Shown: one piece after another, positions 1 through 64,000 of the stretch | Layout: each line of letters starts with the position of its first letter | How positions within the stretch are numbered: the first letter of the stretch is position 1 | From: an uncultured virus (IMG/VR IMGVR_UViG_3300010998_000493) | Lineage: Duplodnaviria; Heunggongvirae; Uroviricota; Caudoviricetes | Strand: one strand, 5' to 3' | Virus record (IMG/VR): IMGVR_UViG_3300010998_000493 | DNA length: 64,000 nt | Made by a program: the position numbers and the translations under genes | The notes under the pieces: generated by a model | Database searches by the model: none | The model's input: the letters and a program-made list of their open reading frames with translations, nothing else | What the model was told of the DNA's origin: nothing

Positions 1-10
1 AATGTAATCA

Positions 11-214
11 ATGGAACGTAAACGTTTGAACCGCTTGAAAGTGGTGCTGGCAGAAAAGAACATGACGAATAAACGTCTGGCAGAGTTGGTGGGTAAAGAT
101 CCAGCGATGGTGTCCAAATGGGTAACCAATGTGGCCCAGCCCAATGTTGAAATGCTCATTCTCATCTCAAAGTTATTGGAGGTGAGTGTGGACGATTTGT
201 TATGGACGGAATAG
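11..214 (+). CDS. XRE-family helix-turn-helix regulator
   Basis: NRLKVVLAEK..LAELVGK..VSKWVTN..QP HTH_3-type pattern. Confidence 0.9.
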   Translation: MERKRLNRLKVVLAEKNMTNKRLAELVGKDPAMVSKWVTNVAQPNVEMLILISKLLEVSVDDLLWTE

Positions 215-223
215 AATAAGGGT

Positions 224-448
224 ATGGATAAAAGGAAACAAGATATCGCCTACTTCGTATCGTTCTGCATCGAACAATACAAAAACGCAAAGCATCTGAC
301 TAGTGCTGAGACCATCGACTTGTTAAGTCATTACCAAGTGCTTGACTATCTGAGCGACCATTATGAGATACTTCATACTCAAAGCCGTCAGTGGTTATTG
401 GAAGACATTGACGAATTCATAAAGTTACGGAAGGAGAAAGAAATATGA
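224..448 (+). CDS. DUF3791-family protein
   Basis: FVSFCIEQY..YL..HYEILHTQS pattern; overlaps the next gene. Confidence 0.8.
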   Translation: MDKRKQDIAYFVSFCIEQYKNAKHLTSAETIDLLSHYQVLDYLSDHYEILHTQSRQWLLEDIDEFIKLRKEKEI

Positions 449-930
449 AGATATATCACGGAAGCATAGAAGTGGTTGAAAAGCCAGAACTCAGGCAATC
501 TAACCGCACACTTGACTATGGAAGTGGTTTCTATACCACCACGTCATTCAAACAGGCAGAAGACTGGGTGCGTAGGAGAATGAAGGAAAATGACGCAACG
601 CATGGTTATGTCAACACCTACGAACTTAAAGAATCAGCTATGCAGGCATTGAATTGCTTGATTTTTCCTGCTCCAACAGAAGAATGGGTTGACTTCGTGA
701 TGCAGAATCGCACGCAGAAAGGATTCACTCATTCTTTTGACATCGTGTACGGACCTGTTGCTAACGACCGAGTATATGCTGCTTTTGCCCTATACGAAGG
801 CGGATTAATCAACAAGCAGCAATTGATTGCAGAATTAAAGACATACAAGTTGGTTGACCAATACCTTTTCCATACAGAAGAGGCATTAAAGACGCTGACA
901 TTTATCGAAGCAAAGGAGGTGAAGATATGA
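445..930 (+). CDS. DUF3990-family protein (PARP/ADP-ribosyltransferase-like motifs)
   Basis: YHGS..DYGSGFYTT..DIVYGPVAND..QYLFHT motifs. Confidence 0.85.
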   Translation: MKIYHGSIEVVEKPELRQSNRTLDYGSGFYTTTSFKQAEDWVRRRMKENDATHGYVNTYELKESAMQALNCLIFPAPTEEWVDFVMQNRTQKGFTHSFDIVYGPVANDRVYAAFALYEGGLINKQQLIAELKTYKLVDQYLFHTEEALKTLTFIEAKEVKI

Positions 931-1145
931 ATTTGGAAATCAATCAGAGTAACCTTTATCTGCTCCTGCCATCAAAGGTGGCATGGATGGCCGAATGGCT
1001 TACAGAAGACAAAAATATCAGCATCGTTGAGGCGATAAAGATGATATACTCTTCCGATATGTACAAACGACTGGAAGATGAATCCACAAAAATGTGGCAC
1101 CTAGGACCGGTAGCACTATACCAAGAGCTGGTTGCCAATATATAA
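927..1145 (+). CDS. DUF3791-like small protein
   Basis: YSSDMYKRLEDESTKMWHLGP pattern; coupled to DUF3990 gene. Confidence 0.7.
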   Translation: MNLEINQSNLYLLLPSKVAWMAEWLTEDKNISIVEAIKMIYSSDMYKRLEDESTKMWHLGPVALYQELVANI

Positions 1146-1224
1146 ATTGATGTCAATTGTATACCATAAGAGCGATGTATGCTTACTTCTTACTATATTA
1201 AACAGGAAGTTAGATAAATAATAT

Positions 1225-1605
1225 ATGGATGAAAAGACTTTGGAATTTGTGACATATTGCATCGGAAAACTTTCCGCACTGCTTCAACTGCCACAGAAAG
1301 AAATATACAAACGGCTGAAGATATCGGGCATATTGTATGACTACATCGTACCCTCATACGATGTGCTGCACACATTCAGTACCCGGTATCTGATGGATGA
1401 TCTAACCGAGTATATGAGGGAGAAAGGAGTGCTGCCACTTGACAAGGCTACCGACATCTTTTATAGTTCTGAAACAGCTGGCATGATAGAGGGTGGTTTT
1501 GCCGATTTACACTACCGCTGTGACTGGTGTCTGGCTGAAGAAATTTTGAGGGAATATCAAGAAAGCAAGAACGAGACAGTTGGAGATAAATCTATGAACG
1601 TATAA
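1225..1605 (+). CDS. DUF3791-like protein, apparently two half-domains fused
   Basis: N-half FVTYCI..YIVPSYDVLHTFS; C-half FYSSET..ADLHYR resembles the other DUF3791 subtype. Confidence 0.65.
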   Translation: MDEKTLEFVTYCIGKLSALLQLPQKEIYKRLKISGILYDYIVPSYDVLHTFSTRYLMDDLTEYMREKGVLPLDKATDIFYSSETAGMIEGGFADLHYRCDWCLAEEILREYQESKNETVGDKSMNV

Positions 1606-1628
1606 CATATATTAGGCATATCAGGCGC

Positions 1629-2714
1629 ATGATTATGACAATACCACAGACAGAAGGGCTATCAACCAAAGCCATGAATCGCGTGTTTGACACGACAACG
1701 GCAACGTACAAATTCTATTGGCTCTTGGCGTTGCTGGACATGTGCGTCAAGGAGCAGAAGGATGAAATGCGGGCACTCGATGTGGCGGCTCGGATGGTTG
1801 CCTACGCTTGGTACCCGACCCAGTATTTCCGACTGTCGTTTGGCAAAGGCGATTCCATGTCGAAGATTATTCCCGATGTGGCTCTGTTGACAGGCATTAC
1901 GGTAGATGACAGGCTCGAAGACAAGAGTGAAGCCATCTCTAATGCCATCTCAGAGGACAGGGAGGTGAAGAAGAGGGTCAGGATTCTGTTGAATAATGTC
2001 CCTTTCCGCTTCCAGAAGCCTTGGATTGACACGACCGACGATTCCGAGATGCAACGTCGCAGCCAGTTGTTTGAGAATGATTGTCTGTACTCCCTGACGG
2101 GTAGTGGCGAAGGGCTTACGGTTACCATCAATCCGCGTTGGAGCAGTTATCTGACGACCAATTATGAGGTGCTTCGCGATTTTGCTTTGTGGAACCTCAC
2201 GTTGTTCTTGCAGTCGAAGAATCCCAACGTCCCGAACATATCCGGCAAGTTGCTTCGCCCGGAAGAGCGGGAGCCGCTGACCAGGCAGAAGAAGTTCTGG
2301 AACAAGGTCATCGAGATTGGCGGTCCCATCCGTTGTATATACAAGAACACGCCGCTTGGAAGGAATGAATATGACCTCGACCACTTCATTCCGTGGAGCT
2401 TTGTGTCGCACAATCAGAACTGGAACCTGATTCCTGCCGACGGCTCGTTCAACTCTTCCAAGAGCAACCGCATTCCCGACCTCGACTACTACCTCCCCAA
2501 GATGGCGAAGGTGCAGCACAAGGCTTTGCGTCTGTATATCCCACAAAGCGGGAAAAGGGACAACACTTTGGACGAGTATTATGCCTTAGGCTATTCCCCG
2601 CAGGACTTGATGCAAATGTCCGACGAGCAGTTCCTGGATGTATGCCGCAAGACTTTCTCCCCTCTTAGCCAAATGGCTGTCAATATGGGATTCCGAACCC
2701 TAAGCCCCCAATAA
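1629..2714 (+). CDS. HNH endonuclease domain protein
   Basis: CIY..YDLDHFIPWS..NWNLIP..NSSKSN HNH motif; N-terminal TYKFYWL domain. Confidence 0.85.
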   Translation: MIMTIPQTEGLSTKAMNRVFDTTTATYKFYWLLALLDMCVKEQKDEMRALDVAARMVAYAWYPTQYFRLSFGKGDSMSKIIPDVALLTGITVDDRLEDKSEAISNAISEDREVKKRVRILLNNVPFRFQKPWIDTTDDSEMQRRSQLFENDCLYSLTGSGEGLTVTINPRWSSYLTTNYEVLRDFALWNLTLFLQSKNPNVPNISGKLLRPEEREPLTRQKKFWNKVIEIGGPIRCIYKNTPLGRNEYDLDHFIPWSFVSHNQNWNLIPADGSFNSSKSNRIPDLDYYLPKMAKVQHKALRLYIPQSGKRDNTLDEYYALGYSPQDLMQMSDEQFLDVCRKTFSPLSQMAVNMGFRTLSPQ

Positions 2715-2716
2715 CT

Positions 2717-3580
2717 ATGGAACCAGAGAAGATAAACCATCCCTACCTCACGGCCATCAAGCGCACGGATTTCTCTGTGCCGACGCGATACCTCATGCAG
2801 CACAATCTGCTGAAGGGTAAAATACTCGATTTTGGATGCGGATTTGGTTTCGATACGGACGAACTCAAGAAACAGGGCTTTGACATTATCGGCTACGATT
2901 ACTACTACCGCCCGGACTTCCCTGAGGGCAAGTTCGACACCATCTTCTGCAACTATGTGCTGAACGTCTTGGAACCCTACGCCCAGGCCGAGGTGTTGAT
3001 GAATGTCGCCAACCTGCTTTCCCCCAAGGGTACGGCTTACTTTGCGGTACGGCGTGACCTGACGGAAGAGGGTTTCCGGCTCCACGCCATCCACAAGCAA
3101 TACACGTACCAATGCAACGTGAAATTGCCGTACAAGAGCCTCGTCAGCAATAAAAGCTACGAACTCTACCAATACAACCATTTCAATAAGCTTCCGCGCG
3201 TGGAAAGCGAGAAATGCCCATTTTGCCGTCTTTCCCGTCGGGTGGAAATCATCTGCGAGACGGCCACTTGTGTTGCATTCTATGACGGCTATCCTGTCTC
3301 CCCTGGGCATGCTTTGATTATACCCAAACGCCACGTAGCATCTTATCGCGATTTAACAAACCACGAAAAAGAGGCAATGATTGTGGTACAAGAATATGTC
3401 ATGAAGAAGATTGACGAGCGTTTTCACCCCGACGGCTACAACGTCGGCATTAATATTGGCAAGGCAGCGGGGCAATCGGTATTCCATTGCCACATGCACG
3501 TTATCCCCCGATACAAGGGCGACGTTCCCAATCCCAAAGGCGGGGTGCGTGGTGTGATTCCGAACAAACAAATGTATTAA
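2717..3580 (+). CDS. SAM-dependent methyltransferase fused to HIT nucleotide hydrolase
   Basis: ILDFGCGFG SAM motif and YVLNV; C-terminal CPFC..GHALIIPKRH..HCHMHVIPR histidine triad. Confidence 0.9.
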   Translation: MEPEKINHPYLTAIKRTDFSVPTRYLMQHNLLKGKILDFGCGFGFDTDELKKQGFDIIGYDYYYRPDFPEGKFDTIFCNYVLNVLEPYAQAEVLMNVANLLSPKGTAYFAVRRDLTEEGFRLHAIHKQYTYQCNVKLPYKSLVSNKSYELYQYNHFNKLPRVESEKCPFCRLSRRVEIICETATCVAFYDGYPVSPGHALIIPKRHVASYRDLTNHEKEAMIVVQEYVMKKIDERFHPDGYNVGINIGKAAGQSVFHCHMHVIPRYKGDVPNPKGGVRGVIPNKQMY

Positions 3581-3590
3581 TTCTAAATAA

Positions 3591-4643
3591 TTGTATTATA
3601 TGGGAAATCCAACATTACAATTGGCTGGGCAACTGTTACCCAACGGCTGGTATGTGAAAGAATTAATCTCTGAGCGTGAGAATGGCTCAGGAGGAAACTT
3701 TTCGGTTCAATACGTTGTAGAAAAAGAAGGAAAAGTCTTTTTCCTTAAAGCTATTGATATTTATAAGACACTTGTAGACATACCGCTTGACAAATTTACA
3801 TTAAAACTAAATGAACAATTATCTTTATACAATTTTGAAAAGCAACTATTAATGTATTGCAAGGATCATCATACATCAAAAATAGCATTAATTATTGATA
3901 GTGGTGAAATCAGATTACCCCAAGAAACGATACCAGTTCCTTATTTAATCTTTGAAATGGCAAGTGGGAATGCTAGAGATTTTGTTAGATTTTCTGATGA
4001 CTCTGATTTCGTTTGGAAAATGCAGTCTTTACACGACATAGCAGTAGGATTAATGCAATTACATAAAATCGGTATATCTCATCAAGATGTAAAACCTTCA
4101 AATATATTGGTGTTTAATAATTCGAATTCTAAATTAACTGATTTAGGAAGAAGTAAATGTACAGCATTTAATGGTCCTTTCGACTCTTTTGTTTTTTCTG
4201 GTGATATAACTTATGCCCCAATTGAGATTTTCTCAGAGTTTTCTTTTTTAACTACGGGCGCTATATATAATAAGGATTATGCAATTGATTTATATTTATT
4301 AGGTAATCTTATGACGTACTATTTAACAGGGTTAAACATGTCCGCTTTGATAAAGAAGCATTTGATTCCTTATGGATTTAGCCCTAAATTAGATGAAATG
4401 CGATCATTTGTTCTTAAAGCTTTTAATGAATCTGCAGAAGATGTTAGACTTTCCATATATTATGAAGAATTTAAAGAACCATTAATGGAAATAGTAACAA
4501 GTCTTTGTTGTCCTTTTCCAGATAAAAGAGGAGAAGTCGGGAATAATAAAAAATATACATTGGAGAGAATAGTCTCGAAATTAGATTGTTTAAGAGTAAA
4601 AGCAGAATATAATTTTAAGAAATATGGCTATATTAAGCGATAG
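3591..4643 (+). CDS. Hanks-type Ser/Thr protein kinase (ATG start probably 3600)
   Basis: GSGGNFS loop, LKA lysine, HQDVKPSNIL catalytic loop, DLG; AT-rich. Confidence 0.9.
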   Translation: MYYMGNPTLQLAGQLLPNGWYVKELISERENGSGGNFSVQYVVEKEGKVFFLKAIDIYKTLVDIPLDKFTLKLNEQLSLYNFEKQLLMYCKDHHTSKIALIIDSGEIRLPQETIPVPYLIFEMASGNARDFVRFSDDSDFVWKMQSLHDIAVGLMQLHKIGISHQDVKPSNILVFNNSNSKLTDLGRSKCTAFNGPFDSFVFSGDITYAPIEIFSEFSFLTTGAIYNKDYAIDLYLLGNLMTYYLTGLNMSALIKKHLIPYGFSPKLDEMRSFVLKAFNESAEDVRLSIYYEEFKEPLMEIVTSLCCPFPDKRGEVGNNKKYTLERIVSKLDCLRVKAEYNFKKYGYIKR

Positions 4644-6108
4644 AAATGAACGAAAAGTTATTCCAGTGTGGAATACTGTCAAATATAGCACAGAAGAATG
4701 TAGAGTCTTAACTAACATTAGTCTAGTGAAATATGATATATCAAAAAGCATCAAGGCATGGAATGAGAATCATCGTATTTCATATGCAGGTGACTTGATA
4801 TCTTCTGCAATAATATGTAACAATTTGGAAGACCCTGCTATCTTGGAAGCAGCAGATTACATCATTCAAAGCGAGGAAGAGGTTCCTGTTCCACTTATAG
4901 ATACTTGTAGAGAGTTACTGTCCCTGCCCACATTAAACCATGATAATTTATCATCAATTAAAGCTATTGCAAAACTTAAAATGTGGTTGATTAAATATCC
5001 AAGTGACGCTATAGCACATATTGAAATTGCACGGCTCTATTTGGTTTTAGGACAAATAGAAAAAGCAGAGAACCATATTAAATATGCCCTTTATATTGAC
5101 AGTAACAACAGGTATGTTGTAAGATGTGCTTGTAGGTTTTATATCCATATAAATCAAATAGGCCTAGCTATGCAGGTTATTAAGAAAAGTTCTTTATTAA
5201 AAGGTGACCCATGGCTTTTAGCTTCAGAAATTGCTGTTAATCAAGTGCTAGGTAAATCCTCTAAATACCTAAAAAGAGGTAAGGAAATTATAGATTCCAG
5301 GAGTTATCAACTTAGTGACATTACTGAACTCGCAAGCGCTATCGCTACTGAAGAATTTTTGTTTGGGAATATCAAAAAAAGTAAGAAGTTATTTAATACG
5401 TCACTTATTTCTCCTAATAGTAATAGCTTGGCTCAAGCTCAATGGTTTGTATCCAAAGAAAAGATTTATTTGGGTATAAAAATACCAAAGAATGACAAAT
5501 TTGATGAGAGCTTAAGTTTAGAATCAATGTATCAGCATAAATTCAAGGATGCACTAGTATACGCTAAGCAATGGATAAAAAAATATCCGTTCTCAACAAG
5601 AGCGATTTCTTTAGGTGACACAATTGCTACATTATTTCTACGTGATTACAAATCTAGTGAAACTATTTTGAGAGACGCAATGAAAACCCATCAACAGAAT
5701 GCATGGTTAGCTAATAATTTAGCTTATGCATTAGCACTTGACGGTCGAGTAGAAGAAGCAGAAATGGAAATAAATAAGGTTAACAAAAAATATTATAGAC
5801 CATCTTTAGCTACAGATATTTGTATTCAAGCGACAAAAGGTTTAATAGAATTTAAAAAGAAGAATATAGAAACTGGTATAGCATTGTATCATGAAGCCAT
5901 ACAATCAGCAAAATCGTTAAATGATTCTCAATTAGTTTATTCTGCTTTGTTAAATTTCTCACGTGAATTATTGACAATTGATTCATCATATGAAAAAAAG
6001 ACTATTGTCAAACAAATTATGTCTAGTATTCCTGAGATAGCAGACATGAATCCCCTATATAGCATATGGATGGATGTTAAGAATTTGCTAGAAACAGAAA
6101 AGAAATGA
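4624..6108 (+). CDS. Tetratricopeptide-repeat protein
   Basis: AHIEIARLYLVLGQIEKAE and NNLAYALALDGRVEEAE TPR-like helices; overlaps the kinase stop. Confidence 0.8.
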   Translation: MAILSDRNERKVIPVWNTVKYSTEECRVLTNISLVKYDISKSIKAWNENHRISYAGDLISSAIICNNLEDPAILEAADYIIQSEEEVPVPLIDTCRELLSLPTLNHDNLSSIKAIAKLKMWLIKYPSDAIAHIEIARLYLVLGQIEKAENHIKYALYIDSNNRYVVRCACRFYIHINQIGLAMQVIKKSSLLKGDPWLLASEIAVNQVLGKSSKYLKRGKEIIDSRSYQLSDITELASAIATEEFLFGNIKKSKKLFNTSLISPNSNSLAQAQWFVSKEKIYLGIKIPKNDKFDESLSLESMYQHKFKDALVYAKQWIKKYPFSTRAISLGDTIATLFLRDYKSSETILRDAMKTHQQNAWLANNLAYALALDGRVEEAEMEINKVNKKYYRPSLATDICIQATKGLIEFKKKNIETGIALYHEAIQSAKSLNDSQLVYSALLNFSRELLTIDSSYEKKTIVKQIMSSIPEIADMNPLYSIWMDVKNLLETEKK

Positions 6109-6150
6109 GCGATTTTTGGTCTTGACGTGGAGGGCGTCGAATTGTTTCTT

Positions 6151-6960
6151 TTATGATGTCGTAAACGTCTGTAATAGCAAGAAATACAATTTGCTTCCGA
6201 ATTTAATTTCGTGAGCAAAATCTATCATATTAGATTTAGCCAGAGAAGATTCACTTCCCTGGCTTTTCTTTTGGCTTGCTGTTCTCAAAATGTTCGTGTG
6301 CATAGCTGTACCCTTTAGACTGAACCATGTCATCGTAGCTGGTGATGGTAAGTCTGGATGAAGCTCTCGAACAATATCCTTGGTCATCTGATGCTGGACT
6401 ACAATGGCTCGCAAATCTTCGTTATATGCTTTCAGACGATTCACATTGACAACCTCATAGATGGTGAAGACGGTGAAAATAAGCGTCAAAATGATGTTTA
6501 TCCAGGCATAGACATTACGATACCATTTGTTGCTTGGTTCATAGAATACAATATGGATGTGCTCTTTTATTGTGTACCAAAGGTGTGTAAACTGATCCTT
6601 CAAAGATTTTGGCACATGATTATTATCATCTGGAATGGCGCAAGTTTTCTCGTGAATTGCCTTAAGCATCTCCCTGTTGGAGAGTTCCCCTTTATCGTGC
6701 AATTCCTTGATATAGGCATCTTCCTGTTCTTGGTTATAGATCCCCAAACCTTTATAGAGGAGAATGACCTTCTCACGGAACTCTTCTTCTGTCTTGAAAT
6801 GCAGGCCTTTGACCTGAATGTTCACTTTGGGCACAACTGGTTTGCATGGTTCTTTTTGTAAAGCTCCGATTGCAGCAGTCAGATTATCAAGTTTGGTGCA
6901 TATGTCATCGAGTGACATCACGGGTTCGTCCTTTAATGGAGTAGGTTTATTCTTTGCCAT
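6151..6960 (-). CDS. Membrane-anchored mobilization-region protein (possible frameshift near 6350)
   Basis: Directly follows the relaxase; one hydrophobic segment WINIILTLIFTVFTIY. Confidence 0.55.
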   Translation of the reverse strand: MAKNKPTPLKDEPVMSLDDICTKLDNLTAAIGALQKEPCKPVVPKVNIQVKGLHFKTEEEFREKVILLYKGLGIYNQEQEDAYIKELHDKGELSNREMLKAIHEKTCAIPDDNNHVPKSLKDQFTHLWYTIKEHIHIVFYEPSNKWYRNVYAWINIILTLIFTVFTIYEVVNVNRLKAYNEDLRAIVVQHQMTKDIVRELHPDLPSPATMTWFSLKGTAMHTNILRTASQKKSQGSESSLAKSNMIDFAHEIKFGSKLYFLLLQTFTTS

Positions 6961-6962
6961 AG

Positions 6963-8033
6963 TTATCTTCCTTTTCTGCGATATGTTTTACGATTCTTGT
7001 TCTTATACTTTTCATCATCGTCATCATCTCTCCATCCACCAGATGAACTTCCACCGCCAGATGGCGTGGGTGCTACATGAGGTTGCAACAGAACTTCTGC
7101 AATGGCGGATCCTATGCCGTTACCAGATGAAGAGCTGTCTTCATGGTCATTTGTGTGAGTGAAGTCGAAGGCATCTTCTATTCCAGAGGCTGATGTGTCT
7201 TGACCGTATTCCTCGGTAATATGGGTAATATGAGTAATATACTCTTGTTCGTGATGCGGATATAAATATGGTTGGTCATTCGGATCATCGTTGATTTGGT
7301 AGATATCGTACATCTGCCTGTCGATGTTGCCGAATGTCAGCGAACGGTCAATCTTTCCACCTGCGAAAGTGACTTCATGCTTGTTATCTGTGAAGGTCAC
7401 CCCACGTACGCTGCCATCGCTGTTGCGGACGAAATCCAGCGAAATTCCTTTTTCTGACAAAGCCTTTCGGAGCTGCTGCCAAGTGATGCAGTCCTTCAAG
7501 ACTGCGGTGATGGTGTCATAGAGGTGGTACTTGATGGCATCCTTTCCCGTAAGGCGGTCGCGTCGGACGTTCTTCTTGCCCTTGCCAAAGGTTAGTCCAT
7601 ACTTTCTGGTCAAAGCCTTGGTGATGGCTGCCGACTTGGAAAAGCTGCAGTCACCTTTGATGATATTACCATCATTATCGACTCGGTTATAAACGATGTG
7701 AACGTGAGGGTGTGGCTGGTCCTGATGCCTGAAGATGACATATTGCGTATTGATGATGCCCATCCTTCGCATATATTCTTGAGCAATCTTTGCCATCAGC
7801 TCATTATCCACCTTGTCTTTATCCTCAGGAGAAAAACTGAGCGATATATGACCAACGAAATCCTTCACACCAGAGTGGGTCTTTGCCTGTACTTTGAAAC
7901 TGGCAGTGATGGCTGCATTGGATGCGAGGCTTACTCCATCGGATGCCACAACCACCGCATCTTTCTTCTCGATGTCGTTGGCATAGTTGACTAAGCCACC
8001 AAAATTATTTCCGGGATGTATCTTTGCTATCAT
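6963..8033 (-). CDS. Relaxase/mobilization nuclease (MOB-P type)
   Basis: MIAKI..G..F.GLVNY, HISLSF, H.D..HPHVHIVYNRVD HUH motif. Confidence 0.92.
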   Translation of the reverse strand: MIAKIHPGNNFGGLVNYANDIEKKDAVVVASDGVSLASNAAITASFKVQAKTHSGVKDFVGHISLSFSPEDKDKVDNELMAKIAQEYMRRMGIINTQYVIFRHQDQPHPHVHIVYNRVDNDGNIIKGDCSFSKSAAITKALTRKYGLTFGKGKKNVRRDRLTGKDAIKYHLYDTITAVLKDCITWQQLRKALSEKGISLDFVRNSDGSVRGVTFTDNKHEVTFAGGKIDRSLTFGNIDRQMYDIYQINDDPNDQPYLYPHHEQEYITHITHITEEYGQDTSASGIEDAFDFTHTNDHEDSSSSGNGIGSAIAEVLLQPHVAPTPSGGGSSSGGWRDDDDDEKYKNKNRKTYRRKGR

Positions 8034-8036
8034 AGT

Positions 8037-8393
8037 TTATCTTTCACTTATTCGTATTATTACTTCATTGATTTCATTTGCCAGATGCTGCACACGCTCT
8101 TCCATTTGGGAGAAATGATGGATGTGTGCCTCATGTGCAAGCTGATTCAGGTTATTCGCCATGCCAGCCAATGAGCGAAGCAGAGAAGCTTCCTCTTTGG
8201 ATATGGGTTCCTTGATATAACCGTTGACAGCCAACTCGTAAACCAACGTGGAGAGAGACATGCCTGTACGCCTTCGCTTGTTCAACAGTTTCTTGTAACT
8301 TTGTTCATCGAAATATACTTTTACAGGAAAAAGGCGTTTCTCACTTTCTGGTTTCTTCGGGCGACCGCCTTTGTTTGGTGTTTGGGGGTGCAT
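8037..8393 (-). CDS. mobC: MobC relaxosome accessory protein
   Basis: GGRPKK..LAGMANNLNQLAH motif; start at 8393 chosen so the gene clears the oriT. Confidence 0.85.
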   Translation of the reverse strand: MHPQTPNKGGRPKKPESEKRLFPVKVYFDEQSYKKLLNKRRRTGMSLSTLVYELAVNGYIKEPISKEEASLLRSLAGMANNLNQLAHEAHIHHFSQMEERVQHLANEINEVIIRISER

Positions 8394-8445
8394 AGTTATA
8401 AAATGGCTATGTGGATATTTGGTATTTTCGGCTTTTTTGAGCCGT

Positions 8446-8475
8446 GGTTTTGTGGGACGCAAAACCTATACTTGC
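8446..8475. other. Putative oriT (inverted repeat plus nic-like site)
   Basis: GGTTTTG(8446-8452)/CAAAACC(8460-8466) immediately followed by TATACTTGC, upstream of mobC. Confidence 0.55.
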
Positions 8476-8747
8476 TCCCCCAAACACTATAAAAACCACC
8501 CTTTGGGTTATTGTATAGGGAAGAGCTGCTACGCCGTAATGTGCAGGAGCGTAGTCGACCTGGCTGCCCATGATTTGATGCTACTTTTTCCATGCTTTTG
8601 AGTCCTTTTTTTATTGGCAGATAAGAATTTCCTTTTTTGCGTGGGTAAATAATTATTTGATGAAATGTTGAATATTGTTGAGGGAAACAGGAGCCATAAT
8701 TGCTTATAGCAAAGTCTTTTAGGCTCTTTAGTCAACAATTCAACAAA

Positions 8748-9950
8748 TCAACAGCGCAATTGCTCCAAGAAATCCCGCTGGACGGTGTAATACCTGCCAG
8801 TTCGTTGAACAGCCATATAATTGGAGGCATCGTTGTAGTCGATATTATAGGTAGTGTAACGGTAAGCATTGTCTGCAGGCTTCAGTTTCCAACGTTCCTT
8901 CAGCACCTTCAAGATTTGCCACTTCTCAATCTTTACATGAGTATTCATCAGGAGAGTATGGATGTCATTCGGGCAGAAGGAAAACTGGGTAAGGTTGTGT
9001 CTTTCCATCACGTCCAGACAAAGCTCCACCATATCCAGTTCGGCACGAGGTCGGTTGTGCCGGATGATATTGTCAAGAGCTTCCGTATGAATAAGTTTCG
9101 GATTGAACCACATGCGACTCTCGCAGCAGGTTGACAGCTTTCGGTTTCTTAGGCGGCGGATGAAAGCAGGCATCTCATACTTAATGGTGCTGAGGATGTA
9201 TGGATCGTCATTAATCAGAGGTGGCACCTTGCGCACCCAATAACGTGTTTCTTCGGGGTCAATGACAAGAGGGAATGTTTCGTTGTTGGAACACAAGACA
9301 AACTTGGCGAAGAACTCCACTTCCGACCTGTCCTTCCCCTTTGCCTCCACCTTGTAGGTACGGGCCGTGCTCAGATTCTTTAGCCTTTCTGAGTCTTCTC
9401 GACGGCTAAGCAACACTTCATCCACCATGATGAGCAGTTTCCCAGCCCAGTCTGCATTGAACTGGCTTCGGAAATCCTCATTGGTATTGAATGTGGCATT
9501 ATCCTGAAACAACAGTTTGAGAAAATTGAGGAATGTGGTCTTACCCGTGTTGCGTTCTGTAGAGACCAACAGAAGGATAGGCAGTTTCTGAGTGGGTTCT
9601 TTATATAACAGTTGCAGATAGTCCATCCCTAAATCATATTGCTCATCAAAGATGTGATTGATCAATCCTAAGGTGGTCGTGCAATGCTCTTCCCAGGTCT
9701 CCCCGTGACGAAGCGGCTGGTATAGGTTTAGAAACGACCCCACTTCTTTTTGGTAGTTTGTATGAGAGGGGACAGTACAGAAACCGTCGTAACGTGGAAT
9801 GTCGGCAATAAACTTCTTCCCATAGTCTTGACGGAGGGCCTCGAGAGTCCATGGGATATACTTCTTGACAACAGAACCATCAAGAAGAGGTTGCTCTACC
9901 CACTTGTAATAAGTAGAGCCCACACGGATGAATGCATCTTTCTTATCCAT
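8748..9950 (-). CDS. Primase-associated P-loop helicase (VirE/DUF5906-like)
   Basis: Walker A RNTGKTT, Walker B IMVDE, CSNN, RYWVRK. Confidence 0.85.
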   Translation of the reverse strand: MDKKDAFIRVGSTYYKWVEQPLLDGSVVKKYIPWTLEALRQDYGKKFIADIPRYDGFCTVPSHTNYQKEVGSFLNLYQPLRHGETWEEHCTTTLGLINHIFDEQYDLGMDYLQLLYKEPTQKLPILLLVSTERNTGKTTFLNFLKLLFQDNATFNTNEDFRSQFNADWAGKLLIMVDEVLLSRREDSERLKNLSTARTYKVEAKGKDRSEVEFFAKFVLCSNNETFPLVIDPEETRYWVRKVPPLINDDPYILSTIKYEMPAFIRRLRNRKLSTCCESRMWFNPKLIHTEALDNIIRHNRPRAELDMVELCLDVMERHNLTQFSFCPNDIHTLLMNTHVKIEKWQILKVLKERWKLKPADNAYRYTTYNIDYNDASNYMAVQRTGRYYTVQRDFLEQLRC

Positions 9951-9952
9951 AA

Positions 9953-10273
9953 TCAGAAATGTCTTAGCTTAATGGAGCCTGCTTCCTTAGCCAGCGAAAG
10001 TGCCATGTCTGCATCTACGATTATCTTGCGTCCAATTTGCGTAATGGCAGCATCTATGATGCCACTGCGCTTGATGCGGTTTGCGGTAGGCACACTACAC
10101 CCAAACACCTGGGCAATGCCCTCAATTCCATAATAGGTTCGTTTCTGAACGATTGGGGTTGTTTCACTCCTCTTTGCCTCCATGCTGCTTCCAATCAAGA
10201 AGGTCAGTTCTTCGCCAGTCATCATAGCGATGGGCTTCTGGAGGAGTTGCTTGATGTCGAAATTCTTTTCCAT
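9953..10273 (-). CDS. DUF3853-like excisionase/HTH protein
   Basis: YGIEGIAQVFGCSVPTANRIKRSGIIDAAITQIGRKIIVD. Confidence 0.85.
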   Translation of the reverse strand: MEKNFDIKQLLQKPIAMMTGEELTFLIGSSMEAKRSETTPIVQKRTYYGIEGIAQVFGCSVPTANRIKRSGIIDAAITQIGRKIIVDADMALSLAKEAGSIKLRHF

Positions 10274-10378
10274 GACTATTTTTGAATTTAATTGTTCAAC
10301 GTTTGAGGCATACTGAGCCTCGTTTACATTCTCTGAAATCGATTTCGACGGCAAAGGTAATGGGTAATAGAAAAGCAA

Positions 10379-10415
10379 TCGGTCGGCTTTATTTGTAAGA
10401 AATAAAACCGACCGA
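10379..10415. terminator. Inverted repeat (terminator or regulatory site)
   Basis: TCGGTCGG-CTTTATTT...AAATAAAA-CCGACCGA between genes. Confidence 0.5.
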
Positions 10416-10447
10416 CTTTTAACAAATGAAAAGAGAAAATGGGCTTG

Positions 10448-11719
10448 TCAGGCTGTTTGGGCAAAGATGTGAGTCCAATTATCCATGATGCGCTTGGCTC
10501 GTTTATAGCTGCTCCCATAGGGGTCAAGGCTGAATGATGACGATTTCAATTCCCCATATCGTTTTTGGGGAATGTCATACCCTATCTTTCGCCCACAGAA
10601 TAGTTCTATGGCACGATGGAAAGTCATGTAGGAAAGAGAATCACTCACCTTTCCTGTTCTGACTAAAGAACGCAACAAATAGGCAAGACAGATGTCATCC
10701 GTATTTTCTGCCAGAAAGTGGTGTATCTGCTTTTTCAGAACAGGCACATTACCAATGAGTATCTCATCCAGTGTGCGGATAGTCTTCTTCTTTCCTCTTT
10801 TCCCTTTTGTCTTGTGCAGCAGGAACAAGACATCTTTCCATATTTCGGGATTGCAGTCCTCCACGGCACTCTCCCAAGATGCCTTGGTCTCTGCTCCCAG
10901 TTCCATACTTTGATGAACAAGCATATGGACACAATTACGAATGAGAACCAGCCCACTTTCATCCATTTCTTCTTTCATCAGGATGCTATTGAGAATCTTC
11001 ATCATACGAAGCAGTCCGTGGTCGATAATCACGAAATAGTACATACAATAAGCCAAGGCGTCACCATCTTCAACCACCTTATCATATAGATTTGCAAGGA
11101 AACCTGGGATGAACACAGCCTGAGCCAAAGTAAAAATGTTAGCAAAGAAGGCAAGGGCTTGATAGAACTGTTTGCGTTCCAGTTTGCAGAACAACAAGCA
11201 TCCCTTGGAACTTCGCAGCAGCTTGTCCGTCTGGCTTATAAAATGAGACTTCATGTATTGCGGCAATCTGTTCCAAATTTCCAAAGGAGTTCCAGACCGA
11301 ACCATCAGCAGCCCTTTCTGTTGAGACGTATAGATGTCCACCTTACCTGTTTTCAGATTGATACCTAACCATAACTGACGGTTGACCATACATTGAGCTA
11401 TCTTTTCGGTATATTCGCCAGCCCATTGTTTATCTGCACTTATCAAGTGCATTCGGGCAGGATTCTGAGAAACCAAATCGTAGAACCAGGTATAGAAAGC
11501 TTGGGCTTCAGGTGGAACACAAGTCTTCATCAGCGAGTACATGTCAAAGAGCACCGATAGGTCACCGGTTTCAATACGGTCAATCCGTTTCTTGAAATCT
11601 GCATACTCTTTCTTGTTTTTCAACTTCCAAGTGCAAATAAACATATCTGTCTTTTCCTTTCTCAAAGAAAAGTCGGGGAGAATCTTTGAAAAGTTCAACT
11701 TAAACATATTGCCAAGCAT
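10448..11719 (-). CDS. Conserved hypothetical protein of Bacteroidales integrative elements
   Basis: 423 aa ORF coupled to the integrase stop. Confidence 0.7.
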   Translation of the reverse strand: MLGNMFKLNFSKILPDFSLRKEKTDMFICTWKLKNKKEYADFKKRIDRIETGDLSVLFDMYSLMKTCVPPEAQAFYTWFYDLVSQNPARMHLISADKQWAGEYTEKIAQCMVNRQLWLGINLKTGKVDIYTSQQKGLLMVRSGTPLEIWNRLPQYMKSHFISQTDKLLRSSKGCLLFCKLERKQFYQALAFFANIFTLAQAVFIPGFLANLYDKVVEDGDALAYCMYYFVIIDHGLLRMMKILNSILMKEEMDESGLVLIRNCVHMLVHQSMELGAETKASWESAVEDCNPEIWKDVLFLLHKTKGKRGKKKTIRTLDEILIGNVPVLKKQIHHFLAENTDDICLAYLLRSLVRTGKVSDSLSYMTFHRAIELFCGRKIGYDIPQKRYGELKSSSFSLDPYGSSYKRAKRIMDNWTHIFAQTA

Positions 11720-13218
11720 TAGTCGTTTGACTTCTTGATGGTTTCCAAAAGGCGAACAAGATCGGCCTCTGACAAATCTGACAGTTCTGCAAGCAGCTTG
11801 TCTCGCTTTGAGAACCCAGTTTCTATGTCCAACAGTTTGGAGTTATATTCCATCTGTTTCTCCAAAGGATAAGAGTCAAGATAGATTTGTGTAATGGCAT
11901 GACTGCCTGAAGAATGCCCCATGCTTTCAGAGATATACTCCATCTCCACGCCAGCATTGCGGAGATTGGTTGCAAAAGAATGACGACACCAAGTTCCCGA
12001 AGGACGGATGGATTCATCCCAGTGAAGAGCCTCATAACATATCTTGATAACTCGGTCTTGAACATTAGAGTTCTCTTGCTGCGTCCTCATCCTGCGGTCT
12101 CTTTCACTCTCCGCACCATTGAGAATCTGAGGAAATACATATCCATCGCGTGTGGGAGGTGCTGCAATTTCATCGAGAATCTTCTGTAAAGGCTCGATGA
12201 TGGGGATGATGACTTCTGAACCATCCGCACTGTTTCTTGCAGTCTTCTTCCTATTGAAACGGAAAGCCTTGCCCCCGTTCTGGAAGTAATAAGTGTCATA
12301 CTTCAATCGTGCTGCATCAGCCATGTTGAAGCCATTGCAGAGGTACTGCACCAAGAAAAGCCCCAAAGAATAATGAGCCATCTTCGTGTAGTGTTCGCTC
12401 CAAGTCTCTGGATATTGCTTTGAAAGAAAAAGGTTGTAAAGCTCCGTCATCTGGCTGACACGAAGATAGTATTTGCGTCTCTTTCCACTTGTTGGGATGC
12501 TGACGAGTCCTTTTTCTTTCCTGTTGGAAAAGGGATAAGGTACATCTTTAAGATAGCCTTCTCGAAGGCAGGTATTCCATACGGCACGACAGGCACGGAG
12601 ATAAATGCCAGCCGTCGTGTCCCTTATCTTGCCAACGATTTTTCCTTTCTTTTTTACACCATCCCGCATACCATCCTTCCACTTCTGAATCTCTGCAGCA
12701 CTAATCTTGAAGCCTTCAATGGAATTTTCACCCATGATCTTGCGGAAAGACTTCAAAGCGCTTATATAACTCTCACTGGTTGTATAGCGGATACCGTTGT
12801 CATCTGTTTTGAGGTGATAGATGATTTCCTCCCAGATGCCAAAAAAGGAGCGGTTTTCTTTCTCTTCGGCTGTAGCTTTACCTGTTGTCACAGCCACCCG
12901 AACCATCTCAAAAGTCAAGAGCCCTCCCTTGTTAACAGCCTGCAATAAGTTTTTGTACTTAGGGACAATGGTCTCTCGCCACATCCGCTGCTCCTTATAT
13001 TTCTCTGAGGAACTTTTTGTGGCATTGCAGATGTCTGAAAACTTCTTCTCGGAGTATGACCCACCGACAGGATGATAGAAGAACTTACGATCGATGGTAA
13101 AGCGAAGCGAAAGAGGGAATTCTGTCGCATTGTGCCGTTGCGTACGGCGGTCAAGAACTAAGGAGGCGGTACAGTTACGCTCCTTGATGACGGGAAATGA
13201 TTTTGTCAATGTTGCCAT
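11719..13218 (-). CDS. Tyrosine recombinase/integrase
   Basis: Arm-binding N-terminus (FPLSLRFTIDRK), R.KT, RHSFAT, MGHS..TQIY catalytic Tyr. Confidence 0.93.
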   Translation of the reverse strand: MATLTKSFPVIKERNCTASLVLDRRTQRHNATEFPLSLRFTIDRKFFYHPVGGSYSEKKFSDICNATKSSSEKYKEQRMWRETIVPKYKNLLQAVNKGGLLTFEMVRVAVTTGKATAEEKENRSFFGIWEEIIYHLKTDDNGIRYTTSESYISALKSFRKIMGENSIEGFKISAAEIQKWKDGMRDGVKKKGKIVGKIRDTTAGIYLRACRAVWNTCLREGYLKDVPYPFSNRKEKGLVSIPTSGKRRKYYLRVSQMTELYNLFLSKQYPETWSEHYTKMAHYSLGLFLVQYLCNGFNMADAARLKYDTYYFQNGGKAFRFNRKKTARNSADGSEVIIPIIEPLQKILDEIAAPPTRDGYVFPQILNGAESERDRRMRTQQENSNVQDRVIKICYEALHWDESIRPSGTWCRHSFATNLRNAGVEMEYISESMGHSSGSHAITQIYLDSYPLEKQMEYNSKLLDIETGFSKRDKLLAELSDLSEADLVRLLETIKKSND

Positions 13219-13258
13219 GATGGTGGACTTTAGAGTTTAACATGCTCTCTATAGCCCA

Positions 13259-13514
13259 TGTCCCTGCGTGACGAGAAGTGTATATACGCAAGAACCGCTA
13301 TACACATTTACCCTTATAGAGTAAAAATGTATAGCGGGACACAATCATTTGGCATTCCTGATGCTATATGGGAGTGGGAGGTCGGCTGGTCACTCTCCTC
13401 AGGTAGCCTTTTACTGCCGATATCCAAGATGTGTCAACAGACCTTTTGCATCCTGGCCTCTCAACAGAGTTGACCCTTCGCATGAAACACCTTTTGGTTT
13501 CGCCCGCAAAGTTA
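13259..13514 (-). promoter_or_regulatory. Integrase promoter and ~290 nt structured leader
   Basis: TAACTTTG on minus strand at 13507-13514; long hairpin CCGCTATAC...GTATAGCGG at 13295-13337. Confidence 0.55.
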
Positions 13515-13698
13515 CGAAGATTCTGTGAATCTCACAAAGAATTACAGGATATTAACATCAAAGAATGAGATAAACAATAAATTTGCATGCAATTTACTGA
13601 TAAGAACGGCAAAAATCGATGAGTTGGCCTTTATGGGCAATCTTTTTTATACACTCTGTGTATAAGCAAAATGGACTCTAAAAATAGTCTCGAAAAGT

Positions 13699-13730
13699 TT
13701 TGGCTAATCGTTTGGAAACATGTACCTTTG
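13699..13730 (+). promoter_or_regulatory. Bacteroidetes primary-sigma promoter
   Basis: TTTG (13699-13702), 20 nt spacer, TACCTTTG (13723-13730). Confidence 0.8.
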
Positions 13731-13732
13731 CA

Positions 13733-14243
13733 GCCAATTATAGGTTGGCCTATAGTTCCCGTAGGGGCAGGGCAAGCTAACTGTAGCCTTGTTGGTCGGG
13801 AACATCCATTTGGTATGAGCCGTAAGGCGAATACGTTAGAGGCGAACTCCTGAGAGACGTGAAAGCAGAAGTTAAGCGATGCGAGTAATGTCGTTAGTGT
13901 AGGGACGGAACCCAGGAATGAAAAAACAGACTTACCACCTGTCTTCTCCCATTCCCGTTTACTGGATTGGCAAGAATACTTTCTTGCGTTAGTTTTCAAG
14001 CCTTCGGAAGATGCTCCGGAGCAAAGAGTAAAGTAAACCCAGGCATACCTGGAAGGAATGTTAAACCATTAATGCGTTTTCACGCAGAGAGGAGATTTTA
14101 TGCACACCATTAAAACATTAAACAGGTAAGAGCGCGCTCGCAGTGACTTTTACGCATGTATAGTGACTCGAGTTAGTCGCTCTATTATCCATTCCTTATC
14201 TTTTCGGCAGAAAAGGTGAGGCTTAATGGCGTATTGCCATAAG
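13733..14243 (+). ncRNA. Candidate large, multi-branched structured ncRNA (family unknown)
   Basis: Consensus promoter directly upstream; at least five nested long-range helices plus many local hairpins; no credible ORF. Confidence 0.65.
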
Positions 14244-14282
14244 TATAATCTATCAAGAAAACGATTTATAAGCAAAGAGACA

Positions 14283-14600
14283 ATGATAACGAAAGAAGAA
14301 TTTGTGAACTCTCTGAATAAACTGAAAGAGCAAAGTGACATAGACCATCAATTCAATTATCACATGGAGCAGGCATTTCCAGGCAGCTATGCACCATTAT
14401 ATCATAATGTATTGTGGGAATTGAGCGTGCACCTCCTTGAACTATCTGTAAAGGATGATGAAAAATACGTTTCATGGTGGATATTTGAGACAGACTTCGG
14501 CAAGAGAGATATTGTAAACTCCCTAAGAGTGAATGACAAGCCTGTTGATGTAAGCACCCCAGAGAAACTATACGATTTCCTAGTTGAACCCATTAAATGA
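14283..14600 (+). CDS. Hypothetical protein (phage-like)
   Basis: MITKEEF..YVSWWIFETDFG..TPEKLYDFL; ATG 14283 has A-rich context. Confidence 0.75.
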   Translation: MITKEEFVNSLNKLKEQSDIDHQFNYHMEQAFPGSYAPLYHNVLWELSVHLLELSVKDDEKYVSWWIFETDFGKRDIVNSLRVNDKPVDVSTPEKLYDFLVEPIK

Positions 14601-15478
14601 AAAGAACAATGAAGATTGACATAAAGAAAAAAGGAAATGAACTACTATATCAAGAGGCTTTAATCTGGATGGGCTATCGGTATGCTATTGGTCTTACGGA
14701 AGGAAGCAAGGCCATTCAGGAATATAAACAGTTCAGAGACATCGAATACGACACTCCTGAATTTCATGCTTTAGCCGCAGAGATCTCCAATTATCTGCGC
14801 CGAAAGAAGATAAAAGACGTTGTTGACCTTCGAAACCGTCTTGTAGAAAATGACTTGCAATGGTACTCTGTCCATTACGCTTTGGGAAGACATAGCTATG
14901 CTTCGGTGCACTGTCACGACATTGCACAATATGGGCGAGAGGTGCTGGATAACAACAGAAAAGAGTTTATGGCCTTTGACATTCGTAGGGAAATATCAGA
15001 ACGCCTGAAATGGAGCCTGAATTTTCATCAGCCGATTGGTTCAGAGGACCGACTTAACCCGATAGAAATGCTCATGAACTTTCTCAAAGAACATTCCGTT
15101 ACGAGTGCTAATGAAATTGCACGTTATAAATGGATTGAGGTTTCTGAGGAACAGGATGGAACTATTTCATTCCACACAAAGTTAGCCGAGGATGAAACTG
15201 GGAGCACAAGCTACTTGTCTTTCTCTTCTACCATAGACGATCTTTTGGGATGGAATGATTTGGCCTCTTACTTCGACCCTAAATGCCATAAGCATTGCAA
15301 GGTGAGATATAATAACGAGGAGAAAATAATAGAGTATTTTGACTCCTGGCATCGATGCTCATATCAAGAAGGAGTATTCCCATATCAAAAAGTAAAAATT
15401 GCTATTGAGACTTATGAAAAGAATCCTTCTCGATATTGCTATATTTGTGAAGAGTATGTTATAGAAGATGATATTTGA
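14597..15478 (+). CDS. Hypothetical protein
   Basis: 293 aa, translationally coupled; internal repeat RYAIG / HYALGRHSYA. Confidence 0.75.
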   Translation: MKRTMKIDIKKKGNELLYQEALIWMGYRYAIGLTEGSKAIQEYKQFRDIEYDTPEFHALAAEISNYLRRKKIKDVVDLRNRLVENDLQWYSVHYALGRHSYASVHCHDIAQYGREVLDNNRKEFMAFDIRREISERLKWSLNFHQPIGSEDRLNPIEMLMNFLKEHSVTSANEIARYKWIEVSEEQDGTISFHTKLAEDETGSTSYLSFSSTIDDLLGWNDLASYFDPKCHKHCKVRYNNEEKIIEYFDSWHRCSYQEGVFPYQKVKIAIETYEKNPSRYCYICEEYVIEDDI

Positions 15479-15498
15479 ATAAACAAACAAGAAACAAT

Positions 15499-17076
15499 AT
15501 GGATTACAAAATAATACAACCCATCATAAGCAGAGTTCTCCAAAGTGGTCACGACGGAGAATTCTATGTGGATAAGAATTCGTTCGCCTTGGTAAAGGAA
15601 ATACAAAAGGCGCTCTCCATCTTTGAGCCTATTGAAGATGACGAGGCTCGCATGATTTGGCTGGAAATACCTCGTGGTACTGCTGAAGAATGGAAAGATT
15701 TCGAAGATATGCACGATCAATATGTAGAAAGCGACATCGCGAGTTACAGGAAAGCATTGGCCGAGGAGTTTCCATACGAGAAACGATGGCTCTTCCTCGT
15801 TACTTCAACCTATCGTGAGAACACTTTCCTGAAAATATCTGACAGGGTTCATGAGTATGTGATATTCACCAACAGGAATCTTGATGGAAAGGAATATGCT
15901 CACGATATGAGTTGGTTCTTGGAGCCACTTCTCCATCTCGTCAAACAACGAGTAGCAGAAATAACAAGGAATCCAGAGGCATACAATCAGCATATTGATG
16001 AAGATCTACCTTATCGGCAACGCTTTGGAACAATAAAGAGTCGGTTTCTCAACAAGATAATTCCAGAGGGGAAGCTGGTGGTGAAAGACCAAGAATATTG
16101 CATCCAAGTTATGAAGGAACTGATTCGAAGAGAAAAGGTGTACGCATCGGTCAAGGAAGGAGAAGAAGTCGATTGGGAAAAGGAGGGAGTGCCTGCTCCT
16201 TTCGACACGATATCTATCCGTCGTTTCTGTAAGTACTATCGCATTGCAGATACAATCTTCTGGAAAGATTCCCACTATGAACGTGCAAAGGAAGCTGTCA
16301 GTATCGAAGACGATGTGGAATACTATCAGGATCATGGCCTACATAATGCGCTGAAGGACTATAACCTGGAAAGTGAAGAAGACTTTAAAAGCTTTGCATG
16401 TGACCACTATGGGGAACTTGGCCTGTCAAGGACTAACGTTCGGACCTCCCAATACTATGCTGGCGGCAAGTGGATATTCACTCTGGGAGTGAGCTATTCG
16501 TCTTATGTGGACAAGGCTCTTGAGATTGCGGTGGCTCTTTATGAGTCGGGAGCTCCGTTCGTGTTCCATGATGCTGAGAACCTCCTTCACATTCTCGAAG
16601 AAACCGGAACGGTTCGTATCTCGGCGTTCACTTTCCACGACTATCTGAAGGGTGATGACGATGAAGGTGTCATCAGTGTGCCTTATATAGAAGACTGCGA
16701 TAAGGAGGGAGAGCTGACTCGCCAGCAGTATGATGATATCGTACGCTATGCAGAATGGGAACCTAACGACAAAGTAGCGATAGATAAACATATTCCATTG
16801 GACGACCCAGTCTATCATCTGATACGTGATGAGGTAAACGAGTCTATTACGCTTAGCGAAATCCGGAAGCGGATAGAGAAGAAATATGACTGCTATCTTG
16901 GGGTTGCACAAAAGAGCGGATATTCAGGCTATTATCATGTAGGAGCCTTGAGGAACAGACAAATGTCTGCTGGGATTGAGGACATATATTATCCAACTTT
17001 CAACGAGGCGATGAAGGCGCTTATACTAAGCATAAAGGTTTTAGAACAATATACAAACGATAATAGAACAGAGTAA
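15499..17076 (+). CDS. Hypothetical protein
   Basis: Long acidic ORF within the operon. Confidence 0.75.
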   Translation: MDYKIIQPIISRVLQSGHDGEFYVDKNSFALVKEIQKALSIFEPIEDDEARMIWLEIPRGTAEEWKDFEDMHDQYVESDIASYRKALAEEFPYEKRWLFLVTSTYRENTFLKISDRVHEYVIFTNRNLDGKEYAHDMSWFLEPLLHLVKQRVAEITRNPEAYNQHIDEDLPYRQRFGTIKSRFLNKIIPEGKLVVKDQEYCIQVMKELIRREKVYASVKEGEEVDWEKEGVPAPFDTISIRRFCKYYRIADTIFWKDSHYERAKEAVSIEDDVEYYQDHGLHNALKDYNLESEEDFKSFACDHYGELGLSRTNVRTSQYYAGGKWIFTLGVSYSSYVDKALEIAVALYESGAPFVFHDAENLLHILEETGTVRISAFTFHDYLKGDDDEGVISVPYIEDCDKEGELTRQQYDDIVRYAEWEPNDKVAIDKHIPLDDPVYHLIRDEVNESITLSEIRKRIEKKYDCYLGVAQKSGYSGYYHVGALRNRQMSAGIEDIYYPTFNEAMKALILSIKVLEQYTNDNRTE

Positions 17077-17078
17077 AT

Positions 17079-17657
17079 ATGGGAATAGATATAAGTTTTC
17101 ACATAGAGGTGCGCCACAGAAACGAGTGGCGGCCTCTTATATGGCAAATGCCAATAGAATTGAAGTCACACAAAGACGAAAAAGACGAAGGCAAGGAGTG
17201 GTTCACCAACAGCTGTTGCTACTGGTGCCGGTATTACCATTTCCGTGACTTTCTAGATGATTATGGGAGTGTGGGGTTGCCTGACGATGTGAGCCCCCAA
17301 ATGAAGACAGAACTATCTGACTATGAGATGGGACAGGGCTATTTCATGTTGTCAGATCTTAGTAATTTCTGCGAGCAGCAAGAGAAGGACTTGCTTGTAA
17401 GGCTTTTTCAATCACGTGACTATCAGATTACCAAACAACTGAACCGCATAGAGAGGTTTTTGAAGCAAGAGTCTACAACAAAGGATGAATCTGATGGGAT
17501 TGGTTATGAAGGAATGGGCATCAAGGAAATCTACGAAGACTTCCAGGATGAGTATTGGTATTACCAAAGCCTTCATCTTTCTGTGAGAGGATTCCTAAGA
17601 GGAGCCAAGGCTTCTGTGAACGACAAGGATGTCAGGGTTTTATATGGAGTATGGTAA
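17079..17657 (+). CDS. Hypothetical protein (phage-like)
   Basis: MGIDISFHIEV..GLPDDVS..DVRVLY pattern. Confidence 0.75.
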   Translation: MGIDISFHIEVRHRNEWRPLIWQMPIELKSHKDEKDEGKEWFTNSCCYWCRYYHFRDFLDDYGSVGLPDDVSPQMKTELSDYEMGQGYFMLSDLSNFCEQQEKDLLVRLFQSRDYQITKQLNRIERFLKQESTTKDESDGIGYEGMGIKEIYEDFQDEYWYYQSLHLSVRGFLRGAKASVNDKDVRVLYGVW

Positions 17658-17675
17658 ACATTAAACAAAAGAACA

Positions 17676-18443
17676 ATGAAGATACAATACATGAGTGACC
17701 TGCATATGGAGTTCGCAGAGAACAGCAGGTACATAAAGCATAATGAGTTTCCTGTAACAGGAGACGTGCTCGTATTGGCAGGTGATACATTCTATCTGAA
17801 CAATACGGTTGCTCCACTCAGTAAGTTCTGGAAGTGGGCATCGGCTAACTACCGTCATGTGCTGATAGTCCCAGGCAACCATGAGTATTACCAGTTTTGT
17901 GATGTTATGGAGCGTGGTCTACAATGGAAATGGATGTTCAAAGACAATGTGGGCATCTATCAGAATCAGGTAGTTCGGATTGACAACACTGATTTCGTCC
18001 TGAGTACGTTGTGGTCAAACATTCCTGCACAGGATGAGTATTTCGTGTGGAAAGGGTTGAACGATTTTCGTCAAACTAAATACAAAGGAAAGCTCATCCA
18101 GGTGAATGAGTATAACCAACTGCATCAGTTCTGTTTGGACTTCGTCAGGAAAAGCGTGGTGGAGAGTACGGCTAAAAAGATAGTCGTGGTGACCCACCAC
18201 TTGCCTACTCGGCAGGTGGTGGCACCACAGCATTTGGACTCGCTCATCAATAGTGCCTTCGCTACGGAACTGGGTGACTTCATTGCCAACAGCCGTATCA
18301 ATGTATGGATATATGGCCACTCCCATACCAATATAGATGCTACCATTGGCAAGACTAGAATAGTCAGCAACCAATTGGGGTATGTCTTCAATAATGAGCA
18401 TCTTTTGAACGGATTTGATGCAGGAAAGTATGTTGAACTATAA
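17676..18443 (+). CDS. Calcineurin-like metallophosphoesterase
   Basis: SDLH, LAGD, PGNHEYY, THH, GHSH motifs. Confidence 0.92.
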   Translation: MKIQYMSDLHMEFAENSRYIKHNEFPVTGDVLVLAGDTFYLNNTVAPLSKFWKWASANYRHVLIVPGNHEYYQFCDVMERGLQWKWMFKDNVGIYQNQVVRIDNTDFVLSTLWSNIPAQDEYFVWKGLNDFRQTKYKGKLIQVNEYNQLHQFCLDFVRKSVVESTAKKIVVVTHHLPTRQVVAPQHLDSLINSAFATELGDFIANSRINVWIYGHSHTNIDATIGKTRIVSNQLGYVFNNEHLLNGFDAGKYVEL

Positions 18444-18455
18444 AAAGTTAAGAAC

Positions 18456-19202
18456 ATGAAACAAAAAGATAACAAACCGATATTGTTGATTATACCAGAC
18501 ATACATGGGCGTTTGTTCTGGATATCAGCCACAAGGAAGTATCCTGACTTGCCAGTGATTTTTCTTGGAGATTATCTGGACCCATATACACATTATGAGG
18601 AAATCCTGCCAAGTGAGGCTCTTGCGAATTTCAAGGAAATCCTGGATTTCAAGAAAGCTAATAGGGAAAGGGTTACTCTGCTTTTGGGTAATCACGACAT
18701 CCATTACTTTGATAAGGACATGAACAGCAGTCGTAAAGACAAAGAACGTTATGAAGAGATTCATCAAGTCTTTATTGAGAACTTGCCCTTGTTCAAACTG
18801 GCGATGACAATAAAGACCGCAGGGAAAGATTTCCTCTTCACTCATGCCGGTGTAGATATAGATTGGCTAAAGTATAGAATGCCAGAGGTCAACCCGAATG
18901 ATGTGCATGACATCTGCAAATCTCTCAATGACAAATTGATGACAGAAGAGAATCTTTATGATTTTGTTTTCAATGGCCTGATGGATGTGTCTGCATCGCG
19001 CTGGGGCTATGCTCGATATCCCTCACCAGTGTGGACGGATGAAACGGACCATCAATACATGAGAGAGCGATTGCCCAATGTCTATCAAGTCTTTGGGCAT
19101 ACCCAACAGGAATCGGAACCTGTCATCACAGAGCAATATGCATGCTTGGATTGTCGAAGGGCCTTTTTGCTAACAAGCAAAGGAAACATCATTAATGCAT
19201 AG
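18456..19202 (+). CDS. Calcineurin-like metallophosphoesterase
   Basis: PDIHG, GDYLD, GNHD, THAG, GHT motifs. Confidence 0.92.
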   Translation: MKQKDNKPILLIIPDIHGRLFWISATRKYPDLPVIFLGDYLDPYTHYEEILPSEALANFKEILDFKKANRERVTLLLGNHDIHYFDKDMNSSRKDKERYEEIHQVFIENLPLFKLAMTIKTAGKDFLFTHAGVDIDWLKYRMPEVNPNDVHDICKSLNDKLMTEENLYDFVFNGLMDVSASRWGYARYPSPVWTDETDHQYMRERLPNVYQVFGHTQQESEPVITEQYACLDCRRAFLLTSKGNIINA

Positions 19203-19214
19203 AAATCATTATTG

Positions 19215-19253
19215 ATTAGCGCCACCTCATTTATTAAATGGGGTGACGCTAAT
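19215..19253. terminator. Stem-loop after the operon
   Basis: ATTAGCG-CCACCTCATTT/AAATGGGGTGA-CGCTAAT inverted repeat. Confidence 0.65.
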
Positions 19254-19390
19254 TATAATCGCTTTTGTCTTTGGTAGCATTCTAAGTACAAGTTCTTTCT
19301 GTTAAACTCGTTTGCAAAATACACGTCTATAGATATGAAGATGCCTTAAAAAGGACATCTGTTTGTAATACTAATTATACTCTATTTGAT

Positions 19391-19747
19391 ATGGAAAAGA
19401 AGAAGGAAGAAAATACAGAAAAGGAGGAACTGACTCTTCAGAATGTTCCTAAAGCAGTTAATTATCTAATCAATGAGATTGCGGAGATGAGGGCCGTTTT
19501 AGAGCATATAGAATCTCAGCTAGGCCTCGGAGTTGACAAACACCGACCGATTGATGAAGAGAGAGCAGCAGAAATCCTGGGACAAACCAAAAATGTAATC
19601 AAGAAAATGGTTCGTGCCAGAGAAATCCCTTATTATGACAAAGGTAGGAAAGTATACTTCTTTGAAGATGAACTTGTGAAATGGGTCGAGGAATCAAGAG
19701 TGAAAACTTGGAGTGAGGAATACAAAAAGAACAAACGACTTTACTGA
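19391..19747 (+). CDS. Excisionase-like HTH_17 DNA-binding protein
   Basis: AAEILG..REIPYYDKGRKVYFFEDELVKW. Confidence 0.85.
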   Translation: MEKKKEENTEKEELTLQNVPKAVNYLINEIAEMRAVLEHIESQLGLGVDKHRPIDEERAAEILGQTKNVIKKMVRAREIPYYDKGRKVYFFEDELVKWVEESRVKTWSEEYKKNKRLY

Positions 19748-19757
19748 TTTTGGAAAG

Positions 19758-21113
19758 ATGGAAACAACAAGAGAAGAATTATACAAATTGATTTGGAAAG
19801 AACCTGTAACTAAAGTTGCAGAGAAGATGGGTGTTCCTGCTCCAATTCTAAGGAAGTTTTGTCATCGATTGAATATCCCTACGCCATCAAGTGGTTATTG
19901 GTCAAAACTTCAGTTTGGCAAACCAGTAGAGATACCGCCTCTCCCAGCGTTTGAAGATAAAGAGGTTCCCACTTTGGATTCGTTTCAGAAGCCCAAGAAG
20001 AAAGTAATAGAAAAAGCCCAGAAGGAATTAGCTAAGGAGAAAGAAATACCCTCAAATGAAGAATCTGCGGGAACACCCTCTAATTCTGATGAGCCAAAAC
20101 AAGAAACGGTCTATATCATGGAAGAACCGCAAGACCCACGTGAAAAGATTCAATATGAATTGAAAAAGATGGATCAAGCGCTATTTGTCGTTCCTGAGAT
20201 ATTATACGCAAAGAATCCTCTTATCATTGATACAAAAGAATACTTTAGAGGAGATAAAAATGCTAAGTATTTAGACAAGAATCCATATAAGTGCAAGATT
20301 AAGTCGCCTCTAAACATTCGTGTACAACCTGAAAATCTGGACCGTGCATTACGTATCTTTTCTACAATAATAAGAGTGTTGGAACTCCGTGGACATCAAG
20401 TAGTGGCAAAAGACGTTAACAATACATATGTCATTGTCAACGAAGAAGAAATACCCATACTACTATATGAGAAAAACAAGCAAATACCAAATACAGAATC
20501 CGACTACCCGAAATTCCTAACGGTTCCATCTGGAAAGTTCAAGTTTGAGATACCACGGAAAAAGCTTTTTTCCATTTATACGACATGTATAGAAGATACT
20601 TCTGCTACAAAACTAGAAGAGAAAATAATCAGTATTATTACTAAAATTGAAAGCGAGGCTATTTCCATTAAAGAAGATCGTGAAGAGATGGAAAGGATCA
20701 GGAGGAAACAAGAAGAAGAGCAAAAAAGAAGAGAACTTGAAGAGCAGAAGAAGAGGGAATTTGCAAAGAAACGAGAGAAGGAAAGGACGGAATTGAAGGC
20801 TGCATTCCTCTCTGCAGAATGCTATTCGTGGGCTAATATCTTAAGAGCCTATGTGGAAAAATATGAATCTTTTCTTAATGAGAAAGAAGCCATAGATGAT
20901 GAAGACAAAGAAAAGCTAAATTGGCTTAAGAGAAAAATTGAGTGGCTTGATCCTTTCATCGAATGCGATGATGAATTGCTGACAGAAGAAGACAAGCGAA
21001 ATATTATCTATCCCGAAATCGATATGAAGGATAATATAGCTACTTTCCATTCATATTCTGAAATGCCTCCAGAATTCACATTTTGGAACAATCCGTTTAG
21101 GAGAAGAAACTAA
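19758..21113 (+). CDS. Hypothetical protein with N-terminal HTH and coiled coil
   Basis: TREELYKLIW..P..VA..G..LRK.C..LNIPTP..GYW N-terminus. Confidence 0.75.
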   Translation: METTREELYKLIWKEPVTKVAEKMGVPAPILRKFCHRLNIPTPSSGYWSKLQFGKPVEIPPLPAFEDKEVPTLDSFQKPKKKVIEKAQKELAKEKEIPSNEESAGTPSNSDEPKQETVYIMEEPQDPREKIQYELKKMDQALFVVPEILYAKNPLIIDTKEYFRGDKNAKYLDKNPYKCKIKSPLNIRVQPENLDRALRIFSTIIRVLELRGHQVVAKDVNNTYVIVNEEEIPILLYEKNKQIPNTESDYPKFLTVPSGKFKFEIPRKKLFSIYTTCIEDTSATKLEEKIISIITKIESEAISIKEDREEMERIRRKQEEEQKRRELEEQKKREFAKKREKERTELKAAFLSAECYSWANILRAYVEKYESFLNEKEAIDDEDKEKLNWLKRKIEWLDPFIECDDELLTEEDKRNIIYPEIDMKDNIATFHSYSEMPPEFTFWNNPFRRRN

Positions 21114-21530
21114 AAAGGCTCTTTGCTTGTATTCCTTCTTTTGCGACTATTGAGGAGGTCATTATTTGTATCATAGCCAATATGATTAGTTAAAATGCGA
21201 CTCGCGCAAAAATATTTGCGCGAGTTATGATTATAGAAAGTTTTATCATCGAATATCCAATACCGGGAGTATGCATCTTTACGTTAAAGGATGAAAGCAC
21301 TCGTCGCACTACCAACAATTGGAGTTTTTGCGTAAACAGAATTTTTTAGTGAAAACTTATCACGGATAGTTTGGAGTGTTCTACAGGGAAAATACAATTT
21401 GTGTGGAATGTTAATTTTTCAAAGATTGTTGGCGGTTTTAACCTAATGATAATCATCTATATACAAGAAAAGACTTGCATAAACAATACGTAAACTCCTT
21501 ATTTCTGTTAGGAGTATTTTTACGGGGGAT

Positions 21531-22025
21531 AAAACGAAATGTGTAAAAAGTGAGATGATATCTAACAAGGTATAAATGGCTGTATACAAATGCGTTTGAG
21601 TGATTTATACTGTGAGTAAATTGAGAGATAAAACAAAAACGAAATGTAACATTGGCTTTACATTTGCTTTACGTTTAGAGCACGTTTGAACGGCGTTTTA
21701 GAGGGAAAATGTAACATGGCGGTCTGGATGGATCGCTTTTTTTGTATGTGGCATTCTGGATGAAGCTGAACGGACATAGTCAGATAGGTTAAAAGCCCTG
21801 TATAGGCTTGTTCTGAGGCGTTTTCTACACGCGCACGTATATGTACCTATAACGAATAAGAAAGAGACTCTGAGGGAGCTATAATATAGCACCATACAGG
21901 ACGGCATTACGGATCATTTTCGTGACATTACGAAGATGGTCCTTTTTTGTGTCAAAAATGGGATTGGGTGGACATTTGGGTGGACGTTTGGATGGACAGA
22001 TTTTGATTTGCAAAAACGAAATGTG
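21531..22025 (+). repeat. Left-end transposase-binding sites L1-L3
   Basis: AAAACGAAATGT at 21531-21542, within 21634-21647 and within 22011-22025. Confidence 0.85.
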
Positions 22026-22051
22026 TTGATTGGGTGGACATTTGGGTGGAC
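21964..22051 (+). repeat. Five copies of TTGG(G/A)TGGAC with 12-bp period
   Basis: Units start at 21964, 21976, 21988, 22030 and 22042, flanking L3. Confidence 0.9.
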
Positions 22052-22280
22052 ACTTTTAACACTTTTTCAAGGCGATTCCAAGGGGAAAAGGGTCAAAAAA
22101 AATAGAAAAACAGCCTTTTTTTTCGTTTTCAAGGGGCGAAAATCAAAGAAAAAGACCGTTTTCAGATAGCGAAATTCACAACAAAGTGCTAATTCACAAT
22201 ACCTTGTGAGAAATGGCGTGAAATTTGGATGCGCATTTGGTTTTATGTCAGCGGCAAAACCACTGCCAATACGGCATCAT

Positions 22281-22913
22281 TCAGAAGAAGCGGGCAATGG
22301 AACCAAGCACCTCAAAGACACGTATGATGCGTGAGATGCCGAACTCCTGTTCATCGTATTCTTGATTGATGGGGACATAACGTAGCATATCAGGTGTGGA
22401 GCCACGTCGCAAGATTTTGATGGTTCGTATGGTGTCAAGCACGACTGCATATATTTCTCCGTACTGAATATCATTGATGGAGCACTCATGCAGTGCAATG
22501 ATGTCACCATGATTGATTTTCGGTTCCATAGAATGGCCTGTGACGTTGCACCAAACAGAAGCCTTCTCAAAGCCCGGCACCAGGACATTACAAGCCGGAA
22601 CCGTCGTCTGATTGTTGAATATCTCGTTGAAGCCACCTATGAAGTCCACATCGTAATATGGTGTTCCTACAGCCGGATCAAAGCTCACCTTTGCTGGAAC
22701 ATTCTCTTCTTTCAGCATAGCACCTTTGCCTGTGAGCAACCAATCCGAAGACAACTTTTCGCATTTTGCAAAAAGAAGATCATAATCAATCGTGTCACGA
22801 GACAGCCAAGAACTGATGGTTGACGGAGCAACCCCAATCATCTTAGCAAACACAGATGGTTTACCATCGCTATAATGGGCAATTATTGCCTCAAGCCGTT
22901 CTTTTTTAGTCAT
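22281..22913 (-). CDS. Phage CI-like repressor (HTH plus S24 peptidase)
   Basis: FAKMIGVAPSTISSW HTH, WLLTGKG, VTGHSMEP..TIK S24 Ser/Lys dyad. Confidence 0.93.
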   Translation of the reverse strand: MTKKERLEAIIAHYSDGKPSVFAKMIGVAPSTISSWLSRDTIDYDLLFAKCEKLSSDWLLTGKGAMLKEENVPAKVSFDPAVGTPYYDVDFIGGFNEIFNNQTTVPACNVLVPGFEKASVWCNVTGHSMEPKINHGDIIALHECSINDIQYGEIYAVVLDTIRTIKILRRGSTPDMLRYVPINQEYDEQEFGISRIIRVFEVLGSIARFF

Positions 22914-22915
22914 AA

Positions 22916-23017
22916 TTTTGCAGTTTGCGAAAAATAATCTCGAAAACATTTTGCATTTTGCGAAACGTTTACTATCTTTGCAGGCGTATTCATTAAGTGA
23001 ACAGCGCGACAAAGGTA
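22916..23017. promoter_or_regulatory. Lysis/lysogeny switch: operators and opposed promoters
   Basis: TTTTGCA(G/T)TTTGCGAAA at 22916-22933 and 22949-22965; TATCTTTG (+, 22973-22980) and TACCTTTG (-, 23010-23017). Confidence 0.75.
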
Positions 23018-23066
23018 AAAAAAAATATCTGAGACACGAGAAAATTAACAGTTAAAATTGAGAATT

Positions 23067-23270
23067 ATGGCAAGAAAAGAGACAACTGCAGTGAAAGAGC
23101 TCCTGACGGTTATGAGCGTAGGAACTTACAGGATGTTGGCAATGCGCGGTGTTCTGCGCATCGCTCAACGTGCGCCCTACACCTTGGTAGAGCGCGAGAG
23201 TGTGCCAGAGAAGTATCTTAATCTATTGGCTTGTGCTCGTCGAACGTCTTCACCAGGCTGTAGTTATTGA
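23067..23270 (+). CDS. Small early hypothetical protein
   Basis: First ORF after the rightward promoter; A-rich start context. Confidence 0.55.
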   Translation: MARKETTAVKELLTVMSVGTYRMLAMRGVLRIAQRAPYTLVERESVPEKYLNLLACARRTSSPGCSY

Positions 23271-23511
23271 ACTGCATGAAGAACTTGATGGTGGCCAGCA
23301 GTTCTTCCTTGAAGAAGTGGTCTTTGGGATATGAGATTTTTATGACGAGCCAGTTAGTCTTTTCATCGAAGAACTCAAATTCATACCAAAGGGCGAAAGC
23401 CTCCACAAAGTGCTTGGCCTGCTGCTCCTCATAGTCGTAGAGATGCTGGCCCTTCAGGTTCTCAACGTATTTGCCCATCATGACGGTGGTGCAGTTGTAA
23501 AATTCGCTCAT
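23218..23511 (-). CDS. Small antisense-oriented accessory (moron-like) protein
   Basis: 97 aa ORF with its own TACCTTTG box at 23540-23547 (minus). Confidence 0.7.
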   Translation of the reverse strand: MSEFYNCTTVMMGKYVENLKGQHLYDYEEQQAKHFVEAFALWYEFEFFDEKTNWLVIKISYPKDHFFKEELLATIKFFMQFNNYSLVKTFDEHKPID

Positions 23512-23573
23512 AGGAATTATCAATTTGTGAACAACGGTACAAAGGTAGTAATAATAAATACGAATAACGAATT

Positions 23574-23750
23574 ATGAACAGAAGAATTGTTATGGATCGT
23601 GGCAGTGTTGTGAAGTTGGCTTCGGCTATGAACTGCACGCGTGAAATGGTAAGCAAGGCATTGAACTTCAAGAAGAATTCAATGCTTGCAAGGAAAATTC
23701 GCCATGTTGCCAAGGAACAATATGGCGGCATAGAGATAGGTGACAGATAA
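23574..23750 (+). CDS. Ner/Cro-like small HTH protein (58 aa, absent from the ORF track)
   Basis: MNRRIVMDRGSVVKLASAMNCTREMVSKALNFKKNSMLARKIRHVAKEQYGG. Confidence 0.8.
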   Translation: MNRRIVMDRGSVVKLASAMNCTREMVSKALNFKKNSMLARKIRHVAKEQYGGIEIGDR

Positions 23751-23763
23751 TAAGGAGACAGTT

Positions 23764-23958
23764 ATGAAGCAGTTTTTGAAAGAAGTGGCGAAGATGGCTA
23801 TTGCCGTCGTGCTGGGGCTTATTTACCTGTGGTTCCTGCTGAGTTTCAAATGGAGCATTGAGGACATGAGTACCTTAGAGAAGTGCGTGGGCATCGTGTA
23901 CGGTTTTGTGATGGTGCCAGTGTATTACAAGCTAACAGATGTGATGAAACTGAGATAA
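23764..23958 (+). CDS. Small membrane protein
   Basis: Two hydrophobic segments. Confidence 0.65.
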   Translation: MKQFLKEVAKMAIAVVLGLIYLWFLLSFKWSIEDMSTLEKCVGIVYGFVMVPVYYKLTDVMKLR

Positions 23959-24004
23959 CCCTTACGGGCGAACCGTAAGGAACACTAAACGGAGTGAGCA
24001 AACT

Positions 24005-26059
24005 ATGGAGTATTACAATAAGACATTGTGCGTAACATTCAAGGAACTAACAGAGGGCGGTATCATAACTGGCCCAACACTTCTGAAGAACGTCCAGCGA
24101 GGCAACATCCAGTGTGCCAATCGTGGTGGGGGTGAAGGTTCAAAGGCTCTATATGTTTATGCGTCGCTCCCTATGAAGTACAGGATGATGTTTGAAGCTA
24201 AGTATGGCAAGCCCGCAGACGTACTGAAGGCTCAGGACCTGAAGGAGCGGGTAAAGGAAGACAGTAATGCCAGAGTATTTTATGAGGCTTTTGAATATGA
24301 TTTGAACGGTGTTCAAACGCGGTTGAGCCAGAAACTCATTGATGAGTACACGGGCAATGCCAGTGTGCTGAAGATGCTCTGGGAGCGCATGAACGAGCTT
24401 ACGGCGACGACCCACGCTCTTGGCGGTGGCAGGCGCGGCGACCTCTGGGACATCATTTTCAGACAAAGCGAGAAACTGAGAGAGGTTACCGGCCACACCC
24501 TGCCTAAGAACCTGGCGCGATTGAAGGAGAAGATGTCACATTATAAGAAAAGCGGATATGAGACTCTGATCAGTGGCAAGGTAGGCAATAAGAATACCCT
24601 GAAGATAACCGAGGATGCCGGACGCAGGCTGATAGCCCTGAAGCGCAGCCGCGTGCCGGTACTGACGGACAGCCAGATATTCGACACCTTCAATCAGGAG
24701 TGCGAGGTTAAAGGCTGGAAGCCATTGAAGAGCGTGAGAAGTCTGAAGACATGGCTGGAGAGTGCTGCCATTGAACCATTGTGGCATGATGCAGTATATG
24801 GAGAGATGAGTGCCCATCAGAAGTTTGACCGCAGGCACAAGACCCAGTTGCCTACGATGAGGGATGCCCTCTGGTATGGTGACGGCACGAAGATAAACCT
24901 CTACTACCGTGACGACGAAGGCAAGGTGAGGACTACGAGCGTGTATGAGGTCATCGACGCTGCAACGGAAATGTTCTTAGGCTTCTGCATCAGCGACAAC
25001 GAGGACTACGAGGCTCAATATATGGCTTACAGGATGGCTATTCAGGTGAGCGGTCACAAGCCCTATGAGATTGTGCATGACAATCAGGGCGGCCATAAGA
25101 AGTTGCAGAGCCAGAAGTTCTTTGACAAGCTCTGCCACATCCACAGAACCACCGCCCCCTACAACGGCGCTTCAAAGACCATTGAAAGCGTATTCGGACG
25201 TTTCCAAATGCAGGTACTTCATAAGGACTGGCGCTTCACCGGTCAGAACATCACGGCTAAAAAAGACAGCAGCCGTCCGAACATGGAGTTTATCGAGGCA
25301 AACAAGGATAAGCTCTACACCTACGACGAACTGAAAGCAGCCTACCTGAAGGCGCGAACCGAATGGAACGAGATGGCACACCCCGCCACCGGCGAGCAGC
25401 GCATAAAGATGTACGAGCAGAGCGAGAACCCCGAAACACCCGTAGTGACCGCGAGCGACATGATAGATATGTTCTGGGTACAGTGCGACCGCATGAGCAC
25501 CTTCACCAGTAGCGGCATAGAGATAACCGTGAAAGGTCAGAAACGTGTGTACGAGGTGATGAGTGAACCAGGAGTGCCCGATATAGAGTGGCGCAGGAAG
25601 CACACCTATCAGAAATTCGTGGTGAAATACGACCCCTACGACTTCCAGAGCATCCGCTTGTACTGGAAAGACAAGGCCGGCGAACTGAGGTTTGAGCGTG
25701 TAGCGGAACCCTATATCGTAATACATCGCGCCATTCAGGAGCAGACGGAAGGCGAGGCTACATTCATCAGGCAGCAGCAGAAAGCCATAGAGCAAAGCCG
25801 GATAGAGCGTCAGGTGACAGGCAGGCAGATAGAGTTTGCCGAGGGTGTGGCACCAGAGCAGAACGGTCTCAGCAGTCCAGGCTTGAAGGGAGTGACCGCA
25901 GATGTTCAGAGGCAGATAGACCGCAGGCTCAGAAAGTACGGCAAGGAACCGGAGGAACTAAGCCTTGGCAGGTTGACAAAGAAGGTGAGCAAAATGGACT
26001 GGAGCGAAGTGAGCGAGACAGTCACCATTGATATGAAGAAAGTGGCAGGTAAACTATAG
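24005..26059 (+). CDS. Mu-like DDE transposase (MuA)
   Basis: WYGDGT, HDNQGG, SKTIESVFGRFQ DDE triad; 684 aa. Confidence 0.93.
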   Translation: MEYYNKTLCVTFKELTEGGIITGPTLLKNVQRGNIQCANRGGGEGSKALYVYASLPMKYRMMFEAKYGKPADVLKAQDLKERVKEDSNARVFYEAFEYDLNGVQTRLSQKLIDEYTGNASVLKMLWERMNELTATTHALGGGRRGDLWDIIFRQSEKLREVTGHTLPKNLARLKEKMSHYKKSGYETLISGKVGNKNTLKITEDAGRRLIALKRSRVPVLTDSQIFDTFNQECEVKGWKPLKSVRSLKTWLESAAIEPLWHDAVYGEMSAHQKFDRRHKTQLPTMRDALWYGDGTKINLYYRDDEGKVRTTSVYEVIDAATEMFLGFCISDNEDYEAQYMAYRMAIQVSGHKPYEIVHDNQGGHKKLQSQKFFDKLCHIHRTTAPYNGASKTIESVFGRFQMQVLHKDWRFTGQNITAKKDSSRPNMEFIEANKDKLYTYDELKAAYLKARTEWNEMAHPATGEQRIKMYEQSENPETPVVTASDMIDMFWVQCDRMSTFTSSGIEITVKGQKRVYEVMSEPGVPDIEWRRKHTYQKFVVKYDPYDFQSIRLYWKDKAGELRFERVAEPYIVIHRAIQEQTEGEATFIRQQQKAIEQSRIERQVTGRQIEFAEGVAPEQNGLSSPGLKGVTADVQRQIDRRLRKYGKEPEELSLGRLTKKVSKMDWSEVSETVTIDMKKVAGKL

Positions 26060-26101
26060 AAAAAAAAGAAACGATCAACTGAATTTTTAAGTATAAGAGA
26101 C

Positions 26102-26968
26102 ATGGAACAGAAACAGAAAGAACAGATTGCACAGCGTCTGAGGACGTATGTAGCGAAGTATCGCAGCCAAAACAAGGCAGTGGGCAGCCTGAAAGGAACA
26201 AGTGCCGGAACAGTGAGCAACATCCTGAACGGCAAGTGGGAAAACATCAGCGAAGACATGTGGAAGAAGATAGGCGACCAAGTGGGCACCGGCAGCAGTG
26301 AAGACGGCTGGCAGATAGTGGAGACAGGCGCCTATCAGGAAATCACCTACGCGCTGCATGATGCCCAAGAGTGGAAAAACGTGACATGGGTAGTAGGCGA
26401 AGCCGGATGCGGCAAGACCACGACTGCGAAACTCTATGCGGAGGAACACAAGGAAGTTTTTTACCTGCTATGTTCAGAGGACTTGCACAAGGGCGAGTTT
26501 GTGAGAGAAATTGCCCGTCTGATAGGCATCCGTACTGAAGGCTACACGGTCAGAGGATTGTGGACCGCCATCCTTGACAACCTCATTCAGATGGATGCGC
26601 CCCTTCTCATCTTCGATGAAGCAGACAAGCTGACCGAAAGCGTGTTCCACTACTTCATCAGCCTCTACAACAAACTGGAAGACAAGTGTGGCGTAGTATT
26701 CATGAGTACGGACTATATCATCAAACGCATTGAAAAGGGGCTGAGATTGCAGCGTCCTGGCTATAAGGAATTCTACAGTCGCATCGGCAGGAAATACTTT
26801 GAGCTGGATGATACAACCGCTAACGATGTCTATGCCATCTGCACAGCCAACGGGCTGAGAGACCGCAAAGACATAGATGAAGTGATTAAGGATGCGGAGG
26901 AATACGACTATGACCTCCGCAGAGTCAAGAAGAGCATCCACAGGGTAAAACGTTCTAAGGCTGCATAA
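26102..26968 (+). CDS. MuB-like AAA transposition ATPase
   Basis: N-terminal HTH, GEAGCGKT, LIFDEADK, DLRRV. Confidence 0.92.
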   Translation: MEQKQKEQIAQRLRTYVAKYRSQNKAVGSLKGTSAGTVSNILNGKWENISEDMWKKIGDQVGTGSSEDGWQIVETGAYQEITYALHDAQEWKNVTWVVGEAGCGKTTTAKLYAEEHKEVFYLLCSEDLHKGEFVREIARLIGIRTEGYTVRGLWTAILDNLIQMDAPLLIFDEADKLTESVFHYFISLYNKLEDKCGVVFMSTDYIIKRIEKGLRLQRPGYKEFYSRIGRKYFELDDTTANDVYAICTANGLRDRKDIDEVIKDAEEYDYDLRRVKKSIHRVKRSKAA

Positions 26969-26972
26969 GGCT

Positions 26973-27590
26973 ATGGGCAGAGCATTGACAGTAAAAGAAG
27001 TGTTGAACAAGAAAAGACGGACCTTTCCATTTGAAGGGGAATGGGCTGCCGCTTTCGCCCAGCCTGAGCGCACAGGTGTTTGGTTCATCTGGGGACGTTC
27101 AGGCAACGGTAAGACCTCGTTTGTGATGCGGCTTATAGCAGAGCTGTGCAAGTATGACCGTGTTGCCTTTGACAGCATGGAAGAGGGTGACAGCCTATCA
27201 ATGCGCCAGAAACTCGTACGTAACGGATTGAGCAAGGCAGGCAGCCGCCTTCATCTGTTGAATGCCGAGCCGATTGCGGAGCTGAAAGAGCGTTTGGCAC
27301 GGCGCAAAAGTTATAACATCATCGTAATTGACTCGTTCCAGTACACCCAAATGAGCTACCGAGACTATATCCAGTTCAAGGAGCAGTTCAAGGACAAGCT
27401 CATCATCTTCATCAGCCATGCGAAGGGCAGTCTTCCGAGAGGCAGTGCAGCAGAATCCGTGATGTATGATGCCACCCTGAAGATATGGGTGGAAGGTTTC
27501 AAGGCTTTCTCTAAAGGTCGCTTCATCGGTGAGACCGGCGAGTTCACCATCTGGGATGAGGGAGCAGCACGTTATTGGGGTGAGAAATAA
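26973..27590 (+). CDS. RecA/Sms-like P-loop ATPase
   Basis: GRSGNGKTS, IVIDSFQY. Confidence 0.85.
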   Translation: MGRALTVKEVLNKKRRTFPFEGEWAAAFAQPERTGVWFIWGRSGNGKTSFVMRLIAELCKYDRVAFDSMEEGDSLSMRQKLVRNGLSKAGSRLHLLNAEPIAELKERLARRKSYNIIVIDSFQYTQMSYRDYIQFKEQFKDKLIIFISHAKGSLPRGSAAESVMYDATLKIWVEGFKAFSKGRFIGETGEFTIWDEGAARYWGEK

Positions 27591-27605
27591 ACGGAGAAAA
27601 AAAGA

Positions 27606-27911
27606 ATGAGTAAGAAAGTATATATAGGAGGTAAGATGCTTCACTTACCACTAAAGGCTCAGTGGTATGATATGCAAGAGCGAGGCGAGAAGACGGAGGA
27701 ATACCGTGAATATACTGAATACTGGCATAAGCGACTCATTGACCAGGAGACACTGCGTCCGAAGCCATACACCCACGTCTGTTTCCATTACGGTTACACA
27801 AAACGCTGCTTCATTCACAAGATTGACAGCATCACCATTGGCATGGGACGACCAGAATGGGGAGCACCAACCGACCGCGAGGTGTTTATCATTAAGCATC
27901 ATAAAGAATAG
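27606..27911 (+). CDS. ASCH-domain protein
   Basis: LHLPLKAQWYDM..GEKTEEYRE..GY..EWGA. Confidence 0.85.
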   Translation: MSKKVYIGGKMLHLPLKAQWYDMQERGEKTEEYREYTEYWHKRLIDQETLRPKPYTHVCFHYGYTKRCFIHKIDSITIGMGRPEWGAPTDREVFIIKHHKE

Positions 27912-27938
27912 AACACGAATTTGAAAAGGATAGAAAGA

Positions 27939-28268
27939 ATGAAAAAGAAAGTATATATCAGTGGCAAGATAGGCGAAGAGGTCCTGAGCGAGGCAACCCG
28001 TGAGAAGTTCGCCAAAGCAGAGAAATGGCTGAAAGCCAAAGGATATGCCGTTTTCAATCCTACGACAAGCGGATTGGGTACAGTCGCTGAACAAGCAGCT
28101 AAGAAGTATGGAACCACATTTTACAAAGAGATACTTATTTATGACTTGATGGCCTTAAAGCAGTGTGATGCCATCTATATGCTTCCGGATTGGCAGCACA
28201 GTCCTGGCGCTTTAGTAGAGTATTTTTATGCAAAGGCTGTCGGCTTAGAAGTAATTATTACAAAATGA
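27939..28268 (+). CDS. DUF4406 / nucleoside 2-deoxyribosyltransferase-like protein
   Basis: VYISGKI..NP..LKQCDAIYMLPDWQHSPGALVE. Confidence 0.88.
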   Translation: MKKKVYISGKIGEEVLSEATREKFAKAEKWLKAKGYAVFNPTTSGLGTVAEQAAKKYGTTFYKEILIYDLMALKQCDAIYMLPDWQHSPGALVEYFYAKAVGLEVIITK

Positions 28269-28501
28269 ATATGAGTAAGACAAAGCAAGTATTGGAATTG
28301 AACAGCCCCAGCATGAAGACCAAGCATGAGCGGTTGATAGGGCTTGTGCAACAGTGCAACTACTGTTGTGGAAACGGATGGTTCTGGAGTCGTGACGGAG
28401 CCTATAACTCAGTGAAGGTGCCTTGCCCCATGTGCGAGGGAACCGGTAAGATGCAGCCAGTGATAACCATAGATTGGAAGCCAGTATGTCAGGAGAAATA
28501 A
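28265..28501 (+). CDS. DnaJ-type zinc-finger small protein
   Basis: CNYCCGNG and CPMCEGTG. Confidence 0.8.
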   Translation: MNMSKTKQVLELNSPSMKTKHERLIGLVQQCNYCCGNGWFWSRDGAYNSVKVPCPMCEGTGKMQPVITIDWKPVCQEK

Positions 28502-28899
28502 ACAACTTCGCACGGTTCTACACCCTTCTGAACCGTATGCCCTATGTAGGCGACAAAGAAGAGCTGAAGCGTGACTTGGTGCTTCAAGGTACCAACGGAC
28601 GCACCAACAGCCTCAGAGAGGTAAGCAAGAAGGAATATGCAGCCATCTGTGAAGCGATGGAACGCGTTGCCCCTGGCAGTGATCGAGAGAAGTTCGTAGA
28701 GCAGCGCAGAAGGTCGCGTAGTATATGCCTGAAGCTATTGCAGCAGATTGGCATTGACACTACATCCTGGCAAGCCATCAACACCTACTGCAGAAGTCCC
28801 AAGATAGCCGGCACCGAGTTTCGCGACCTGAGCATAGAAGACCTTGACAGGCTTTCCCTGAGACTGAGAATGATATTAAAGAAACAGAGTGATAAATAA
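28486..28899 (+). CDS. GemA-like Mu early protein
   Basis: RTNSLREVS..EY and W..IN..C..F..L..DL..L pattern; position in the early operon. Confidence 0.6.
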   Translation: MSGEINNFARFYTLLNRMPYVGDKEELKRDLVLQGTNGRTNSLREVSKKEYAAICEAMERVAPGSDREKFVEQRRRSRSICLKLLQQIGIDTTSWQAINTYCRSPKIAGTEFRDLSIEDLDRLSLRLRMILKKQSDK

Positions 28900-28930
28900 C
28901 TTTTTTAGTAATCCTTAAAAAAATAAGAAA

Positions 28931-29500
28931 ATGACGACAAGAAAGAAAAAGACCATTATTTCCGGCGTGACCCGTGAGGCAGCCGACGAAGCATTCGGCA
29001 TCTATGCTAAAGCCGATGCAAGCATCAGCAAGATTAACGCTGAGATTGAGCTGAAATGTGCTCAGATCCGTGACAAGTACGCAGATAGGTTGGCTCAGTT
29101 GAGTGAGGAACGTGATGAGGCTTTTGACAAGCTTCAGGCTTTTGCCACCGAGAACCAGTCAGAATTATTTGCCAAAAAGAAGAGTATGGAAATGGCTCAT
29201 GGTACAATCGGATTCCGCACTGGCACCCCGAAACTGAAAACTTTGAAAGGTTTCACCTGGGCGAGTGCACTGCAGCTTGCAAAGAAATTCCTTCCGGTCA
29301 CTTACATCCGCATGTCAGAAGACATAGCGAAGGACAGACTGCTTGCGGACCGTGACCTGAAAGAGACCGTGGTATATGACACCCCGACAGGTGAACCTCG
29401 GGAAGTGACCATGCGGGAAGCGATGGCCATATGTGGCATCCAAGTGACTCAAGACGAAACCTTCTATGTAGAACCAAAGAAAGAGAATACCGATAATTAA
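28931..29500 (+). CDS. gam: Gam-like host-nuclease inhibitor
   Basis: KKKSMEMAHGTIGFRTGTPKL..GIQVTQDETFYVEP. Confidence 0.85.
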   Translation: MTTRKKKTIISGVTREAADEAFGIYAKADASISKINAEIELKCAQIRDKYADRLAQLSEERDEAFDKLQAFATENQSELFAKKKSMEMAHGTIGFRTGTPKLKTLKGFTWASALQLAKKFLPVTYIRMSEDIAKDRLLADRDLKETVVYDTPTGEPREVTMREAMAICGIQVTQDETFYVEPKKENTDN

Positions 29501-29608
29501 AAAGGATTTCTGAGGGAAAGAGTCTGTTTTATTCTCTTTGTGAACTGAAAATGAGGCATTTCTTATGAGATGCCCCATTTTTTATAATATTTTAATTAAA
29601 TTTGCAGC

Positions 29609-29917
29609 ATGGCAAAAGGCAGGAGCAAAGTACTCATATCAAGCAGAGATATCAGGTTGTTTGAGCGTTATTACTATTGGACGGAAGTTCGCCGTCTTCG
29701 CTTTGATGACACCATCAAGAAACTGAGCGAAGAAGAGTTCTTTATTTCCGAAAGCCGCGTTATGCAGATAGTCCGCAGGATGATTCGGAGCGGTGCCACC
29801 GTTGACGGTAAGCAGATAGAGCGTCCGATGTTCACTGGCTTCAAGGTAAGCTCTAAAGTATGCCTGCCGAAAGCACAACCTTGCGTGGAGCGGCAACCCT
29901 CTCTGTTTCCTGAATGA
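29609..29917 (+). CDS. Mor/C-like late transcription activator candidate
   Basis: RD..L..RYYY..LSEEEFFISESRV HTH; end of early region; TAAATTTG box just upstream. Confidence 0.6.
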   Translation: MAKGRSKVLISSRDIRLFERYYYWTEVRRLRFDDTIKKLSEEEFFISESRVMQIVRRMIRSGATVDGKQIERPMFTGFKVSSKVCLPKAQPCVERQPSLFPE

Positions 29918-30350
29918 TGTCCGTAGTGGCAACAGTGTATAGCATTTCATATATCTTGATACCGTGGCTCCAAGTGTAGAAGCGTGACTTCTCACGTATG
30001 AGTTCACCATCCTGATCAGGACGGAAGCCCTGCAAGATCTTGTGAAGCTCTTTGACCATTTCTGCCCTGTCAAGCGTTTTTTCTTCCGTTTCTGAACCAT
30101 AGTGGGTGTCATCATAGCAGTCAATGACCAGACGCACGTTGACCTTCGCCTTTCCCTTCTGACTTTTTCCGCTGAGATTAGACCAGTCCGTTTCCGGTAT
30201 GTCGATGAGCACACAGGGGAAGGTGACAGGATAAGTGTCAACATCCTCTTTGTCGATAGCTTCCAGTTGTCCGTAATCCTCATCAACCAGTGAGAGTGAA
30301 TGCATGGACTCCTTGATGTGGTTAATGAGATGATAAAGCAATAATTCCAT
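29853..30350 (-). CDS. Tail completion/terminator protein (Mu gp37-like)
   Basis: VDEDYGQLE..YPVTFPCVLID; synteny. Confidence 0.65.
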   Translation of the reverse strand: MELLLYHLINHIKESMHSLSLVDEDYGQLEAIDKEDVDTYPVTFPCVLIDIPETDWSNLSGKSQKGKAKVNVRLVIDCYDDTHYGSETEEKTLDRAEMVKELHKILQGFRPDQDGELIREKSRFYTWSHGIKIYEMLYTVATTDIIQETERVAAPRKVVLSAGIL

Positions 30351-30939
30351 CTTTAATTTTCTGAATTGAGTCGTTAATGAGTTTGTTTATTTTCACGCGT
30401 AGTTCTGCAGAGTCGCCCATGAACTGGCGCCTGGGGATATGCGCATGGACGGTGATGTTCCGTTTCTTTGTAAGCGCAAGTCCCTTCCACATACCAGTCT
30501 CAGCAGGCAGTTCCTTCGGGAGTTTGCCTTTGCCCTTGATGCCGGCAAGCGAATAGACCATGTGCCAGGCATACTTCCGCATCCGTTCTGTGACAGTGGG
30601 ATGTGTGGTGATGTCGCCACCGTCATTGTGGATGGCAGCATACGGCACAGGGTTTTCGATGGTGACTTGTCCCGGAGCAGTCTCTGCCTGGATAGAACAC
30701 ATCATGTGGTTCCTTCTGGACGTAAGCGGTCCATACTTCGCATCAGGAGAATTGGAGTCCTGGCGACGTGTCCGTTTCCAGGGGTGCAGCCCATTGTCGA
30801 GCCAGCCGCCATCCCGGAAGTTCTGCTTGAAGTGGTTTACAGCCACCACCCCGACCTTGCGCGGCAGCCTGTCATGAACTTCTTTGATGATGTCATCCTT
30901 GGCCTTGGCGACCAGTCTTTCTATGTCCCTGGCATCCAT
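30322..30939 (-). CDS. Virion morphogenesis protein (Mu gpG-like)
   Basis: PYAAIHNDGG..IPRRQFMG. Confidence 0.88.
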   Translation of the reverse strand: MDARDIERLVAKAKDDIIKEVHDRLPRKVGVVAVNHFKQNFRDGGWLDNGLHPWKRTRRQDSNSPDAKYGPLTSRRNHMMCSIQAETAPGQVTIENPVPYAAIHNDGGDITTHPTVTERMRKYAWHMVYSLAGIKGKGKLPKELPAETGMWKGLALTKKRNITVHAHIPRRQFMGDSAELRVKINKLINDSIQKIKDGIIALSSH

Positions 30940-30945
30940 GACAAT

Positions 30946-31194
30946 CTATTTGTGAAGCTTTCCCTCGAACATATACAGAGCATGCTCTCTGTAAAACGAA
31001 AGCGGCCCCTTGATACGCTGTCGCTGTATAAGATACCTGAGTCTTGACTGTGAAGTGACAATAGGCCTGCCCTTGAAATTGAGAACCATATACAATCCAG
31101 GTTGCTGCCAAGCACAACGCTTAGCCTTGCGAATAGCACGCTGCAGGCGGAACTTGAAAACTAAATCTTTGAAGAAAAAGATGATTTTTTTCAT
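30946..31194 (-). CDS. Small basic hypothetical protein
   Basis: 82 aa ORF between MuF and the gpG-like gene. Confidence 0.65.
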   Translation of the reverse strand: MKKIIFFFKDLVFKFRLQRAIRKAKRCAWQQPGLYMVLNFKGRPIVTSQSRLRYLIQRQRIKGPLSFYREHALYMFEGKLHK

Positions 31195-31234
31195 AATTTA
31201 TTTGGTATTTATAAATAAATGTGTACTTTTGCGA

Positions 31235-31308
31235 CGGTAAGAGTCAAAGCAGAGTCAAAGTCTCGTGCTCGGCTCCAACCTCCACTCGGGACTTCGGTCC
31301 CGTTTTTT
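31235..31308 (+). ncRNA. Candidate ~70 nt small RNA convergent with the MuF-toxin 3' end
   Basis: TTTG(31201-31204), 19 nt spacer, TACTTTTG(31224-31231); internal hairpin; terminator CGGGAC-TTCG-GTCCCG-T6 (31287-31308). Confidence 0.7.
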
Positions 31309-32748
31309 ATTGATATACATAGCACTTTGATCCATGTTTAACAATGATCGTTCTCTCTTTGGAAGATTGATACAAATAGCCATTAATCGTTTTACTGATA
31401 GTCCTACGTGATACAAACGTGGGAATTTCCAACACTACATTGTCTGCTTGTTTTTTAGCCTCTTTGATTCTGTTGAGAATATCATTATGATATTTTTTCT
31501 TACTACCATTAGGCTTTATTCCCATCATGCTCTTCCCATCGAATAACATACCTCCGATGTAAAAGTCTGGGTTCTTGTTAGGGAATACCCCTGAAGGAAG
31601 TAATGTAGAGCGTAATGGCGCAAGAGTATAATCGCGTGGATCAAGTCTTGGCAACAGATAAACTTTTTTCCCTAACTTGTCGGCGATAAAAGCCCCCAGA
31701 CGTTTATTGTTCGCTACCTCATTGCTGCCATGATATGGGCTTGTCATCACTTTTCCGTTGTGCGATGGGCGGTATGTATCAACGCTTGGCGGTGGAACGT
31801 CAGAAGCCTTCCTTACTTTATCCGCTGCTTTTTTCATCTTGTTATCGATGAGATGGCAACTATAGCAATCCTTTTCTTGATTTATGAATAAGCCTTTGAG
31901 TTTATTCTTTAATCCACGGTTAGCGAAACACTGACTGCAGCTCTTCGGGAAGTACGGGTGTTTGTCTGAGAATGTATGTCCGTCCTTGCCCGGATTGTTT
32001 TCAAGTCCGCGTTGTGGCTGTGTAGGTTTCAAGTCAACGGGACGCACTACAGGCTCATCGGTAGCCTCCAGAGAGCATTTGCAGTTCCATCGGTCGCCAG
32101 GGTGATGCTCGTTCCAAAATGGATCATCGACGGGCAGCGTGAGCTTCATGCGCCAGTAGGCAGCGTGTGTACTTTCCGGTTCCGGTGACGTGGTTGGCAT
32201 CCAGCGCAGGTTTGGGAAGATGTCTTTGTTCCGTTCAAACTCCTGCCAATCGGCAGCAGCATGTGCTCTTATAACAGCCGTGTCGTACTCTGTGCGCAGC
32301 CATGCGCCCACCTGGTGGGAAGAGATAGAAGACACGTCACGCAGCCACTTGTCAAATGATTTGAGGTTGCCGCTGGCATCGAAGAGCTTTGCAGCCATGT
32401 CCTCACCCATCTGATGCACCTTGAAGGCTGCGAACACCTCGTTGGAGTGGCGCAGGTTTTGATAGAAGAGGCGGTCGTGTGTTGGCGGTGTCTTCGCCTG
32501 AGAAAGTCCCTCTACGGTTCCTTCATTGATGACACGCAGCACCTCACGCCAGATGGCCGGCTCAATCTCGTTTGAAGTGTCGAAGCCGTTATATACCTTT
32601 TTCAGGAACTGGCTGAGGACATTGGCATCAAAGCGGATGGAGTTTTCAAATCCGGTACCACTGCAACATGAGCAACCATGATGGTGCTCCCCATAATAGA
32701 GCGAGTCAATCAGAAGTCGGTGTCCGCCCCGGTGTTCGGGGCTATTCC
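31307..32748 (-). CDS. MuF minor head protein with C-terminal CdiA-like PD-(D/E)xK nuclease; probably translated by -1 frameshift from the portal gene
   Basis: LRTEYDTA, H..PVDDPFW..PGDRWNCKC MuF motifs; NPDF..FDGK..KKQADNVVLEI tip; frame is open back to the portal slippery site with no start codon before GTG 32542. Confidence 0.85.
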
Positions 32749-34050
32749 GAAAAAACGGTTCAAGATGTTTTTGAACGCTTTTCTATCAGTGCTCAAAGGC
32801 TGTTTCCCATCCGCGTTTGTTGAGTCGTTGAGTGCCTTCCGGACAGCCTCTTTGTTAGCCTGAGCCTCAGCCTTCTGTCGGTCGTAGTCCTTTGGCTTCT
32901 CTACACCAAAAGTCTCATAGAGCCAATCATCATCCATTGGCAGACCCATACTCTGAAGCTTCTGTACAATGTCGATTTGCTGGGAAGGAATGATCTTGTC
33001 TTTCTTGGCATAGACGAACTCTCCGCCATCTACATTGAAACCCAGCGCGGCAAAGATAGGTCGCATCTGATAGTTCAGAATGTCCAGGATAAACTCACGG
33101 TCATCCGTGTTCATGTCATCCTCTTCCTCCTTGTGGACTTCACCCAGCGCCTGTGTGCCTGTTTCCTTCGCATCTGTTGTGAGCGTGTTGCCCAGGACAC
33201 GAATGGAAATCTTGCTGTCCCAATAGTCAGCAAACGTCTTGTAGAGGTCGCTGGAGCCCGTCTTGTTGCCTGCCTCAATCAATGTCAGTTCGCTATCCTT
33301 CGGGTGGATATAGACGGCATTTGAGCCTTGTCTTCTGGCATCAGCAATAAGGCGCTTGCGTGCTGTTTCGTCACCTGCATCATAGGTGTATTCCCTTATA
33401 GGCATACCGAAGATGTTGCAGAACTGAGCCCAGTCTGCCATATCTCCACGTTTATAGAGAACAGCCGGCATGAGTTCCGCGAAGATGCCCAGTCCTCTCT
33501 CAGTGCCGACAAAGAGGCAGTTGGGGAAGTTCTCAATGGGTATTCCTTGCTGGTCGCCCTGGAACTTCAAGAGCTGCTTCTGCACGGGGTCATAGTGCTT
33601 ACGGTCAATAAGGTCATAGCGGATGTTCCCCTCTTCGTCGAGGTAGAACTGTACGAGGGTAAAGCCCCAGAACTCAGCCATGATGAAGTCCTTGCGCAGC
33701 TGCTTGAACCAAGGAGAACGCAGCTGTGCATTGATTGTGTCATCAGGTTCCCCGTTCCGCTGGAACTCAACAGGCAGGCGTGTGACTCCCCTGAGGCGCT
33801 TTGCCAGGACACCAGACAGGTGTAGGTCAAGCAAGGCGGACTCATACATGTCAAAAAGCCTTGTACGGTTGGAATAGTCGATGCTCTTTGCCAACGTGAC
33901 AGAACTCATGTAAGCGTTCATGTCGAACAGGAATATCTCCGGCATCTGCAGCACCACATCCGGCAATCTCTGGCCGTTGGGAACACGCATACCACCCTGA
34001 GTGATCTGCTTGGTGCTGTTCCTCTTATTTTTAATCTTATTCATAGTCAT
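32710..34050 (-). CDS. Portal protein (Mu gp29/DUF935-like)
   Basis: DLHLSGVLAKR, WAQFCNIFGMP, VLGNTLTT..GTQALGEVH. Confidence 0.92.
   Translation of the reverse strand: MTMNKIKNKRNSTKQITQGGMRVPNGQRLPDVVLQMPEIFLFDMNAYMSSVTLAKSIDYSNRTRLFDMYESALLDLHLSGVLAKRLRGVTRLPVEFQRNGEPDDTINAQLRSPWFKQLRKDFIMAEFWGFTLVQFYLDEEGNIRYDLIDRKHYDPVQKQLLKFQGDQQGIPIENFPNCLFVGTERGLGIFAELMPAVLYKRGDMADWAQFCNIFGMPIREYTYDAGDETARKRLIADARRQGSNAVYIHPKDSELTLIEAGNKTGSSDLYKTFADYWDSKISIRVLGNTLTTDAKETGTQALGEVHKEEEDDMNTDDREFILDILNYQMRPIFAALGFNVDGGEFVYAKKDKIIPSQQIDIVQKLQSMGLPMDDDWLYETFGVEKPKDYDRQKAEAQANKEAVRKALNDSTNADGKQPLSTDRKAFKNILNRFFGIAPNTGADTDF
32726..32755 (-). promoter_or_regulatory. -1 programmed ribosomal frameshift signal (portal to MuF)
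   Basis: T TTT TTC heptamer (32755-32749), 6-nt spacer, GCCCCG-AACAC-CGGGGC hairpin. Confidence 0.8.
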
Positions 34051-34491
34051 TTATCTGAATGTAGGTCTTATATCGTCAGCTTGTATTTGCCAGGGGGAAT
34101 TGCCGCCAAGTTCCTCAGCGGGCAACAGCGGGGCCCCATCGATGGTGATGTCACCCTTCATGACACCTTTGAGCCATTCGATGGCGCGGTCATATCTGTC
34201 CTGTCTTATCTTGGCAATCTTATAGGGATTGTGCTGACAGAAAATGTGATATACGGTGATGTCGATGGCGAACATGAGAATGAGCGCGTGGCGGTCAGTT
34301 CCTGTTGCTGAAAAGATGGCATCACAGTCATACGCCTTGTTCAGATAAGAGCGCATTTCCGCAATGGCTCTGTCCTCACATATCTCTATAATCTGAGGGT
34401 CATAGGATGCTGAGTCTTTCCGCAGGAGTGAGTCAAGTATCTCCCTGTGGATGGTCGCATCATAGTCTGTGGTATTGATGAAATTTGCCAT
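34051..34491 (-). CDS. Head-tail adaptor (Mu gp36/DUF1320-like)
   Basis: AIAEMRSYL..YD..DITVYH..RYDRAIEWL. Confidence 0.88.
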   Translation of the reverse strand: MANFINTTDYDATIHREILDSLLRKDSASYDPQIIEICEDRAIAEMRSYLNKAYDCDAIFSATGTDRHALILMFAIDITVYHIFCQHNPYKIAKIRQDRYDRAIEWLKGVMKGDITIDGAPLLPAEELGGNSPWQIQADDIRPTFR

Positions 34492-34493
34492 AG

Positions 34494-36023
34494 TTACATT
34501 CGATATGGGTTTTGTTCGTTAAGTTCCTTGTATGAGATAGTGACAGCCGGTTGCAGTTCGGCAGTTTTCTCGGCAATAATGGTTAAGCCACCTTCAATGC
34601 AGTCCGGACCATCGGCATTGTAAGGCAGGTGCATTTCAAAGAGTTTGAACTGATTGATGAGTTCCTGCATGTGCGGATTGTCCTGTTCGTCTTCATTGAA
34701 TATCCAAGCTCCGTTTCTGTCAATCGGTTCCAGATTGGCTTCAATACGAGTTGCCTTGTCCGTCTTCTTGCGCTCATCGCCTTTGATGTAGAGGTCGCGC
34801 TTGCGCTTCTTGCACTCATCACGCAGCAGCGGTTTGAATACCTGATTGAAGAAAGGATCTTGCAGTTTGTTGTTCTCCATGTAGCAATAGACGTTGGTCT
34901 TCCCTGCCACATAGTCCATCAGGTCGAAGTACCAACTGATAAATACCGCATTGAGTTCGCGGGCGAGGAAGCCCTTAATAACATAGAACACCCCTTTGTA
35001 TTTACCGACAAGCCAGAGCGCCTTCGTACTGGAAGCCTTTTTCTTGGAGTCCGAATAAGCAGGGTCGCCATACATGATAAGGAACGGGAACTTGCGAAGC
35101 GGCGGCACCTTGCCAAAAGGCAGGTTCTTGAAGACGTTGCCCTCGGAAACAGGATTGTTGAAATACTCAGCCTGGGCATTCTTTGAAGAGATATTTGACA
35201 GTACGATGTCTATTTGCTCTTCTGTATTTTTCTGCGGCCAAGTGCTCTTTCCGTTCTTATCCCTGATATTGACTATATCCCAATGCTTAGCACGTTCGCC
35301 GGCTCGCTTGATGCAGCAGTCCTTGGCAATGATGTTACCGCACCATAGCACAAGTGTAGGCTCAGAGATGGAACGTGTGGGATAAAGCGCACCTTCAAAC
35401 CAGTCCCACTTCTTTTTCAGTGTCTCAGGATTGCGGCAGTCCTCATCTGTGTCATAGTCATCAAGGTAGATGACATCAGGACGTACCTCTTCATTCCTGG
35501 CACCACGAGGGGCAGAACCGGCACCGAGGGCAACGAACTTTGCCCCACAACGTGCAGTAAAGTCCTTATCGGTCCAGGCACCAAGCGTTACCTGATTGCC
35601 GTAGAACTGCCGCAGGCGCGGGTTACTCTCGAAGTTGAGCCTGTAAGGAATAAGCAGACGGATTGCAGATGTCTCAGTAGCCGATGCCAGGACAAAGAAC
35701 CTCTTGCGCCCTGTCAGTGCCAGGAACATATTGATGAACATGGCCACCGTTGACTTTGCCAGTTCACGGCACCATGACAGCACTTCATACCATTCAGGAT
35801 GATCAATGACTCGGTGGATAGCTTTGACGTGGAAAGGCGCAAAATCATACTTGGCATACTTCGGGAAGAAATACTTGATCCACTCTATGGGGTCTTTCTC
35901 CAGCTCCATACGTTTTTTCTGAATGTCACGTTTAGACATCCAGTCTTCTACGGGAACGTCAGCGGCAAGCGCCTTGTGATGCTCTTCCCATCGACCGAGT
36001 GCTTTTCTTTCTTCGAGTGTCAT
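34494..36023 (-). CDS. Terminase large subunit
   Basis: RELAKST, RPDVIYLDD, YGDPA, DGPDC nuclease motifs. Confidence 0.92.
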   Translation of the reverse strand: MTLEERKALGRWEEHHKALAADVPVEDWMSKRDIQKKRMELEKDPIEWIKYFFPKYAKYDFAPFHVKAIHRVIDHPEWYEVLSWCRELAKSTVAMFINMFLALTGRKRFFVLASATETSAIRLLIPYRLNFESNPRLRQFYGNQVTLGAWTDKDFTARCGAKFVALGAGSAPRGARNEEVRPDVIYLDDYDTDEDCRNPETLKKKWDWFEGALYPTRSISEPTLVLWCGNIIAKDCCIKRAGERAKHWDIVNIRDKNGKSTWPQKNTEEQIDIVLSNISSKNAQAEYFNNPVSEGNVFKNLPFGKVPPLRKFPFLIMYGDPAYSDSKKKASSTKALWLVGKYKGVFYVIKGFLARELNAVFISWYFDLMDYVAGKTNVYCYMENNKLQDPFFNQVFKPLLRDECKKRKRDLYIKGDERKKTDKATRIEANLEPIDRNGAWIFNEDEQDNPHMQELINQFKLFEMHLPYNADGPDCIEGGLTIIAEKTAELQPAVTISYKELNEQNPYRM

Positions 36024-36463
36024 TTCATCTGGTCTTTTATGAACGCATCGAGGAGGTTGCTAAACTCTTTTGCCTTATCAAGATCGAGCGGACGGAGCCA
36101 GTTTGTAAAGCGTATGGCAACATCCACGATGTCGGCAATGCCAACGTCCTGTTCAATCTTCTTAATGGCCGAAGCAAGTTTCGCGAGTGTATCAGCCTCG
36201 GTGACCGTGGCAAATCGCTTACCCTCTTCGCGGTCATTGATGTTGTTGTTTATCTCAACTATCTGACGGTTCAGTCCGGACAGTATCTGTGCCGGAGTGA
36301 TGGTGATGGAGGCTTTGAGTTGCTCCCATTCTCCGTCTTTAATCCATCGGGAAACCGTCTGGCGCGTTGTTCCTACCTTGTCGGCAATTTCCTCCTGAGT
36401 GTAGTTTCCGTTGAGATATAGCGACTTTGCAATATCTTTTTTGTCAATGTTCTGTTTAGCCAT
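36020..36463 (-). CDS. Terminase small subunit (DUF1804-like HTH)
   Basis: AKSLYL..TQEEIADKVGTTRQTVSRW..W; directly upstream of the large subunit. Confidence 0.82.
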   Translation of the reverse strand: MAKQNIDKKDIAKSLYLNGNYTQEEIADKVGTTRQTVSRWIKDGEWEQLKASITITPAQILSGLNRQIVEINNNINDREEGKRFATVTEADTLAKLASAIKKIEQDVGIADIVDVAIRFTNWLRPLDLDKAKEFSNLLDAFIKDQMK

Positions 36464-36483
36464 ATAATTGCAATTAAAATTGA

Positions 36484-36619
36484 TGCAAATTTCGGCATAA
36501 ATGGGGAGAAAATGAAATGCAGTTTTTATGATGACTCCCTGTATGAATATCATTGCAAACATCTGATACTATGATAAAAACATCGTTTGTAAATATCGGA
36601 AAAACAGGCGAAATTTGCA
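36484..36619. promoter_or_regulatory. Divergent late-promoter region
   Basis: Inverted 11-mers TGCAAATTTCG (36484-36494) / CGAAATTTGCA (36609-36619), each a degenerate -7 box pointing into a late operon. Confidence 0.6.
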
Positions 36620-36635
36620 CCAAAAATCATACGAG

Positions 36636-37739
36636 ATGACAGTTAAGTATTTCAACATTATCCCCAGTGAGGGTAGCGCAACACTTCTGCTATATGGCGA
36701 CATCGGTGAGGGCCATAAAGTGGAGAGCGGTCGCATTGTGAGTGAACTGATAGCCATTCAGTCCCAGTATGGCAAGATAGATGTGCGAATCAACAGCCGA
36801 GGCGGTGATGTGTTCAGTGGTATGGCCATCTATAATGCCCTGCGCCAGTCGAAGAGTGACATTACTATATATATAGACGGAGTGGCAGCGAGCATCGCTG
36901 CTATCATTGCCCTGTGCGGAAAGCCCCTCTACATGAGTCCATATGCGAAATTAATGCTTCATAGTGTGAGCGGCGGTACATGGGGCAATGCCTCCGACTT
37001 GCGTCAGACTGCAGACCAGATGGAGCAGCTTCAGAAAGATCTGGCTAACATGATTGCCGGACGTTGTGGCATGAAGGCTACGGATGTTCAAGCGAAATAC
37101 TTCGATGAGAAAGACCACTGGATAGATGCCCAGGAAGCAGTAGAGATGAAACTGTGTGATGGCATCTATGACATGGCGACTACCGAAGAGCAGCCTAAAA
37201 CAGCAGAAGAGATTTATAACTTTTTTAATAACCGGCTCGTTTTCGAGCCACAAAATTCACAAGAAATGGCTTTAATAGATGACATCAAGGCTATCCCTTC
37301 TTTCAGTGACAAAGAGGATGCCGGTGCTATCGTAGCACACATCAAGGCGTTGGAGAACAAGGCAACGAAGGTTGACGCTCTCCAGCAGGCGAACGATGCT
37401 TACAAGACGCAGATTGCGGACTTGCAAGCAAAAGAAGTAGATGCTTTCCTTAACACGGCAGTGTCAGAGGGCAAGATCACCAAGGAGCAGATTCCCGCAA
37501 TGAAGAAGCTGATGATTAGTGACCGTGCAGCTGCTGAGGAACTGATCAACAGCATGAAGGTTCAGGGCGGTGCCCGCGCCGTTGACTTTATTGACCAGGG
37601 CGGTGCCAAGAATGCCTTTGAGGGCAAGACATGGGACCAGCTTGACAAGGAGAACCGCCTTGCCGACCTGAAAGCCCAGAACAAGGAACTGTTCTGTTCG
37701 CTCTACAAAGACAAGTTCGGTGTGGACTACAAAGAGTAA
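36636..37739 (+). CDS. ClpP-type prohead protease with scaffold C-terminus
   Basis: INSRGGDV, AASIA, LMLH ClpP motifs; coiled-coil tail. Confidence 0.92.
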   Translation: MTVKYFNIIPSEGSATLLLYGDIGEGHKVESGRIVSELIAIQSQYGKIDVRINSRGGDVFSGMAIYNALRQSKSDITIYIDGVAASIAAIIALCGKPLYMSPYAKLMLHSVSGGTWGNASDLRQTADQMEQLQKDLANMIAGRCGMKATDVQAKYFDEKDHWIDAQEAVEMKLCDGIYDMATTEEQPKTAEEIYNFFNNRLVFEPQNSQEMALIDDIKAIPSFSDKEDAGAIVAHIKALENKATKVDALQQANDAYKTQIADLQAKEVDAFLNTAVSEGKITKEQIPAMKKLMISDRAAAEELINSMKVQGGARAVDFIDQGGAKNAFEGKTWDQLDKENRLADLKAQNKELFCSLYKDKFGVDYKE

Positions 37740-37776
37740 AACAACAAGAAGTGTAACCTTTTAATTATTTACAACA

Positions 37777-38679
37777 ATGGCATTAAACAAACAAGTATGG
37801 TTGAACACCATCGTCGAGAACTTCTTTCCCGATGACAGCTTTGCGTCAAAGAGTATTGACGACTCCGTTTTCGTGAGCAACAAGACTGTGCACATCCCTA
37901 ACGCTGGAGCCCCTTCCGGTGTTGAGACTAACCGCACCCAGAAACCCGCGTCAGTGAACCAGCGTTCAGACAACGATCTGACCTACGACATGGATGAGCT
38001 GACCACAAACCCCATCTACATCCCTAACATCGACACGGTGGAGCTGAGTTATGACAAGCGTCAGAGCATTCTTATGAATGACCGTATGGAACTTAAGAAG
38101 CAAGCCCACCAGAACCTGCTTTACCGTTGGTTTGTCGCTGGTCAGGTCATTGAGACCGAGGGCGAGGCTCGTGAGGCCCACACATCAACCACTGCTACAG
38201 GCAATCGTAAGGCTCTGACAAAGGCCACCATCCTGAAACTGATGACCCGATTCAATCAGGATGACGTACCTGCAACTGGTCGCTACATCCTTCTGGATGC
38301 AGTCATGTATGCCGACTTGCTGAAAGACCTTACCGAGAAGGAGCTCAGCGCGTTCCTGGCATCTGCCAACGCCCAGAAGGGAATCTTGGGTAACCTCTAC
38401 GGCTTCGACATCATGCAGCGTTCACAGGTTCTGCGCCTGACATCAGCAAAAGCACTGCTGAAGTGGAGCCAGAACGCAGCAGCTACCGAGCTGGCAGCCG
38501 GTCTGGCTTGGCAGGAGCAGTGCGTGAGCCGTGCTATGGGCGAGACTAAGATGTTCGACAAAATGGATGATCCTACCTACTATGGTGACATCTATTCGTT
38601 CCTGACTCGCGTGGGCGGCAGCTATCGCCGTTACGACAAGAAGGGCATCTACGTTATTGCAGAGGCCGCAAGTGCTTAA
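37777..38679 (+). CDS. Major capsid protein
   Basis: Follows the protease; TVHIPNAG, DDVPATGRY, GNLYGFDI. Confidence 0.88.
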   Translation: MALNKQVWLNTIVENFFPDDSFASKSIDDSVFVSNKTVHIPNAGAPSGVETNRTQKPASVNQRSDNDLTYDMDELTTNPIYIPNIDTVELSYDKRQSILMNDRMELKKQAHQNLLYRWFVAGQVIETEGEAREAHTSTTATGNRKALTKATILKLMTRFNQDDVPATGRYILLDAVMYADLLKDLTEKELSAFLASANAQKGILGNLYGFDIMQRSQVLRLTSAKALLKWSQNAAATELAAGLAWQEQCVSRAMGETKMFDKMDDPTYYGDIYSFLTRVGGSYRRYDKKGIYVIAEAASA

Positions 38680-38698
38680 CCCTTAAAACGAGACTCTT

Positions 38699-39892
38699 AT
38701 GCGACTACCAAGAGTAAAAATTCTGTTTCTAAACGGGCTTCTTGGAACCGTCGGGGACAGTCCCGACGGTCTCTTGGCCCTCATTTGCGGTGCAGCTGCT
38801 GTGGAGAACAAACTGGTGCTGAACAGCGTTTACACTCTTTCGAGTGTTGACGATCTCTCTGTCATGGGTGTGACGGAAGATAACAATGCCAAACTTTACA
38901 AGCACGTCAAGGAGTTTTACGATGAGGCAGAGAATGGAACGAAACTCATTGTCTATCCTGTAGCGACTACAACGAAAGCCACTGACATCTGCGACTATAC
39001 GAAGACAGCAGCGGGGTATGCCCGCCACCTGATTACGAGTCAGAACGGCGCATTGCGCGGTGTCTTTATAGCCGGAGTAAACAGCGGCAGCACGACGGCG
39101 AGCACCAATGGTCTTGACCCCGATGTGTTTACTGCCCTGCCCAAAGCCCAACAGCTGGCAGAGTGGGTAACTACAGAGTTATATGCCCCGCTGCTTATCG
39201 GCATTGAAGGCAGGAACTATGATGCGACGAAGACGCTGAAAGACCTGAGTGAGGAGACATATAATCGCGTATGCGTTGTTGTCGGTGACACTGTTTCTGG
39301 CAGTAATGACGCTGCTGTGGGCACATTGATGGGTCGTATTGCGAGCATCCCCGTTCAGCGCAACATAGGCAGGGTGAAAGACGGCAGCCTGTCACCAACT
39401 GAGATGTTCATCGGCAACCAGAAGGTTGACGAGAGTGGCAACGCAGTAGCCGGTATCTTTGAGAAGGGCTACATTGTTCCCCGCAAACATGTAGGCAGAA
39501 GTGGTTATTTCTATGCCGACGATCCTATGGCATGTGACCCGACAGACGACTATGCCCACATTGCCAACCGCCGTGTGATTGACAAAGCCTATCGCATTGC
39601 CTATGACACAATGCTGGAAGAGCTTCTTGACGAAATAGACCTGAACGAAGACGGCACCATGCATCATGCTGTAGTAAAGAGCTGGCAGCAGACATTGGAG
39701 AATGCCATTAACCGGCAGATGACCGCCAACGACGAGCTGAGCGCGACGGATGGCGAAGGCTGCCAGTGTTACATTGACGAGAAACAGAACGTGGCATTGA
39801 CCTCAAAGATTGTGGCGACACTGAAGGTACGTCCTCACGGCTACGGCCGCTACATTGACGTGAACTTAGGTCTCCAAGTAACAACCGCTTAA
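38699..39892 (+). CDS. Tail sheath protein (DUF2586-like)
   Basis: NIGRVKDG, NRRVIDKAYR; synteny. Confidence 0.85.
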   Translation: MRLPRVKILFLNGLLGTVGDSPDGLLALICGAAAVENKLVLNSVYTLSSVDDLSVMGVTEDNNAKLYKHVKEFYDEAENGTKLIVYPVATTTKATDICDYTKTAAGYARHLITSQNGALRGVFIAGVNSGSTTASTNGLDPDVFTALPKAQQLAEWVTTELYAPLLIGIEGRNYDATKTLKDLSEETYNRVCVVVGDTVSGSNDAAVGTLMGRIASIPVQRNIGRVKDGSLSPTEMFIGNQKVDESGNAVAGIFEKGYIVPRKHVGRSGYFYADDPMACDPTDDYAHIANRRVIDKAYRIAYDTMLEELLDEIDLNEDGTMHHAVVKSWQQTLENAINRQMTANDELSATDGEGCQCYIDEKQNVALTSKIVATLKVRPHGYGRYIDVNLGLQVTTA

Positions 39893-39904
39893 ATGTAGAG
39901 AACT

Positions 39905-40312
39905 ATGGTAAATACAAGAGAATATGAATGGGCCGACGTGACCGTAGTCATGGCAGGCCGCCTTGTAACGGGTCTTCGTGGTGTGAAGTACAGCGCGAAG
40001 CAGGAGAAGGAGCTGCTGCATGCCAAAGGCAATAAACCCCATAGCATCCAGCGCGGCAACAAGACCTACGACGGCGAGATTACCTTGTTGCAAAGCGAGT
40101 ATGAGGCCCTGAAGAAAGCCAGTGGCGGTGACATTCTGGATGCGAGCATGGACATTGTGGCAGCCTATGGCAACCCCAGTGCTGGTGATGTAGTCACCAC
40201 AGATATGCTTGTAGGCATTGAGTTCACGGAAGACAACACCGAGTGGAAGCAAGGCGATAAGTTCCAGGAGAAAACCTTGCCGTTTATCTTTATTGACTTA
40301 AAGAGCCTGTAA
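39905..40312 (+). CDS. Tail tube protein
   Basis: EYEWAD..GLRGVKY..SIQRGN; follows the sheath. Confidence 0.85.
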   Translation: MVNTREYEWADVTVVMAGRLVTGLRGVKYSAKQEKELLHAKGNKPHSIQRGNKTYDGEITLLQSEYEALKKASGGDILDASMDIVAAYGNPSAGDVVTTDMLVGIEFTEDNTEWKQGDKFQEKTLPFIFIDLKSL

Positions 40313-40382
40313 CTCTGTGGGAATCCACAGGGTGAAGTAGGCCTTTGAACAGTATTCAAAAATCATTCAAACAGTAGTAAAA

Positions 40383-40667
40383 ATGAATTTTACAAAAGAT
40401 CAGATAGCCGAACTGAAAAAGAAGCACGGTGAAATCTTTGAAATCAGTGTAGATGATAAGAGCTGCATCGTCCGCAAGCCGAACCGTAAAGATCTGAGCT
40501 ATGTGAGCGTGGTGAAAGACCCGATTAAGATGAGCGAGACTTTGCTGAAACAGCTCTGGATAGAGGGCGACAATGAGATTCAGGAGCAAGACGACCTGTT
40601 CCTTGCAGTCATCCCGAAGATGGAAGAGGTCATCAAGGTGAAGGAGTCACAGATAAAAAAGCTTTAG
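40383..40667 (+). CDS. Tail assembly chaperone (gpG-like)
   Basis: Between tube and tape measure; ends in ATA AAA AAG CTT TAG. Confidence 0.85.
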   Translation: MNFTKDQIAELKKKHGEIFEISVDDKSCIVRKPNRKDLSYVSVVKDPIKMSETLLKQLWIEGDNEIQEQDDLFLAVIPKMEEVIKVKESQIKKL

Positions 40668-40846
40668 CGGATGCCGATGTCCCAGGTGCCGAAGATGGCG
40701 ATGTGTTGTTCCTAAACACACTCCTGAGGTATTACATGCACATTGACCCTGACACACTGTGTGACGAAGAATGGGCGTGGACTATCCGGTATCTGATTGA
40801 CATCCGCAAGGAAGAATCGAAGGCAAACAATGGACAGCGTACTTAA
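40655..40846 (+). CDS. -1 frameshift extension of the tail chaperone (gpGT-like)
   Basis: A AAA AAG at 40655-40661; -1 frame reads [30 protein letters not shown]. Confidence 0.85.
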
Positions 40847-42593
40847 GTTTCTTATCAAGCTGCAGGCAGACGAAGGCAATGTCTTGAACGTTGCCAGACG
40901 AACCTCACAGCAGCTGGACGAAATATCCCGTAAGGCGACTTCTACAGGGACTCGCTTACGGGAAGCCTTCTCTTTCTCTAATTTCAAGGGTTCCCTGATG
41001 TCCCTGCCTGGCATGGAGTTCCTAACAAACCCCTATACTCTCATTAGTGCAGGTGTGGGAGCTGTCACGGCTCTTGGAGCACAGGCAGAACAGACAAGCG
41101 TCGCTTTCACAACCCTTGTGGGCAGTGAAGAAAAGGCGGCAGGGATATTAAAGGAAATCAATGACTTTGCCGCAAAGACCCCCTACGGCAATTTGGATCT
41201 GACAGACAACGCCAAAACCATGCTGAACTTTGGCGTGCAGGCAGACAAGGTGAACGGCTATCTGCAACAGTTAGGCGACATAGCTGCTGGTGATAAAAAC
41301 AAACTGGGCAGTCTCTCCCTTGTATTCGGTCAGGTAGCCAGTGCCGGCAAGATGAGCGGACAGGATCTGTTGCAGTTCATCAATGCAGGCTTCAACCCTT
41401 TGAAGGAACTGGAGAAGATGACCGGCAAAACATACGCCGAACTCCAGGACATGATGAGCAAGGGGCAGATAGGCTTTGATGCTGTCGCAGCGGCCATCAA
41501 TCATGCTACCAGTACCGGCGGTGCCTTCGAGGGAATGAGCGACAAGCTGAGCCAGACAATCAGCGGAAAGTTCTCAACCTTGGCAGGCAACATCCAGCAG
41601 GCAGCCGTTGACATGTTCAACGAGATTAAGCCCATTGTCAATGACATCATGGACTTTTTCTTGGCTATTGTCCCACCGATAGCCTCAGCAATCAAAGGCA
41701 TCTTCTCTGTTATAGCCGGAGTTATCGGATTTATTGTCAGGTGGAAAGAAGAGCTTGGTTTATTGGCCGCCGTGGTGGCTGTTGGTACCATTGCCTTCAA
41801 TGCCCACGCCATTGCAATAGGAGCCGTTGCAGCCATTCAGGGTGTTGTTACCATTGCGACGAAGGCGTGGACAGCAGCGCAATGGCTGTTGAATGCAGCG
41901 CTGAACGCCAACCCAATAGGAATTGTGATAACAGTCATTGCAGCCCTCGTTGCAGCAGTTGTCTATTGCTGGAACAAGTTTGCCGGTTTCCGCGCCTTCA
42001 TCCTTACGATGTGGAACACAATGAAAGGCTTCGGTAACATTATCAAGGAATATGTCATTGACCGCTTGAAGACGTTGCTGAGTGGCATCGGCAAAATCGG
42101 AGAGGCATTTGCTAAGCTTTTCAATGGTGACTTCAAAGGTGCATGGTCAAGTGCCGTCAATGGTGTCAAGGACATCTCAGGCATCACAAGTGCAGAGAAA
42201 GCCCTGAAGTCAACTAAGCAGCTCGCTGGAGGTGTTGCCGCTGAATACGATAAGAACTACCGCATCGAGAGCCAGAAGCAACAGCAGAAAGACACGAAGA
42301 AAGAAGCTGCTATTGCAACACCAGGCACAAAGGGCAGTTCGGAAGAGGTTGTGCTCAATGCAGCCAGTGGTGGGAAGAGTGGCAAGGGTGGAAAAGGCGG
42401 TAAGGGAAACAAGACCGCAGAAGCCTTGGCAACAGGTGGAATAAGAAACACCAGTATCACCATGAACATCGGCAAGTTCTTTGATAATATCTATGTGACA
42501 ATGGCTGACAGGACAGACACGGCAGAGCTTGAACGTATCGTGCTCCAAAGCATGAATAGGGCTCTTGCCATAGCAACAAGTACAGAACGATGA
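40830..42593 (+). CDS. Tape measure protein
   Basis: [32 protein letters not shown]..; Ala/Gly rich. Confidence 0.92.
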
Positions 42594-43240
42594 AGACATC
42601 AAGGTTCATACTACAGAATATTGCCCTCAGGGCTATGGGACTCACAAAGGTTCCTCCCTATTGGCTGTTCCGTGAGAATAACTTTCACGGCATCAACACG
42701 GGCTATCTGCCATCAGGCAAGTCTTTCCCGGATAGTGATGAGTTCAATGTGGAAGATTTGAGCGATGCGGAACTGGAAGAGGTAGTCAGAACCAATGCCA
42801 TCGGTGTTCCGATGGTGATGCCCCTGCGCTTCCAACTGGAAGAGTCCGGGGCCAAAGAATGGCTGTTTCCTGTGGAGCCTATGATCAGCCTGAACGGTCA
42901 GAACATTCTCGTTCGCCGTCACGTGAACAAAGGCACCATCAAGGGCAGCATCAAAGAACGGTGGACACAGGATGACTACACCGTAAGAATAGAAGGCATC
43001 CTTATGTCGCGTGATGGGAAATACCCTGATGAGGACGTGGCAACGCTAAAGAACTTCTGCGAGGCAGGACATGTGAAGGCACTGTGTCCTTTGCTGGAGA
43101 TCTTCGGCATCAGTCAGCTGGCGATAGAGAGCTGGGATATTCCCTTCACCACTGGACTGACAAATCAGAACTATACCATCACAGCCTACAGCGATGACAT
43201 CTACAAGCTGCTGTTGAGCCGTGATGACTTAAATACATAA
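42590..43240 (+). CDS. Baseplate/tail tube initiator (DUF6046-like)
   Basis: [12 protein letters not shown]; position after the tape measure. Confidence 0.7.
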
Positions 43241-43244
43241 AGCG

Positions 43245-44195
43245 ATGTACACGATGCAGTATGACATACAGATCGGCGACTACCGGCTGGGGATGCTTGA
43301 CAAGGTGGAAATCCACAAGAGCGTTGAGCAGCTGGCAGACACGGCTGTTATCACTCTGCCCGCGGCGCAATACAACCAAGCACTCCAGGTTGAGGACAAA
43401 CTGAAGCGCGGCGACCGTGTCATCATCAAGTTCGGCTATGAAGAGACCGGCATGGAAGTGGAGTTTGAAGGCTGGCTACAGCGCATATCGACTGACGGCG
43501 GCAACATCACACTGCGTTGTGAGGATGACCTATTCCTGTTCCGGAAGGAACTGCCGAATGAGGTTCTGAAGAATGTCACCCTGGAGGCGCTTCTAAAGAA
43601 AGTCATCAACGGATGCGGCATCGGTCTGACACTGGACTGCACCTACAGTTGGACGTATCAGAAGTTTGTCATCAACAATGCTACGGGGTTTGATGTACTG
43701 AAAAAGGTTCAGGAAGAGTGCGGCGCAGACATCTACGTGGATGACAAGCTGCATGTGCATCCCCCAGGCGAGAAGATGGGCGAGGAACGCGTCTATGACC
43801 TTGCCCTGAATGTTGAGGAGGAAGACCTGACCTACCGGCGTGCTGAAGACAAGAAAGTGAAGGTGGTGGTCAAAGCCCTGATGCCTGACGGAACAGTCAG
43901 GGAAGTTGAAACCGGCAGCACTGGCGGCGAGAAGATTGAGGTCAAGTGCGCCACTTCTGATGAAGCTTCGATGAAGACACGTGGGGAGTTGGAAGTTAAA
44001 CGCCGGACATTTGACGGCTATGAGGGTAGCATCATCGGCTGGCTAATCCCGGTATGCAAGCCTGCTGACAGCGTAACCATCAAGGATAAGGACTATCCAT
44101 ACAAGAACGGTACCTATTTCGTAACCTCTGTGACAACAGTTTTTGGGAGAGAAGGTGGTTCCAGAAAAATTGACTTAGGATTTAGAATTGGCTAA
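43245..44195 (+). CDS. Baseplate hub (Mu gp44/late control D-like)
   Basis: LADTAVITLP, EFEGW, GTYFVTSVTT. Confidence 0.82.
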   Translation: MYTMQYDIQIGDYRLGMLDKVEIHKSVEQLADTAVITLPAAQYNQALQVEDKLKRGDRVIIKFGYEETGMEVEFEGWLQRISTDGGNITLRCEDDLFLFRKELPNEVLKNVTLEALLKKVINGCGIGLTLDCTYSWTYQKFVINNATGFDVLKKVQEECGADIYVDDKLHVHPPGEKMGEERVYDLALNVEEEDLTYRRAEDKKVKVVVKALMPDGTVREVETGSTGGEKIEVKCATSDEASMKTRGELEVKRRTFDGYEGSIIGWLIPVCKPADSVTIKDKDYPYKNGTYFVTSVTTVFGREGGSRKIDLGFRIG

Positions 44196-44201
44196 CGAGA
44201 T

Positions 44202-44681
44202 ATGAATGAGTACAGCAAATTGAAAGACTATCTGGGCGGGATTGGCGACAAAGGTATTGCCATAAGCCAGGGCATTGTAAAGTCGGTGTCCGGCAATCTC
44301 TGTGAGGTTGAGATCGGGAACATTGTCATTCCTGATGTCCGGCTTAGAGCTTCAGAACTGGATGATGACGGTGAGATGCTTGTGACTCCAAAGGTAGGCA
44401 GCGCCGTGATCGTCGGCAGTCTGAGCGGTGACCTGGCCCAACTGGTCGTCCTGCAAGTGGACCATATCGAGACCATTGTCATCAATGGCGGCAAGCTGGG
44501 CGGCCTGATCAACATTGAGCAGTTGACGCGGAAGATAAACGACCTGGTGGACACCTTCAACCGTCACACGCATCAGGTGACAGTGCAGCATCCCGGCGGC
44601 ACGTTCACAACGGTAAAACCCGGTTCGGAGGCCTCATCCTTCAACAAGGGTGACTATGAGGATTCAAAAATAACGCACTGA
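44202..44681 (+). CDS. Baseplate spike (gp45/gpV-like)
   Basis: OB-fold PKVGSAV and HTH iron-binding tip motif. Confidence 0.8.
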   Translation: MNEYSKLKDYLGGIGDKGIAISQGIVKSVSGNLCEVEIGNIVIPDVRLRASELDDDGEMLVTPKVGSAVIVGSLSGDLAQLVVLQVDHIETIVINGGKLGGLINIEQLTRKINDLVDTFNRHTHQVTVQHPGGTFTTVKPGSEASSFNKGDYEDSKITH

Positions 44682-44682
44682 C

Positions 44683-44982
44683 ATGACTGGAACGCTACTG
44701 ACATGGGGAACGGATGACGGCAACTATCTGGAGCCCGTTGTTGAGAAAGGGACACTGGCACTTGGGGACATCCTGCGCCAGAACCAGGCATTGCTGCTGT
44801 TACTGCACAGGGGCGAGCTGAAAGAACGCCCTGCTGTTGGAGTGGGCATCAGTGACATGCTTCTGGACAATGACCCCATTTATTGGCGCACCTCCATCAA
44901 GGAGCAGCTGGAGATGGACGGCCAGAAGGTCGGCAGCGTGAAGATTTCGCGCACTGGCATAGAGATAGAAGCAACATATTGA
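44683..44982 (+). CDS. Baseplate wedge (gpW/gp46-like)
   Basis: GELKERPAVGVGI; synteny. Confidence 0.7.
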   Translation: MTGTLLTWGTDDGNYLEPVVEKGTLALGDILRQNQALLLLLHRGELKERPAVGVGISDMLLDNDPIYWRTSIKEQLEMDGQKVGSVKISRTGIEIEATY

Positions 44983-44986
44983 GATT

Positions 44987-45199
44987 ATGGAACAGCATAC
45001 TAAAGACAAGATACAATACACGACGGCAGTGATGACGCTTTTGAGCGGCATAGTGATGTGTTATATTGCCTTTTTCAGAAGCGAGGATGGTGACGTGCCA
45101 AGCGGTGCCCTCTGGTACTTTGGGCAGACGATGGTGTATGCCGCCACCATCTTCGGTTTCAAACTCATGGTAGACGATATTTTGCGTAAGAACAAGTAA
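44987..45199 (+). CDS. Small two-TM membrane protein (holin candidate)
   Basis: Two hydrophobic helices, ALWYFGQTMVYAATIFG, basic C-terminus. Confidence 0.6.
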   Translation: MEQHTKDKIQYTTAVMTLLSGIVMCYIAFFRSEDGDVPSGALWYFGQTMVYAATIFGFKLMVDDILRKNK

Positions 45200-45206
45200 A
45201 CAAGCA

Positions 45207-45482
45207 ATGAAGCAGATAGTCAAAGATGGGCAGACGCTGGCAGACGTGGCCGTTCAGGAATACGGGTCATGGGAAGCCATAATAGCCATTGCCAGGGAAA
45301 ACAACATGAGCATGACGGAGGTTCCTGACGCAGGTGCAGAGCTGAGAATGCCTGATGCCTCTTGGAACCGCACTATGCAAAAGTACTGCAAGGACAACGA
45401 CGTAAGCCCGGCAACGGCTCGCGACCAGAGCAATATTCATTTGCGCATATTTGAGGAAGAGTTCACGGAAGAATTTAAGTAA
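45207..45482 (+). CDS. LysM-like baseplate protein
   Basis: VKDGQTLADVAVQEYGS. Confidence 0.8.
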   Translation: MKQIVKDGQTLADVAVQEYGSWEAIIAIARENNMSMTEVPDAGAELRMPDASWNRTMQKYCKDNDVSPATARDQSNIHLRIFEEEFTEEFK

Positions 45483-45490
45483 ACAATATA

Positions 45491-46345
45491 ATGGCAAGGA
45501 CAACAGCAGAAATCAAGAAGACGATGACAGACGCATTCATGGCGGATGCGGTCATCAGGGAAAAATACGGCCTGAGTGCCGGCGACACCTTCGCCGGCCG
45601 TTTCTCCAGCGTCAGTTTAGAGAACATCCTGTTCTTTATCCTGGCAGCCTGCTATCATGTGCTCGAAGTCATTTTCGACCAGCACAAGGTGGACGTGGAA
45701 AACAAGATAGCGCTTGCGGTAGTGGCGAGTGTGCCCTGGTATTACAAGATGGCCCTTGCCTTCCAGTATGGTGACCGCCTGGTGCTGAACGAGACAACAC
45801 AACAATATGAATATGCTCTCGTGGATGAGAGCAAGCAGCTCGTAAAGTATGCAGCCGTGAGGGATGAGGGCACGAGTGTCCATATACTTGTGAGCGGTGA
45901 CAAGAACGGCAACCCCATCCCCCTGCCAGACGATGTTCTAAAGGTATTCAGGCAGTACATGAACAGGGTGAAGGTTGCAGGTGTCATTCTGAAGATAACG
46001 AGCACCGCGAGCGACCATATCATCATCAAGGCCGCCATCACCATAGACCCGCTTGTCATGAATGAGAGAGGTGAACTGCTGAGTGACGGCAGCAAGCCTG
46101 TTGAGAACGCCATCAAGGAACACCTGAAAAACATTGTCTATGGCGGCACTTTCAACAAGACGAGACTCGTGGATGCCATTCAGGCGGTTCAAGGTGTGGA
46201 GGATGTAGAATTGTCGGAATGCCTGTATAAGGCAAATGGAGCGGAATCCTATACGGTTTTGAACGGAAATAACTATACAGGAAACGGCGGCAGTTACGTT
46301 CCCGATGAATTAGAAAACAGCCTGACGTATGTGGTACCAGATTGA
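45491..46345 (+). CDS. Baseplate J-like protein
   Basis: WYYKMALAFQYG, LVDAIQAVQGV. Confidence 0.78.
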   Translation: MARTTAEIKKTMTDAFMADAVIREKYGLSAGDTFAGRFSSVSLENILFFILAACYHVLEVIFDQHKVDVENKIALAVVASVPWYYKMALAFQYGDRLVLNETTQQYEYALVDESKQLVKYAAVRDEGTSVHILVSGDKNGNPIPLPDDVLKVFRQYMNRVKVAGVILKITSTASDHIIIKAAITIDPLVMNERGELLSDGSKPVENAIKEHLKNIVYGGTFNKTRLVDAIQAVQGVEDVELSECLYKANGAESYTVLNGNNYTGNGGSYVPDELENSLTYVVPD

Positions 46346-46856
46346 TTTTGTGAAATTGTGTACACAATTATTACCTCCGATATTGCGCAGCAGGTTTCTT
46401 GTCGCATTGCTGAGCGTGATGATAGTTCCGTTGCGTCATATATACAATGAGTTCCGCGCGCTGAAGGACACTGTTGACAGCCGCTTGAATATTACAGGTA
46501 ATGTGATGTATTTGGAAAAAGCACTGAATGAGGCTTTCTATCTGGTAGATCGGCAAATCTATATTGAGACTCCGGAAGAAAGGGAAACACCGACATTTTA
46601 CTTTGCCACTGAGAAGTCGAATGGAAACACCTTTTGGCTGCAGTCTGAAGGAGACGGCTTTATACTTACAAGGAAAGGCGAAAGCAAGGTTCCCGTGAAT
46701 TTCATTGTCAGAGTTCCCACATTCCTCTGCACCTCTTTGGAAACAAGGGATGCTGACAAATATGGCTGGCGGTTCCTTGTCATGATAAAAAACATATTGA
46801 ATATCTATAAACCTGCTGGACGTACGTTCAGCATAGAACTATACGATTATGAATAA
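46329..46856 (+). CDS. Baseplate wedge protein (gpI/gp48-like)
   Basis: LLPPILR..LEKALN..YKPAGRTF. Confidence 0.72.
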   Translation: MWYQIDFVKLCTQLLPPILRSRFLVALLSVMIVPLRHIYNEFRALKDTVDSRLNITGNVMYLEKALNEAFYLVDRQIYIETPEERETPTFYFATEKSNGNTFWLQSEGDGFILTRKGESKVPVNFIVRVPTFLCTSLETRDADKYGWRFLVMIKNILNIYKPAGRTFSIELYDYE

Positions 46857-47751
46857 GATAATTTTCAACAATGGCGGTCAGCCTGTTTTTTTGGACGATC
46901 TTAAGGTTATTCAGGATCTTGCAGGAGAAAGTCTGCCCGGAGTCCTTGAAGCGATTGTAAAAAGTGCTGTATCTCCCTATCTCGAAAATTGGACTTCTGA
47001 CAGCATTCTGGGAACAATCATACCAATGGGTGAGATTACCGAAAATGCAGAAGGCTTCTGGATCGCACCTGCTTGTTCATGCGAAAAAAATGACACAACC
47101 CGCAAAGTGCGCCTGACAATGTATGCTGGATATGTCTGTATAGGAGGCGAACTCCTTCATTATGACCAGACAGAAATAGAAGTTGCTTATGGCGCCCCTT
47201 TCTATGTCATTGTCAAGAAGGAAGAGGAAGACAGGCGCATCCTTGCCAACGGTTTGGAGGCGGCATGTAAAGAATGTAAGTATGCCGTCATTTCAAGTGG
47301 GGCATCTGTGACGGATGAATGCCACTCATCTGCAAAAATAGGCAGTTTGCCGGATGCCATCTGTAAAATTATCAAAGCGAAGAACAATGTCGAAGTCGCT
47401 TGGAGAAATATAGATGTGACTTTCGACAACCTTTATGGGGGTACGGTTGAATATCAGGAACTCACAGACTGTTTCCGTTATCACATCAATATTTCCTCCC
47501 GTGCTGATTCCTTTGGCAATACAGGCAAGATACTTTTTCATGTAGGTAATGACATCTGGCCTGGAGGACACAGGGAATGCGTGAGCTGCCTGTTTGCAAC
47601 AGGCACCACTGATACCGCATATCCATGCTATATCAGATTCACAAAGGAAGGTAATGCGCTTCTTACTCCTGTTTATCAGGATGGTAATATAGAAACTTCT
47701 TTGAGGCCTGACGCATGTCCGGTAAATATTGTATTTGAAATGGCTAAATAA
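46849..47751 (+). CDS. Tail fibre/baseplate-attached protein
   Basis: GGQPVFLDDL N-terminus; position after the wedge genes. Confidence 0.6.
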   Translation: MNKIIFNNGGQPVFLDDLKVIQDLAGESLPGVLEAIVKSAVSPYLENWTSDSILGTIIPMGEITENAEGFWIAPACSCEKNDTTRKVRLTMYAGYVCIGGELLHYDQTEIEVAYGAPFYVIVKKEEEDRRILANGLEAACKECKYAVISSGASVTDECHSSAKIGSLPDAICKIIKAKNNVEVAWRNIDVTFDNLYGGTVEYQELTDCFRYHINISSRADSFGNTGKILFHVGNDIWPGGHRECVSCLFATGTTDTAYPCYIRFTKEGNALLTPVYQDGNIETSLRPDACPVNIVFEMAK

Positions 47752-47761
47752 CATAATTGAC

Positions 47762-48256
47762 ATGAAAACAATATATCAGTTACAGCAAACAGCTGCCCGT
47801 CTCCGTACGGTGACGGAGGTAGATAGTATAAGTCCCGAGGATGTCTTCGGTCTTCTGTCAGATGTATTGGAGTATCTTGCCGACATGGAGCAGAATGCGG
47901 AAGGCTTGGGCATCCACCAGGTATATGAGAGTTATGTCTCGATGGTCGCAGACGCTGAATCTCCTATCGGAACCAATGGCAAGGTATTACGGTTCGGTCA
48001 ACTTGTGGCAGTCTACGATAAGGACAACCCAGAACAGGCAGAAAATGGCAATGTGTATGCATGGCAGAAAGGCGAGTCTGGAACTGATGCATGGCTGCTG
48101 ATGGGCAACATTAACAGCGTGTCCGCTATACTGCATGCCATAGATGACCTGAAAAATGAGAAAGTCACCCTGACGGAGTCGGAATACAAAGCTCTCGTTG
48201 ATACTGACATGGTAGATAAAAATAAGTATTATTTCATTACAGATGACGAATCATGA
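47762..48256 (+). CDS. Tail-region hypothetical protein
   Basis: C-terminal LTESEY..L..YYFI adaptor-like motif. Confidence 0.65.
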   Translation: MKTIYQLQQTAARLRTVTEVDSISPEDVFGLLSDVLEYLADMEQNAEGLGIHQVYESYVSMVADAESPIGTNGKVLRFGQLVAVYDKDNPEQAENGNVYAWQKGESGTDAWLLMGNINSVSAILHAIDDLKNEKVTLTESEYKALVDTDMVDKNKYYFITDDES

Positions 48257-48429
48257 TACGAAAAAACGGAAAAGATATTATTGCTCTGCGCAAAGGCATG
48301 TATACAGTGAACACTTTACACAAATGGTATATCCTGTTATGGAACGCAGTGAGGAGTTGCTTCGGATCAGGGAAGTGGGTCGGTGAAAAGACCTGGTCAA
48401 GTGAAGAGGGATGGAAGAACATTAAATAG
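48253..48429 (+). CDS. 58 aa Trp-rich tail-region protein (absent from the ORF track)
   Basis: MIRKNGKDII..LWNAVRSCFGSGKWVGEKTWSSEEGWKNIK; fills the gap with ATGA overlap. Confidence 0.75.
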   Translation: MIRKNGKDIIALRKGMYTVNTLHKWYILLWNAVRSCFGSGKWVGEKTWSSEEGWKNIK

Positions 48430-48437
48430 ATAAAATT

Positions 48438-51400
48438 ATGGCAAAAGTTATTGACGAGAAGATAGAGAGCAAGAACACCCCGTGGGAAGGCTATGCGGGT
48501 AGACGTGTGGAAGAGTACATTAAAACTGCACTTGATAACAAGGCCGGAGAGTTTTACCATGATGAGACGAAGGACATCGTCCTTGTCTTTGCCGGTGCGG
48601 CCGAGCGAGACGAGTATCTTGACCCTGAGACAACGGAGGAGCGCCGCAGTGAGCTGCTGCTGGGAAGTTTTGATGCTCCAGCGAACTATACGGCAGAAAT
48701 ATCAATGGCTACGCCAATGAGTAATGTCATCCTTGCAGGCAAGACTGGCAACTATGTGGATTTCACTTTTGACATCAAGAGCCGCACGGGAAGCAGTACG
48801 GGTGAATCTGTCCTTGTCACCTACACCATCAACAATGCCGGCAACATCAAGAAGATAACACAGATATACGCTGCGGGAACAAGTGTACACTTCCTTGTTG
48901 ACCAATATCTCAGCGCGGGTAACAACAACATCAGTGTTCACGTCACCGGCCGCAATACGCTCGTAAGTACAATCGCCGCAGTCAACTATACTGTTGTCGC
49001 TTTGGAACTGACGAGTGACTTTGACATCAGCCAGCCTGTGAGACAAGGCGACTATCTGGCAATTCCTTACACTCTGTCGGGTACCGGCGTGAAATATCTG
49101 GAATGGTATATTGACGGTGAGCTGCAACAAGACATAGATACGATTACAGACTTAAAGGTCAACCGTATAAAGAATATCGACACGACTGAATTGCCAGTCG
49201 GCAAACATAGCGTGCAAGCCAGGGCGTACTTTGCATCTTCCGGAACCAATTATTACGGTGCCACATTGTATTTTGACTTCGTCCTGACTCCGGCTGACGA
49301 TATATGGCAAGAGGATGTCACTTACATTCTCCTTTCATTTGTTCTCGACGCTCCGGTGACAAGCACAATCAGTATAGAGGCGACACAATATAAGGAGTAT
49401 TCCTTCGGCATTGCTGTATATGACAGTCGCTCACGTTCACTCGCATTGACTATCTCTGACAACGGACAGCAGATACAAGACCTCACGATGGTCCCTGACG
49501 TGGCACGGCAGATACCATACATACCCACGACGACAGGAAATCATGTGCTGACATTCTCATGTGATGAAGCTACGGTATCTATCAACGCATCGGTAGTTAG
49601 CGGTGACGTGGACATTAACGAGGTAACGGAGGATGTCCTGCTTAAGCTCTCTGCCAAGGGCAGGAGTAACAGTGAGGTGGACCCTGCCAAATGGGTGTAT
49701 GGAAACATCACAACTACGTTCAACGGTTTTAGCTGGAATGAGCAAAGCGGCTGGAATAACGGTGTCTTGACCATACCGGCAGGGGCAAGCATAGACATCA
49801 GTTTTGCGCCTCTGGGCGGCAACCCTGTTACAAGAGGGCGCACTATCGAGATAGACTACGAGACTGCGAACATAGAGAACGATGATGCAAGCGTTATATC
49901 TCTTGTCAACAGCAACACCGGTGCAGGACTTGATATCACGGCATCCTCGGCTAAATTGCAGTCAAGCGGCGGTGCCAATGTGAACACCAAGTACAAGGAC
50001 GGTGACCGCGTGCATCTTGCTTTCATCATCAACAAGACTACAGGCGATAGCGGAAGGCTGATGTTCATTGTCAACAACGGTATATTGGAACGCGCCGCCA
50101 GCTTTGCAGCTACAGACGTGTTCCAGGTTGGAGACAATCTGCACATAGGTTCTGACGGCTGTACTGTTAAGATACACTCCATCCGTATATACGATAAGGC
50201 ACTTACTGCCGACGAGGCTTTCTGTAACTATGCCGTTGACTCCGACAATCTCATTGAAATAGCAAGCAACAATGACATACTTAATGAAAGCACCGGCCTG
50301 ATAGATGCGGACAAGGTCAACGCCAAAGTGCCGATTATGATCATCACCGGTGATATGCAGCCGATATTTGACGCTACGAGCAAGGACGCTACCGTCTATG
50401 TGGATTTGGAGTATCGTAATCTGCAGGACCAGTCCAAGAATTTCACAGCCACCCATGTCAGGATGAGACCGCAGGGTACTTCATCATTGGGCTATCCAAG
50501 GAAGAACCTCCGCCCTTACACTGCCTCGAAATACGGTTGCGTGATGTATGATGCCAATGGCGAAGTGATAGAGAACGGCCTGTATGCTTTCAAAGACGGT
50601 GCGCAGCCTGTCAACTGCTGGACGCTTAAAGCGGACTATGCGGAATCGTCAGGCTCTCACAATACCGGCGTTGCACGTCTGTGGAATGAACTGATGTACA
50701 ACTGCCAGCTCAACGGTGAATTTGCCTTGCGCACCAACGCACAGAAGGCGGCACTGCAGGCAGGCTATAACTATGACGTGCGTACTACGGTAGACGGATT
50801 TCCCATCGTGGTATTTCACAGGCAGACCGTGAACTCGGAACTTGTTTGCCTGGGGCAATACAACTTCAACAACGACAAGTCCACGGAGAAGGTGTTTGGC
50901 TTTACCGACATCCCCGGCTTTGACAACAAAGACGTGCAGTGTTTTGAGTTTTTGGCGAATGAGAGTCCTATCTGTCTGTTTGACGACATATCCGAATTTG
51001 ACACCAAGTGGAGTGACGCTTTTGAAAGCCGTTATCCCGACACAAAGACACCGGACCTCGTTCCTCTGAAGACCCTTGCGACATGGATTAACAGCTGTAA
51101 GGAAAATCAGGAGAAATGGAACGAGGAGAAAGCGAGCCATTTTGATTTGCCCAAACTGGCAGCATACTATGTCTATCTGATGCGCTTCGGGGCAGTTGAC
51201 CAGACTGTGAAGAACGCCATGATAACGACAGAAGACGGCGAACACTGGTTCTTCATCAACTACGATAACGACACCATCCTTGGTATTGACAACATCTCCA
51301 CTGTGCTTAACGCATGGAACTATGACCGCAGCTCACGGAAAGCAGGCGGAGCATATTACTACGCAGGACACAACTCTGTACTATGGAATTGCTTTGAGGC

Positions 51401-54400
51401 AGACCCTGAATGTATGGCATTGGCGCGCGAGGTGGACAACGCCCTGTATAGTGCCGGACTGACCTATGCCAATATGGTACGGATGTTTGACGAAGAGCAG
51501 TGCGATAAATGGTGCGAGCGCATTTATAACGACAACGGCATATATAAATACATCCAGCCTTTCAAGGAGAAGGGTTCTGCCGTCCTCTACATGCTGCAAG
51601 GCAGCCGTAAGAGTTACAGACGTTGGTGGTTGCAGCATCGCATGGACTTGTATGATGCGATGTGGGCTACAGGCGCTTTCCGGAATCGTATCGTCCGTTT
51701 TATTGCTGAAGGCGCAGAAGGCGGCACGTTTAGGATTACTTCCGCCTCTGACACATATTTCGGTTACGGCATCAACAGCGTGATACAAGAGTCCGGCGTG
51801 AGAGTGGAAAAGAACGCCGTTCATGATTTTACTATCAGCAGAACGCTTGCCATCGGAGACCCTGTCTCTGTATATAACGCCAACAATATATCCAGGATTG
51901 ACCTCAGTGATTTTGCTGCGAAGATGACGACTTTGTACATCAACCAGGCTGTAGGCAATGACGGGAAAAGTTCCCTGAAGAGCCTTATCCTCGGTGACGG
52001 GACGACAGAGAATGTCGTGTTTACGGAAATCGGCGGTCTGAGCGCTATCACGGGGATTGAAGAAATTGACATAAGGAATTTCAAGGTAGTCACTAACGTG
52101 GAACTTTCGGCACTGCAAAATCTGCATATCTTCAAAGCTGCAGGCAGCGGACTTACTTCATTCGTTCCTGCGACAGGTGTGACACTGACGGAAGTGTCGC
52201 TCCCTGATGTATTGCAGAGCATTGTCCTTAACGGTGCTGATGTGTCATCGCTGACTTACACTCCGGCTACGGCATTACGGAGCGTGTCATTGAGAAATGT
52301 CACCGGCGCATGGGATGCCAGAGGGTTTGTCTTGGCATGGCTTGAGATGCTGTCAGACAATGACAGATTCGCCGAAGCGGAATTGACGCTGGCTGGTATT
52401 GACTGGAGAATGACACCGACGCAGGCCATTGCCATGGGTAAGATTGGTGTAAAGAATTACAGAGGCAAGATAACATTGCCCAGCCTGTCGGAGAGCGAGT
52501 ATCTCCAACTGGTGGAACTGTATGGTGAAAACGTGTTCAAGCCGGGCAGCAGTTTTGTCATCGACGCTCCGGCAGGCATCATACTCAGAGGACCTGAGAA
52601 ACTTGTTGAAGGAACTTCAAACAAATATAATGCCATCGTCTTTCCTGCAAGCGAGACTCCTGCACTGTATCTGTTATACTCAGGAACCACTCTGATAGAA
52701 AGACAGCAAGACAGTGAGACGGGAGAATATTTCCGCCAATACAATAATGTGCGTCTCTGGGAGTCTACAGGTGTAATTGAAACGACAGGAACTATAAGTT
52801 CAAGTTTCAGTCTGAGGGTAAGGGCGCAAATAAGCGGTACGACAACTTATTCAGATTACATCACTTTCCAAGTTGTCAGATACACATATCCTGATGAAAG
52901 CTCAACGTCCGTGCAAGGTGAAAACAAACTCTCAGCTACGGGTGAATATCAGTATGGCATCGTCTTTAATACAGAATTTAGCGCAGACATCGCCAGTTTG
53001 CAATGGTCGCTTGTCGCTCCAAGTGGCGAAGGTGACAACGTCGTCTCCATCAAATCGGGCCAGACGGAAACGCAAGAGACAACACTTGTCGTCGGCGATG
53101 AATTTGACACGGCGGAAACCATCAAGAGCCCTGTCACATTGCAATGTCTCATCAGGTTCTATGGGCCGGACGGTGAGACTATAGGCAAAGAATATACCGT
53201 GGAGAAAAGTGTCACTGTCAGGCGTGCGAGCGGAATTGACTGCGTGTATAGAGGAGCTTACGGTTCGCCAGTGACCTTTTTCGATTCGAGTGCGCGACAA
53301 TATGTGAAGAGTATGGAGATAGACGGCGAGCCGGTAGAGATAAAAAATACTTATCCGTTCACGGACGCAAAACTTCACGAAGTACATATTGAGCTGAAAA
53401 ACAATACGATTATCCCTTCCAATTTTTTTTATTACTGTACAGGTCTGGTCTCTTTCTCTATTGCTAATACTTTCAAAAGTATAAGCCAAAGAGCCTTTTT
53501 TTATTGTATCAATCTTACAGAAGTCATTATTCCCGACTCGGTGACAACTATAGGCAGTAGTGCTTTCTCTTCCTGCTCTGCTCTTACGAGTATAACAATA
53601 GGGAGCGGAGTGACAAGCATTCCAGGGGATATGTTGCAAGGGTGCACAAAACTTACCAGTATAGAAATCCCAGATTCAGTAAATTATATCAGAAATAGCG
53701 CGTTCGCCGGCTGCTCAAATTTAAAGAGAATCTTAATAGGTCGTGGGGTGAATACTATTGAATCAAGTGCTTTCTATGCTATTGAAGCCTTAGAGGAAAT
53801 AGTTGTGTCTTCGGAGAACAACAATTACAGTTCGGCCGACGGAGTTCTTTTCAACAAGGACAAGACAACCTTAATAAAATGTCCACAGGGTAAATCTGGG
53901 GTTTATACCATTCCAAACTCTGTAACGGGCATTGTAACATATGCGTTAATGGACTGCGATTTACTTACAGAACTCGTTATCCCTGATTCTGTAACGACAA
54001 ACATTAGCAATGATCTTATTCGTTCAGATTCGTTAAAAAAACTAACAATAGGTAGCGGTGTTTCACGTTTAGCAAATATTAATTTTAGATCTTTAGAAGA
54101 ATATATAGTATCTTCGGAGAACAACAATTACAGTTCGGCCGACGGAGTTCTTTTCAACAAGGACAAGACAACCTTAATAAAATATCCACAGGGTAAATCT
54201 GGGGTTTATACCATTCCAAACTCGGTGACAACTATAGGCATTAGTGCTTTCTATTCCTGCTCTGCTCTTACGAGTATAACCATTCCAAACTCGGTGACAA
54301 CTATAGGCGGTAATGCTTTCTCTTCCTGCTCTGCTCTTATCCTGCTCTGCTCTTACGAGTATAACCATTCCAAACTCGGTGACAAAATTTGATGGAGGAC

Positions 54401-55230
54401 GGGTGTTTATGGATTGCTCTGCTCTTACGAGTATAGTGATTCCCGACTCAGTGACAGATATGGGATACGAGGCTTTTTACGGATGTTCAAACCTGACAAG
54501 CGTGACGATTGGCAGCGGTGTGTTCTTATTAAGTAATAATGTTGGTGTAAAAAACTACGATTCTGATGCTTTCAAAGGATGTCCAAATATCACAAGTATA
54601 AGTGTATCTGCAGAAAACACTGTATATGACTCGCGAAACAACTGCAATGCTATCATTCGCAAATCAGACAATACACTTGTCGTCGGCTGTAAAGGAACAG
54701 TTATACCTGATTCGGTTGTTAGTATCGGTGAACGATCTTTTTATGGTTCTAAAATTACGAGCATAGAAATTCCTAACTCGGTGACAAGTATTGAAAAAGG
54801 AGCATTCTCTCAGTGTACATCATTAACGAGTTTAGTCATAGGCAGCAATGTAACGAGGATAGAATATGAAGCATTTTATCATTGTGCAATCACGAGTGTA
54901 ACCATTCCTGACCCGGTGAACACTATAGGCGACCGTGCGTTCATAGATTGCAGTAATCTCACGAGTGTAATAATAGGCAGCGGAGTGACAAGCATAGGTC
55001 ATAGCGCTTTTTCTTACTGTCCAAATCTTGAAACAATAACCATCAACCTTCAGGTAGCTCCGAGTTATCAGTTCGGAACTAACTCATCAACCGCAGGCTA
55101 CAACAAGCGCACGTCTGGAACGAACAGACTGTACGTGCCTGCTAATGCCACGGGGTATGAGTCAGGAGACTGGGTGGCTTACCTGTGCAACAGCAACTAT
55201 GGCGGATTCACGTTATCGAAAACCTTATAA
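48438..55230 (+). pseudogene. Giant tail/receptor-binding protein (Ig/LamG-like, CotH-kinase-like and BspA-type LRR domains), frameshifted by a 16-bp duplication
   Basis: ORFs 48438-54392 and 54313-55230 join into 2258 aa if one TCCTGCTCTGCTCTTA copy (54324-54355) is removed; QGTSS..YPRKN, TLKADYAESS, YDNDT and IPDSVTTIG..AF repeats. Confidence 0.85.
53808..54223 (+). repeat. 113-bp direct repeat within the LRR region
   Basis: 53808-53920 vs 54111-54223, one mismatch (G53881/A54184). Confidence 0.92.
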
Positions 55231-55252
55231 CAACATACAAAACGACAGGATT

Positions 55253-55618
55253 ATGTACAGCAAAGGAGAAATGACTTATGCGGACGCAGGCAAGCTGCTG
55301 GTGGGCGATAAGGTAATCGCCTACCAGGTGCCTGGCGACGGCAGCGGATTTACGGAAGAGGTGATAAACATTGACGACATGCGCGTGGAGGACGGGTACC
55401 TTGTGTATTCCGGCGGAAGGCTGAGAGAGCCTTACCGTCCGCACGAGACCTACGCCAGTCTGAAGACGCGACTGGTGAAGCGGCGTTACAGCAATGATGA
55501 CCAGATAGCCATCATGCTCAATGATGACGCAGAGGCAATGGAGAAGATGCAGGAGTGGCGCGCATGGAGCGCACGGCTCGCACACAAAATATTGTCAATG
55601 CAAAGAGAGGAGGAATAA
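55253..55618 (+). CDS. Tail fibre-associated protein
   Basis: RRYSNDDQIAIMLN..MQEWRAW motif; follows the fibre gene. Confidence 0.65.
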   Translation: MYSKGEMTYADAGKLLVGDKVIAYQVPGDGSGFTEEVINIDDMRVEDGYLVYSGGRLREPYRPHETYASLKTRLVKRRYSNDDQIAIMLNDDAEAMEKMQEWRAWSARLAHKILSMQREEE

Positions 55619-55620
55619 TC

Positions 55621-55962
55621 ATGGACTGGCTGAATTATGTTTTATCAGTGCTGACACTGATTGCCGGCGGCGGGTGGTTCGTCAATTACAGAGCAAAGAA
55701 GATGCAGGCTGAGGCCGACGGCTGGAAGTCACAACAGGAAGTGTACCAACGGACCATAGCGGACCTCGAAAAGAGCTGCGAGTTTATCAGGGCTGATCGG
55801 GACCTGCTACGCAAAGAAAACGAGGAACTGCGTGCAGAGAATATGGACTGGCACAAGAAGTTCCAAGAACTCAGCACGAAATTCCAAGAACTGCAAGAGA
55901 AAGTGGCACGACAGGGACGCAGGATTGAGGCACTTACAAAGGAAAGCAAGAAAAAACAATGA
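55621..55962 (+). CDS. TM plus coiled-coil lysis-region protein (holin-like)
   Basis: N-terminal hydrophobic helix, long coiled coil, precedes the endolysin. Confidence 0.6.
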   Translation: MDWLNYVLSVLTLIAGGGWFVNYRAKKMQAEADGWKSQQEVYQRTIADLEKSCEFIRADRDLLRKENEELRAENMDWHKKFQELSTKFQELQEKVARQGRRIEALTKESKKKQ

Positions 55963-56438
55963 CACTCATGGAAATATCACAGACAGGTATCGATTTTATA
56001 AAGAAGTTTGAAGTACTCAAATTGTACGCATATAGAGATAGTGTAGGTGTCCCGACAATAGGGTATGGGCATACAAAGGGCGTGTACATGGGCATGGCCA
56101 TCACACAGAAACAAGCCGAAGACCTGTTCCAAGAGGACGTCACACCTATAGAGAAGATGCTAAACGGCATGGGTATCAATTTCCGGCAGGGACAGTTTGA
56201 TGCACTCTGCTCCTGGATATTCAACCTCGGACAGGGCAAATTCAACTCTTCCACGATGAAGAGATACATCGTCGCAAAAAAGGCTGACATGGACATCACT
56301 GACCAGATGGTCAAGTGGTATTACGCCGGAGGCCAGCCGCTTCTCGGACTGAAACGGCGCAGATGCGCTGAGGCGAACATGTGGCTGGGAAGAGAGGTGT
56401 ACTACGTTGACGCAAAAGGACAGATATGCAAAAGATAA
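55959..56438 (+). CDS. Endolysin, GH24 lysozyme
   Basis: FE..LYAYRDSVGVPTIGYGHT, QFDALCS, GLKRRR..E. Confidence 0.95.
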   Translation: MTLMEISQTGIDFIKKFEVLKLYAYRDSVGVPTIGYGHTKGVYMGMAITQKQAEDLFQEDVTPIEKMLNGMGINFRQGQFDALCSWIFNLGQGKFNSSTMKRYIVAKKADMDITDQMVKWYYAGGQPLLGLKRRRCAEANMWLGREVYYVDAKGQICKR

Positions 56439-56956
56439 TATACTGGATAGTGACATTCCTCTCAGGATGTATCATCGGAGCCTGTCTTCGGGAGAAAGAA
56501 GAGCATACTGACAGAGAGAGCGTCAGGGACACCGTCATCGACACAGTAAGGATAGACATGCCGGTGGCAAGGGACAGCGCGGTGGTAAGATACATAAAAG
56601 TCGTTGTGCCTGTAAAAAAAGACACAGAAACAGGCAAAAATTATGCGCAAAATTCAGCGGAAATTATGCACGGGGAGCCATGCCCTGCACTGGCAGTTGA
56701 CAGCGACAGTGTGAGCGTGGTTCTTCCCGTCACGCAGAAGCACTACAAGGACAGCGCATACGACGCATGGGTGAGCGGCTATATGCCACGGCTTGACAGC
56801 ATCAGGGTATATCAGAGGACAATCACCAACACTATACACAGGAAACAGCCGAGGCTGTCCGTCGGCGTTGTCGGCGGCTACGGCTACGGCATGAGCAGCC
56901 GGAGATTTGAGCCGTTTATCGGCATCGGCGTGAGTTACAGGCTTTATCCGCCATAA
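56426..56956 (+). CDS. Spanin-like lysis accessory protein (DUF6808-like)
   Basis: N-terminal TM, YDAWVSGY..LDSI, C-terminal beta-hairpin GYG..PFIGIGVSY. Confidence 0.65.
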   Translation: MQKIIYWIVTFLSGCIIGACLREKEEHTDRESVRDTVIDTVRIDMPVARDSAVVRYIKVVVPVKKDTETGKNYAQNSAEIMHGEPCPALAVDSDSVSVVLPVTQKHYKDSAYDAWVSGYMPRLDSIRVYQRTITNTIHRKQPRLSVGVVGGYGYGMSSRRFEPFIGIGVSYRLYPP

Positions 56957-56959
56957 AGA

Positions 56960-57105
56960 AAAGGGCCAGGGAAATAAAAAATCCCCTGGCTTTATAAAAA
57001 GAAGAACCACCAACTTAATATAAAAGATGCACCTATCACATCGTGACCAGGGGAATATGCCCTTATACACGATATGATAGGTTTATTTTTATTGGTGGTT
57101 CGGGT
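56960..57105 (-). ncRNA. Candidate ~145 nt structured RNA (long hairpin plus terminator)
   Basis: TAATTTTG on minus at 57107-57114; stems 57004-57013/57092-57101 and 57031-57045/57068-57082; terminal hairpin 56965-56990. Confidence 0.6.
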
Positions 57106-57139
57106 GCAAAATTAAACAAAAAAAAATGATTTTGTACAA

Positions 57140-57367
57140 ATGAAAGTGGCGGAATTGTTGAGGCTCAACGGAGCAATGATGAAAAAGATGTCAGAGCATG
57201 ACGTCAGGATGGATGACTGGAGATTTGCCGGACTGTATGACGAATACGTCAAAATGAGGGACGAGGAAATGAAATACAGTGTGGCTGTGTACCGTCTGGC
57301 AGAGAGATACGGCGTGAGCGAGGCGACGGTGGAGAGGACCGTGAGGCGTCTGGGAAAGGAGTGCTGA
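57140..57367 (+). CDS. Small HTH protein (Mor-like C-terminal HTH)
   Basis: LAERYGVSEATVERTVRRL. Confidence 0.75.
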   Translation: MKVAELLRLNGAMMKKMSEHDVRMDDWRFAGLYDEYVKMRDEEMKYSVAVYRLAERYGVSEATVERTVRRLGKEC

Positions 57368-57479
57368 GGTGTCAGGAGATGACGTTTCAAAAAAGCGTGT
57401 TTTTCTTGCGGGTAATGTCGAGAACGCTAATTTTGTCGGTGTCGATGCCACTTTAATGACATTTAATACTATTTGAACA

Positions 57480-58118
57480 ATGAATAAATACTACAAATTA
57501 CTGGAGAAAATTCTGGAGAACGGAAAGACCCAGACGAACAAAAAAGGAAACATTTGTTACCTGCTCAATGAGCAGTTGTCATTGACGCCAGCCAATCTGC
57601 TTGACATCTTCGAGAGTCATGGTATAGCACGAAAAAAATTGAAGAATGAACTGCAACTGTTCATGCGGGGAGAGCGTAATGTTGAGCGATACCGCGATGT
57701 AGGAATCAACTGGTGGGACTATTGTGGTTCTATCCTGATAAACAGTTATCCAACCTATTTTGAGAAATTGCCTCCTCTTATTGCAAAAATCAATCGTGAG
57801 AAACGCAACAGCAAGAATTATGTGTTGTTCCTTGGCTCAACTGATGCAGAAAGTAATCAAACGCCTTGTTTGAGTTTGGTGCAGTTCCAGATTGATGAGG
57901 GAGAACTTGTCGTGTCTGCTTATCAGCGAAGTAGTGACGCAAATTTAGGTTTGCCGTCAGACATTTACCATCTTTATTTGATGGCTCGACAAATAGATTT
58001 GCCTCTCAAATCTATCACGCTGAATCTCGGAAATGTTCACATCTATGAGAACAATATAGAACGAACAAAGGACTTGCTCAATGGTCATGAGAATGTGAAG
58101 TTTGAATTTAATGTTTAA
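57480..58118 (+). CDS. Thymidylate synthase-fold enzyme, likely dCMP (hydroxy)methylase
   Basis: TPCLSLVQF catalytic Cys, YQRSSDANLGLPSD, NVHIYENN; Asp at the ThyA Asn177 position. Confidence 0.8.
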   Translation: MNKYYKLLEKILENGKTQTNKKGNICYLLNEQLSLTPANLLDIFESHGIARKKLKNELQLFMRGERNVERYRDVGINWWDYCGSILINSYPTYFEKLPPLIAKINREKRNSKNYVLFLGSTDAESNQTPCLSLVQFQIDEGELVVSAYQRSSDANLGLPSDIYHLYLMARQIDLPLKSITLNLGNVHIYENNIERTKDLLNGHENVKFEFNV

Positions 58119-58169
58119 AAGTGTCTGAATCGAAATGACGTTCAAGATATCTTAAAATAGTTTTCAAAT

Positions 58170-58232
58170 CACATTTCGTTTTTCTACTCAAAAAACACAT
58201 TTCGTTTTTGAAATTGCTCGCATTTCGTTTTG
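58170..58232 (-). repeat. Right-end transposase-binding sites R3-R1
   Basis: CATTTCGTTTT within 58170-58183, 58196-58210 and 58220-58232, inverted relative to the left-end sites. Confidence 0.88.
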
Positions 58233-58305
58233 CTGATTATATTTTGTAAGATCATAAGCATATAGATGAGGTCGTCATATCATAAAAAAAGTTATTATTT
58301 GCGTA

Positions 58306-58351
58306 TTTTTGATTTACATCTTGTGTAAATCAAAAATTATTCCTATCTTTG
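58306..58351 (+). promoter_or_regulatory. TA operon operator and promoter
   Basis: Perfect 13-bp IR TTTTTGATTTACA/TGTAAATCAAAAA (58306-58336); TATCTTTG 58344-58351. Confidence 0.75.
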
Positions 58352-58370
58352 CAGCAAAAATACAAGAGTT

Positions 58371-58709
58371 GTGAAAATTTCATTTGGAGATAAGCGGCTT
58401 GAAGATTACGCTTCAGACGAGAGAAAGCGTGTGAGAAAACTCGGTGCCATAAGAGCCAAGTTATACAAGCAGCGGCTTGATGACCTCTACGCGGCAAATA
58501 CGTTGGAAGAGGTCAGGTATCTGCCAGGTCATTATCACGAATTGACAGAGGACAGAAAGGGACAATGGGCTTGTGACCTGGATCAGCCATATAGACTGAT
58601 ATTCACTCCGACGGCCCAGCCTATCCCAACTGATCCTGATGGTAAGTATATATGGATTGAGATTGACAGTATTGAGATAGAAAAAATAGATAACTACCAC
58701 GGCAAATAG
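58371..58709 (+). CDS. higB: HigB/RelE-like toxin
   Basis: HELTEDRKGQWACDLDQPYRLIF..IDNYH. Confidence 0.85.
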   Translation: MKISFGDKRLEDYASDERKRVRKLGAIRAKLYKQRLDDLYAANTLEEVRYLPGHYHELTEDRKGQWACDLDQPYRLIFTPTAQPIPTDPDGKYIWIEIDSIEIEKIDNYHGK

Positions 58710-58730
58710 TAATAACTAAATATAAACAGT

Positions 58731-59816
58731 ATGGCAACAAGAAATTTATACATCCCTGAAAGTGTTTCTCATCCAGGCACTACATTGGAAGAGAAACTGC
58801 AAGAAATGGGTATGTCTGTCAAGGAGTTCGCAGTGCGTTCGTCCAAACCAGAAAAAACTGTTATTGCCATTATTAAAGGCGACAGTTCTATTACCCCTGA
58901 AATGGCTGTGGCTTTTGAAAGTATCACCAAAATCCCTGCTAATTTTTGGATGAATAGGCAGCGCATTTATGATGAGTGCGTTGCTCGTTCTAAGCGTCAG
59001 GCACAAATTATTTCTTTCGCTGATTGGGCAAAGAAGTTCCCTTATGCAGATATGGTAAACCAAGGTTGGATAGAGAAAAAGACCAAACAAGTAGAAAAAA
59101 CTGCTGTCATTCTTGATTTCTTTGGAATCAGTTCCCCCAATGCTTGGGAGAACTATTATATGAATCAGCAACTGAAGGTTGCATTCCGAATCTCGCTTGC
59201 CACGACAAAGGAACCATACGCCATCTCCGCATGGTTGAGAAAAGGAGAACTCCAGGCATCGGAAATTCTTGTAAAGGAAATTTATTCAGACACTCTGTTG
59301 AAGAGCAAGCTGCCTCTGATGAAAGACCTCATGCGGAAAAATTCAAGTGACTTTGCAAAACAACTACAGGTGTTATGTGCTGAGTGTGGCGTAAAGCTCA
59401 TTTATACACCATGCCTGAAAAAGGCACCTATCAGTGGCTCTACAAGATGGATAAACAATATCCCTTGCATACAGTTGTCTGGTAGAAGCAAAAGATATGA
59501 CACTTTTTGGTTCTCGTTCTTTCATGAGATAGGACATATCCTGTTACATGGGAAGAAAGAAATTTTTCTTGAGGACATCGAATATGACGATGCTCAGAAA
59601 GCCAAAGAGAAGCAGGCCGATAAATTCTCGTCTGATATATTGTTATCTGAAAAAGAAGAAAAAGCAATACTCGAAGGAAACGATTTTTCTCAACGCAAAT
59701 TGAAATATTATGCAGACATGTTTAATACCCATCCTGCCATTATCGTTGGAAGGCTACAGCATTTGGGCATTCTTCCATTTGCTAAGCATGTGGAAAGTCT
59801 TGAGCTCTTCGGTTAA
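58731..59816 (+). CDS. higA: HigA antitoxin HTH fused to ImmA/IrrE (M78) metallopeptidase
   Basis: HPGTTLEE..ITPEMA..FWMNRQ; FFHEIGH HExxH..EKQAD. Confidence 0.88.
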   Translation: MATRNLYIPESVSHPGTTLEEKLQEMGMSVKEFAVRSSKPEKTVIAIIKGDSSITPEMAVAFESITKIPANFWMNRQRIYDECVARSKRQAQIISFADWAKKFPYADMVNQGWIEKKTKQVEKTAVILDFFGISSPNAWENYYMNQQLKVAFRISLATTKEPYAISAWLRKGELQASEILVKEIYSDTLLKSKLPLMKDLMRKNSSDFAKQLQVLCAECGVKLIYTPCLKKAPISGSTRWINNIPCIQLSGRSKRYDTFWFSFFHEIGHILLHGKKEIFLEDIEYDDAQKAKEKQADKFSSDILLSEKEEKAILEGNDFSQRKLKYYADMFNTHPAIIVGRLQHLGILPFAKHVESLELFG

Positions 59817-59985
59817 TACAGAAATAAGTTTTGGGAAAAGGTCGGAAACTGTATTGTTTACCTGCCTTTTTCCATTTTGCTGTAACAGCAATTCCCAATA
59901 GACAGTTCTCCTTGACACCCAATCACTTCATTTTTGAATATGCAATGACGAAGTGAGCTAAAGATTATAGCCTGCTGGTTACCTA

Positions 59986-60124
59986 TTTTGCGTAAACAAT
60001 GCGTAAACATTTTATTTCAGTTAGGGGTATTTTTATAAGATTCTGTGAAAATCACAAATGTGTAAGTTTTTGAAAATCAATATAGTTACATGTCATAGAG
60101 TATCATAAAAATCGTTATTTGCGG
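59986..60124 (+). other. att-proximal region with integrase arm-type-like repeats
   Basis: GCGTAAACA twice (59990, 60001); similar to 21474-21520 joined to 58246-58303. Confidence 0.6.
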
Positions 60125-60168
60125 CTCATAATCTGGAGGTCCCAGGTTCAAGCCCTGGCTGGTCCACA
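60125..60168 (+). pseudogene. 3' half of tRNA(CAT) (Met/Ile2), att site
   Basis: CTCATAA anticodon loop, CCAGG-TTCAAGC-CCTGG T-arm, acceptor 3' strand; no D-arm or 5' strand upstream. Confidence 0.85.
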
Positions 60169-60177
60169 CTAATAATC

Positions 60178-60209
60178 AAGCACTTACAAAGATTTTGTAG
60201 GTGCTTTTT
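60178..60209 (+). terminator. Intrinsic terminator after the tRNA fragment
   Basis: AAGCACTTACAAA-GAT-TTTGTAGGTGCTT followed by T-run. Confidence 0.8.
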
Positions 60210-60549
60210 CTTTTGTCGGTGACCTTTAAGTGACCTTTTTGAAGCAAAAGTGACCCTTCGTAACCCTCTGAAACGTAGAGAGATTTTTTGTGAGTTCAAG
60301 AAATGTTTTTGCAAAGATTACAGCGAAAACAAGGAGTATTATTTCAAAGTGGCAAGCAGGAAAAGTAAACCAGATACCGAATTTAGGTATGTGGTTTGGA
60401 GTTGCCCCCGCTAATCAGCAAAAAAGCCATATTTGGTGGATATATGAACAGCAAAAACACATAAAAAAGAGGTGCTTGCCCATGATTTTAAAAGAGAGCG
60501 GTAGAAATTGAAAGTTTTTCATTACTTTTGTATGTTAGACATATAACGT

Positions 60550-60781
60550 ATGGGAGAGATTAACCGGATAAATCTGGTCTTGTTCGAGAAGAAACGTACT
60601 AACAAGTGGCTTGCAGAACAGATGGGGGGTCAATCCGACCACCGTGTCGAAGTGGTGCACCAACTCTTCGCAACCCGACCTCGCCACAATTCTTAAAATA
60701 GCAGATTTGCTGGAGGTCGATATACGAGAATTGTTTGTGAGGGAATATAAACAATACCTTCTGTCAAAGATACAGAATTAA
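60550..60781 (+). pseudogene. XRE HTH regulator frameshifted in a G6 run
   Basis: MGEINRINLVLFEKKRTNKWLAEQMG continues as VNPTTVSKWCTNSSQPDL with one G fewer; paralog of 11-214. Confidence 0.85.
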
Positions 60782-60791
60782 AATAAGGACT

Positions 60792-61652
60792 ATGGACATA
60801 CAGAAAATACACCAGTATAAGTCGGCTTTCGACCAGATAGCCAAGGAGGTAAAGGACGATGATGGCAACAGCATCGTGGTATGGTATGCCCGAGAGCTTC
60901 AGCAGCAGTTAGGCTATGCTCGTTGGGAAAACTTTGTGGTTGCGATAGGACGAGCAATCGACTCGTGTAAGACATTGGGAGTCAACGTTGATGACCATTT
61001 TCGTGAGGTCACGAAAATGGTCGGGTTGGGAAGTGGCTCACAACGCCCGATTCCCGACTTCATGCTCACCCGATATGCTTGTTATCTCATTGCACAGAAT
61101 GGTGACCCCAAGAAAGAGGAGGTGGCTTTCGCCCAAGGCTATTTTGCAGTTCAGACTCGCAAGGCCGAGCTTATTGAGGAGCGGTTGAATGAGATAGCCC
61201 GCCTTAGCACACGTGACCGTCTCCGCGCTTCCGAAAAACAACTGAGTCGGAACATTTTCCAACGAGGTGTTGACGAAAAAGGTTTTGGACGTATTCGTTC
61301 CAAGGGTGACCAAGCGCTATTCGGAGGATTAACTACTGAACAGATGAAGAGACGTTTGGGCATCAAGAGCGGAGCCTTAGCTGACCGACTGCCGACGCTG
61401 ACTATTGCTGCCAAAAACTTGGCAACAGAGATGACCAACTACAATGTTGAGCAGAAAGACCTTCAAGGCGAGAGAAGCATTACTGCCGAGCACGTGCAAA
61501 ACAACCGAAGTGTTCGCGGTATGCTTGGCCAGCGAGGCATCAAGCCCGAGCAATTGCCAGCTGCGGAGGACATCAAGAAAGTGGAGCGGCGTGTGGCCAA
61601 AGACGAGAAGGAAATGCAGAAAGCGACACAGAAGTTGCCTAAGCAGAAATAA
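60792..61652 (+). CDS. dinD: DinD-like DNA damage-inducible protein (Bro-N-like)
   Basis: WYARELQ..LGY..WENF, LTRYACYLIAQNGDP.K..VAFAQ.YFAVQTR. Confidence 0.88.
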   Translation: MDIQKIHQYKSAFDQIAKEVKDDDGNSIVVWYARELQQQLGYARWENFVVAIGRAIDSCKTLGVNVDDHFREVTKMVGLGSGSQRPIPDFMLTRYACYLIAQNGDPKKEEVAFAQGYFAVQTRKAELIEERLNEIARLSTRDRLRASEKQLSRNIFQRGVDEKGFGRIRSKGDQALFGGLTTEQMKRRLGIKSGALADRLPTLTIAAKNLATEMTNYNVEQKDLQGERSITAEHVQNNRSVRGMLGQRGIKPEQLPAAEDIKKVERRVAKDEKEMQKATQKLPKQK

Positions 61653-61657
61653 GCACC

Positions 61658-62500
61658 ATGACCAGACAAGGATTCATAGATTTTAATACACGACTGTCGC
61701 CTGAAAACTCCGGGAAAGCTCCTAGCTATGCTATGGCTATCAAGATTCTGGACAAGGTGCTTCAGTATCAGAGTGTGATAGACCTGCATGGACAATCACT
61801 CTACAACGTTCGGGACACTGAGACCATTGAGGCTGTGCTGCAACTGGTGGGCAACGAGGTGAAAAAGATGAGACGGAATGAACCCAATATTTTTGACTAC
61901 GGCAAGCCAAACCAACGGAGCTATCCGCTGAAGAATTTCTGCTCGTCTGCTCTTAGAAGCCTAAAGCAATATGCTCAATACGAGCAGGAAGTGGTGGTAG
62001 CAGATGGTATTGTGGCTCAGGAACGGAATCCGCGAACCATCTCTACGAAGCTCATTGCACATTTTGATATTACAAAAGAGGGCGAAGACAAAATTTCACT
62101 TACCAAGCAGCGAAAAGGCCAAGACTTTTTCCGGCGGATGATTCTTGCTAATTATGGAGGCCGTTGCGCCCTTACTGGTATTGACATTCCTCAACTGCTG
62201 CTTGCCAGCCACATTATACCATGGGCCGACAAATCTCATAAGAAGGACCGGCTAAATCCCTGCAACGGCATCTGCCTCTCTGCCCTGTATGACAAGGCCT
62301 TTGACCAAGGCCTCATCACCATCTCGCCCGATGACTACTGCGTTGTCCTATCCTCCGCCCTGCGAGAGAACGAGACAAAGGAGTACTACGACAAACACTT
62401 CGATTGCATCAAAGGTCAGAAGCTAACGATGCCCACAGACCATCTACCCAACCGAGATTTTTTGGCATATCATAAAGATAAAGTATTCCTTGGGGAATAA
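61658..62500 (+). CDS. HNH endonuclease (putative restriction endonuclease)
   Basis: GQDFFR..YGGRCALTG..ASHIIPW..NGICLS..DKAFDQG. Confidence 0.88.
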   Translation: MTRQGFIDFNTRLSPENSGKAPSYAMAIKILDKVLQYQSVIDLHGQSLYNVRDTETIEAVLQLVGNEVKKMRRNEPNIFDYGKPNQRSYPLKNFCSSALRSLKQYAQYEQEVVVADGIVAQERNPRTISTKLIAHFDITKEGEDKISLTKQRKGQDFFRRMILANYGGRCALTGIDIPQLLLASHIIPWADKSHKKDRLNPCNGICLSALYDKAFDQGLITISPDDYCVVLSSALRENETKEYYDKHFDCIKGQKLTMPTDHLPNRDFLAYHKDKVFLGE

Positions 62501-62510
62501 ACATATTAAA

Positions 62511-63869
62511 ATGAAACAACATACTGTTGACAAATTATCAAAAGACGAGATATTCGGTGGAAAAGTTATTGCCTCTTACAGGCAATGGCTGAAGAAACAC
62601 CATCAAGAAACAAAAGGTTACGATTACAGAGCAGATATGGCTGTTATTACACACTATCTGCAAAACATAGATTATCCAGAAGGCAATTTATATCGCAATG
62701 AGGCACTTCCCTTATTGGAAAAATACTATCGTGCAGCACATCCTGATTTCTATGAGAATGATGAACCGAGCTTTGAACAAATTAAAGAACTCTTTTCCGA
62801 AATCTATGCAGCGCCTGTTCATACGCGACATCGTGGTAACAATGCCTTTACTTTCGTTGATTTGTTTGCCGGCATTGGAGGATTTCGCATCGCTCTTGAA
62901 CAATTAGGCGGTCGATGCGTATATGCTTCTGAATTTGATTCCAGCGCTCAAAGAAGCTACGGCTTTAATCATGGTGTTATGCCATTCGGAGATATAACAA
63001 AGCAGAAAAATAAGGACCGAATACCTGAAAACGTAGATGTGTTATGCGCCGGATTCCCATGCCAACCATTCTCTTTAGCAGGATTGCGAAAAGGTTTTTC
63101 TGACGAAAAGAAAGGAACCTTGTTTTATGACCTTCGAGATATTATAGCTGCAAAGCGGCCTCGCATTATTCTTTTGGAAAACGTTCAAGGCCTACTCTCA
63201 ATACACAATAAAGATGAAGAAGGAAACAGTTTGCCTGAAAAAACGATTGAGACTATCCTGAGCATTCTTAGAGAAGAACTTCACTATTATATACCCGAAC
63301 CAAAAGTACTGAATGCTAAAGATTTTGGCGTTCCACAAAACAGAAATAGGGTTTTCATAGTTGGATTTCGAGACCGTCCACAAGAAGATTATCGCTATCC
63401 AACGGGTGAAGGAATTCCAGATGTACATTTTGGAGCAATACGAGAAAACGGAATTGTGGACACCAGATACTATATGTCCAATAGATACTGGCAAACCTTA
63501 CTAAGACATAAGACTGCACAGCGTAAGCAGGGAAGGGGATACGGTTATCGAATTATCAATGATGATGATTTCGGTCATACGTTGATGGTTGGAGGTATGG
63601 GATTAGAGCGAAATTTGGTTGTTGACGAGGCTAATTCTGAAGTGAATAATGTGATTGATCCTCGCGGCGAACTAAATCATGATCATATACGTGTATTGAC
63701 TGAAAGAGAATGTGCCCGAATGCAAGGTTTCCCAGACTATTTTGAGATTCTTTACGGAAAGACCCCGGCTTATAAGCAATTTGGAAATTCAGTTGCAATT
63801 CCTGTGGTAAGAGAAGTTGCCGCCTCTTTGCTCGCACTTGCCAATATTGATTATTTCCTTGTAGAATAG
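62511..63869 (+). CDS. DNA (cytosine-5)-methyltransferase
   Basis: FAGIGG, GFPCQ, ENV, QNRNR, QFGNSV motifs. Confidence 0.96.
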   Translation: MKQHTVDKLSKDEIFGGKVIASYRQWLKKHHQETKGYDYRADMAVITHYLQNIDYPEGNLYRNEALPLLEKYYRAAHPDFYENDEPSFEQIKELFSEIYAAPVHTRHRGNNAFTFVDLFAGIGGFRIALEQLGGRCVYASEFDSSAQRSYGFNHGVMPFGDITKQKNKDRIPENVDVLCAGFPCQPFSLAGLRKGFSDEKKGTLFYDLRDIIAAKRPRIILLENVQGLLSIHNKDEEGNSLPEKTIETILSILREELHYYIPEPKVLNAKDFGVPQNRNRVFIVGFRDRPQEDYRYPTGEGIPDVHFGAIRENGIVDTRYYMSNRYWQTLLRHKTAQRKQGRGYGYRIINDDDFGHTLMVGGMGLERNLVVDEANSEVNNVIDPRGELNHDHIRVLTERECARMQGFPDYFEILYGKTPAYKQFGNSVAIPVVREVAASLLALANIDYFLVE

Positions 63870-64000
63870 ATGACGGATATTTACTATATTCGCGAAATAT
63901 AGTATTAGAATTGTGCTATATTTTTGGAATATTTGCAAAATAATTTCAATAAATGTTGTAATATCAAATAATATTTGTATCTTTGGCGCAAAATATCTAA

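Follow-up and report, generated by a model that had tools for sequence, protein, structure and literature searches.

The window, which is the whole 64,000-nucleotide stretch of DNA that we analysed, belongs to the record of an uncultured virus. We focused on approximately 1,060 bases, without a credible gene, between a minus-strand integrase gene (11719–13218) and the ATG (14283) of the first long open reading frame (ORF) in a plus-strand operon. The features are given below, with the basis of each assignment in brackets. Type A refers to the window's own kind of leader, and types B and C to two other kinds that share one motif with it.

6151–13218, minus strand: mobilizable-element module encoding a relaxase, a DUF5906 primase, a DUF6043 protein and the tyrosine integrase at 11719–13218 (Pfam).
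13507–13538, minus strand: divergent Bacteroidetes-type promoter-like site facing the integrase gene (pattern match).
13648–13664, no strand assigned: operator-like inverted repeat TATACAC-N3-GTGTATA, ~50 nt upstream of the promoter (comparison of loci).
13699–13730, plus strand: Bacteroidetes-type promoter with −33 TTTG and −7 TAccTTTG, hence TTTG-N20-TAccTTTG (pattern match).
13733–13749, plus strand: variable 5′-terminal hairpin GCCAA/TTGGC (one compensatory change, to GCTAA/TTAGC, in L006).
13750–13915, plus strand: 5′ domain with hairpin elements at 13756–13803, 13813–13835 and 13851–13898, and a weak GGG/CCC hairpin (RNAalifold).
13914–13955, plus strand: shared motif comprising a GGAATG/CATTCC closing helix, an A-run, a 4-bp hairpin ACAG/CTGT with loop ACUUACCAC and a CU tract, CUUCUCC (three leader types).
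13957–14052, plus strand: inserted hairpin cluster closed by GTTTACT/AGTAAAC, then the hairpin CCAGG/CCTGG (alignment, RNAalifold).
14073–14095, plus strand: hairpin TGCGT/ACGCA, then a Shine-Dalgarno-like purine tract, GAGAGGAGA, complementary to the CU tract (sequence).
14100–14129, plus strand: nine-codon upstream ORF (MH[TI]IKT...) ending with TAA (kept in type A).
14129–14240, plus strand: 3′ hairpins, namely a long imperfect one at 14129–14183, one of 12 bp at 14194–14221 and one at 14226–14240 (stems invariant or with one-sided changes; loops vary).
14283–19202, plus strand: operon encoding proteins of 105 aa (phrog_28377), 293 aa, 533 aa and 192 aa and two metallophosphoesterases, at 17676–18443 and 18456–19202 (ORFs, family search).
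3′ of the operon: an HTH_17 gene at 19391–19747, then a 466-aa ORF.

Our leading, though tentative, reading is that ~13735–14282 forms the 5′ leader, transcribed but non-coding and structured, of an accessory operon carried by a Bacteroidales integrative mobilizable element. An earlier, sequence-only reading had already placed an RNA at the head of an operon of unknown proteins and two metallophosphoesterases, and the position of the leader and the gene content bear this out. The 105-, 293-, 533- and 192-aa proteins are of no known family. Neither the 293-aa nor the 533-aa protein has a sequence match in the PDB. An AlphaFold model of the 293-aa protein has a pLDDT of 78; in fold searches with this model the best Foldseek E value was 0.22 and the best VIA Z score was 8.2, which is within the stated noise.

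The relaxase of the neighbouring module is of the MobA/VirD2 type. In Phocaeicola oris, the same module and a MobC/NikA gene flank the RNA operon. Since integrase, primase and relaxase genes lie beside the RNA here and also in Phocaeicola oris, the operon is accessory to an integrative mobilizable element. At L010, a relaxase gene lies directly ahead of a type B leader. We also considered an early prophage operon. This was rejected because the integrase belongs to the relaxase-bearing mobilizable element. To the left of the relaxase, 445–6108 encodes a DUF3990 protein, an HNH endonuclease, a methyltransferase-HIT fusion, a protein kinase and a TPR protein; this cluster may be defence-like cargo.

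Separate from the mobilizable element, the window carries a Mu-like transposable prophage at 22281–57000. The prophage encodes a CI-like S24 repressor, a 684-aa rve transposase, a MuB-like AAA ATPase, Gam, Mu F and Mu portal proteins, a tape measure protein and a lysozyme. The Mu F-like head protein (31307–32542, minus strand) ends in a CdiA_C toxin-type domain (Pfam E 7.7e-8), an unusual fusion. The tail region (48438–55230) encodes a 1984-aa protein with BspA-type leucine-rich repeats and CotH kinase-like and laminin-G-like domains, then a 305-aa leucine-rich repeat protein. The nearest virus record, G001, corresponds to this prophage part of the window and, for that reason, lacks the RNA.

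The absence of a credible ORF from ~550 nt of the region, as first described, held up: family matches were lacking, frames were broken and codon-phase counts were even. Small ORFs on both strands of the leader region have no Pfam or PHROG match. A minus-strand gene at 13631–13999 was a candidate and was rejected. It has no family match, its 112-codon open frame is broken in 4 of 15 relatives and codon phases are even. Consistent with this, the 49 substitutions that separate the 5′ domains of the window and L106 are spread 17/15/17 over the three codon phases.

Covariance-model searches with Rfam 15 gave no match at the gathering score in the whole window. Over 13400–14500 there was none at E ≤ 10, and the models included ROOL, GOLLD, OLE, RNase P, tmRNA, riboswitches and introns. 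ARAGORN identified no tRNA or tmRNA. The RNA had not been recognised as RNase P, tmRNA or an intron, and these searches agree. In the accessible portions of the literature searched, PMC5737381 included, we found no description of the leader RNA, though one may have been published. Hence, the leader RNA, which is ~520 bases long and modular, matches no catalogued RNA family, and we do not regard it as a member of any described one.

Relatives of the leader are few. A blastn search of phage and plasmid collections with the leader RNA returned no match, and viral-contig scans with the 293-aa and 533-aa proteins, used singly, returned nothing. Proteins 67–90% identical to those of the 533-aa and 293-aa genes occur in ENA and Logan assemblies. 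An alignment of relatives of the 533-aa protein led to 78 loci in species-representative genomes and a further 10 in viral contigs. Among these, the RNA occurs only in Phocaeicola oris, where it is 96% identical. With nhmmer, the leader RNA had L006 as its sole match among 92 loci; it is missing from the other 86 loci encoding the 533-aa family. In the phage records L001–L004, which encode proteins distantly related to those of 105 aa and 533 aa, the upstream sequence shows no similarity. Separately, four stretches of 1.1–1.4 kb lie upstream of RNA-less 533-aa homologues (L008 2505–3699, L009 2769–3835, L017 3319–4501 and L019 2814–4224). These have no plus-strand ORF of at least 70 aa in a list made for the plus strand alone, and may hold minus-strand genes or other non-coding elements.

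In a BLAST search of 401 Bacteroidales genomes, we found one full-length copy (Phocaeicola oris) and, elsewhere, one 47-nt match. The latter is to the shared motif and sits in the ~130-nt 5′ UTR of a metallophosphoesterase gene. The short motif is also present at two loci encoding the 533-aa family, L010 and L026. A degenerate pattern of the motif recovered 37 stretches from a metagenome collection. These were sorted by eye into 15 of type A, 14 of type B (the L010 kind), 2 of type C (the short-UTR kind) and 6 chance matches; the last six and L102 were discarded by eye as coding signal peptides and the like. The overall tally is 17 loci for type A and 16 for type B, plus 4 type C places. A model of the motif (R1), searched against 90 sources, found only the window (E 4e-9; next best E 0.16). 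A covariance model of the 5′ domain (R2), searched against 99 sources, also found only the window, and the domain is not in types B or C. Viral-contig scans gave no match to a pattern of the 5′ domain and three unrelated stretches for the operator pattern. We conclude that the range of the leader RNA is narrow, namely mobile elements of rumen and gut Bacteroidales.

Type B leaders (L010 2409–2833 and 15 similar loci) have the operator and promoter layout of type A, and an RNA of ~290 nt. Directly ahead of the motif, this RNA has a strong intrinsic-terminator hairpin with a U-run. Genes for an RNA ligase and a metallophosphoesterase follow; the gene after the ligase in a type B locus is 74% identical to one of the window's metallophosphoesterases. 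The type B alignment has only 2 compensatory pairs. At one type B locus, L129, a recombination joint falls within the leader, such that the 5′ half is unrelated and the terminator hairpin and motif are retained. Upstream of a type C leader, L094 (1100–1460) has a ~14-nt word in triplicate, along with recurring ATTACGACCGTCC-like words. These direct repeats are possibly iterons or operator sites.

A promoter had been proposed ahead of the region, and there is one; the form kept in relatives is the Bacteroidetes type at 13699–13730. The pattern has 5 matches in the window versus 1.97 expected. In 17 of 17 type A loci the −7 box is at a fixed distance from the motif, even where flanks have diverged. 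A sigma-70-like match at 13727–13756 scored only 9/12. Among type A loci, the operator-like repeat upstream is found at 16 of 17; among those of type B, it is found at 12 of 16, and two of the remaining four are too short upstream.

In the type A alignment, sequence is near constant from the promoter to ~14253, the 3′ edge of the conserved block, and in several loci both flanks are unalignable. Between the window and L106, L121 and L134, positions 13914–14253 are 96% identical. In the same comparison, the adjoining ~293-aa gene is 59% identical as DNA and 48% as protein. The genes 3′ of the block also differ: sets encode 105 aa, 292 aa and 533 aa, or 167 aa and 298 aa, or the 292-aa protein directly. 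Hence, the alignment shows the RNA to be kept far more strictly than the adjacent genes.

Conservation so far above that of neighbouring genes could have two other meanings. The main rival of control in cis is a stable, trans-acting, structured non-coding RNA of a new class, processed or terminated from the leader. This might form a ribonucleoprotein with the ~293-aa protein, or serve the mobile element in immunity or regulation, much as leader-derived phage RNAs do. We consider it unlikely, though a serious contender. A partnership would suit the presence of the ~293-aa family downstream of the RNA in 14 of the 15 loci with more than 500 nt of downstream sequence. However, the modelled 293-aa protein has no apparent nucleic-acid-binding or other recognisable fold, and the RNA is absent from the 86 loci noted above. 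Alternatively, conservation could be at the level of DNA. The block would then serve as a recombination boundary or 'linker' for module swapping, or else as a cluster of sites bound by proteins, with RNA structure a mere by-product. Sharp mosaic boundaries that coincide with the block ends, the joint inside the L129 leader and the conserved operator-like repeat all point this way. Even so, we think this explanation very improbable, given how the region folds.

On the plus strand, 13733–14243 has a minimum free energy of −160.6 kcal/mol (z −3.5), which none of 100 shuffles equalled; the opposite strand has a z of only −2.1. Covariation was assessed in the 15 distinct sequences of type A that remained after omission of an identical copy and a truncated locus. 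The RNAalifold consensus has 137 pairs, and 99.2% of cells are paired. Across the whole structure, 7 pairs and 18 cells are compensatory. Shuffled alignments reached 7 pairs in 6 of 500 cases and 18 cells in 0 of 500, and controls with partners slid by 1–3 columns had 0–5 compensatory pairs. Many G-U pairs are invariant. These fit the plus strand only and so agree with plus-strand transcription. Strand preference of the fold and of the G-U pairs, compensatory changes that maintain helices in a diverged 5′ domain, and RNA-library contigs on the region (below) all argue against a purely DNA-level cause.

Six of the seven compensatory pairs fall in the 5′ domain. Analysed alone, this domain has 39 RNAalifold pairs, 7 with compensatory changes. 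It is 70–71% identical in L106 and L136, with structure retained. All of its compensatory changes come from L106, L112 and L136, and hence from one or two lineages; the 5′-terminal GCCAA/TTGGC hairpin is missing from the same three loci. Covariation of the 5′ domain is thus real but thin. The 3′ two-thirds of the RNA hardly vary, so helices there are neither supported nor refuted, except for CCAGG/CCTGG and several stems with variable loops. For CCAGG/CCTGG, a G-C pair is replaced by A-U in 3 of 15 sequences; the other stems of the 13957–14052 cluster are invariant.

These data separate the parts of the fold originally drawn. The local hairpins exist; support extends to several of them, with compensatory changes in GTTCCC/GGGAAC, GCC-loop-GGC and CCAGG/CCTGG. 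In the 12-bp hairpin at 14194–14221, as proposed, the stem is retained while the loop varies. The GCC-GTAA-GGC stem has compensatory changes, but its supposed GNRA loop is not kept (GTAA, GTAT, TTTG, GAAAA). The long-range nest, five helices deep, fared worst: its 35 pairs have 0 compensatory changes. One pair of AGGAATG/CATTCCT fails to form in 8 of the 15 sequences. In CTTACC/GGTAAG, the sixth pair forms only in the window (1/15). Of two TGT/ACA pairs tested, one forms only in the window (1/15) and the other in 8/15. The three inner nested helices never vary and so are uninformative. RNAalifold prefers local closure of the motif by GGAATG/CATTCC to the long-range nest. Similarly, the change of ACAG/CTGT to GCTG/CAGC across leader types favours the local hairpin over the pairing with 14122–14130 first suggested. 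Because GGAATG and CATTCC-like words recur (13915, 13950, 14055 and 14190), mutually exclusive pairings are possible.

Collecting homologs and checking covariation, the course that the sequence-only reading had recommended, therefore supports the 5′ domain and the motif hairpin, and lends nothing to the long-range nest. Its suggestion of a new RNA class stands in so far as the RNA is conserved, structured, non-coding and without an Rfam match; an ornate multi-junction fold like that of ROOL, GOLLD or OLE finds no support. With compensatory helices and no coding signal, the region belongs, as a kind, with structured non-coding RNAs or leaders, though few independent lineages were sampled. The element is a composite of a type-specific, covarying 5′ domain, the shared 42-nt motif and invariant 3′ hairpins.

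RNA-labelled sequence data bear on both the leader and the stable RNA. Six such runs, from five rumen or gut metatranscriptome studies, contain 39–51% of sampled words of 13700–14300. Contigs of two studies cover 13751–13937, 13913–14104 and 13752–14018, and none lies on the downstream genes (four runs examined). The left ends of these RNA-only contigs are ~15–20 nt past the predicted start. Run X15 has one 6-kb contig through the RNA and genes; run X17 covers the genes alone. Assembled contigs say nothing of ends, strand or level, and may stem from carried-over DNA. Hence, they are a weak hint of an abundant 5′ transcript from the leader, not proof. For a stable RNA, it is suggestive that contigs of two studies fall only on 13751–14104 and start within 1 nt of each other. 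In type B, the strong intrinsic terminator after ~290 nt also makes a discrete small RNA plausible. However, contigs reveal neither the ends nor the levels of an RNA, and one runs on into the genes. In type A, the search for a terminator gave a single weak match, at 13970–13987. Finally, an informal comparison by eye found no complementarity between conserved loops of the 5′ domain and downstream targets.

The motif is common to three otherwise unalignable leader types. In each, an A-run leads into a 4-bp hairpin, whose loop reads A(C/U)UUACCAC, and then into a CU tract; after the motif come a short hairpin rich in G and C, a purine tract and an ATG. The inserted cluster at 13957–14052 is not in types B and C, and the GGAATG/CATTCC closing helix is missing from type B. 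All 9 sequences compared keep the motif hairpin paired, and 2 of its pairs are compensatory (ACAG/CTGT versus GCTG/CAGC); this covariation is a single event, which separates types A and C from type B. For each of the three types, the minimum free energy fold has the CU tract base-paired to the purine tract that precedes the first ATG. The RNAalifold consensus of type A or type B does not include this pairing, which is invariant, and hence uninformative, within type A. Shine-Dalgarno pairing is rarely used in Bacteroidetes, so the purine tract may not be a ribosome-binding site.

What the ATG opens differs between types. In types B and C it starts the first gene, which encodes a T4 Rnl2-like RNA ligase (PF09414, PF18043) or a 194–204-aa metallophosphoesterase. 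In type A, the corresponding ATG opens only the nine-codon ORF. A leader peptide could be responsible for control: the nine-codon ORF, or an ORF from the motif's ATG, would be translated, and the position of the ribosome would open or close downstream structures, as in classical attenuation. The nine-codon ORF and purine tract are present in all 16 loci that extend this far, always with nine codons. The same hairpin, purine tract and ATG start a real first gene in types B and C, which have MKN[AT]DLPP in common from the motif ATG. However, codons 7–9 of the upstream ORF vary freely. In type A the motif-ATG frame is different, stops at codon 10 in L108, L120 and L138, and is frameshifted in L130 and L133. 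Moreover, nucleotides of the hairpin loop are conserved across two reading frames. Since motif-ATG frames differ between types and are interrupted in some loci, conservation is at the nucleotide level, and we regard control by a leader peptide as improbable.

Our best reading, which may well prove wrong, is a modular cis-regulatory leader with a switch that masks a start site. Briefly, the leader has four parts: (a) the 5′ domain of three hairpin elements, particular to type A; (b) the 42-nt motif, common to leaders heading RNA-ligase and metallophosphoesterase genes; (c) a hairpin, purine tract and start codon, which in type A opens only the nine-codon upstream ORF; and (d) three 3′ hairpins that reach up to the first long gene. 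In one state, GGAATG/CATTCC would close the motif around the small hairpin, sequestering the CU tract inside. In the other, the CU tract would base-pair to the purine tract immediately 5′ of the first start codon, masking the initiation region. The balance would be shifted by a factor (a small molecule, an RNA or a protein) able to recognise the invariant loop ACUUACCAC, and operon expression would thereby be set in cis. We infer both a switch and an effector; control would be exerted on either translation or transcription. A more specific proposal is that the motif, with loop ACUUACCAC, is the sensor of a new class of RNA switch. On a signal of RNA damage or attack, it would induce RNA-repair-like cargo (metallophosphoesterases and the RNA ligase of T4 Rnl2 type). 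With its additional 5′ and 3′ domains, the window's version would be a stable regulatory RNA or a ribonucleoprotein partner of the ~293-aa protein. We offer this as speculation that will probably not hold.

Bacteroidales dominate gut and rumen communities and are mostly without Shine-Dalgarno-led initiation. To our knowledge, very few structured regulatory RNAs are known in this order. Here, an uncatalogued RNA is near letter-for-letter constant while surrounding genes swap or diverge to 48% identity. Its small motif recurs in leaders of operons for RNA ligases and phosphoesterases that other mobile elements carry. Should the motif prove to be a switch, it would give a lead on what such RNA-repair-like cargo operons are responding to. 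Since Phocaeicola oris (strain 14-104) is a cultured species whose copy is 96% identical, the leader lends itself to direct tests.

We compared the leader with known systems. Like ROOL, GOLLD and OLE RNAs, it spans several hundred nucleotides with many hairpins, is found on a mobile element and is present in metatranscriptome contigs. Unlike them, it matches no covariance model at E ≤ 10 and has no comparative support for a multi-junction, long-range fold. Furthermore, the type A architecture is modular, leader-like and directly abutting a gene, and its distribution is narrow. UG27 systems, according to the accessible parts of the sources, occur in Bacteroidota prophages and pair arrays of ~150-nt non-coding RNAs with two unknown proteins, a small one and a large one; they require a reverse transcriptase of 380–450 aa matching PF00078 (bioRxiv 10.64898/2026.09.22.753630; PMC9226505). 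As far as those parts go, the likeness is that mobile DNA of gut Bacteroidota carries an extended, structured non-coding region next to two proteins of unknown fold, one small and one large. An informal look at the leader, by contrast, noticed no array of ~150-nt repeat units of the kind those parts describe. A UG27-type system was rejected, as none of the 10 + 39 + 2 window ORFs scanned matches PF00078.

Satellite phage P4 provides a further comparison, as its immunity RNA (CI RNA) derives from a leader. In both cases, an integrative element has an operon leader close to the promoter, and this leader may build up even when the genes downstream are not expressed. The window's element, however, is mobilizable, with a relaxase, and not a P4-like satellite, and we identified no processing or complementary target sites. 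Translational riboswitches and similar leaders, as a general class, mask the ribosome-binding site. The window's leader differs in that the motif matches no known aptamer and its closing helix is not in all three leader types. The type A motif is also embedded in a 520-nt leader that has further domains and would, at most, directly control a nine-codon ORF. Nevertheless, a leader that masks its own initiation region, as translational riboswitches do, may serve as the closest working analogy. In common with these, the leader places a compact, conserved and structured element immediately ahead of the first start codon, and the 3′ pyrimidine strand of the motif can alternatively pair with the purine tract before the ATG.

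Follow-up and report, generated by a model that had tools for sequence, protein, structure and literature searches.

The window, which is the whole stretch of 64,000 nucleotides analysed here, carries a Mu-like prophage that spans approximately 22.3-57 kb. The prophage includes the following genes, with protease, tape measure and lysozyme genes located further along:

22281-22949, S24 repressor
24005-26059, rve transposase
26102-26968, AAA MuB-like gene
28931-29500, Gam

The head-gene block is found on the minus strand, in the order terminase, gp36-like gene, portal and MuF, followed by a gap of 112 nt, an ORF of 82 aa and a Mu G-like gene:

34494-36023, minus strand, terminase
34051-34491, minus strand, gp36-like gene
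32710-34050, minus strand, portal
31307-32542, minus strand, MuF-toxin fusion of 411 aa, PF04233 (MuF) and PF18451 (CdiA_C)
approximately 31310-31795, minus strand, CdiA-CT(1026b)-like PD-(D/E)xK nuclease tip, the C-terminal part of the MuF protein (about 160 aa)
30946-31194, minus strand, 82-aa ORF (phrog_22181), the next ORF after the toxin, a backbone gene
30322-30939, minus strand, Mu G-like virion morphogenesis gene, the next late gene (PF05069)

The tip of the MuF protein scored 32.9 bits against PF18451, for which the cut-off is 26.6. When a profile of the tip and its relatives was compared with the PDB, 4g6v_A was the one convincing chain (E 0.0035), and a Foldseek search with an AlphaFold2 model of the tip (pLDDT 95.2, from a 24-sequence alignment) returned the same chain (E 1.4e-4, TM 0.62) as the only match below E 0.001, the next being at E 0.09. 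Since Pfam, the PDB profile and the predicted fold agree, the relationship of the tip to the CdiA-CT tRNase of Burkholderia pseudomallei 1026b, which had been suggested in the preliminary description, holds at the level of sequence and modelled structure. According to excerpts of a review, the 1026b toxin cuts tRNA-Ala within the aminoacyl acceptor stem and its active site is occupied by the immunity protein CdiI (PMC9086364). By homology, the nuclease tip of the phage would be expected to be toxic. No family was found in PADLOC and NCBIfam for the tip or for its stand-alone homologues.

Opposite the minus-strand MuF toxin gene, positions 31201-31308 of the plus strand carry a Bacteroidota-type promoter, a stem around a hairpin and a terminator. 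The parts of this unit are as follows:

31201-31204, plus strand, -33 element TTTG, with a 19-nt spacer to the -7 box (sequence)
31224-31231, plus strand, -7 box TACTTTTG (TAnnTTTG, Bacteroidota primary sigma factor; sequence)
31236-31308, plus strand, predicted small RNA of about 73 nt (start from the position of the box, end at the T-run)
31236-31245, plus strand, 5' arm of stem P1, pairing with 31271-31280 at 8 of 10 positions
31240-31261, plus strand, 11-nt tandem duplication, two copies (sequence, comparison of relatives)
31271-31280, plus strand, 3' arm of stem P1 with a near-invariant AACC at its end (fold, alignment)
31273-31277 and 31280-31284, plus strand, two occurrences of CTCCA (sequence)
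31281-31286, plus strand, single-stranded linker UCCACU, of which UCC or GCC is kept in 16 of 20 distinct relatives
31287-31308, plus strand, intrinsic terminator with a 6-bp GC stem, a TTCG loop and T6 (terminator search and sequence)

A promoter consensus for the Bacteroidota is quoted in excerpts of PMC7366714, and the sigma-A box TAnnTTTG was placed at -12 to -5 in those of PMC9723704. Because the box spans these positions, the predicted transcription start falls on G 31236, where the stem begins. The arrangement TTTG-N17-21-TAnnTTTG occurs four times on the two strands of the 64-kb window, once at this unit, and the base rate of TAnnTTTG by itself, as counted in 1.29 Mb of fetched loci, is 0.045 per 110 nt of a single strand. 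The terminator, made of a stem-loop (31287-31302) and a T-run (31303-31308), was found independently by a terminator search, and its T-run overlaps the stop codon of the toxin (31307-31309, minus strand). The predicted fold of the unit has a free energy of -27.5 kcal/mol (z = -3.3), which was equalled by 1 of 200 shuffled sequences, and no ATG is present 3' of the predicted start. The promoter, the hairpin and the C(UUCG)G terminator lying over the toxin stop, all of which the preliminary description had listed for an opposite-strand unit, are therefore present in the sequence. That description had also drawn attention to a repeated AGAGTCAAAG and to CTCCA occurring twice. The repeat does exist, as tandem AGAGTCAAAG(C/T) copies at 31240-31250 and 31251-31261, but it is private to the window copy, being missing in the closest relatives (L097 and L098) and in every other relative; by folding, the duplication enlarges the inner hairpin and leaves P1 intact. 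Both CTCCA occurrences are likewise in place, but only the second falls within the conserved AACC-UCC, the first not being conserved.

Viral contigs were scanned with the MuF protein, which gave 79 distinct loci, 73 of them with a complete MuF ORF; L042, L059, L063, L065, L075 and L082, in which the MuF ORF runs off the contig, were left out. The 73 loci were of three kinds:

3 loci, toxin-less MuF of 234-235 aa, G-like gene 1-9 nt on, no unit
58 loci, toxin-bearing MuF with a non-coding unit, one opposite-strand TAnnTTTG 52-105 nt past the stop, no ORF
12 loci, toxin-bearing MuF with a glutamine-deamidase tip (PF15644), one opposite-strand TAnnTTTG 245-252 nt past the stop

An opposite-strand -7 box follows the stop in all 70 toxin-bearing MuF genes. 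The unit is missing from four distinct toxin-less MuF genes (L050-52 and L184), where the G-like gene begins after 1-9 nt. Nine clusters of tips are carried on one MuF backbone, and the clusters formed by the post-stop sequences are nested within those of the tips, none being common to two tips. In a second viral scan ten new distinct loci were recovered, of which six were of the protein type, three had non-coding units and one was toxin-less, with a gap of 1 nt and no box. Co-variation with toxin type across phages, which had been put forward as a check on the small RNA, was thus borne out, as the unit tracks the toxin domain and is missing after toxin-less MuF.

In the deamidase type the box drives a convergent ORF of 82-87 aa from a conserved start, which overlaps the MuF end by 18-48 nt (both determined in 8 of the 12 loci). 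Excerpts of a study of Bacteroidales MuF toxins describe a small immunity ORF after each toxin, the glutamine deaminase type included, and the convergent ORF fits the protein immunity described there for that type; the same excerpts make no mention of RNA beside MuF toxins (PMC11699363). The unit thus fills the slot which in the glutamine-deamidase type is taken by a gene for protein immunity. In most loci the interval from the toxin to the next backbone gene is free of ORFs, and no cognate immunity protein gene was found beside the window toxin.

Genome and metagenome scans with the tip alone gave 32 further loci. In 26 of these the box lies within 125 nt of the stop, and in L091 it lies at 143 nt. 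The toxin frames of L087 and L104 are broken and their units intact, L100 runs to the contig edge, and L096 and L117 are distant or partial tip matches that have no such unit. In the viral and further loci together, the RNA family beside the window toxin type comprises 26 distinct sequences in 39 loci. Its members share one plan, namely the box, four bases, a P1 stem of about 10 bp around a variable hairpin, AACC-UCC, and a terminator at the toxin stop; L091 has the only unit with two stem domains.

A covariance model was built from eight seeds and run on 61 sources totalling 347,586 nt at E <= 1. It gave 32 matches, of which 31 were at toxin ends of this toxin type (three of them on the other strand) and one was away from a toxin end (L095:1129, E 0.29), and there was no match in 23 sources with other tips or no tip. 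The sole match in the window was at 31232-31288 (35 bits, E 1.8e-7). In an alignment of 22 distinct rows, which was fitted to the model and leans to structure, 93.1% of the P1 cells were paired as compared with 74.4 +/- 2.0% in shuffles, and 41 double-sided changes were counted as compared with 13.6 +/- 3.0, neither value being reached in any of 500 shuffles. Slid registers of P1 gave at best 53.5% pairing, and an independent count at fixed arm positions found 145 Watson-Crick pairs, plus wobbles, out of 200. A second covariance model, built from 18 sequences and tested on held-out members, recovered L014 (E 2e-5), L115 (E 0.016) and L090 (E 0.059), as well as L091, L101 and L102.

The identity of the units to the window copy was 0.54-0.77, as opposed to 0.33-0.47 at the third positions of the final 100 codons of the toxin; by this comparison the unit is under purifying selection and diverges far more slowly than the third positions of the toxin. 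The motif GG...AACC-UCC is constant, while the remaining stem turns over by compensation, and this includes L115 and L116, whose toxins are 34-36% identical. In other units ATG ORFs are short and not conserved. Taken together, the comparison of relatives supports the unit as a real, conserved, structured and non-coding gene opposite the toxin, and in this respect the stand-alone small RNA gene facing the toxin tip that was initially proposed finds support in conserved, covarying and non-coding counterparts. In Rfam the best hit of the window unit was SorY at E 3.5, which is noise; nothing reached the gathering score in 15 related loci, nor was anything found for L066 or L096. A phage GenBank collection had no blastn match, and exact-pattern scans of viral contigs found the same phage only, plus chance matches in unrelated DNA (L004 and L006).

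As for the strand on which the gene lies, a terminator-like hairpin with a T-run at the toxin stop was seen on the small RNA strand in 42 of 50 distinct non-coding units and on the strand of the toxin mRNA in none of the 50. In many relatives this hairpin covers both the stop codon of the toxin and the codons just before it. The asymmetry of G-U pairs spoke mildly for the small RNA strand (166 as opposed to 156 of 200 stem positions paired). The first model placed the subfamily of L014, L099 and L113 on the mRNA strand, and the second model scored the small RNA strand above the mRNA strand in 5 of 5 held-out loci, L014 included. We infer that the unit is transcribed from its own host-type promoter towards the toxin end and is stopped at the toxin stop codon.

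The module was also found outside phages. In L115 the toxin homologue is a stand-alone gene of 176 aa and in L116 a gene of 180-210 aa; from their translations, judged by eye, the neighbours resemble a ComM/YifB-type ATPase (477 aa) and a HAD-family hydrolase (286 aa) in the former, and a GH92-type glycosidase and a YraN-type gene in the latter. Both loci retain the box, a P1-like stem, AACC-GCC and the terminator. A profile search of 401 Bacteroidales genomes gave 17 toxin matches in 15 genomes, with frames of about 446-471 aa or 110-250 aa, and in all 16 toxin homologues outside the genome already known an opposite-strand box is located 43-149 nt past the stop. These 16 units consist of a 5' hairpin domain and then a 3' terminator, often across the stop codon, and L171 and L173 retain GG...ACC-UCC. 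Since stand-alone toxin homologues among non-phage genes retain the unit, the toxin and the RNA are, by this comparative evidence, an autonomous two-part module that occurs both on MuF proteins of Mu-like Bacteroidales phages and as chromosomal genes.

When the RNA family was searched for in 156 genomes, true matches were found in two, both at the toxin, and orphan copies away from the toxin numbered none in the 156. A freely exchangeable immunity factor might leave orphans, and their absence counts against one. Two weak genome matches (L120 and L121) were rejected as chance, as one is within a coding sequence, neither is beside a toxin, and blast gave no toxin match for them.

The 82-aa ORF lies next after the toxin, is small and belongs to phrog_22181, so that it has the usual place and size of an immunity gene, in which case the RNA would be incidental. 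Homologues of this ORF were nevertheless present in only 3 of 50 loci of the window toxin type (the window, L097 and L098), that is, in 1 of 18 viral loci of the tip cluster and 2 of the 32 further loci, and they adjoin other, unrelated tips as well (the LPD3-type tips of L016, L017, L019, L020 and L022, and the tip of L021). The L098 copy is only 41% identical to that of the window, although the tips of the two are 76% identical, and it matches the LPD3-associated copies in most alignment columns, as judged by eye. PADLOC and NCBIfam held no family for the 82-aa protein. Because its homologues do not track toxin type, we conclude from their distribution that the 82-aa ORF is a backbone gene and not the cognate immunity gene, and a role as the immunity protein seems the most far-fetched of the explanations considered here.

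There is no protein candidate for the antidote, as the unit holds no ORF and the occurrence of the 82-aa ORF does not follow the type of toxin. The RNA of about 73 nt is, in our tentative view, most likely itself the antidote of the toxin, either as an antitoxin or as an immunity factor and preferably by direct binding of the nuclease, a reading that on the sequence evidence we would put at somewhat below an even chance. The folded RNA would bind the nuclease in the manner of type III systems, by means of the conserved end of its helix (G-C, G-C ... AACC) and the UCC tail behind it. The same layout also fits a cis-antisense antitoxin of type I character, as the RNA is by construction an exact complement of the toxin mRNA in its 3' untranslated stretch and stop codon. 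Such an RNA would pair with the 3' end and stop region of the toxin message, in the part of the late polycistronic transcript that separates MuF from the following gene, leading to cleavage of the duplex or to a non-stop message, and toxin output would be held low in lysogens. It is in favour of this possibility that in many relatives the terminator hairpin reaches across the stop codon into the last toxin codons, that the stem is almost equally good on both strands, and that the convergent 3' overlap resembles that of txpA/RatA in Bacillus subtilis prophages. The toxin, however, is a nuclease domain of 160-180 aa and not a small membrane peptide, and the overlap misses the start region and most of the coding sequence. 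Furthermore, antisense pairing does not depend on a fixed sequence, whereas the motif GG...AACC-UCC at the base and tail of the helix outlasts the compensatory turnover of the stem down to approximately 35% toxin identity; the slot holds a protein in another toxin type, where it must necessarily act on protein; and silencing of the mRNA could not deal with a toxin protein delivered by the virion, nor protect the cell while toxin is being made for packaging. For these three reasons direct binding is preferred, and the T-arm-like hairpins of L066 and L231, described below, were counted for binding over pure antisense. The antisense mechanism is, in our view, a rather unlikely reading, though one to be taken seriously.

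It might also be argued that the small RNA has another job, such as in the control of late genes or lysogeny, against a host target or as an insulator, and is linked to the tip merely by sharing a cassette with it. Co-variation with toxin type could be mere linkage, the promoter box is part of a conserved backbone common to all toxin types, and the conserved CCUCC is the anti-Shine-Dalgarno core, with a likeness to the 3' end of the 16S rRNA of a lysogen, and could pair with other RNAs. Against this, stand-alone chromosomal toxin homologues outside phages retain the unit, toxin-less MuF genes do not have it, and the family is found nowhere else in 156 genomes, which makes another job for the RNA improbable. 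More improbable still, to a considerable degree, is a functional element on the strand of the toxin mRNA, for instance a processing or stability hairpin, with an opposite strand that has no effective transcription. The stem does form on both strands, and the first model did place L014, L099 and L113 on that of the mRNA, but the promoter boxes lie opposite in 70 of 70 and 16 of 16 loci, the terminator-like sites are distributed 42 to 0 among the 50 units in favour of the opposite strand, and the broader model prefers the small RNA strand in each of the five held-out loci, including L014.

Among the closest known systems are the type III toxin-antitoxin systems (ToxIN, CptIN, TenpIN; AvcID), in which, as proposed here, a protein toxin is accompanied by an adjacent non-coding RNA that would neutralise it, and type III systems are often phage-related. 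In excerpts of PMC10511110, AvcI is described as one small RNA that binds to a toxin other than an RNase, inhibits it and disappears once transcription is shut off. According to excerpts of PMC8860590 and PMC5772629, the ToxIN-type RNA is a tandem-repeat array that precedes the toxin gene and shares its transcript, the toxin being an RNase of the ToxN/AbiQ fold by which this RNA is processed. In contrast, the window RNA is one convergent unit that has a promoter and a terminator to itself, and neither a tandem-repeat array nor a position upstream of the toxin was found, while the toxin is a PD-(D/E)xK CdiA-CT-like domain that is often fused to a virion protein. In type I pairs of Bacillus subtilis prophages, such as txpA/RatA and bsrG/SR4, the genes of toxin and small RNA are convergent and overlap at their 3' ends, and type I toxins are small hydrophobic peptides. 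The window module is like these in having convergent genes, a 3' overlap and an RNA complementary to the toxin mRNA, but it differs from them in its nuclease domain, in an overlap that covers only the stop-codon region, and in an RNA motif that is fixed across distant relatives.

Like the MuF polymorphic toxins (Apk2, Bxa and the Bacteroidales glutamine deamidase), the protein has a MuF N-terminus and an exchangeable toxic C-terminus, and as in excerpts of PMC11699363 it is encoded in the head-gene block of temperate phages with the antidote gene adjacent. Unlike MuF toxins with protein immunity, 58 of the 70 toxin-bearing loci studied here have a short structured RNA unit and no ORF. The tip shares PF18451 with the CdiA-CT/CdiI pair of 1026b (4G6V), which is also its best PDB profile and fold match; that CdiA-CT, however, depends on a type V secretion protein for its delivery and has CdiI as its neutralising partner, whereas the window locus has no CdiI-like ORF. 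To our knowledge, every antidote described for polymorphic toxins (CDI, T6SS, Rhs and MuF) is a protein. Neither an RNA that serves as antidote to a polymorphic toxin nor a small RNA next to a MuF toxin turned up in a full-text literature search. Antitoxins made of RNA are in themselves familiar, and one directed at a polymorphic toxin has probably not been described.

What emerges is a set of MuF tips in Bacteroidales phages of the gut and rumen, together with chromosomal relatives, that have a short, structured RNA gene where an immunity ORF would be expected. Should the RNA prove to be the antidote, the range of RNA antitoxins would be widened by a further toxin fold and by a gene arrangement new to them, and it would become clear why such toxin genes appear without an immunity gene. 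Modules of this kind could then be sought by rule in annotation pipelines, and the pair, with a nuclease of 160 aa and an RNA of 70 nt, would provide a simple and testable case of the inhibition of a nuclease by RNA.

A narrower proposal is that the RNA is a pseudo-substrate for an acceptor-stem tRNase and in this manner confers RNA-based immunity to a polymorphic toxin. The helix begins at the predicted first base with G-C, G-C and is followed by a 3' U-C-C tail. As an RNA does not have to be translated, it could inactivate a nuclease that blocks translation and enters the cell together with the phage genome, and lysogens would be protected too; freed from the phage, the toxin-RNA pair would serve as a chromosomal toxin-antitoxin module. 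We regard this proposal as unlikely on balance, slightly more so than an antisense role. The decoy of the tRNA-Ala 3' end that was originally suggested did not stand up, as ARAGORN found no tRNA in the window or in 26 loci, Rfam gave no tRNA match for the window unit, and neither the CTCCA pair nor the repeat is conserved; only some of the relatives have the A of 'CCA'. When P1 was compared with the tRNAs of a lysogen genome, the best of 48 distinct tRNAs agreed at 7 of 14 stem positions, and mimicry of the acceptor stem of a particular host tRNA was ruled out on this basis.

According to the pseudo-substrate proposal, other tips would carry mimic RNAs of their own, for example the T-arm-like units beside the tips of L066 and L231. 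These two tips, which belong to another cluster than that of the window, are homologous (34% identical, E 6e-26) and the units of both hold a hairpin that resembles a tRNA T-arm, which speaks for mimicry in general, although ARAGORN and Rfam did not call units of this type tRNAs. The L066-type tip was modelled with a pLDDT of 59 from a 3-sequence alignment, which is too low for a fold search, and the search for its homologues returned only sequences at least 98% identical; individual MuF proteins of this phage type are on record from as many as 491 contigs. Elsewhere in 260 loci, the T-arm-like motif was found only in real tRNAs and once in L174.

The conserved 3' arm and tail of the small RNA beside the MuF toxin gene (GGCUNNAAC-CUCC, window 31271-31286) resemble, except for a 2-nt gap, the end of the 16S rRNA of a lysogen genome, where the last helix strand is followed by the anti-Shine-Dalgarno tail (GGCUGGAACACCUCC, comparison locus L261:1600-1626). 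This likeness may be due to chance. Within the RNA family itself, two departures in architecture were seen, the second of which, a succession of two terminator-like hairpins, was also found in the RNA unit of L087:

L091:2011-2153 (-), RNA unit with two tandem domains resembling the P1 stem
L086:1767-1857 (-), variant with two successive terminator-like hairpins

In two relatives, L087 and L104, the toxin frame is interrupted and yet the RNA unit is intact. In L087 an in-frame stop (at about 1915-1917) cuts the frame short by 23 codons, and that of L104 is broken at about 1680; the toxin could have decayed in these loci while the RNA was retained, or else the interruptions could be assembly errors.

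Non-coding units were also found next to a pair of homologous MuF toxin tips that differ from the tip encoded in the window. Each carries a tRNA T-arm-like hairpin (a 5-bp stem with the loop motif GGTTCGAWTCC) enclosed in a multi-hairpin fold, and neither gave a tRNA call with ARAGORN or Rfam:

L066:4092-4190, strand opposite the toxin
L231:2688-2780, strand opposite the toxin

MuF protein variants of the L066 type are on record in up to 491 public contigs each. At the glutamine-deamidase MuF loci (L068-L085), the toxin gene is met by a putative convergent immunity ORF, which overlaps its last 18-48 nt and has no Pfam family (position given as 224-252 nt after the MuF stop). A distant toxin homologue was located in a Saccharibacteria genome (L096) as a small stand-alone gene, followed on the same strand by a repeat region with no match in Rfam, in which a separate hairpin forms around each copy and a terminator ends the second:

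L096:1776-1905 (+), two identical 36-nt repeats 3' of the toxin homologue

Apart from the copy in front of the small RNA, the window contains the complete TTTG-N17-21-TAnnTTTG promoter pattern only at 13538 (-) and 13699 (+), a pair oriented towards one another around 13.6 kb, and at 22950 (+), where it abuts the repressor gene. Adjoining the prophage is a mobilisable element (6151-13218) with all of its genes on the minus strand:

6963-8033 (-), relaxase
8037-8393 (-), NikA/MobC
8748-9950 (-), DUF5906 protein
11719-13218 (-), tyrosine integrase

The DUF5906 protein had no primase-like family match; judged by size and place, its gene is possibly primase-like.

Just beyond the tail and lysis genes lies what looks like a protein toxin-antitoxin pair (58371-59816), the first member having only a weak HigB-like match (23.6 bits, under the 27-bit cut-off of Pfam):

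58371-58709, HigB-like candidate
58731-59816, HTH and M78 peptidase protein, after it

The tail gene block is closed by a gene whose product may be a giant fibre or a protein for interaction with the host:

48438-54392, protein of 1984 aa that carries both BspA-type leucine-rich repeats and a region resembling CotH kinase

Follow-up and report, generated by a model that had tools for sequence, protein, structure and literature searches.

A Mu-like transposable prophage very probably uses a canonical programmed -1 frameshift to produce a 914-aa fusion of its portal protein with a MuF-toxin protein. This reading comes from the sequence of the window (the whole 64,000-nucleotide stretch of DNA analysed here, IMG/VR record IMGVR_UViG_3300010998_000493) and from comparison with related phages, in which a slippery heptamer and a hairpin downstream of it are kept at more than 200 portal-MuF junctions.

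Layout of the portal-MuF junction

The portal gene is located on the minus strand (32710..34050) and encodes, in the 0 frame, a Mu-type portal protein of 446 aa that matches PF06074 Portal_Mu (E 4.5e-78; 263.4 bits vs a curated cut-off of 23.9) and phrog_113 (portal). It belongs to a head module, with TerL (phrog_38) and a gp36-like adaptor upstream of the portal, and a head maturation protease of the same prophage is encoded on the plus strand (36615..37736; phrog_2976, E 2.2e-88).

The MuF frame is the -1 frame relative to the portal. It is closed just upstream of the heptamer by TGA TAG (32783..32788, minus strand), stays open from 32782 to the stop codon at 31307-31309, and has its first ATG, GTG or TTG 240 nt in, at GTG 32542. 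The ORF from this gene-caller start (31307..32542, minus strand; 411 aa) holds the MuF domain and a C-terminal CdiA_C toxin-type domain, and upstream of the GTG the open frame reads ..FFRNSPEHRGGHRLLIDSLYYGEHHHGCSCC..FDANVLSQFLKKVY.. Between 32543 and 32749 (minus strand), 69 MuF-frame codons without ATG, GTG or TTG show a codon-position pattern of conservation and AF2 helices; they encode the linker RNSPEHRGGHR, a conserved LLIDSLYYG, a Cys/His cluster and the first helices of the MuF fold.

The codons at the 3' end of the portal gene are AAC CGT TTT TTC GGA ATA GCC CCG AAC ACC GGG GCG GAC ACC GAC TTC TGA, and all elements described here are read on the minus strand. The slippery heptamer T TTT TTC (U UUU UUC in the mRNA) occupies 32749..32755 in the X XXY YYZ phase of the portal frame, followed by a 6-nt spacer (GGAATA, 32743..32748), which falls in the range of about 5-9 nt usual for canonical -1 sites, and a candidate stimulatory hairpin, GCCCCG-AACAC-CGGGGC (32726..32742), which has six GC pairs and a 5-nt loop (stem arms GCCCCG at 32742-32737 and CGGGGC at 32731-32726, loop AACAC at 32736-32732). 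The portal stop TGA (32710..32712) overlaps a CTG of the MuF frame (CTGA), and an ATG or GTG stands at or adjoining this position in some relatives.

A sequence-only reading of the same DNA had proposed a canonical -1 frameshift at this site. The heptamer that it placed at 32755-32749 in the portal frame matches base for base (CGT TTT TTC), its 6-nt gap and hairpin are exact, and so is its open stretch of about 240 nt before GTG 32542, in which no earlier ATG, GTG or TTG occurs. The peptide segments that it gave for the MuF open frame are as written, its TGA TAG is seen at 32788-32783, and the fusion of about 914 aa that it predicted comes out at 434 + 480 = 914 aa. That a minority of portal subunits would be fused, and that this would set the number of toxin copies at the vertex, are further suggestions of that reading.

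Proposed frameshift and its products

In the proposed process, ribosomes translating the portal mRNA would, on arrival at U UUU UUC, have a Phe-tRNA in both the P and the A site, and the GC hairpin 6 nt downstream, at the mRNA entrance, would hold the ribosome back. A fraction would slip one base back (UUU-UUC to UUU-UUU) and continue in the MuF frame. Two products would be made: a 446-aa portal, ending 12 codons past the slip site, and a 914-aa protein composed of portal residues 1-434, the linker, the full MuF domain and the CdiA_C-type toxin domain. Portal C-termini point into the capsid in solved portal structures; the fusion would therefore put MuF and the toxin in the head at the portal, where the number of fusions would follow the slip frequency.

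We infer the slipping, its frequency and the location in the virion from sequence, and likewise infer cleavage by the prohead protease and ejection into the host cell. The covalent link to the portal would block ejection of the toxin unless it is cut.

A more general reading, which is possible although we lean against it, is that this is a cargo-loading device of tailed phages. One mRNA would yield plain and cargo-bearing portals at a set ratio, with a few of the twelve subunits fused, and the prohead protease would release the cargo to be ejected together with the DNA. Conservation would apply to the pair of products and not to the order of the frames; relatives would therefore keep the heptamer and hairpin with the long form in either the 0 or the -1 frame.

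Conservation of the heptamer in related phages

The first sample contained 162 rows, namely the window, two Hankyphage-type records and 159 loci fetched by MuF alignment, in which the MuF frame was located by local tblastn. T TTT TTY is found in portal phase within the open -1 frame in 153 of the 162 rows; where a portal homolog lies upstream, the figure is 149 of 150. Nine rows lack an in-phase heptamer: eight are remnants or locus edges with no upstream portal homolog, and the ninth (L062) has the T run and the FFRTRP reading downstream of a break in its portal frame. The codon statistics use 103 junctions dereplicated at <95% identity; these loci still share ancestry, and probabilities calculated from them overstate their independence.

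In all 103 dereplicated junctions the codon before the Phe pair of the heptamer is NNT, although it encodes seven different amino acids (CGT 36, AGT 27, GGT 19, TCT 11, GAT 4, GCT 3, CAT 2, AAT 1), while T in third position has a background of 18-37% for those amino acids. TTT is likewise the first Phe codon in 103 of 103, compared with 375 of all 1918 Phe codons of these portal genes (19.6%). Judged by this codon usage, selection at the junction acts on nucleotides, beyond the requirement of the protein.

A second, more distant sample comprised 80 loci. Of these, 51 have MuF in the -1 frame, 49 of them with the heptamer, and 4 have it in the +1 frame. The heptamer U_UU.U_UU.Y falls in the H_HH.U_UU.Y class, which is given in excerpts of PMC4066793 as among the most efficient motifs in E. 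coli, a ranking that may not hold for Bacteroidota.

Hairpin downstream of the heptamer

Compared with control windows, the 42 nt on the 3' side of the heptamer fold into more stable structures, with a mean MFE of -15.1 kcal/mol vs -7.05 kcal/mol, and only 192 of 5681 control windows are as stable as the junction hairpins. A hairpin with at least five GC pairs exists in every dereplicated junction (103 of 103), against 2% of control positions (161 of 8053). Taking both samples together, the hairpin begins 2-7 nt after the heptamer in 215 of 218 sites and exactly 6 nt after it in 154, and these 218 sites contain 45 distinct 5' stem arms, such as GCCCCG, GGACAGG, GGGCGAC, AGGGCAAGT, CCCCCTTTA, ACCACTCG and AGGGCTGG. 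The comparative signal is far beyond chance. Conservation of the heptamer and hairpin in related phages had been set beforehand as a test of the frameshift reading, and both are kept; the other predictions of a canonical -1 frameshift that could be checked at sequence level held as well.

Within the main clade, the stem shows modest covariation, its five core GC pairs being almost invariant. In the MAFFT alignment, in which six rows are misaligned, two pairs show double changes, a count that 499 of 500 shuffles reached, while the number of paired cells and the covariation score in the same alignment lie above all 500 shuffles. The stem codes in two frames, and protein constraint could keep it constant.

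The variety of stems in distant loci is more telling than the covariation in the main clade.

Folded alone, the hairpin of the window is modestly unusual (MFE -17.8 kcal/mol, z -1.79), with 10 of 200 shuffles equally stable. An Rfam scan of 32500-32900 (E up to 1) returned only a chance miRNA match (19 bits vs a gathering score of 65), and a scan of 32300-33100 for terminators and promoters found none. The T run stands before the hairpin and not after it, and an intrinsic terminator was therefore rejected on both strands.

One-frame portal-MuF relatives

In some relatives, portal and MuF are encoded in a single frame. We found 13 one-frame proteins of 818-862 aa with portal and MuF, in some cases followed by a toxin (P0122-P0134). 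The "portal protein" CDS of Porphyromonas phage phage007a_Bg4 is a one-frame portal-MuF protein of 853 aa, and phrog_35074 is a one-frame portal-MuF family with 890 profile positions. These genes have the same two domains as the window in the same order, with the same ..RFF.. motif at the junction, and differ in that a single frame is used and no -1 shift is required. They indicate, at the level of gene structure, that a portal-MuF fusion is viable.

In six of the one-frame relatives (L175, L174, L201, L203, L223 and L254) the junction retains the heptamer and hairpin, and a stop closes the -1 frame 21-29 codons past the heptamer. By this arrangement, a slip in the one-frame relatives would give a short portal.

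Start of the MuF frame and alternative explanations

Among 100 anchored junctions, 77 have no ATG, GTG or TTG in the open MuF frame up to and including the conserved [ILVM][DN]x[LIVT]Y motif, and the first such codon in these 77 appears at a median of 28 codons past the motif. The other 23 have a start codon at or before the motif (ATG in 20), often overlapping the portal stop.

This minority bears on the alternative that survives best, in which a free MuF protein is made by termination-reinitiation (translational coupling) at the portal stop. In the window, the near-cognate CTG of CTGA or the next ATT would serve as start, and the heptamer and hairpin would be kept for something else, for example pausing. 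The annotated MuF ATG of Hankyphage does overlap the portal stop (ATGGTGA), and gene calls of homologs place an M where the window has its CTG (MIDTLYYG). At the 23 junctions with a canonical start, free MuF could therefore arise by coupling, which may be the ancestral state. However, the canonical start is absent from the majority, and the codons at the coupling site vary freely (CTG/CTA; ATT/ATC/ATA), so that no near-cognate start is conserved. Coupling also leaves unexplained the synonymous constraint on NNT and TTT, the hairpin with its 45 arms at a fixed spacing, the bias of -1 over +1 (51 to 4), and the retention of the signal in one-frame fusions. We consider it unlikely.

A conserved independent start of MuF, which would have spoken against the frameshift, is thus not found in the sequences compared. 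Another alternative is a start at GTG 32542, with the upstream frame a leftover and the heptamer and hairpin coincidental. This GTG is the first ATG, GTG or TTG of the frame, and databases list the 411-aa form (P0002, P0004 and P0005, of which P0002 is this form). However, the 69 codons upstream of it are conserved with a coding pattern, in which codons of the N-terminal motif region vary at position 3 and are constant at position 2, and they match MuF profile positions: phrog_19194 and phrog_23416 match the MuF frame at E 1e-89 to 1e-92, phrog_19194 from residue 53. In the AF2 model of the open frame, confident helices span residues 53-64 and 75-94, and the GTG is residue 81, inside the second helix. 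Gene callers start MuF homologs at scattered sites, and a true start at GTG 32542 seems very improbable. No ATG, GTG or TTG exists in the window before this mid-helix position, and the fusion would therefore be the only route to a complete MuF.

Slippage of RNA polymerase on the T run, giving transcripts with one base more or less, is no more probable than the GTG start. Transcriptional slippage at homopolymer runs is described in excerpts of PMC5009743, and the runs are longer in some relatives, with T9 in L164 and A10 in Winogradskyella phage Peternella_1. In 149 of 150 loci, however, the run stands in the same phase with respect to the portal codons, and the hairpin follows 6 nt downstream; phase and spacing matter to a ribosome and not to a polymerase, and therefore argue against a transcriptional origin. 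A run of six is short for polymerase slippage. One RNA-library contig (X15) covers the junction without an indel; it is from a relative with 62 differences, in which rare forms would be invisible, and is no evidence on transcription of this locus.

That an assembly error or gene decay split a single portal-MuF gene by a one-base indel, as the existence of one-frame genes in relatives might suggest, is hardly credible, since those 149 of 150 loci, which come from many assemblies, isolate genomes and cultured phages, share the two-frame layout, and the contigs of three other, independent DNA studies agree at the site, where the sequence-only reading had named an indel as grounds for giving up the frameshift.

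Comparison with known systems and significance

The tail assembly chaperones gpG and gpGT of lambda are reportedly made by a -1 frameshift, as in most long-tailed phages. Similar to the proposed frameshift in the window, a conserved slip close to the 3' end of one structural gene carries translation into a startless next ORF, and short and long products are made in a fixed ratio. The window differs from lambda in that portal and MuF (head interior) are joined, the long product carries a toxin domain and the hairpin is kept at 6 nt; moreover, the long form would be a component of the virion and not an assembly factor.

The dnaX gene of E. coli, in which a -1 slip is said to yield the short gamma beside tau, resembles the one-frame relatives, where the 0 frame is the long one and a -1 slip at the heptamer and hairpin would soon terminate to give the short form. 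In the window, unlike dnaX, the slip would give the long form, the heptamer is U UUU UUC and not A AAA AAG, and the proteins are phage structural proteins and not a polymerase subunit.

The polymorphic MuF toxins (Jamet et al. 2017, PMC5576092; Bxa, PMC11699363) share with the window an N-terminal MuF and a variable C-terminal toxin, encoded directly downstream of the portal in a prophage head module. As far as the main texts of these two papers go, MuF toxins are treated as separate proteins, unlike the fusion proposed here, and the word "frameshift" is absent. A known MuF-family protein is likewise present in low copy and associated with the portal inside the head; in the window this association would be a covalent fusion produced by recoding.

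In the literature searched, we found no description of a portal-MuF frameshift. If true, the frameshift adds a new, very widespread example to the known cases of phage recoding and is the first one located at the portal, which is the unique vertex for DNA entry and exit. It would explain how MuF-family proteins and toxin cargo enter the head in low copy, a question left open in both MuF toxin papers (PMC5576092, PMC11699363). Hundreds of MuF genes would then carry arbitrary internal starts, and the product in most of them would be a portal fusion of about 900 aa. The junction is present in Hankyphage-type phages, which belong to the most common temperate phages of gut Bacteroidales in humans and animals. 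If the more general, cargo-loading reading is also true, abundant gut phages (Hankyphage-type and possibly Bxa-type) produce and package their MuF toxins as portal fusions, and the annotation of these toxins is wrong in both start and size.

MuF and toxin-type domains

On the minus strand, the open frame matches Phage_Mu_F PF04233 at residues 159-238 (32069..32308; 34.6 bits vs a cut-off of 29.6) and the toxin-type domain CdiA_C PF18451 at residues 403-481 (31340..31576; 32.7 to 36.3 bits vs 26.6). From the Pfam CdiA_C match, the C-terminal domain may be a nuclease, and a PDB sequence search with the toxin domain returned no relative (best E 0.63). A cognate immunity gene was not identified when the 82-aa ORF downstream (31194-30946) was examined; this ORF has no Pfam match and occurs together with this toxin domain in 2 of 31 loci, which are the window and an identical copy. 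Homologs that share the MuF domain carry PF18451, PF18798 or no named domain at the C-terminus.

Probable frameshift signal at the end of the portal gene

In the window, the portal gene (34050–32710, minus strand; 446 aa; PF06074 Portal_Mu, E 4.5e-78) ends with the codons AAC CGT TTT TTC GGA ATA GCC CCG AAC ACC GGG GCG GAC ACC GAC TTC TGA. The slippery heptamer T TTT TTC (32755–32749, minus strand) lies here in X XXY YYZ phase, and the hairpin GCCCCG-AACAC-CGGGGC (32742–32726, minus strand) follows 6 bases past it. The MuF gene occupies the -1 frame relative to the portal, which is closed by TGA TAG at 32788–32783 and then stays open down to 31307, with GTG 32542 as its earliest ATG, GTG or TTG. 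Two domains match in this frame: Phage_Mu_F, at 34.6 bits against a cut-off of 29.6, and at the C-terminus the toxin-type CdiA_C, at 32.7 to 36.3 bits against a cut-off of 26.6. The predicted slip product has 434 + 480 = 914 aa with the junction ..NRFFRNSPEHR... The sequence-only reading had proposed a programmed -1 frameshift at this place, and its heptamer, hairpin, stop codons, GTG and fusion length were all correct. Scans around the heptamer found no Rfam family, terminator or promoter.

An assembly indel, named by the same reading as a possible source of error, is not found at 32749–32755, since contigs of three further DNA studies (runs X2, X6, X7) and an RNA-library contig of a relative (X15) are all indel-free there. 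At 32650, within the MuF stretch that lacks a start codon, X15 also carries 6 extra nt; this insertion leaves the frame intact, as expected if the stretch is translated.

Conservation of heptamer and hairpin

The signal and its phase are conserved, also at synonymous sites, and the structure persists while its sequence turns over. In tblastn against phage records, matches to the open frame begin at residue 8 (counted from 32782), upstream of any start codon, and fall under both portal and MuF annotations. Hankyphage (BK010646.1), whose MuF is just 48% identical to that of the window, keeps the junction signal at the same place (CGT TTT TTC GGG AAA GCCCCG-GGGAGAGA-CGGGGC).

An alignment of 30 homologs (A1) was used to fetch 79 viral-contig loci and 80 genome loci, which together with the window and 2 phage records gave a first sample of 162 rows. 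T TTT TTY in portal phase was found within the open -1 frame in 153 rows (TTTTTTC 147, TTTTTTT 6), and, counting only rows that have an upstream portal homolog, in 149 of 150. Eight of the nine rows without it have no upstream portal homolog, and in the ninth (L062) the T run is present with the portal frame broken upstream. In three loci (L108, L123 and L158; about 2520–2570), the heptamer, the hairpin and the last 30–63 portal codons precede MuF with no upstream portal homolog, and these are probably rearranged prophage remnants.

Dereplication at <95% identity left 103 junctions, with MuF core identity to the window of 49.5–93.1%. The codon before the two Phe codons ends in T in all of them, across 7 amino acids (CGT 36, AGT 27, GGT 19, TCT 11, GAT 4, GCT 3, CAT 2, AAT 1), against a background of 18–37% T at the third position of codons for these amino acids within the portal genes concerned. 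All 103 junctions have TTT as the first Phe codon, a codon that makes up 375 of the 1918 Phe codons of these genes; the junctions are phylogenetically related and not independent, and the direction of the codon bias is unambiguous all the same. From this codon usage, the invariant NNT and TTT indicate unambiguously that the heptamer is kept as nucleotides, not merely as peptide.

The 42 nt past the heptamer fold at -15.1 kcal/mol on average in the 103 junctions versus -7.05 in control windows of the same portal genes, and 192 of 5681 control windows are equally stable. Hairpins with at least 5 GC pairs are present in 103/103 junctions versus 161 of 8053 control positions, and start 4–6 nt past the heptamer in 102 junctions versus 48 control positions. 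The sequence-only reading had made conservation in related phages a check on the frameshift, and the counts for the in-phase heptamer (149/150) and the hairpin (103/103) bear it out. In a MAFFT alignment, the core stem pairs are nearly invariant, while the closing pair is GC 55, UA 9, AU 1 and CG 1, and an outer pair is CG 17 and AU 8. None of 500 shuffles reached the share of paired cells (81.1%) or the covariation score, but 499 of the 500 reached the count of pairs with double changes, which is not above chance. Diverged loci have wholly different stems at the same distance from the heptamer, such as ACCACTCG/CGAGTGGT (L080), AGGGCTGG (L170) and GGACAGG/CCTGTCC (L171–L173, L177), with further arms GGGCGAC, AGGGCAAGT, CCCCCTTTA and GGGCGTTG. 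Over 218 sites, which include 45 distinct 5' arms, the hairpin begins 2–7 nt past the heptamer in 215 and exactly 6 nt past it in 154. This variety of stems is stronger evidence for the hairpin than the alignment covariation.

MuF without a start codon and natural one-frame fusions

The -1 frame is under coding constraint without a start codon, and one-frame fusions of the two proteins exist in nature. The starts of MuF homologs as called are scattered (MWREVL, MLRV, MRFD, MDGAVRF, MIDTLYYG, MDSLYY, MYYG), and the sequence upstream of them is still similar. Just past the portal stop, 100 of 103 junctions share the conserved motif [ILVM][DN]x[LIVT]Y, which is LIDSLYYG in the window. In 77 of these 100, the open MuF frame has no ATG, GTG or TTG at or before the motif, and the first start codon is 11–66 codons further on (median 28), except that 4 have none within 90 codons; the other 23 have a start codon there, ATG in 20. 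Within the motif, codon position 3 varies and position 2 is constant (entropies of the three codon positions 0.68/0/1.87, 0.78/0/0.96 and 0/0/0.96), a hallmark of translation in the -1 frame. In most of these junctions, MuF is a gene without a start of its own. AlphaFold2 models the open frame with a mean pLDDT of 81.3: residues 1–47, the linker, are of low confidence and the model is confident from about residue 50, with helices at 53–64 and 75–94. The GTG at which the called ORF begins corresponds to residue 81, within the second helix. After the LYYG motif there is a Cys/His-rich cluster (32620–32700, minus strand; residues about 28–55; pLDDT under 50), GEHHHGCSCC in the window and CxCC, CxCGxxHxH and similar in relatives, which looks like a small metal-binding knuckle in the portal–MuF linker.

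Two PHROG families, phrog_35074 (890 profile positions) and phrog_220, cover portal and MuF together. A search for longer portal homologs gave 13 proteins of 818–862 aa with Portal_Mu and Phage_Mu_F, most of them also with a toxin domain. One of them, ..DFFFRHP..LLYYDHACH.., runs from portal directly into the window's -1 reading; the DNA there contains a T9 run without a hairpin. In Porphyromonas phage phage007a_Bg4, the "portal protein" is a one-frame fusion of 853 aa, with a junction common to all 10 Porphyromonas phage records found (92.8–100% identity). Where the two domains join, such one-frame genes retain cgT TTT TTC and, 6 nt further on, a strong hairpin; their -1 frame ends 25 (L174) or 21 (L175) codons past the heptamer, so that a slip there would yield a short portal.

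Fetching with the fusion alignment A3 gave a second sample of 80 loci. Relative to the portal, MuF lies in the -1 frame in 51 of them, in the same frame in 14 with a long ORF and 3 with a short one, and in the +1 frame in 4 (8 loci had no frame assigned). An in-phase heptamer is found in 49 of the 51 -1-frame loci. The junction scan needed a sufficiently long ORF, which 14 of the 17 same-frame rows had, and 5 of these 14 contain TTTTTTC. Four of them (L201, L203, L223, L254) have a hairpin 5–6 nt downstream and a -1 stop 24–29 codons on, and L202 is weaker, with just 3 nt before its stem and 6 codons before the stop. Other scanned rows have a T9 run (3), A AAA AAG (2), A AAA AAA (1), T TTT TTG (1) or T TTT TTA (1); 2 rows have a weak heptamer only (A AAC CCA, C CCA AAC) without hairpin, and 1 has none. 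Across both arrangements, the making of two products seems to be conserved, whichever frame is long.

Other layouts

In Winogradskyella phage Peternella_1 (MT732475.1; L162, 2456–2600), MuF lies in the -1 frame, with in-phase A AAA AAA heptamers in an A-rich portal end and a conserved Cys-rich HYNTECCGH upstream of the annotated GTG. No notable hairpin follows the A runs in this phage, and with its A10 run, slippage could be transcriptional instead of ribosomal there. Flavobacterium phages pippi8-1 and FPSV-S1 have portal and MuF as ordinary separate genes. In two diverged viral contigs (L167 and L168, about 1560–1700), MuF is in the +1 (or -2) frame, and a T6 run (CTT TTT TCG in the portal frame) precedes a CCTTGGG/CCCAAGG hairpin 7 nt downstream, with an additional in-phase T TTT TTT upstream in L167; this could reflect decay, or a shift of +1 or -2, or a -1 slip made twice in succession. 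Four loci of the second sample (L200, L209, L216, L219) also have MuF in the +1 frame, with no in-phase heptamer recorded.

Proposed mechanism and previous descriptions

We infer that two Phe-tRNAs would slip in tandem on U UUU UUC, stimulated by the hairpin, and a portal–MuF-toxin fusion would be made alongside plain portal. The number of MuF-bearing subunits among the twelve of the portal would depend on the slip frequency. As portal C-termini point to the capsid interior, the cargo would sit inside the head. The Mu portal is C-terminally processed, and on this ground one may speculate that the prohead protease (36615–37736) frees MuF.

No description of recoding between portal and MuF was found in the literature searched, with subscription journals and supplements outside its scope. 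The word "frameshift" is absent from the main text of PMC5576092 and PMC11699363, "portal" is absent from the first 300,000 characters of the review PMC5009743, and nothing relevant was found in PMC10367356, PMC8008677, PMC13313380 and 10.1101/2025.10.02.679949. PMC10885494 (PRFect) mentions a fusion of MuF-like and VIP2 genes, at a different junction, and in PMC4066793 H_HH.U_UU.Y is listed with the motifs that work most efficiently in E. coli.

Toxin domain and prophage context

By domain match, the MuF C-terminal domain is of CdiA_C type and a putative toxin. Immediately downstream of the toxin gene is an 82-aa ORF without Pfam match (30946–31194, minus strand). In other loci (L004, L009, L010, L082, L099, L102), homologs of this ORF stand behind MuF genes that have different C-terminal domains, and it is found alongside a CdiA_C-type end in only 2 of 31 loci; therefore it tracks the phage lineage, not the toxin, and is an unlikely candidate for the cognate immunity gene.

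The portal and MuF-toxin genes belong to a Mu-like transposable myophage. On the plus strand are a MuA-type transposase (24005–26056), a MuB-type protein (26102–26965), Gam (28931–29497), head maturation protease (36615–37736), major head protein (37777–38676), sheath (38699–39889), tape measure (40797–42590) and endolysin (55959–56435), and on the minus strand a repressor (22284–23012), a gpG-like virion morphogenesis protein (30939–30325), and MuF-toxin, portal, gp36-like adaptor, TerL and a small HTH protein (up to 36562). Among named relatives, Prevotella/Segatella prophages and the group of Bacteroides phage p00 (Hankyphage) come closest, and Hankyphage has a diversity-generating retroelement. 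Two plus-strand ORFs after the baseplate genes, of 1984 aa (48438–54389) and 305 aa (54313–55227), have PHROG matches of unknown function only (phrog_14959, phrog_18805, phrog_35892) and are probably tail fibre or receptor-binding proteins. Right after the lysis genes, 58371–59813 (plus strand) encodes a toxin-of-TA-system-like ORF (phrog_3066) and a 361-aa HTH plus metalloprotease-like regulator (phrog_2439, phrog_87); at this end of the prophage, the two may form a toxin-antitoxin or defence pair.

Follow-up and report, generated by a model that had tools for sequence, protein, structure and literature searches.

A thymidylate synthase-like gene of predicted cytosine specificity at the right end of a Mu-type Bacteroidales prophage

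A Mu-like prophage from the rumen has as its final gene a small homolog of thymidylate synthase (TS), and the question raised by this locus is whether the product makes thymidylate, as its usual database name implies, or acts instead on cytosine nucleotides. Homologs of TS that modify pyrimidines come, to our knowledge, almost only from lytic phages that encode kinases, dCTPases and polymerases of their own. In the Bacteroidales of gut and rumen, the Hankyphage-like transposable phages rank with the most common temperate phages. In the stretch of 64,000 nucleotides analysed here (the window; IMG/VR record IMGVR_UViG_3300010998_000493), the TS-like gene occupies the place that mom has in Mu, where the product of mom modifies adenine in DNA after replication. 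The first-pass annotation of this DNA had likewise put the gene at the mom position, and its location at the right end agrees with this. The likeness to mom is one of position only, each being the last right-end gene of a transposable phage with a small conserved open reading frame (ORF) before it; the protein fold and the chemistry are unrelated.

The reading favoured here, which is given a probability of about 0.5, is that the gene encodes a folate-dependent C5-transferase of the TS superfamily that would act on dCMP rather than dUMP, as either a methylase or a hydroxymethylase, within a DNA-modification module at the right end of the prophage. The evidence comprises the fold, the catalytic and the nucleotide- and folate-binding residues, Asp177, purifying selection and the right-end position; taken more broadly, a C5-transferase for cytosine nucleotides, at a mom-like position, is very likely what the gene encodes. 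The first-pass observation is confirmed, and its interpretation finds support in part.

The gene represents a compact and strongly conserved homolog with the cytosine-type specificity residue at the mom position, in a temperate group present in at least 407 Bacteroidales genome stretches. Were it active on dCMP, very common prophages of the gut and rumen would carry partly modified cytosines, with effects on restriction and CRISPR targeting and on the bisulfite, enzymatic-conversion and nanopore sequencing of microbiomes. The name 'thymidylate synthase' would then be wrong for thousands of database entries, and the unusual active-site signature would form a test case for what makes an enzyme of this family yield a methyl or a hydroxymethyl product.

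The prophage, its ends and its nearest relatives

The TS-like gene belongs to a 36.7 kb Mu-like (Hankyphage-like) prophage of a rumen Bacteroidales host, of which the principal features are as follows.

21515-21520 and 58240-58245: candidate 5-bp target duplication, TATTT or ATTTT, read from the flanks
21531..22023, minus strand: left-end region with three inverted copies of CATTTCGTTTT (at 21531, 21636 and 22013)
22281..23012, minus strand: CI-like repressor (phrog_4, 4.1e-30)
24005..26059, plus strand: MuA-type transposase (phrog_310, 3e-92)
26102..26968, plus strand: MuB-type transposition ATPase (phrog_296, 7.2e-64)
27921..28268: DUF4406 protein, nucleoside 2-deoxyribosyltransferase-like (DUF4406 match, 6.5e-18)
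28931..29500: Gam (PHROG scan)
55555..56956: lysis cassette (PHROG scan)
57480..58118, plus strand: TS-fold gene, predicted dCMP C5-transferase, 212 aa (ORF, Pfam, PHROG, AlphaFold2, fold matches, residue tables)
58172..58231, plus strand: right-end repeats, three exact copies of CATTTCGTTTT (at 58172, 58198 and 58221), putative transposase binding sites
58239..58240, no strand: approximate right terminus of the prophage (similarity stop in 13 loci, flank sequence)

Terminase, portal, protease, capsid, sheath, tape measure and baseplate genes are also present. As proposed at first pass, the prophage is that of a temperate transposable phage of Mu type; this is borne out by the repressor, MuA, MuB, Gam, head, tail and lysis genes. 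Its assignment to the Mu-like Hankyphage group follows from MuA and MuB together with a left-end repressor and inverted end repeats in several copies. At up to one mismatch, 11 matches to CATTTCGTTTT are found in the window against 2.19 expected. Of 149 loci aligned from related prophages in other genomes, 13 stop matching at 58240-58242. The stop codon of the TS-like gene lies approximately 121 bp from the right end, and the earlier description of it as the last gene before that end stands, with the end repeats following the gene and the similarity stopping just beyond them. No empty site was found to back the candidate target duplication. Hankyphage is described in PMC6199706 as a Mu-like temperate phage that integrates at random and generates 5-bp repeats.

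Among named phages, the closest are the Bacteroides Hankyphages p00 (BK010646; TS-like protein DAC76694.1), jmh_hp, BX-TP and BKO1-TP. The Hankyphage form of the protein, 83% identical to that of the window, occurs in 21 phage records, and the other 1675 matching records fall below 60% identity. The resemblance to p00 extends over all 212 residues and includes the key residues and the right-end place in a Mu-like temperate phage. By contrast, p00 has an N6 DNA methyltransferase after the gene and a DGR upstream of it, neither of which adjoins the gene in the window. The word 'thymidylate' is absent from the main texts of the Hankyphage papers, and no published discussion of a cytosine-type TS homolog in Hankyphage-type prophages was found in a search that took in 12 of the 27 supplementary files of PMC12135933. 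A paper that mentions both Hankyphage and 'thymidylate synthase' uses the latter term with regard to lytic phages.

Fold, active site and clade of the TS-like protein

The product of the gene matches Pfam PF00303 with 79.5 bits (E 3e-22; cut-off 24.3) and phrog_160, 'thymidylate synthase', at 1.6e-31. An AlphaFold2 model built from a 15-sequence alignment has a mean pLDDT of 94.9 and a pTM of 0.92. When this model was searched against approximately 48,000 representative chains, seven exceeded Z 8 and all seven belonged to the TS superfamily: canonical TS structures scored 21.1-21.8, the flavin-dependent dCMP monooxygenase 9iqc 20.0, MilA 18.5 and T4 dCMP hydroxymethylase 17.8, while Foldseek placed TS 6auj first (7e-19). 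The catalytic Cys146 and the TS fold are both present according to sequence, model and fold search, and on the predicted structure the TS fold of the product is certain. The fold does not name the subfamily, since canonical TS, the flavin enzyme, MilA and the T4 enzyme all lie within Z 17.8-21.8. Eight NCBIfam ThyA models match the protein, each far under its cut-off; the best reaches 64.6 bits against a required 327, TIGR03284 gives 63.8 against 108.35, and the methanogen-type model 41.9 against 174.55.

Residues were compared with those of E. coli K-12 ThyA (MG1655 record), T4 gp42, RB69 gp48, the homologs of phages Xp12 and SP8, and representatives of the family; numbers refer to E. coli ThyA unless marked otherwise. 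The residue tables give the following key positions.

K21, E58, W80, C83, Y94, K126, N127, Q143, C146, L147: key residues of the TS-like protein
Q165, R166, S167, D169, S176, D177, H207, Y209: the remaining key residues

The segment YQRSSDANLGLPSDI aligns on ThyA YQRSCDVFLGLPFNI, replacing Asn177 with an aspartate (Asp161 in the protein's own numbering), and PCL aligns on PCH, such that His147 becomes Leu131 and Cys146 corresponds to Cys130. Both replacements had been noted in the first-pass annotation and both are correct against E. coli ThyA. In own numbering, Gln127 further corresponds to the position three residues before the catalytic cysteine (Cys-3; 143), Lys112 to 126, Ser151 to 167 and Asp153 to 169. 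E58, W80, Y94, C146, Q165, R166, S167, D169, H207 and Y209 are retained from ThyA, and the substitutions are N177D, H147L, L143Q, W83C, F176S, R21K, R126K and R127N. Of the four arginines that bind phosphate in TS, three are thereby replaced (R21 by Lys, R126 by Lys and R127 by Asn), which means that the substrate could differ from a plain dNMP. Overall, the likeness to E. coli ThyA lies in the fold (Z 21-22 to TS structures) and the retained catalytic residues; identity is only 21%, N177, H147 and six further residues differ, and ThyA has a longer small domain and C-terminus.

The small domain of the TS-like protein is around 14 residues shorter than that of E. coli ThyA, and the equivalent of Tyr209 is followed by 23 residues in place of 55, that is, 32 fewer. 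Most of the C-terminal region, which in ThyA seals the folate site together with the tail, is missing, as the original observation held, with a qualification as to the extreme end. A terminal motif, V-[KR]-F-x-L-N-[VT], is highly conserved among 112 distinct sequences, in which F208 and N211 are invariant, and two of three MAFFT alignments place it on the extreme tail of ThyA and of longer Asp177 relatives, the third disagreeing. Because of this placement the tail has possibly been kept, and the protein may have undergone an internal deletion instead of a simple truncation.

The gene is widespread in Bacteroidales prophages. A search of 5.8 billion proteins returned at least 8000 matches; among the 120 matches listed, almost all are 212 aa long and 89-100% identical, and the named ones are called 'thymidylate synthase' and assigned to Prevotella or Bacteroidales. 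Among 1.84 billion representatives clustered at 50% identity, 1248 match at E <= 0.001 and 59 at E <= 1e-30. A relative is encoded in 499 of 516 stretches from IMG/VR and in 407 of 507 from GTDB species genomes, with hosts that include Prevotella, Segatella, Hoylesella, Alloprevotella, Bacteroides, Phocaeicola, Parabacteroides, Alistipes and Muribaculaceae.

Comparison of these copies shows the gene to be under strong purifying selection. A colinear copy of 212 codons is found at 153 of 160 loci and is intact in all but one (152 of 153), and the 112 distinct proteins from these loci share 95 invariant positions; the median dN/dS is 0.033, albeit from just 13 usable pairs with a saturated median dS of 2.0. 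E58, W80, C146, R166, S167, D169, G173, D177, H207 and Y209 are invariant in all 15 family representatives. Asp177 is likewise found in each of the 77 full-length viral copies, in which the other key residues are fixed except for K21 (Arg in three), L147 (Pro in one) and position 176 (Ala in 62, Ser in 15).

The TS-like protein falls, in a tree of 24 TS superfamily proteins built by maximum likelihood, within a 10-row clade (support 99/96) nested in one of 13 rows (support 97/90). The larger clade is distinct from the group formed by canonical ThyA and four full-length Asp177/Leu143 proteins, and also stands apart from the long-branched pair of T4 and RB69. It is marked by Asn127, Gln143 (12 of 13 rows), Leu, Ile or Met at 147, and Asp177 (13 of 13); position 126 is Lys in the protein of the window and Arg in other members. 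Searches for loci of the divergent clade members led back to the main clade or to a single locus for two of them, and gave no match in IMG/VR for three more or in JGI metagenomes for a sixth, the clusters of these proteins being drawn from short contigs. The combination N127/Q143/[L,I,M]147 fits no characterised class, and the protein is very likely, on this phylogeny, a member of a distinct TS subfamily.

When five other lysogen genomes were searched with PF00303, four held a canonical thyA (420-428 bits) in addition to the phage copy (62-70 bits); the fifth held two phage copies, with the canonical thyA match absent. Canonical Bacteroidales ThyA has R21, R126, R127, L143, H147, F176 and N177, the same as E. 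coli. As judged from its sequence, the TS-like gene is not an ordinary housekeeping thyA, given that its NCBIfam scores are far under the cut-offs and that a canonical thyA exists besides it in four of the five lysogens.

Substrate and product

At position 177, Asn is associated with use of dUMP and Asp with use of dCMP, and the N177D mutation is reported to switch TS to dCMP; positions 177 and 147 are given in the same source as the two sites most associated with cytosine-modified phage contigs (PMC8670742). A link of Asp177 to dCMP use is also described in PMC13326640. The statement made at first pass that an Asn-to-Asp change converts dUMP to dCMP specificity is hence in accord with the mutagenesis and metagenomic association described in these two papers. 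The TS-like protein has the 'modified' state at both sites (D at 177, L at 147). Its further description as carrying a dCMP-type specificity residue is sound as regards Asp177 itself, found in 77 of 77 viral copies and 15 of 15 representatives, but does not extend to the T4 hydroxymethylase signature, which the protein lacks.

Several characterised enzymes with Asp177 offer points of comparison. Asn169 is described as the mark of the flavin-dependent 5-hydroxy-dCMP synthases (PMC13326640), represented by RB69 gp48 and DLP3 gp80, which share with the TS-like protein the TS fold, Asp177 and a short C-terminus. The diagnostic change in RB69 gp48 is D169N, and E58, W80 and Y209, altered in RB69, are kept in the window; an enzyme of the RB69 type is ruled out by the retention of Asp169 (own Asp153), which is invariant in the family.

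At the Cys-3 position, Leu is said to exclude water and Asp or Glu to mark hydroxymethylases (PMC13326640); in T4 dCMP hydroxymethylase, Asp145 is reported to activate the water with Ser94 as its partner, and the D145N variant to yield no 5hm-dCMP (PMC6400193). Of the T4-type features, Asp177 and the catalytic Cys are present, and T4 gp42 is similar also in having Lys at R21, no Trp83, a short C-terminus and a polar side chain at 176. It differs, at 15% identity and in a separate clade, at the water-activating sites, where the TS-like protein has Gln127 for Asp/Glu at Cys-3 and Pro91 for Ser/Thr94, and the T4-type signature was rejected on these two residues.

In the CMP hydroxymethylases MilA and BcmA, Lys stands in place of R126' and Ala in place of S167 (PMC5175136), and Lys126 is there regarded as the CMP-preferring and Ser167 as the deoxy-preferring state. 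The window shares Asp177 and the Lys at R126' with these enzymes; it has Ser167 rather than Ala and Gln rather than Asp at Cys-3, and a phage rather than an antibiotic gene cluster surrounds it. The MilA/BcmA signature was rejected, Lys112 being present but Ser151 not being Ala. Taken with the Arg that other clade members have at 126, the retained Ser167 favours a deoxy substrate despite Lys126.

The remaining comparison is with Xp12, whose DNA carries 5mC (PMC7653180) in place of C. The sole PF00303 gene of Xp12 has N143 at Cys-3, P147, D177 and a full C-terminus, and the homolog of SP8, a 5hmdU phage, has Asp at Cys-3 together with Asn177. An Xp12-type set of dCMP methylase features is our own comparison and not a curated class, drawn from a single case in which the papers describe the DNA and not the enzyme. 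The TS-like protein resembles the Xp12 homolog in combining Asp177 with a non-acidic amide at Cys-3 (D161/Q127 in the window, D/N in Xp12) and in having a residue other than His at 147. It is unlike it in that Xp12 keeps R21, R126 and R127 and has 61 residues after Y209, as opposed to 23; Xp12 is, moreover, a lytic phage in which the gene lies beside those for a dCMP deaminase and DHFR (the latter two genes away), and DHFR is not among the scanned ORFs of the prophage.

Methyl and hydroxymethyl products are indistinguishable from sequence, and features of the protein lean in both directions. The Gln at Cys-3 tilts towards a methyl product, since the methyl-C phage Xp12 also has an amide there; the TS-like state of P92 and Q165 and the failure of T4 D145N to form 5hm-dCMP point the same way. 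A folate pocket of greater polarity (C83, S176, Q143) and the roughly 32 fewer C-terminal residues lean towards hydroxymethyl, as does the change of R21 to Lys, corresponding to K28 of T4. On balance, the odds that the product would be 5-methyl-dCMP are put at about even; 5-hydroxymethyl-dCMP is a lesser but real possibility, and some other product appears somewhat unlikely.

The right-end module and rival explanations

Two features precede the TS-like gene.

57140..57367, plus strand: conserved ORF of 75 aa (phrog_17790, function not assigned; 5.7e-12)
57428..57435, plus strand: TAATTTTG box, possible promoter element, starting 52 nt before the start codon

The box, a possible Bacteroidetes -7 promoter element, had been credited to the gene in the first-pass annotation and is indeed there. 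Of 80 related viral loci, 44 have such a box no more than 120 nt ahead of the gene, 43 of them at 30-33 nt, though the TANNTTTG motif by itself barely exceeds chance in the window, with 58 matches where 42.9 +/- 6.0 would be expected and as many reached in 3 of 100 shuffles. A scan for sigma-70 promoters and terminators around the gene gave nothing over the shuffled expectation. In 78 of the 80 loci the TS gene is preceded by a homolog of the 75-aa ORF; this ORF has no Pfam match and could possibly be a small DNA-binding regulator of the module.

In 71 of the 80 viral loci a D12-class N6-adenine DNA methyltransferase (Pfam PF02086) directly adjoins the TS gene, downstream in 42 and upstream in 29; some of the nine loci lacking an adjacent methyltransferase stop at a contig edge. 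A tblastn search of the prophage in the window found no homolog of it. This recurrent adjacency at the right end in relatives suggests, through guilt by association, that DNA is the target of the enzyme's pathway. The module would consist of the TS-like gene and the 75-aa ORF, with the methyltransferase added in most relatives and not in the window. During lytic replicative transposition the enzyme would turn part of the dCMP pool into 5-substituted dCMP, which host kinases and the host replisome might conceivably then insert into new copies of the phage. The outcome, as the first-pass annotation also proposed, would be a partial, sequence-independent modification of cytosine, and this could blunt restriction in the next host.

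The weakest link in this scheme is incorporation into DNA, because no phage dNMP kinase was found among the scanned ORFs of the prophage, which likewise yielded no dCTPase, DHFR or glycosyltransferase, and because TS homologs expressed in E. coli without a cognate kinase are reported to give trace incorporation only (PMC13326640). These same two points speak for a role confined to the nucleotide pool, in which 5-substituted dCMP would be made but not incorporated, serving to drain dCMP or dCTP, to provide dTMP through deamination of 5-methyl-dCMP, or to let the lysogen interfere with competing phages. The possible promoter of the gene's own would suit such a role, as would the expression of the 83% identical Hankyphage 'ThyA' following knock-down of the repressor. 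According to supplementary file 9 of PMC12135933, its log2 change was 0.06, 2.0, 1.5, 1.8 and 4.4 at 0, 1, 2, 6 and 22 h, with most structural genes at 4-7 and the methyltransferase showing an early peak of 3.9-4.2. In these data the Hankyphage gene rises with the lytic programme, though less than its neighbours, and the weaker induction would be explained equally by basal expression of the moron kind or by late expression that is weak. Against the pool role stand the DNA methyltransferase next to the gene in 71 of 80 relatives, which points to DNA, and the absence of a dCMP deaminase from the module, leaving it fairly unlikely. It is quite improbable that the gene is simply an ordinary thymidylate synthase, carried as an auxiliary metabolic gene to boost dTMP supply in phage replication: the invariance or near-invariance of Asp177 and Leu147, scores far under the cut-off of every ThyA equivalog model, replacement of W83, L143, F176, R21 and R127, loss of about 32 C-terminal residues and a canonical thyA already present in four of five lysogens all oppose this, in the face of the public annotation as 'thymidylate synthase', the PF00303 match, the canonical TS that are its nearest sequences and structures, and the true TS genes that many phages carry.

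A dCMP C5-transferase of the kind favoured here would yield a methyl or hydroxymethyl group, and departures from this have also been considered. The exocyclic methylene intermediate might be caught by another nucleophile to give a different C5 product, or the substrate might not be a nucleoside monophosphate, as would accord with a signature (N127/Q143/[L,I,M]147) outside the characterised classes and with the replacement of three of four phosphate-binding arginines. The chances of this are slight, given that the residues by which TS grips the phosphate and the 3'-OH (R166, S167, H207 and Y209) never vary and that the retained D169 excludes the flavin hydroxylase type. Decidedly unlikely, too, is the bolder proposal that Hankyphage-like phages use an unrecognised TS subfamily (Asn127/Gln143/Leu147/Asp177, with a C-terminal VKFxLNV) whose C5-substituted cytosine is incorporated by the host replisome without a phage kinase or polymerase, the product perhaps being neither methyl nor hydroxymethyl. 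On that proposal a Mu-type phage would for the first time be seen to modify a base before replication, in most relatives alongside adenine methylation. Finally, the TS homolog could modify CMP or dCMP and the DUF4406 protein free the modified base, in the manner of the MilA/MilB pair. Homologs of the DUF4406 protein (match 6.5e-18) in phage records are named nucleoside 2-deoxyribosyltransferase, Lys126 is as in MilA, and DUF4406 occurs in 20 of 34 searched TS-bearing phage records, including 14 of the 21 with a completeness of 90% or more. Such a pair is nonetheless very improbable, with Ser167 and Gln143 set against the Ala176 and Cys-3 Asp of the MilA signature, the DUF4406 protein missing from Hankyphage p00 and from 7 of the 21 near-complete records, and 30 kb separating the two genes; DUF4406 is also common in phages that have no TS gene, for example N15, phiKO2 and mycobacteriophages.

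The TS-like gene in related loci and lysogens

Codon 210 of the predicted dCMP C5-transferase gene of the thymidylate-synthase fold (the TS-like gene, window 57480-58118) encodes Phe instead of the Leu found in 111 of the 112 distinct homologs, and this residue falls inside the conserved C-terminal motif of the protein. Searches with the TS-like protein recovered related IMG/VR loci, of which L025, L029, L050 and about 35 others harbour opposite-strand Gam-like and virion-morphogenesis-like ORFs at a distance of 0.9-3.1 kb on the downstream side of the TS gene. As these ORFs follow the pair formed by the TS-like gene and the adjoining D12-class N6-adenine DNA methyltransferase gene, the module is not at the contig end in those genomes, which reflects either a different genome arrangement or assembly across ends. 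The lysogen genome G002, the source of loci L126 and L144, carries the phage TS-like gene twice, implying the presence of two prophages; no canonical PF00303 thyA match was found in this genome.

Left end, early region and probable tail-fibre region of the prophage

Between left-end repeats 2 and 3 (window 21955-22060), words resembling GGGTGGACATTTGG recur several times in almost identical form, and these may represent prophage operator or enhancer sites. Two further regions of the prophage are:

27921-28268, +, early-region DUF4406 ORF of 115 aa (PF14359 match, 6.5e-18)
48438-55230, +, 1984-aa ORF and overlapping 305-aa ORF (repeated matches to phrog_35892 and phrog_18805)

Homologs of the DUF4406 ORF are named nucleoside 2-deoxyribosyltransferase in phage records, and the protein may act on nucleotides, with at most a possible connection to the TS-like gene. 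The family was found in 20 of 34 records, chosen as long contigs from 81 TS-bearing phage records, and was not found in Hankyphage p00.

The 1984-aa and 305-aa ORFs, which contain repeats of the type 'IPNSVTSIG..AF', probably encode proteins of the tail fibre or for receptor binding. No reverse transcriptase or DGR was seen between these ORFs and the lysis genes of the window prophage, in contrast to Hankyphage p00.

Host flank beyond the right end

The flanking region includes:

58371-59816, +, HigB-like toxin ORF, then a 361-aa HTH and IrrE/M78 peptidase protein
60792-61652, Bro-N domain protein
61658-63869, +, HNH_2 endonuclease (PF13391) overlapping a C5 cytosine DNA methyltransferase (PF00145, 1.4e-80)

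Directly outside the prophage, the first two genes look like a toxin-antitoxin-like pair of the host flank; the HigB-like ORF also matches phrog_3066, and its PF05015 match (7.1e-5) is below the cut-off. The endonuclease and C5 methyltransferase genes, approximately 3.4 kb from the prophage end, are likely to constitute a host restriction-modification pair using 5mC.
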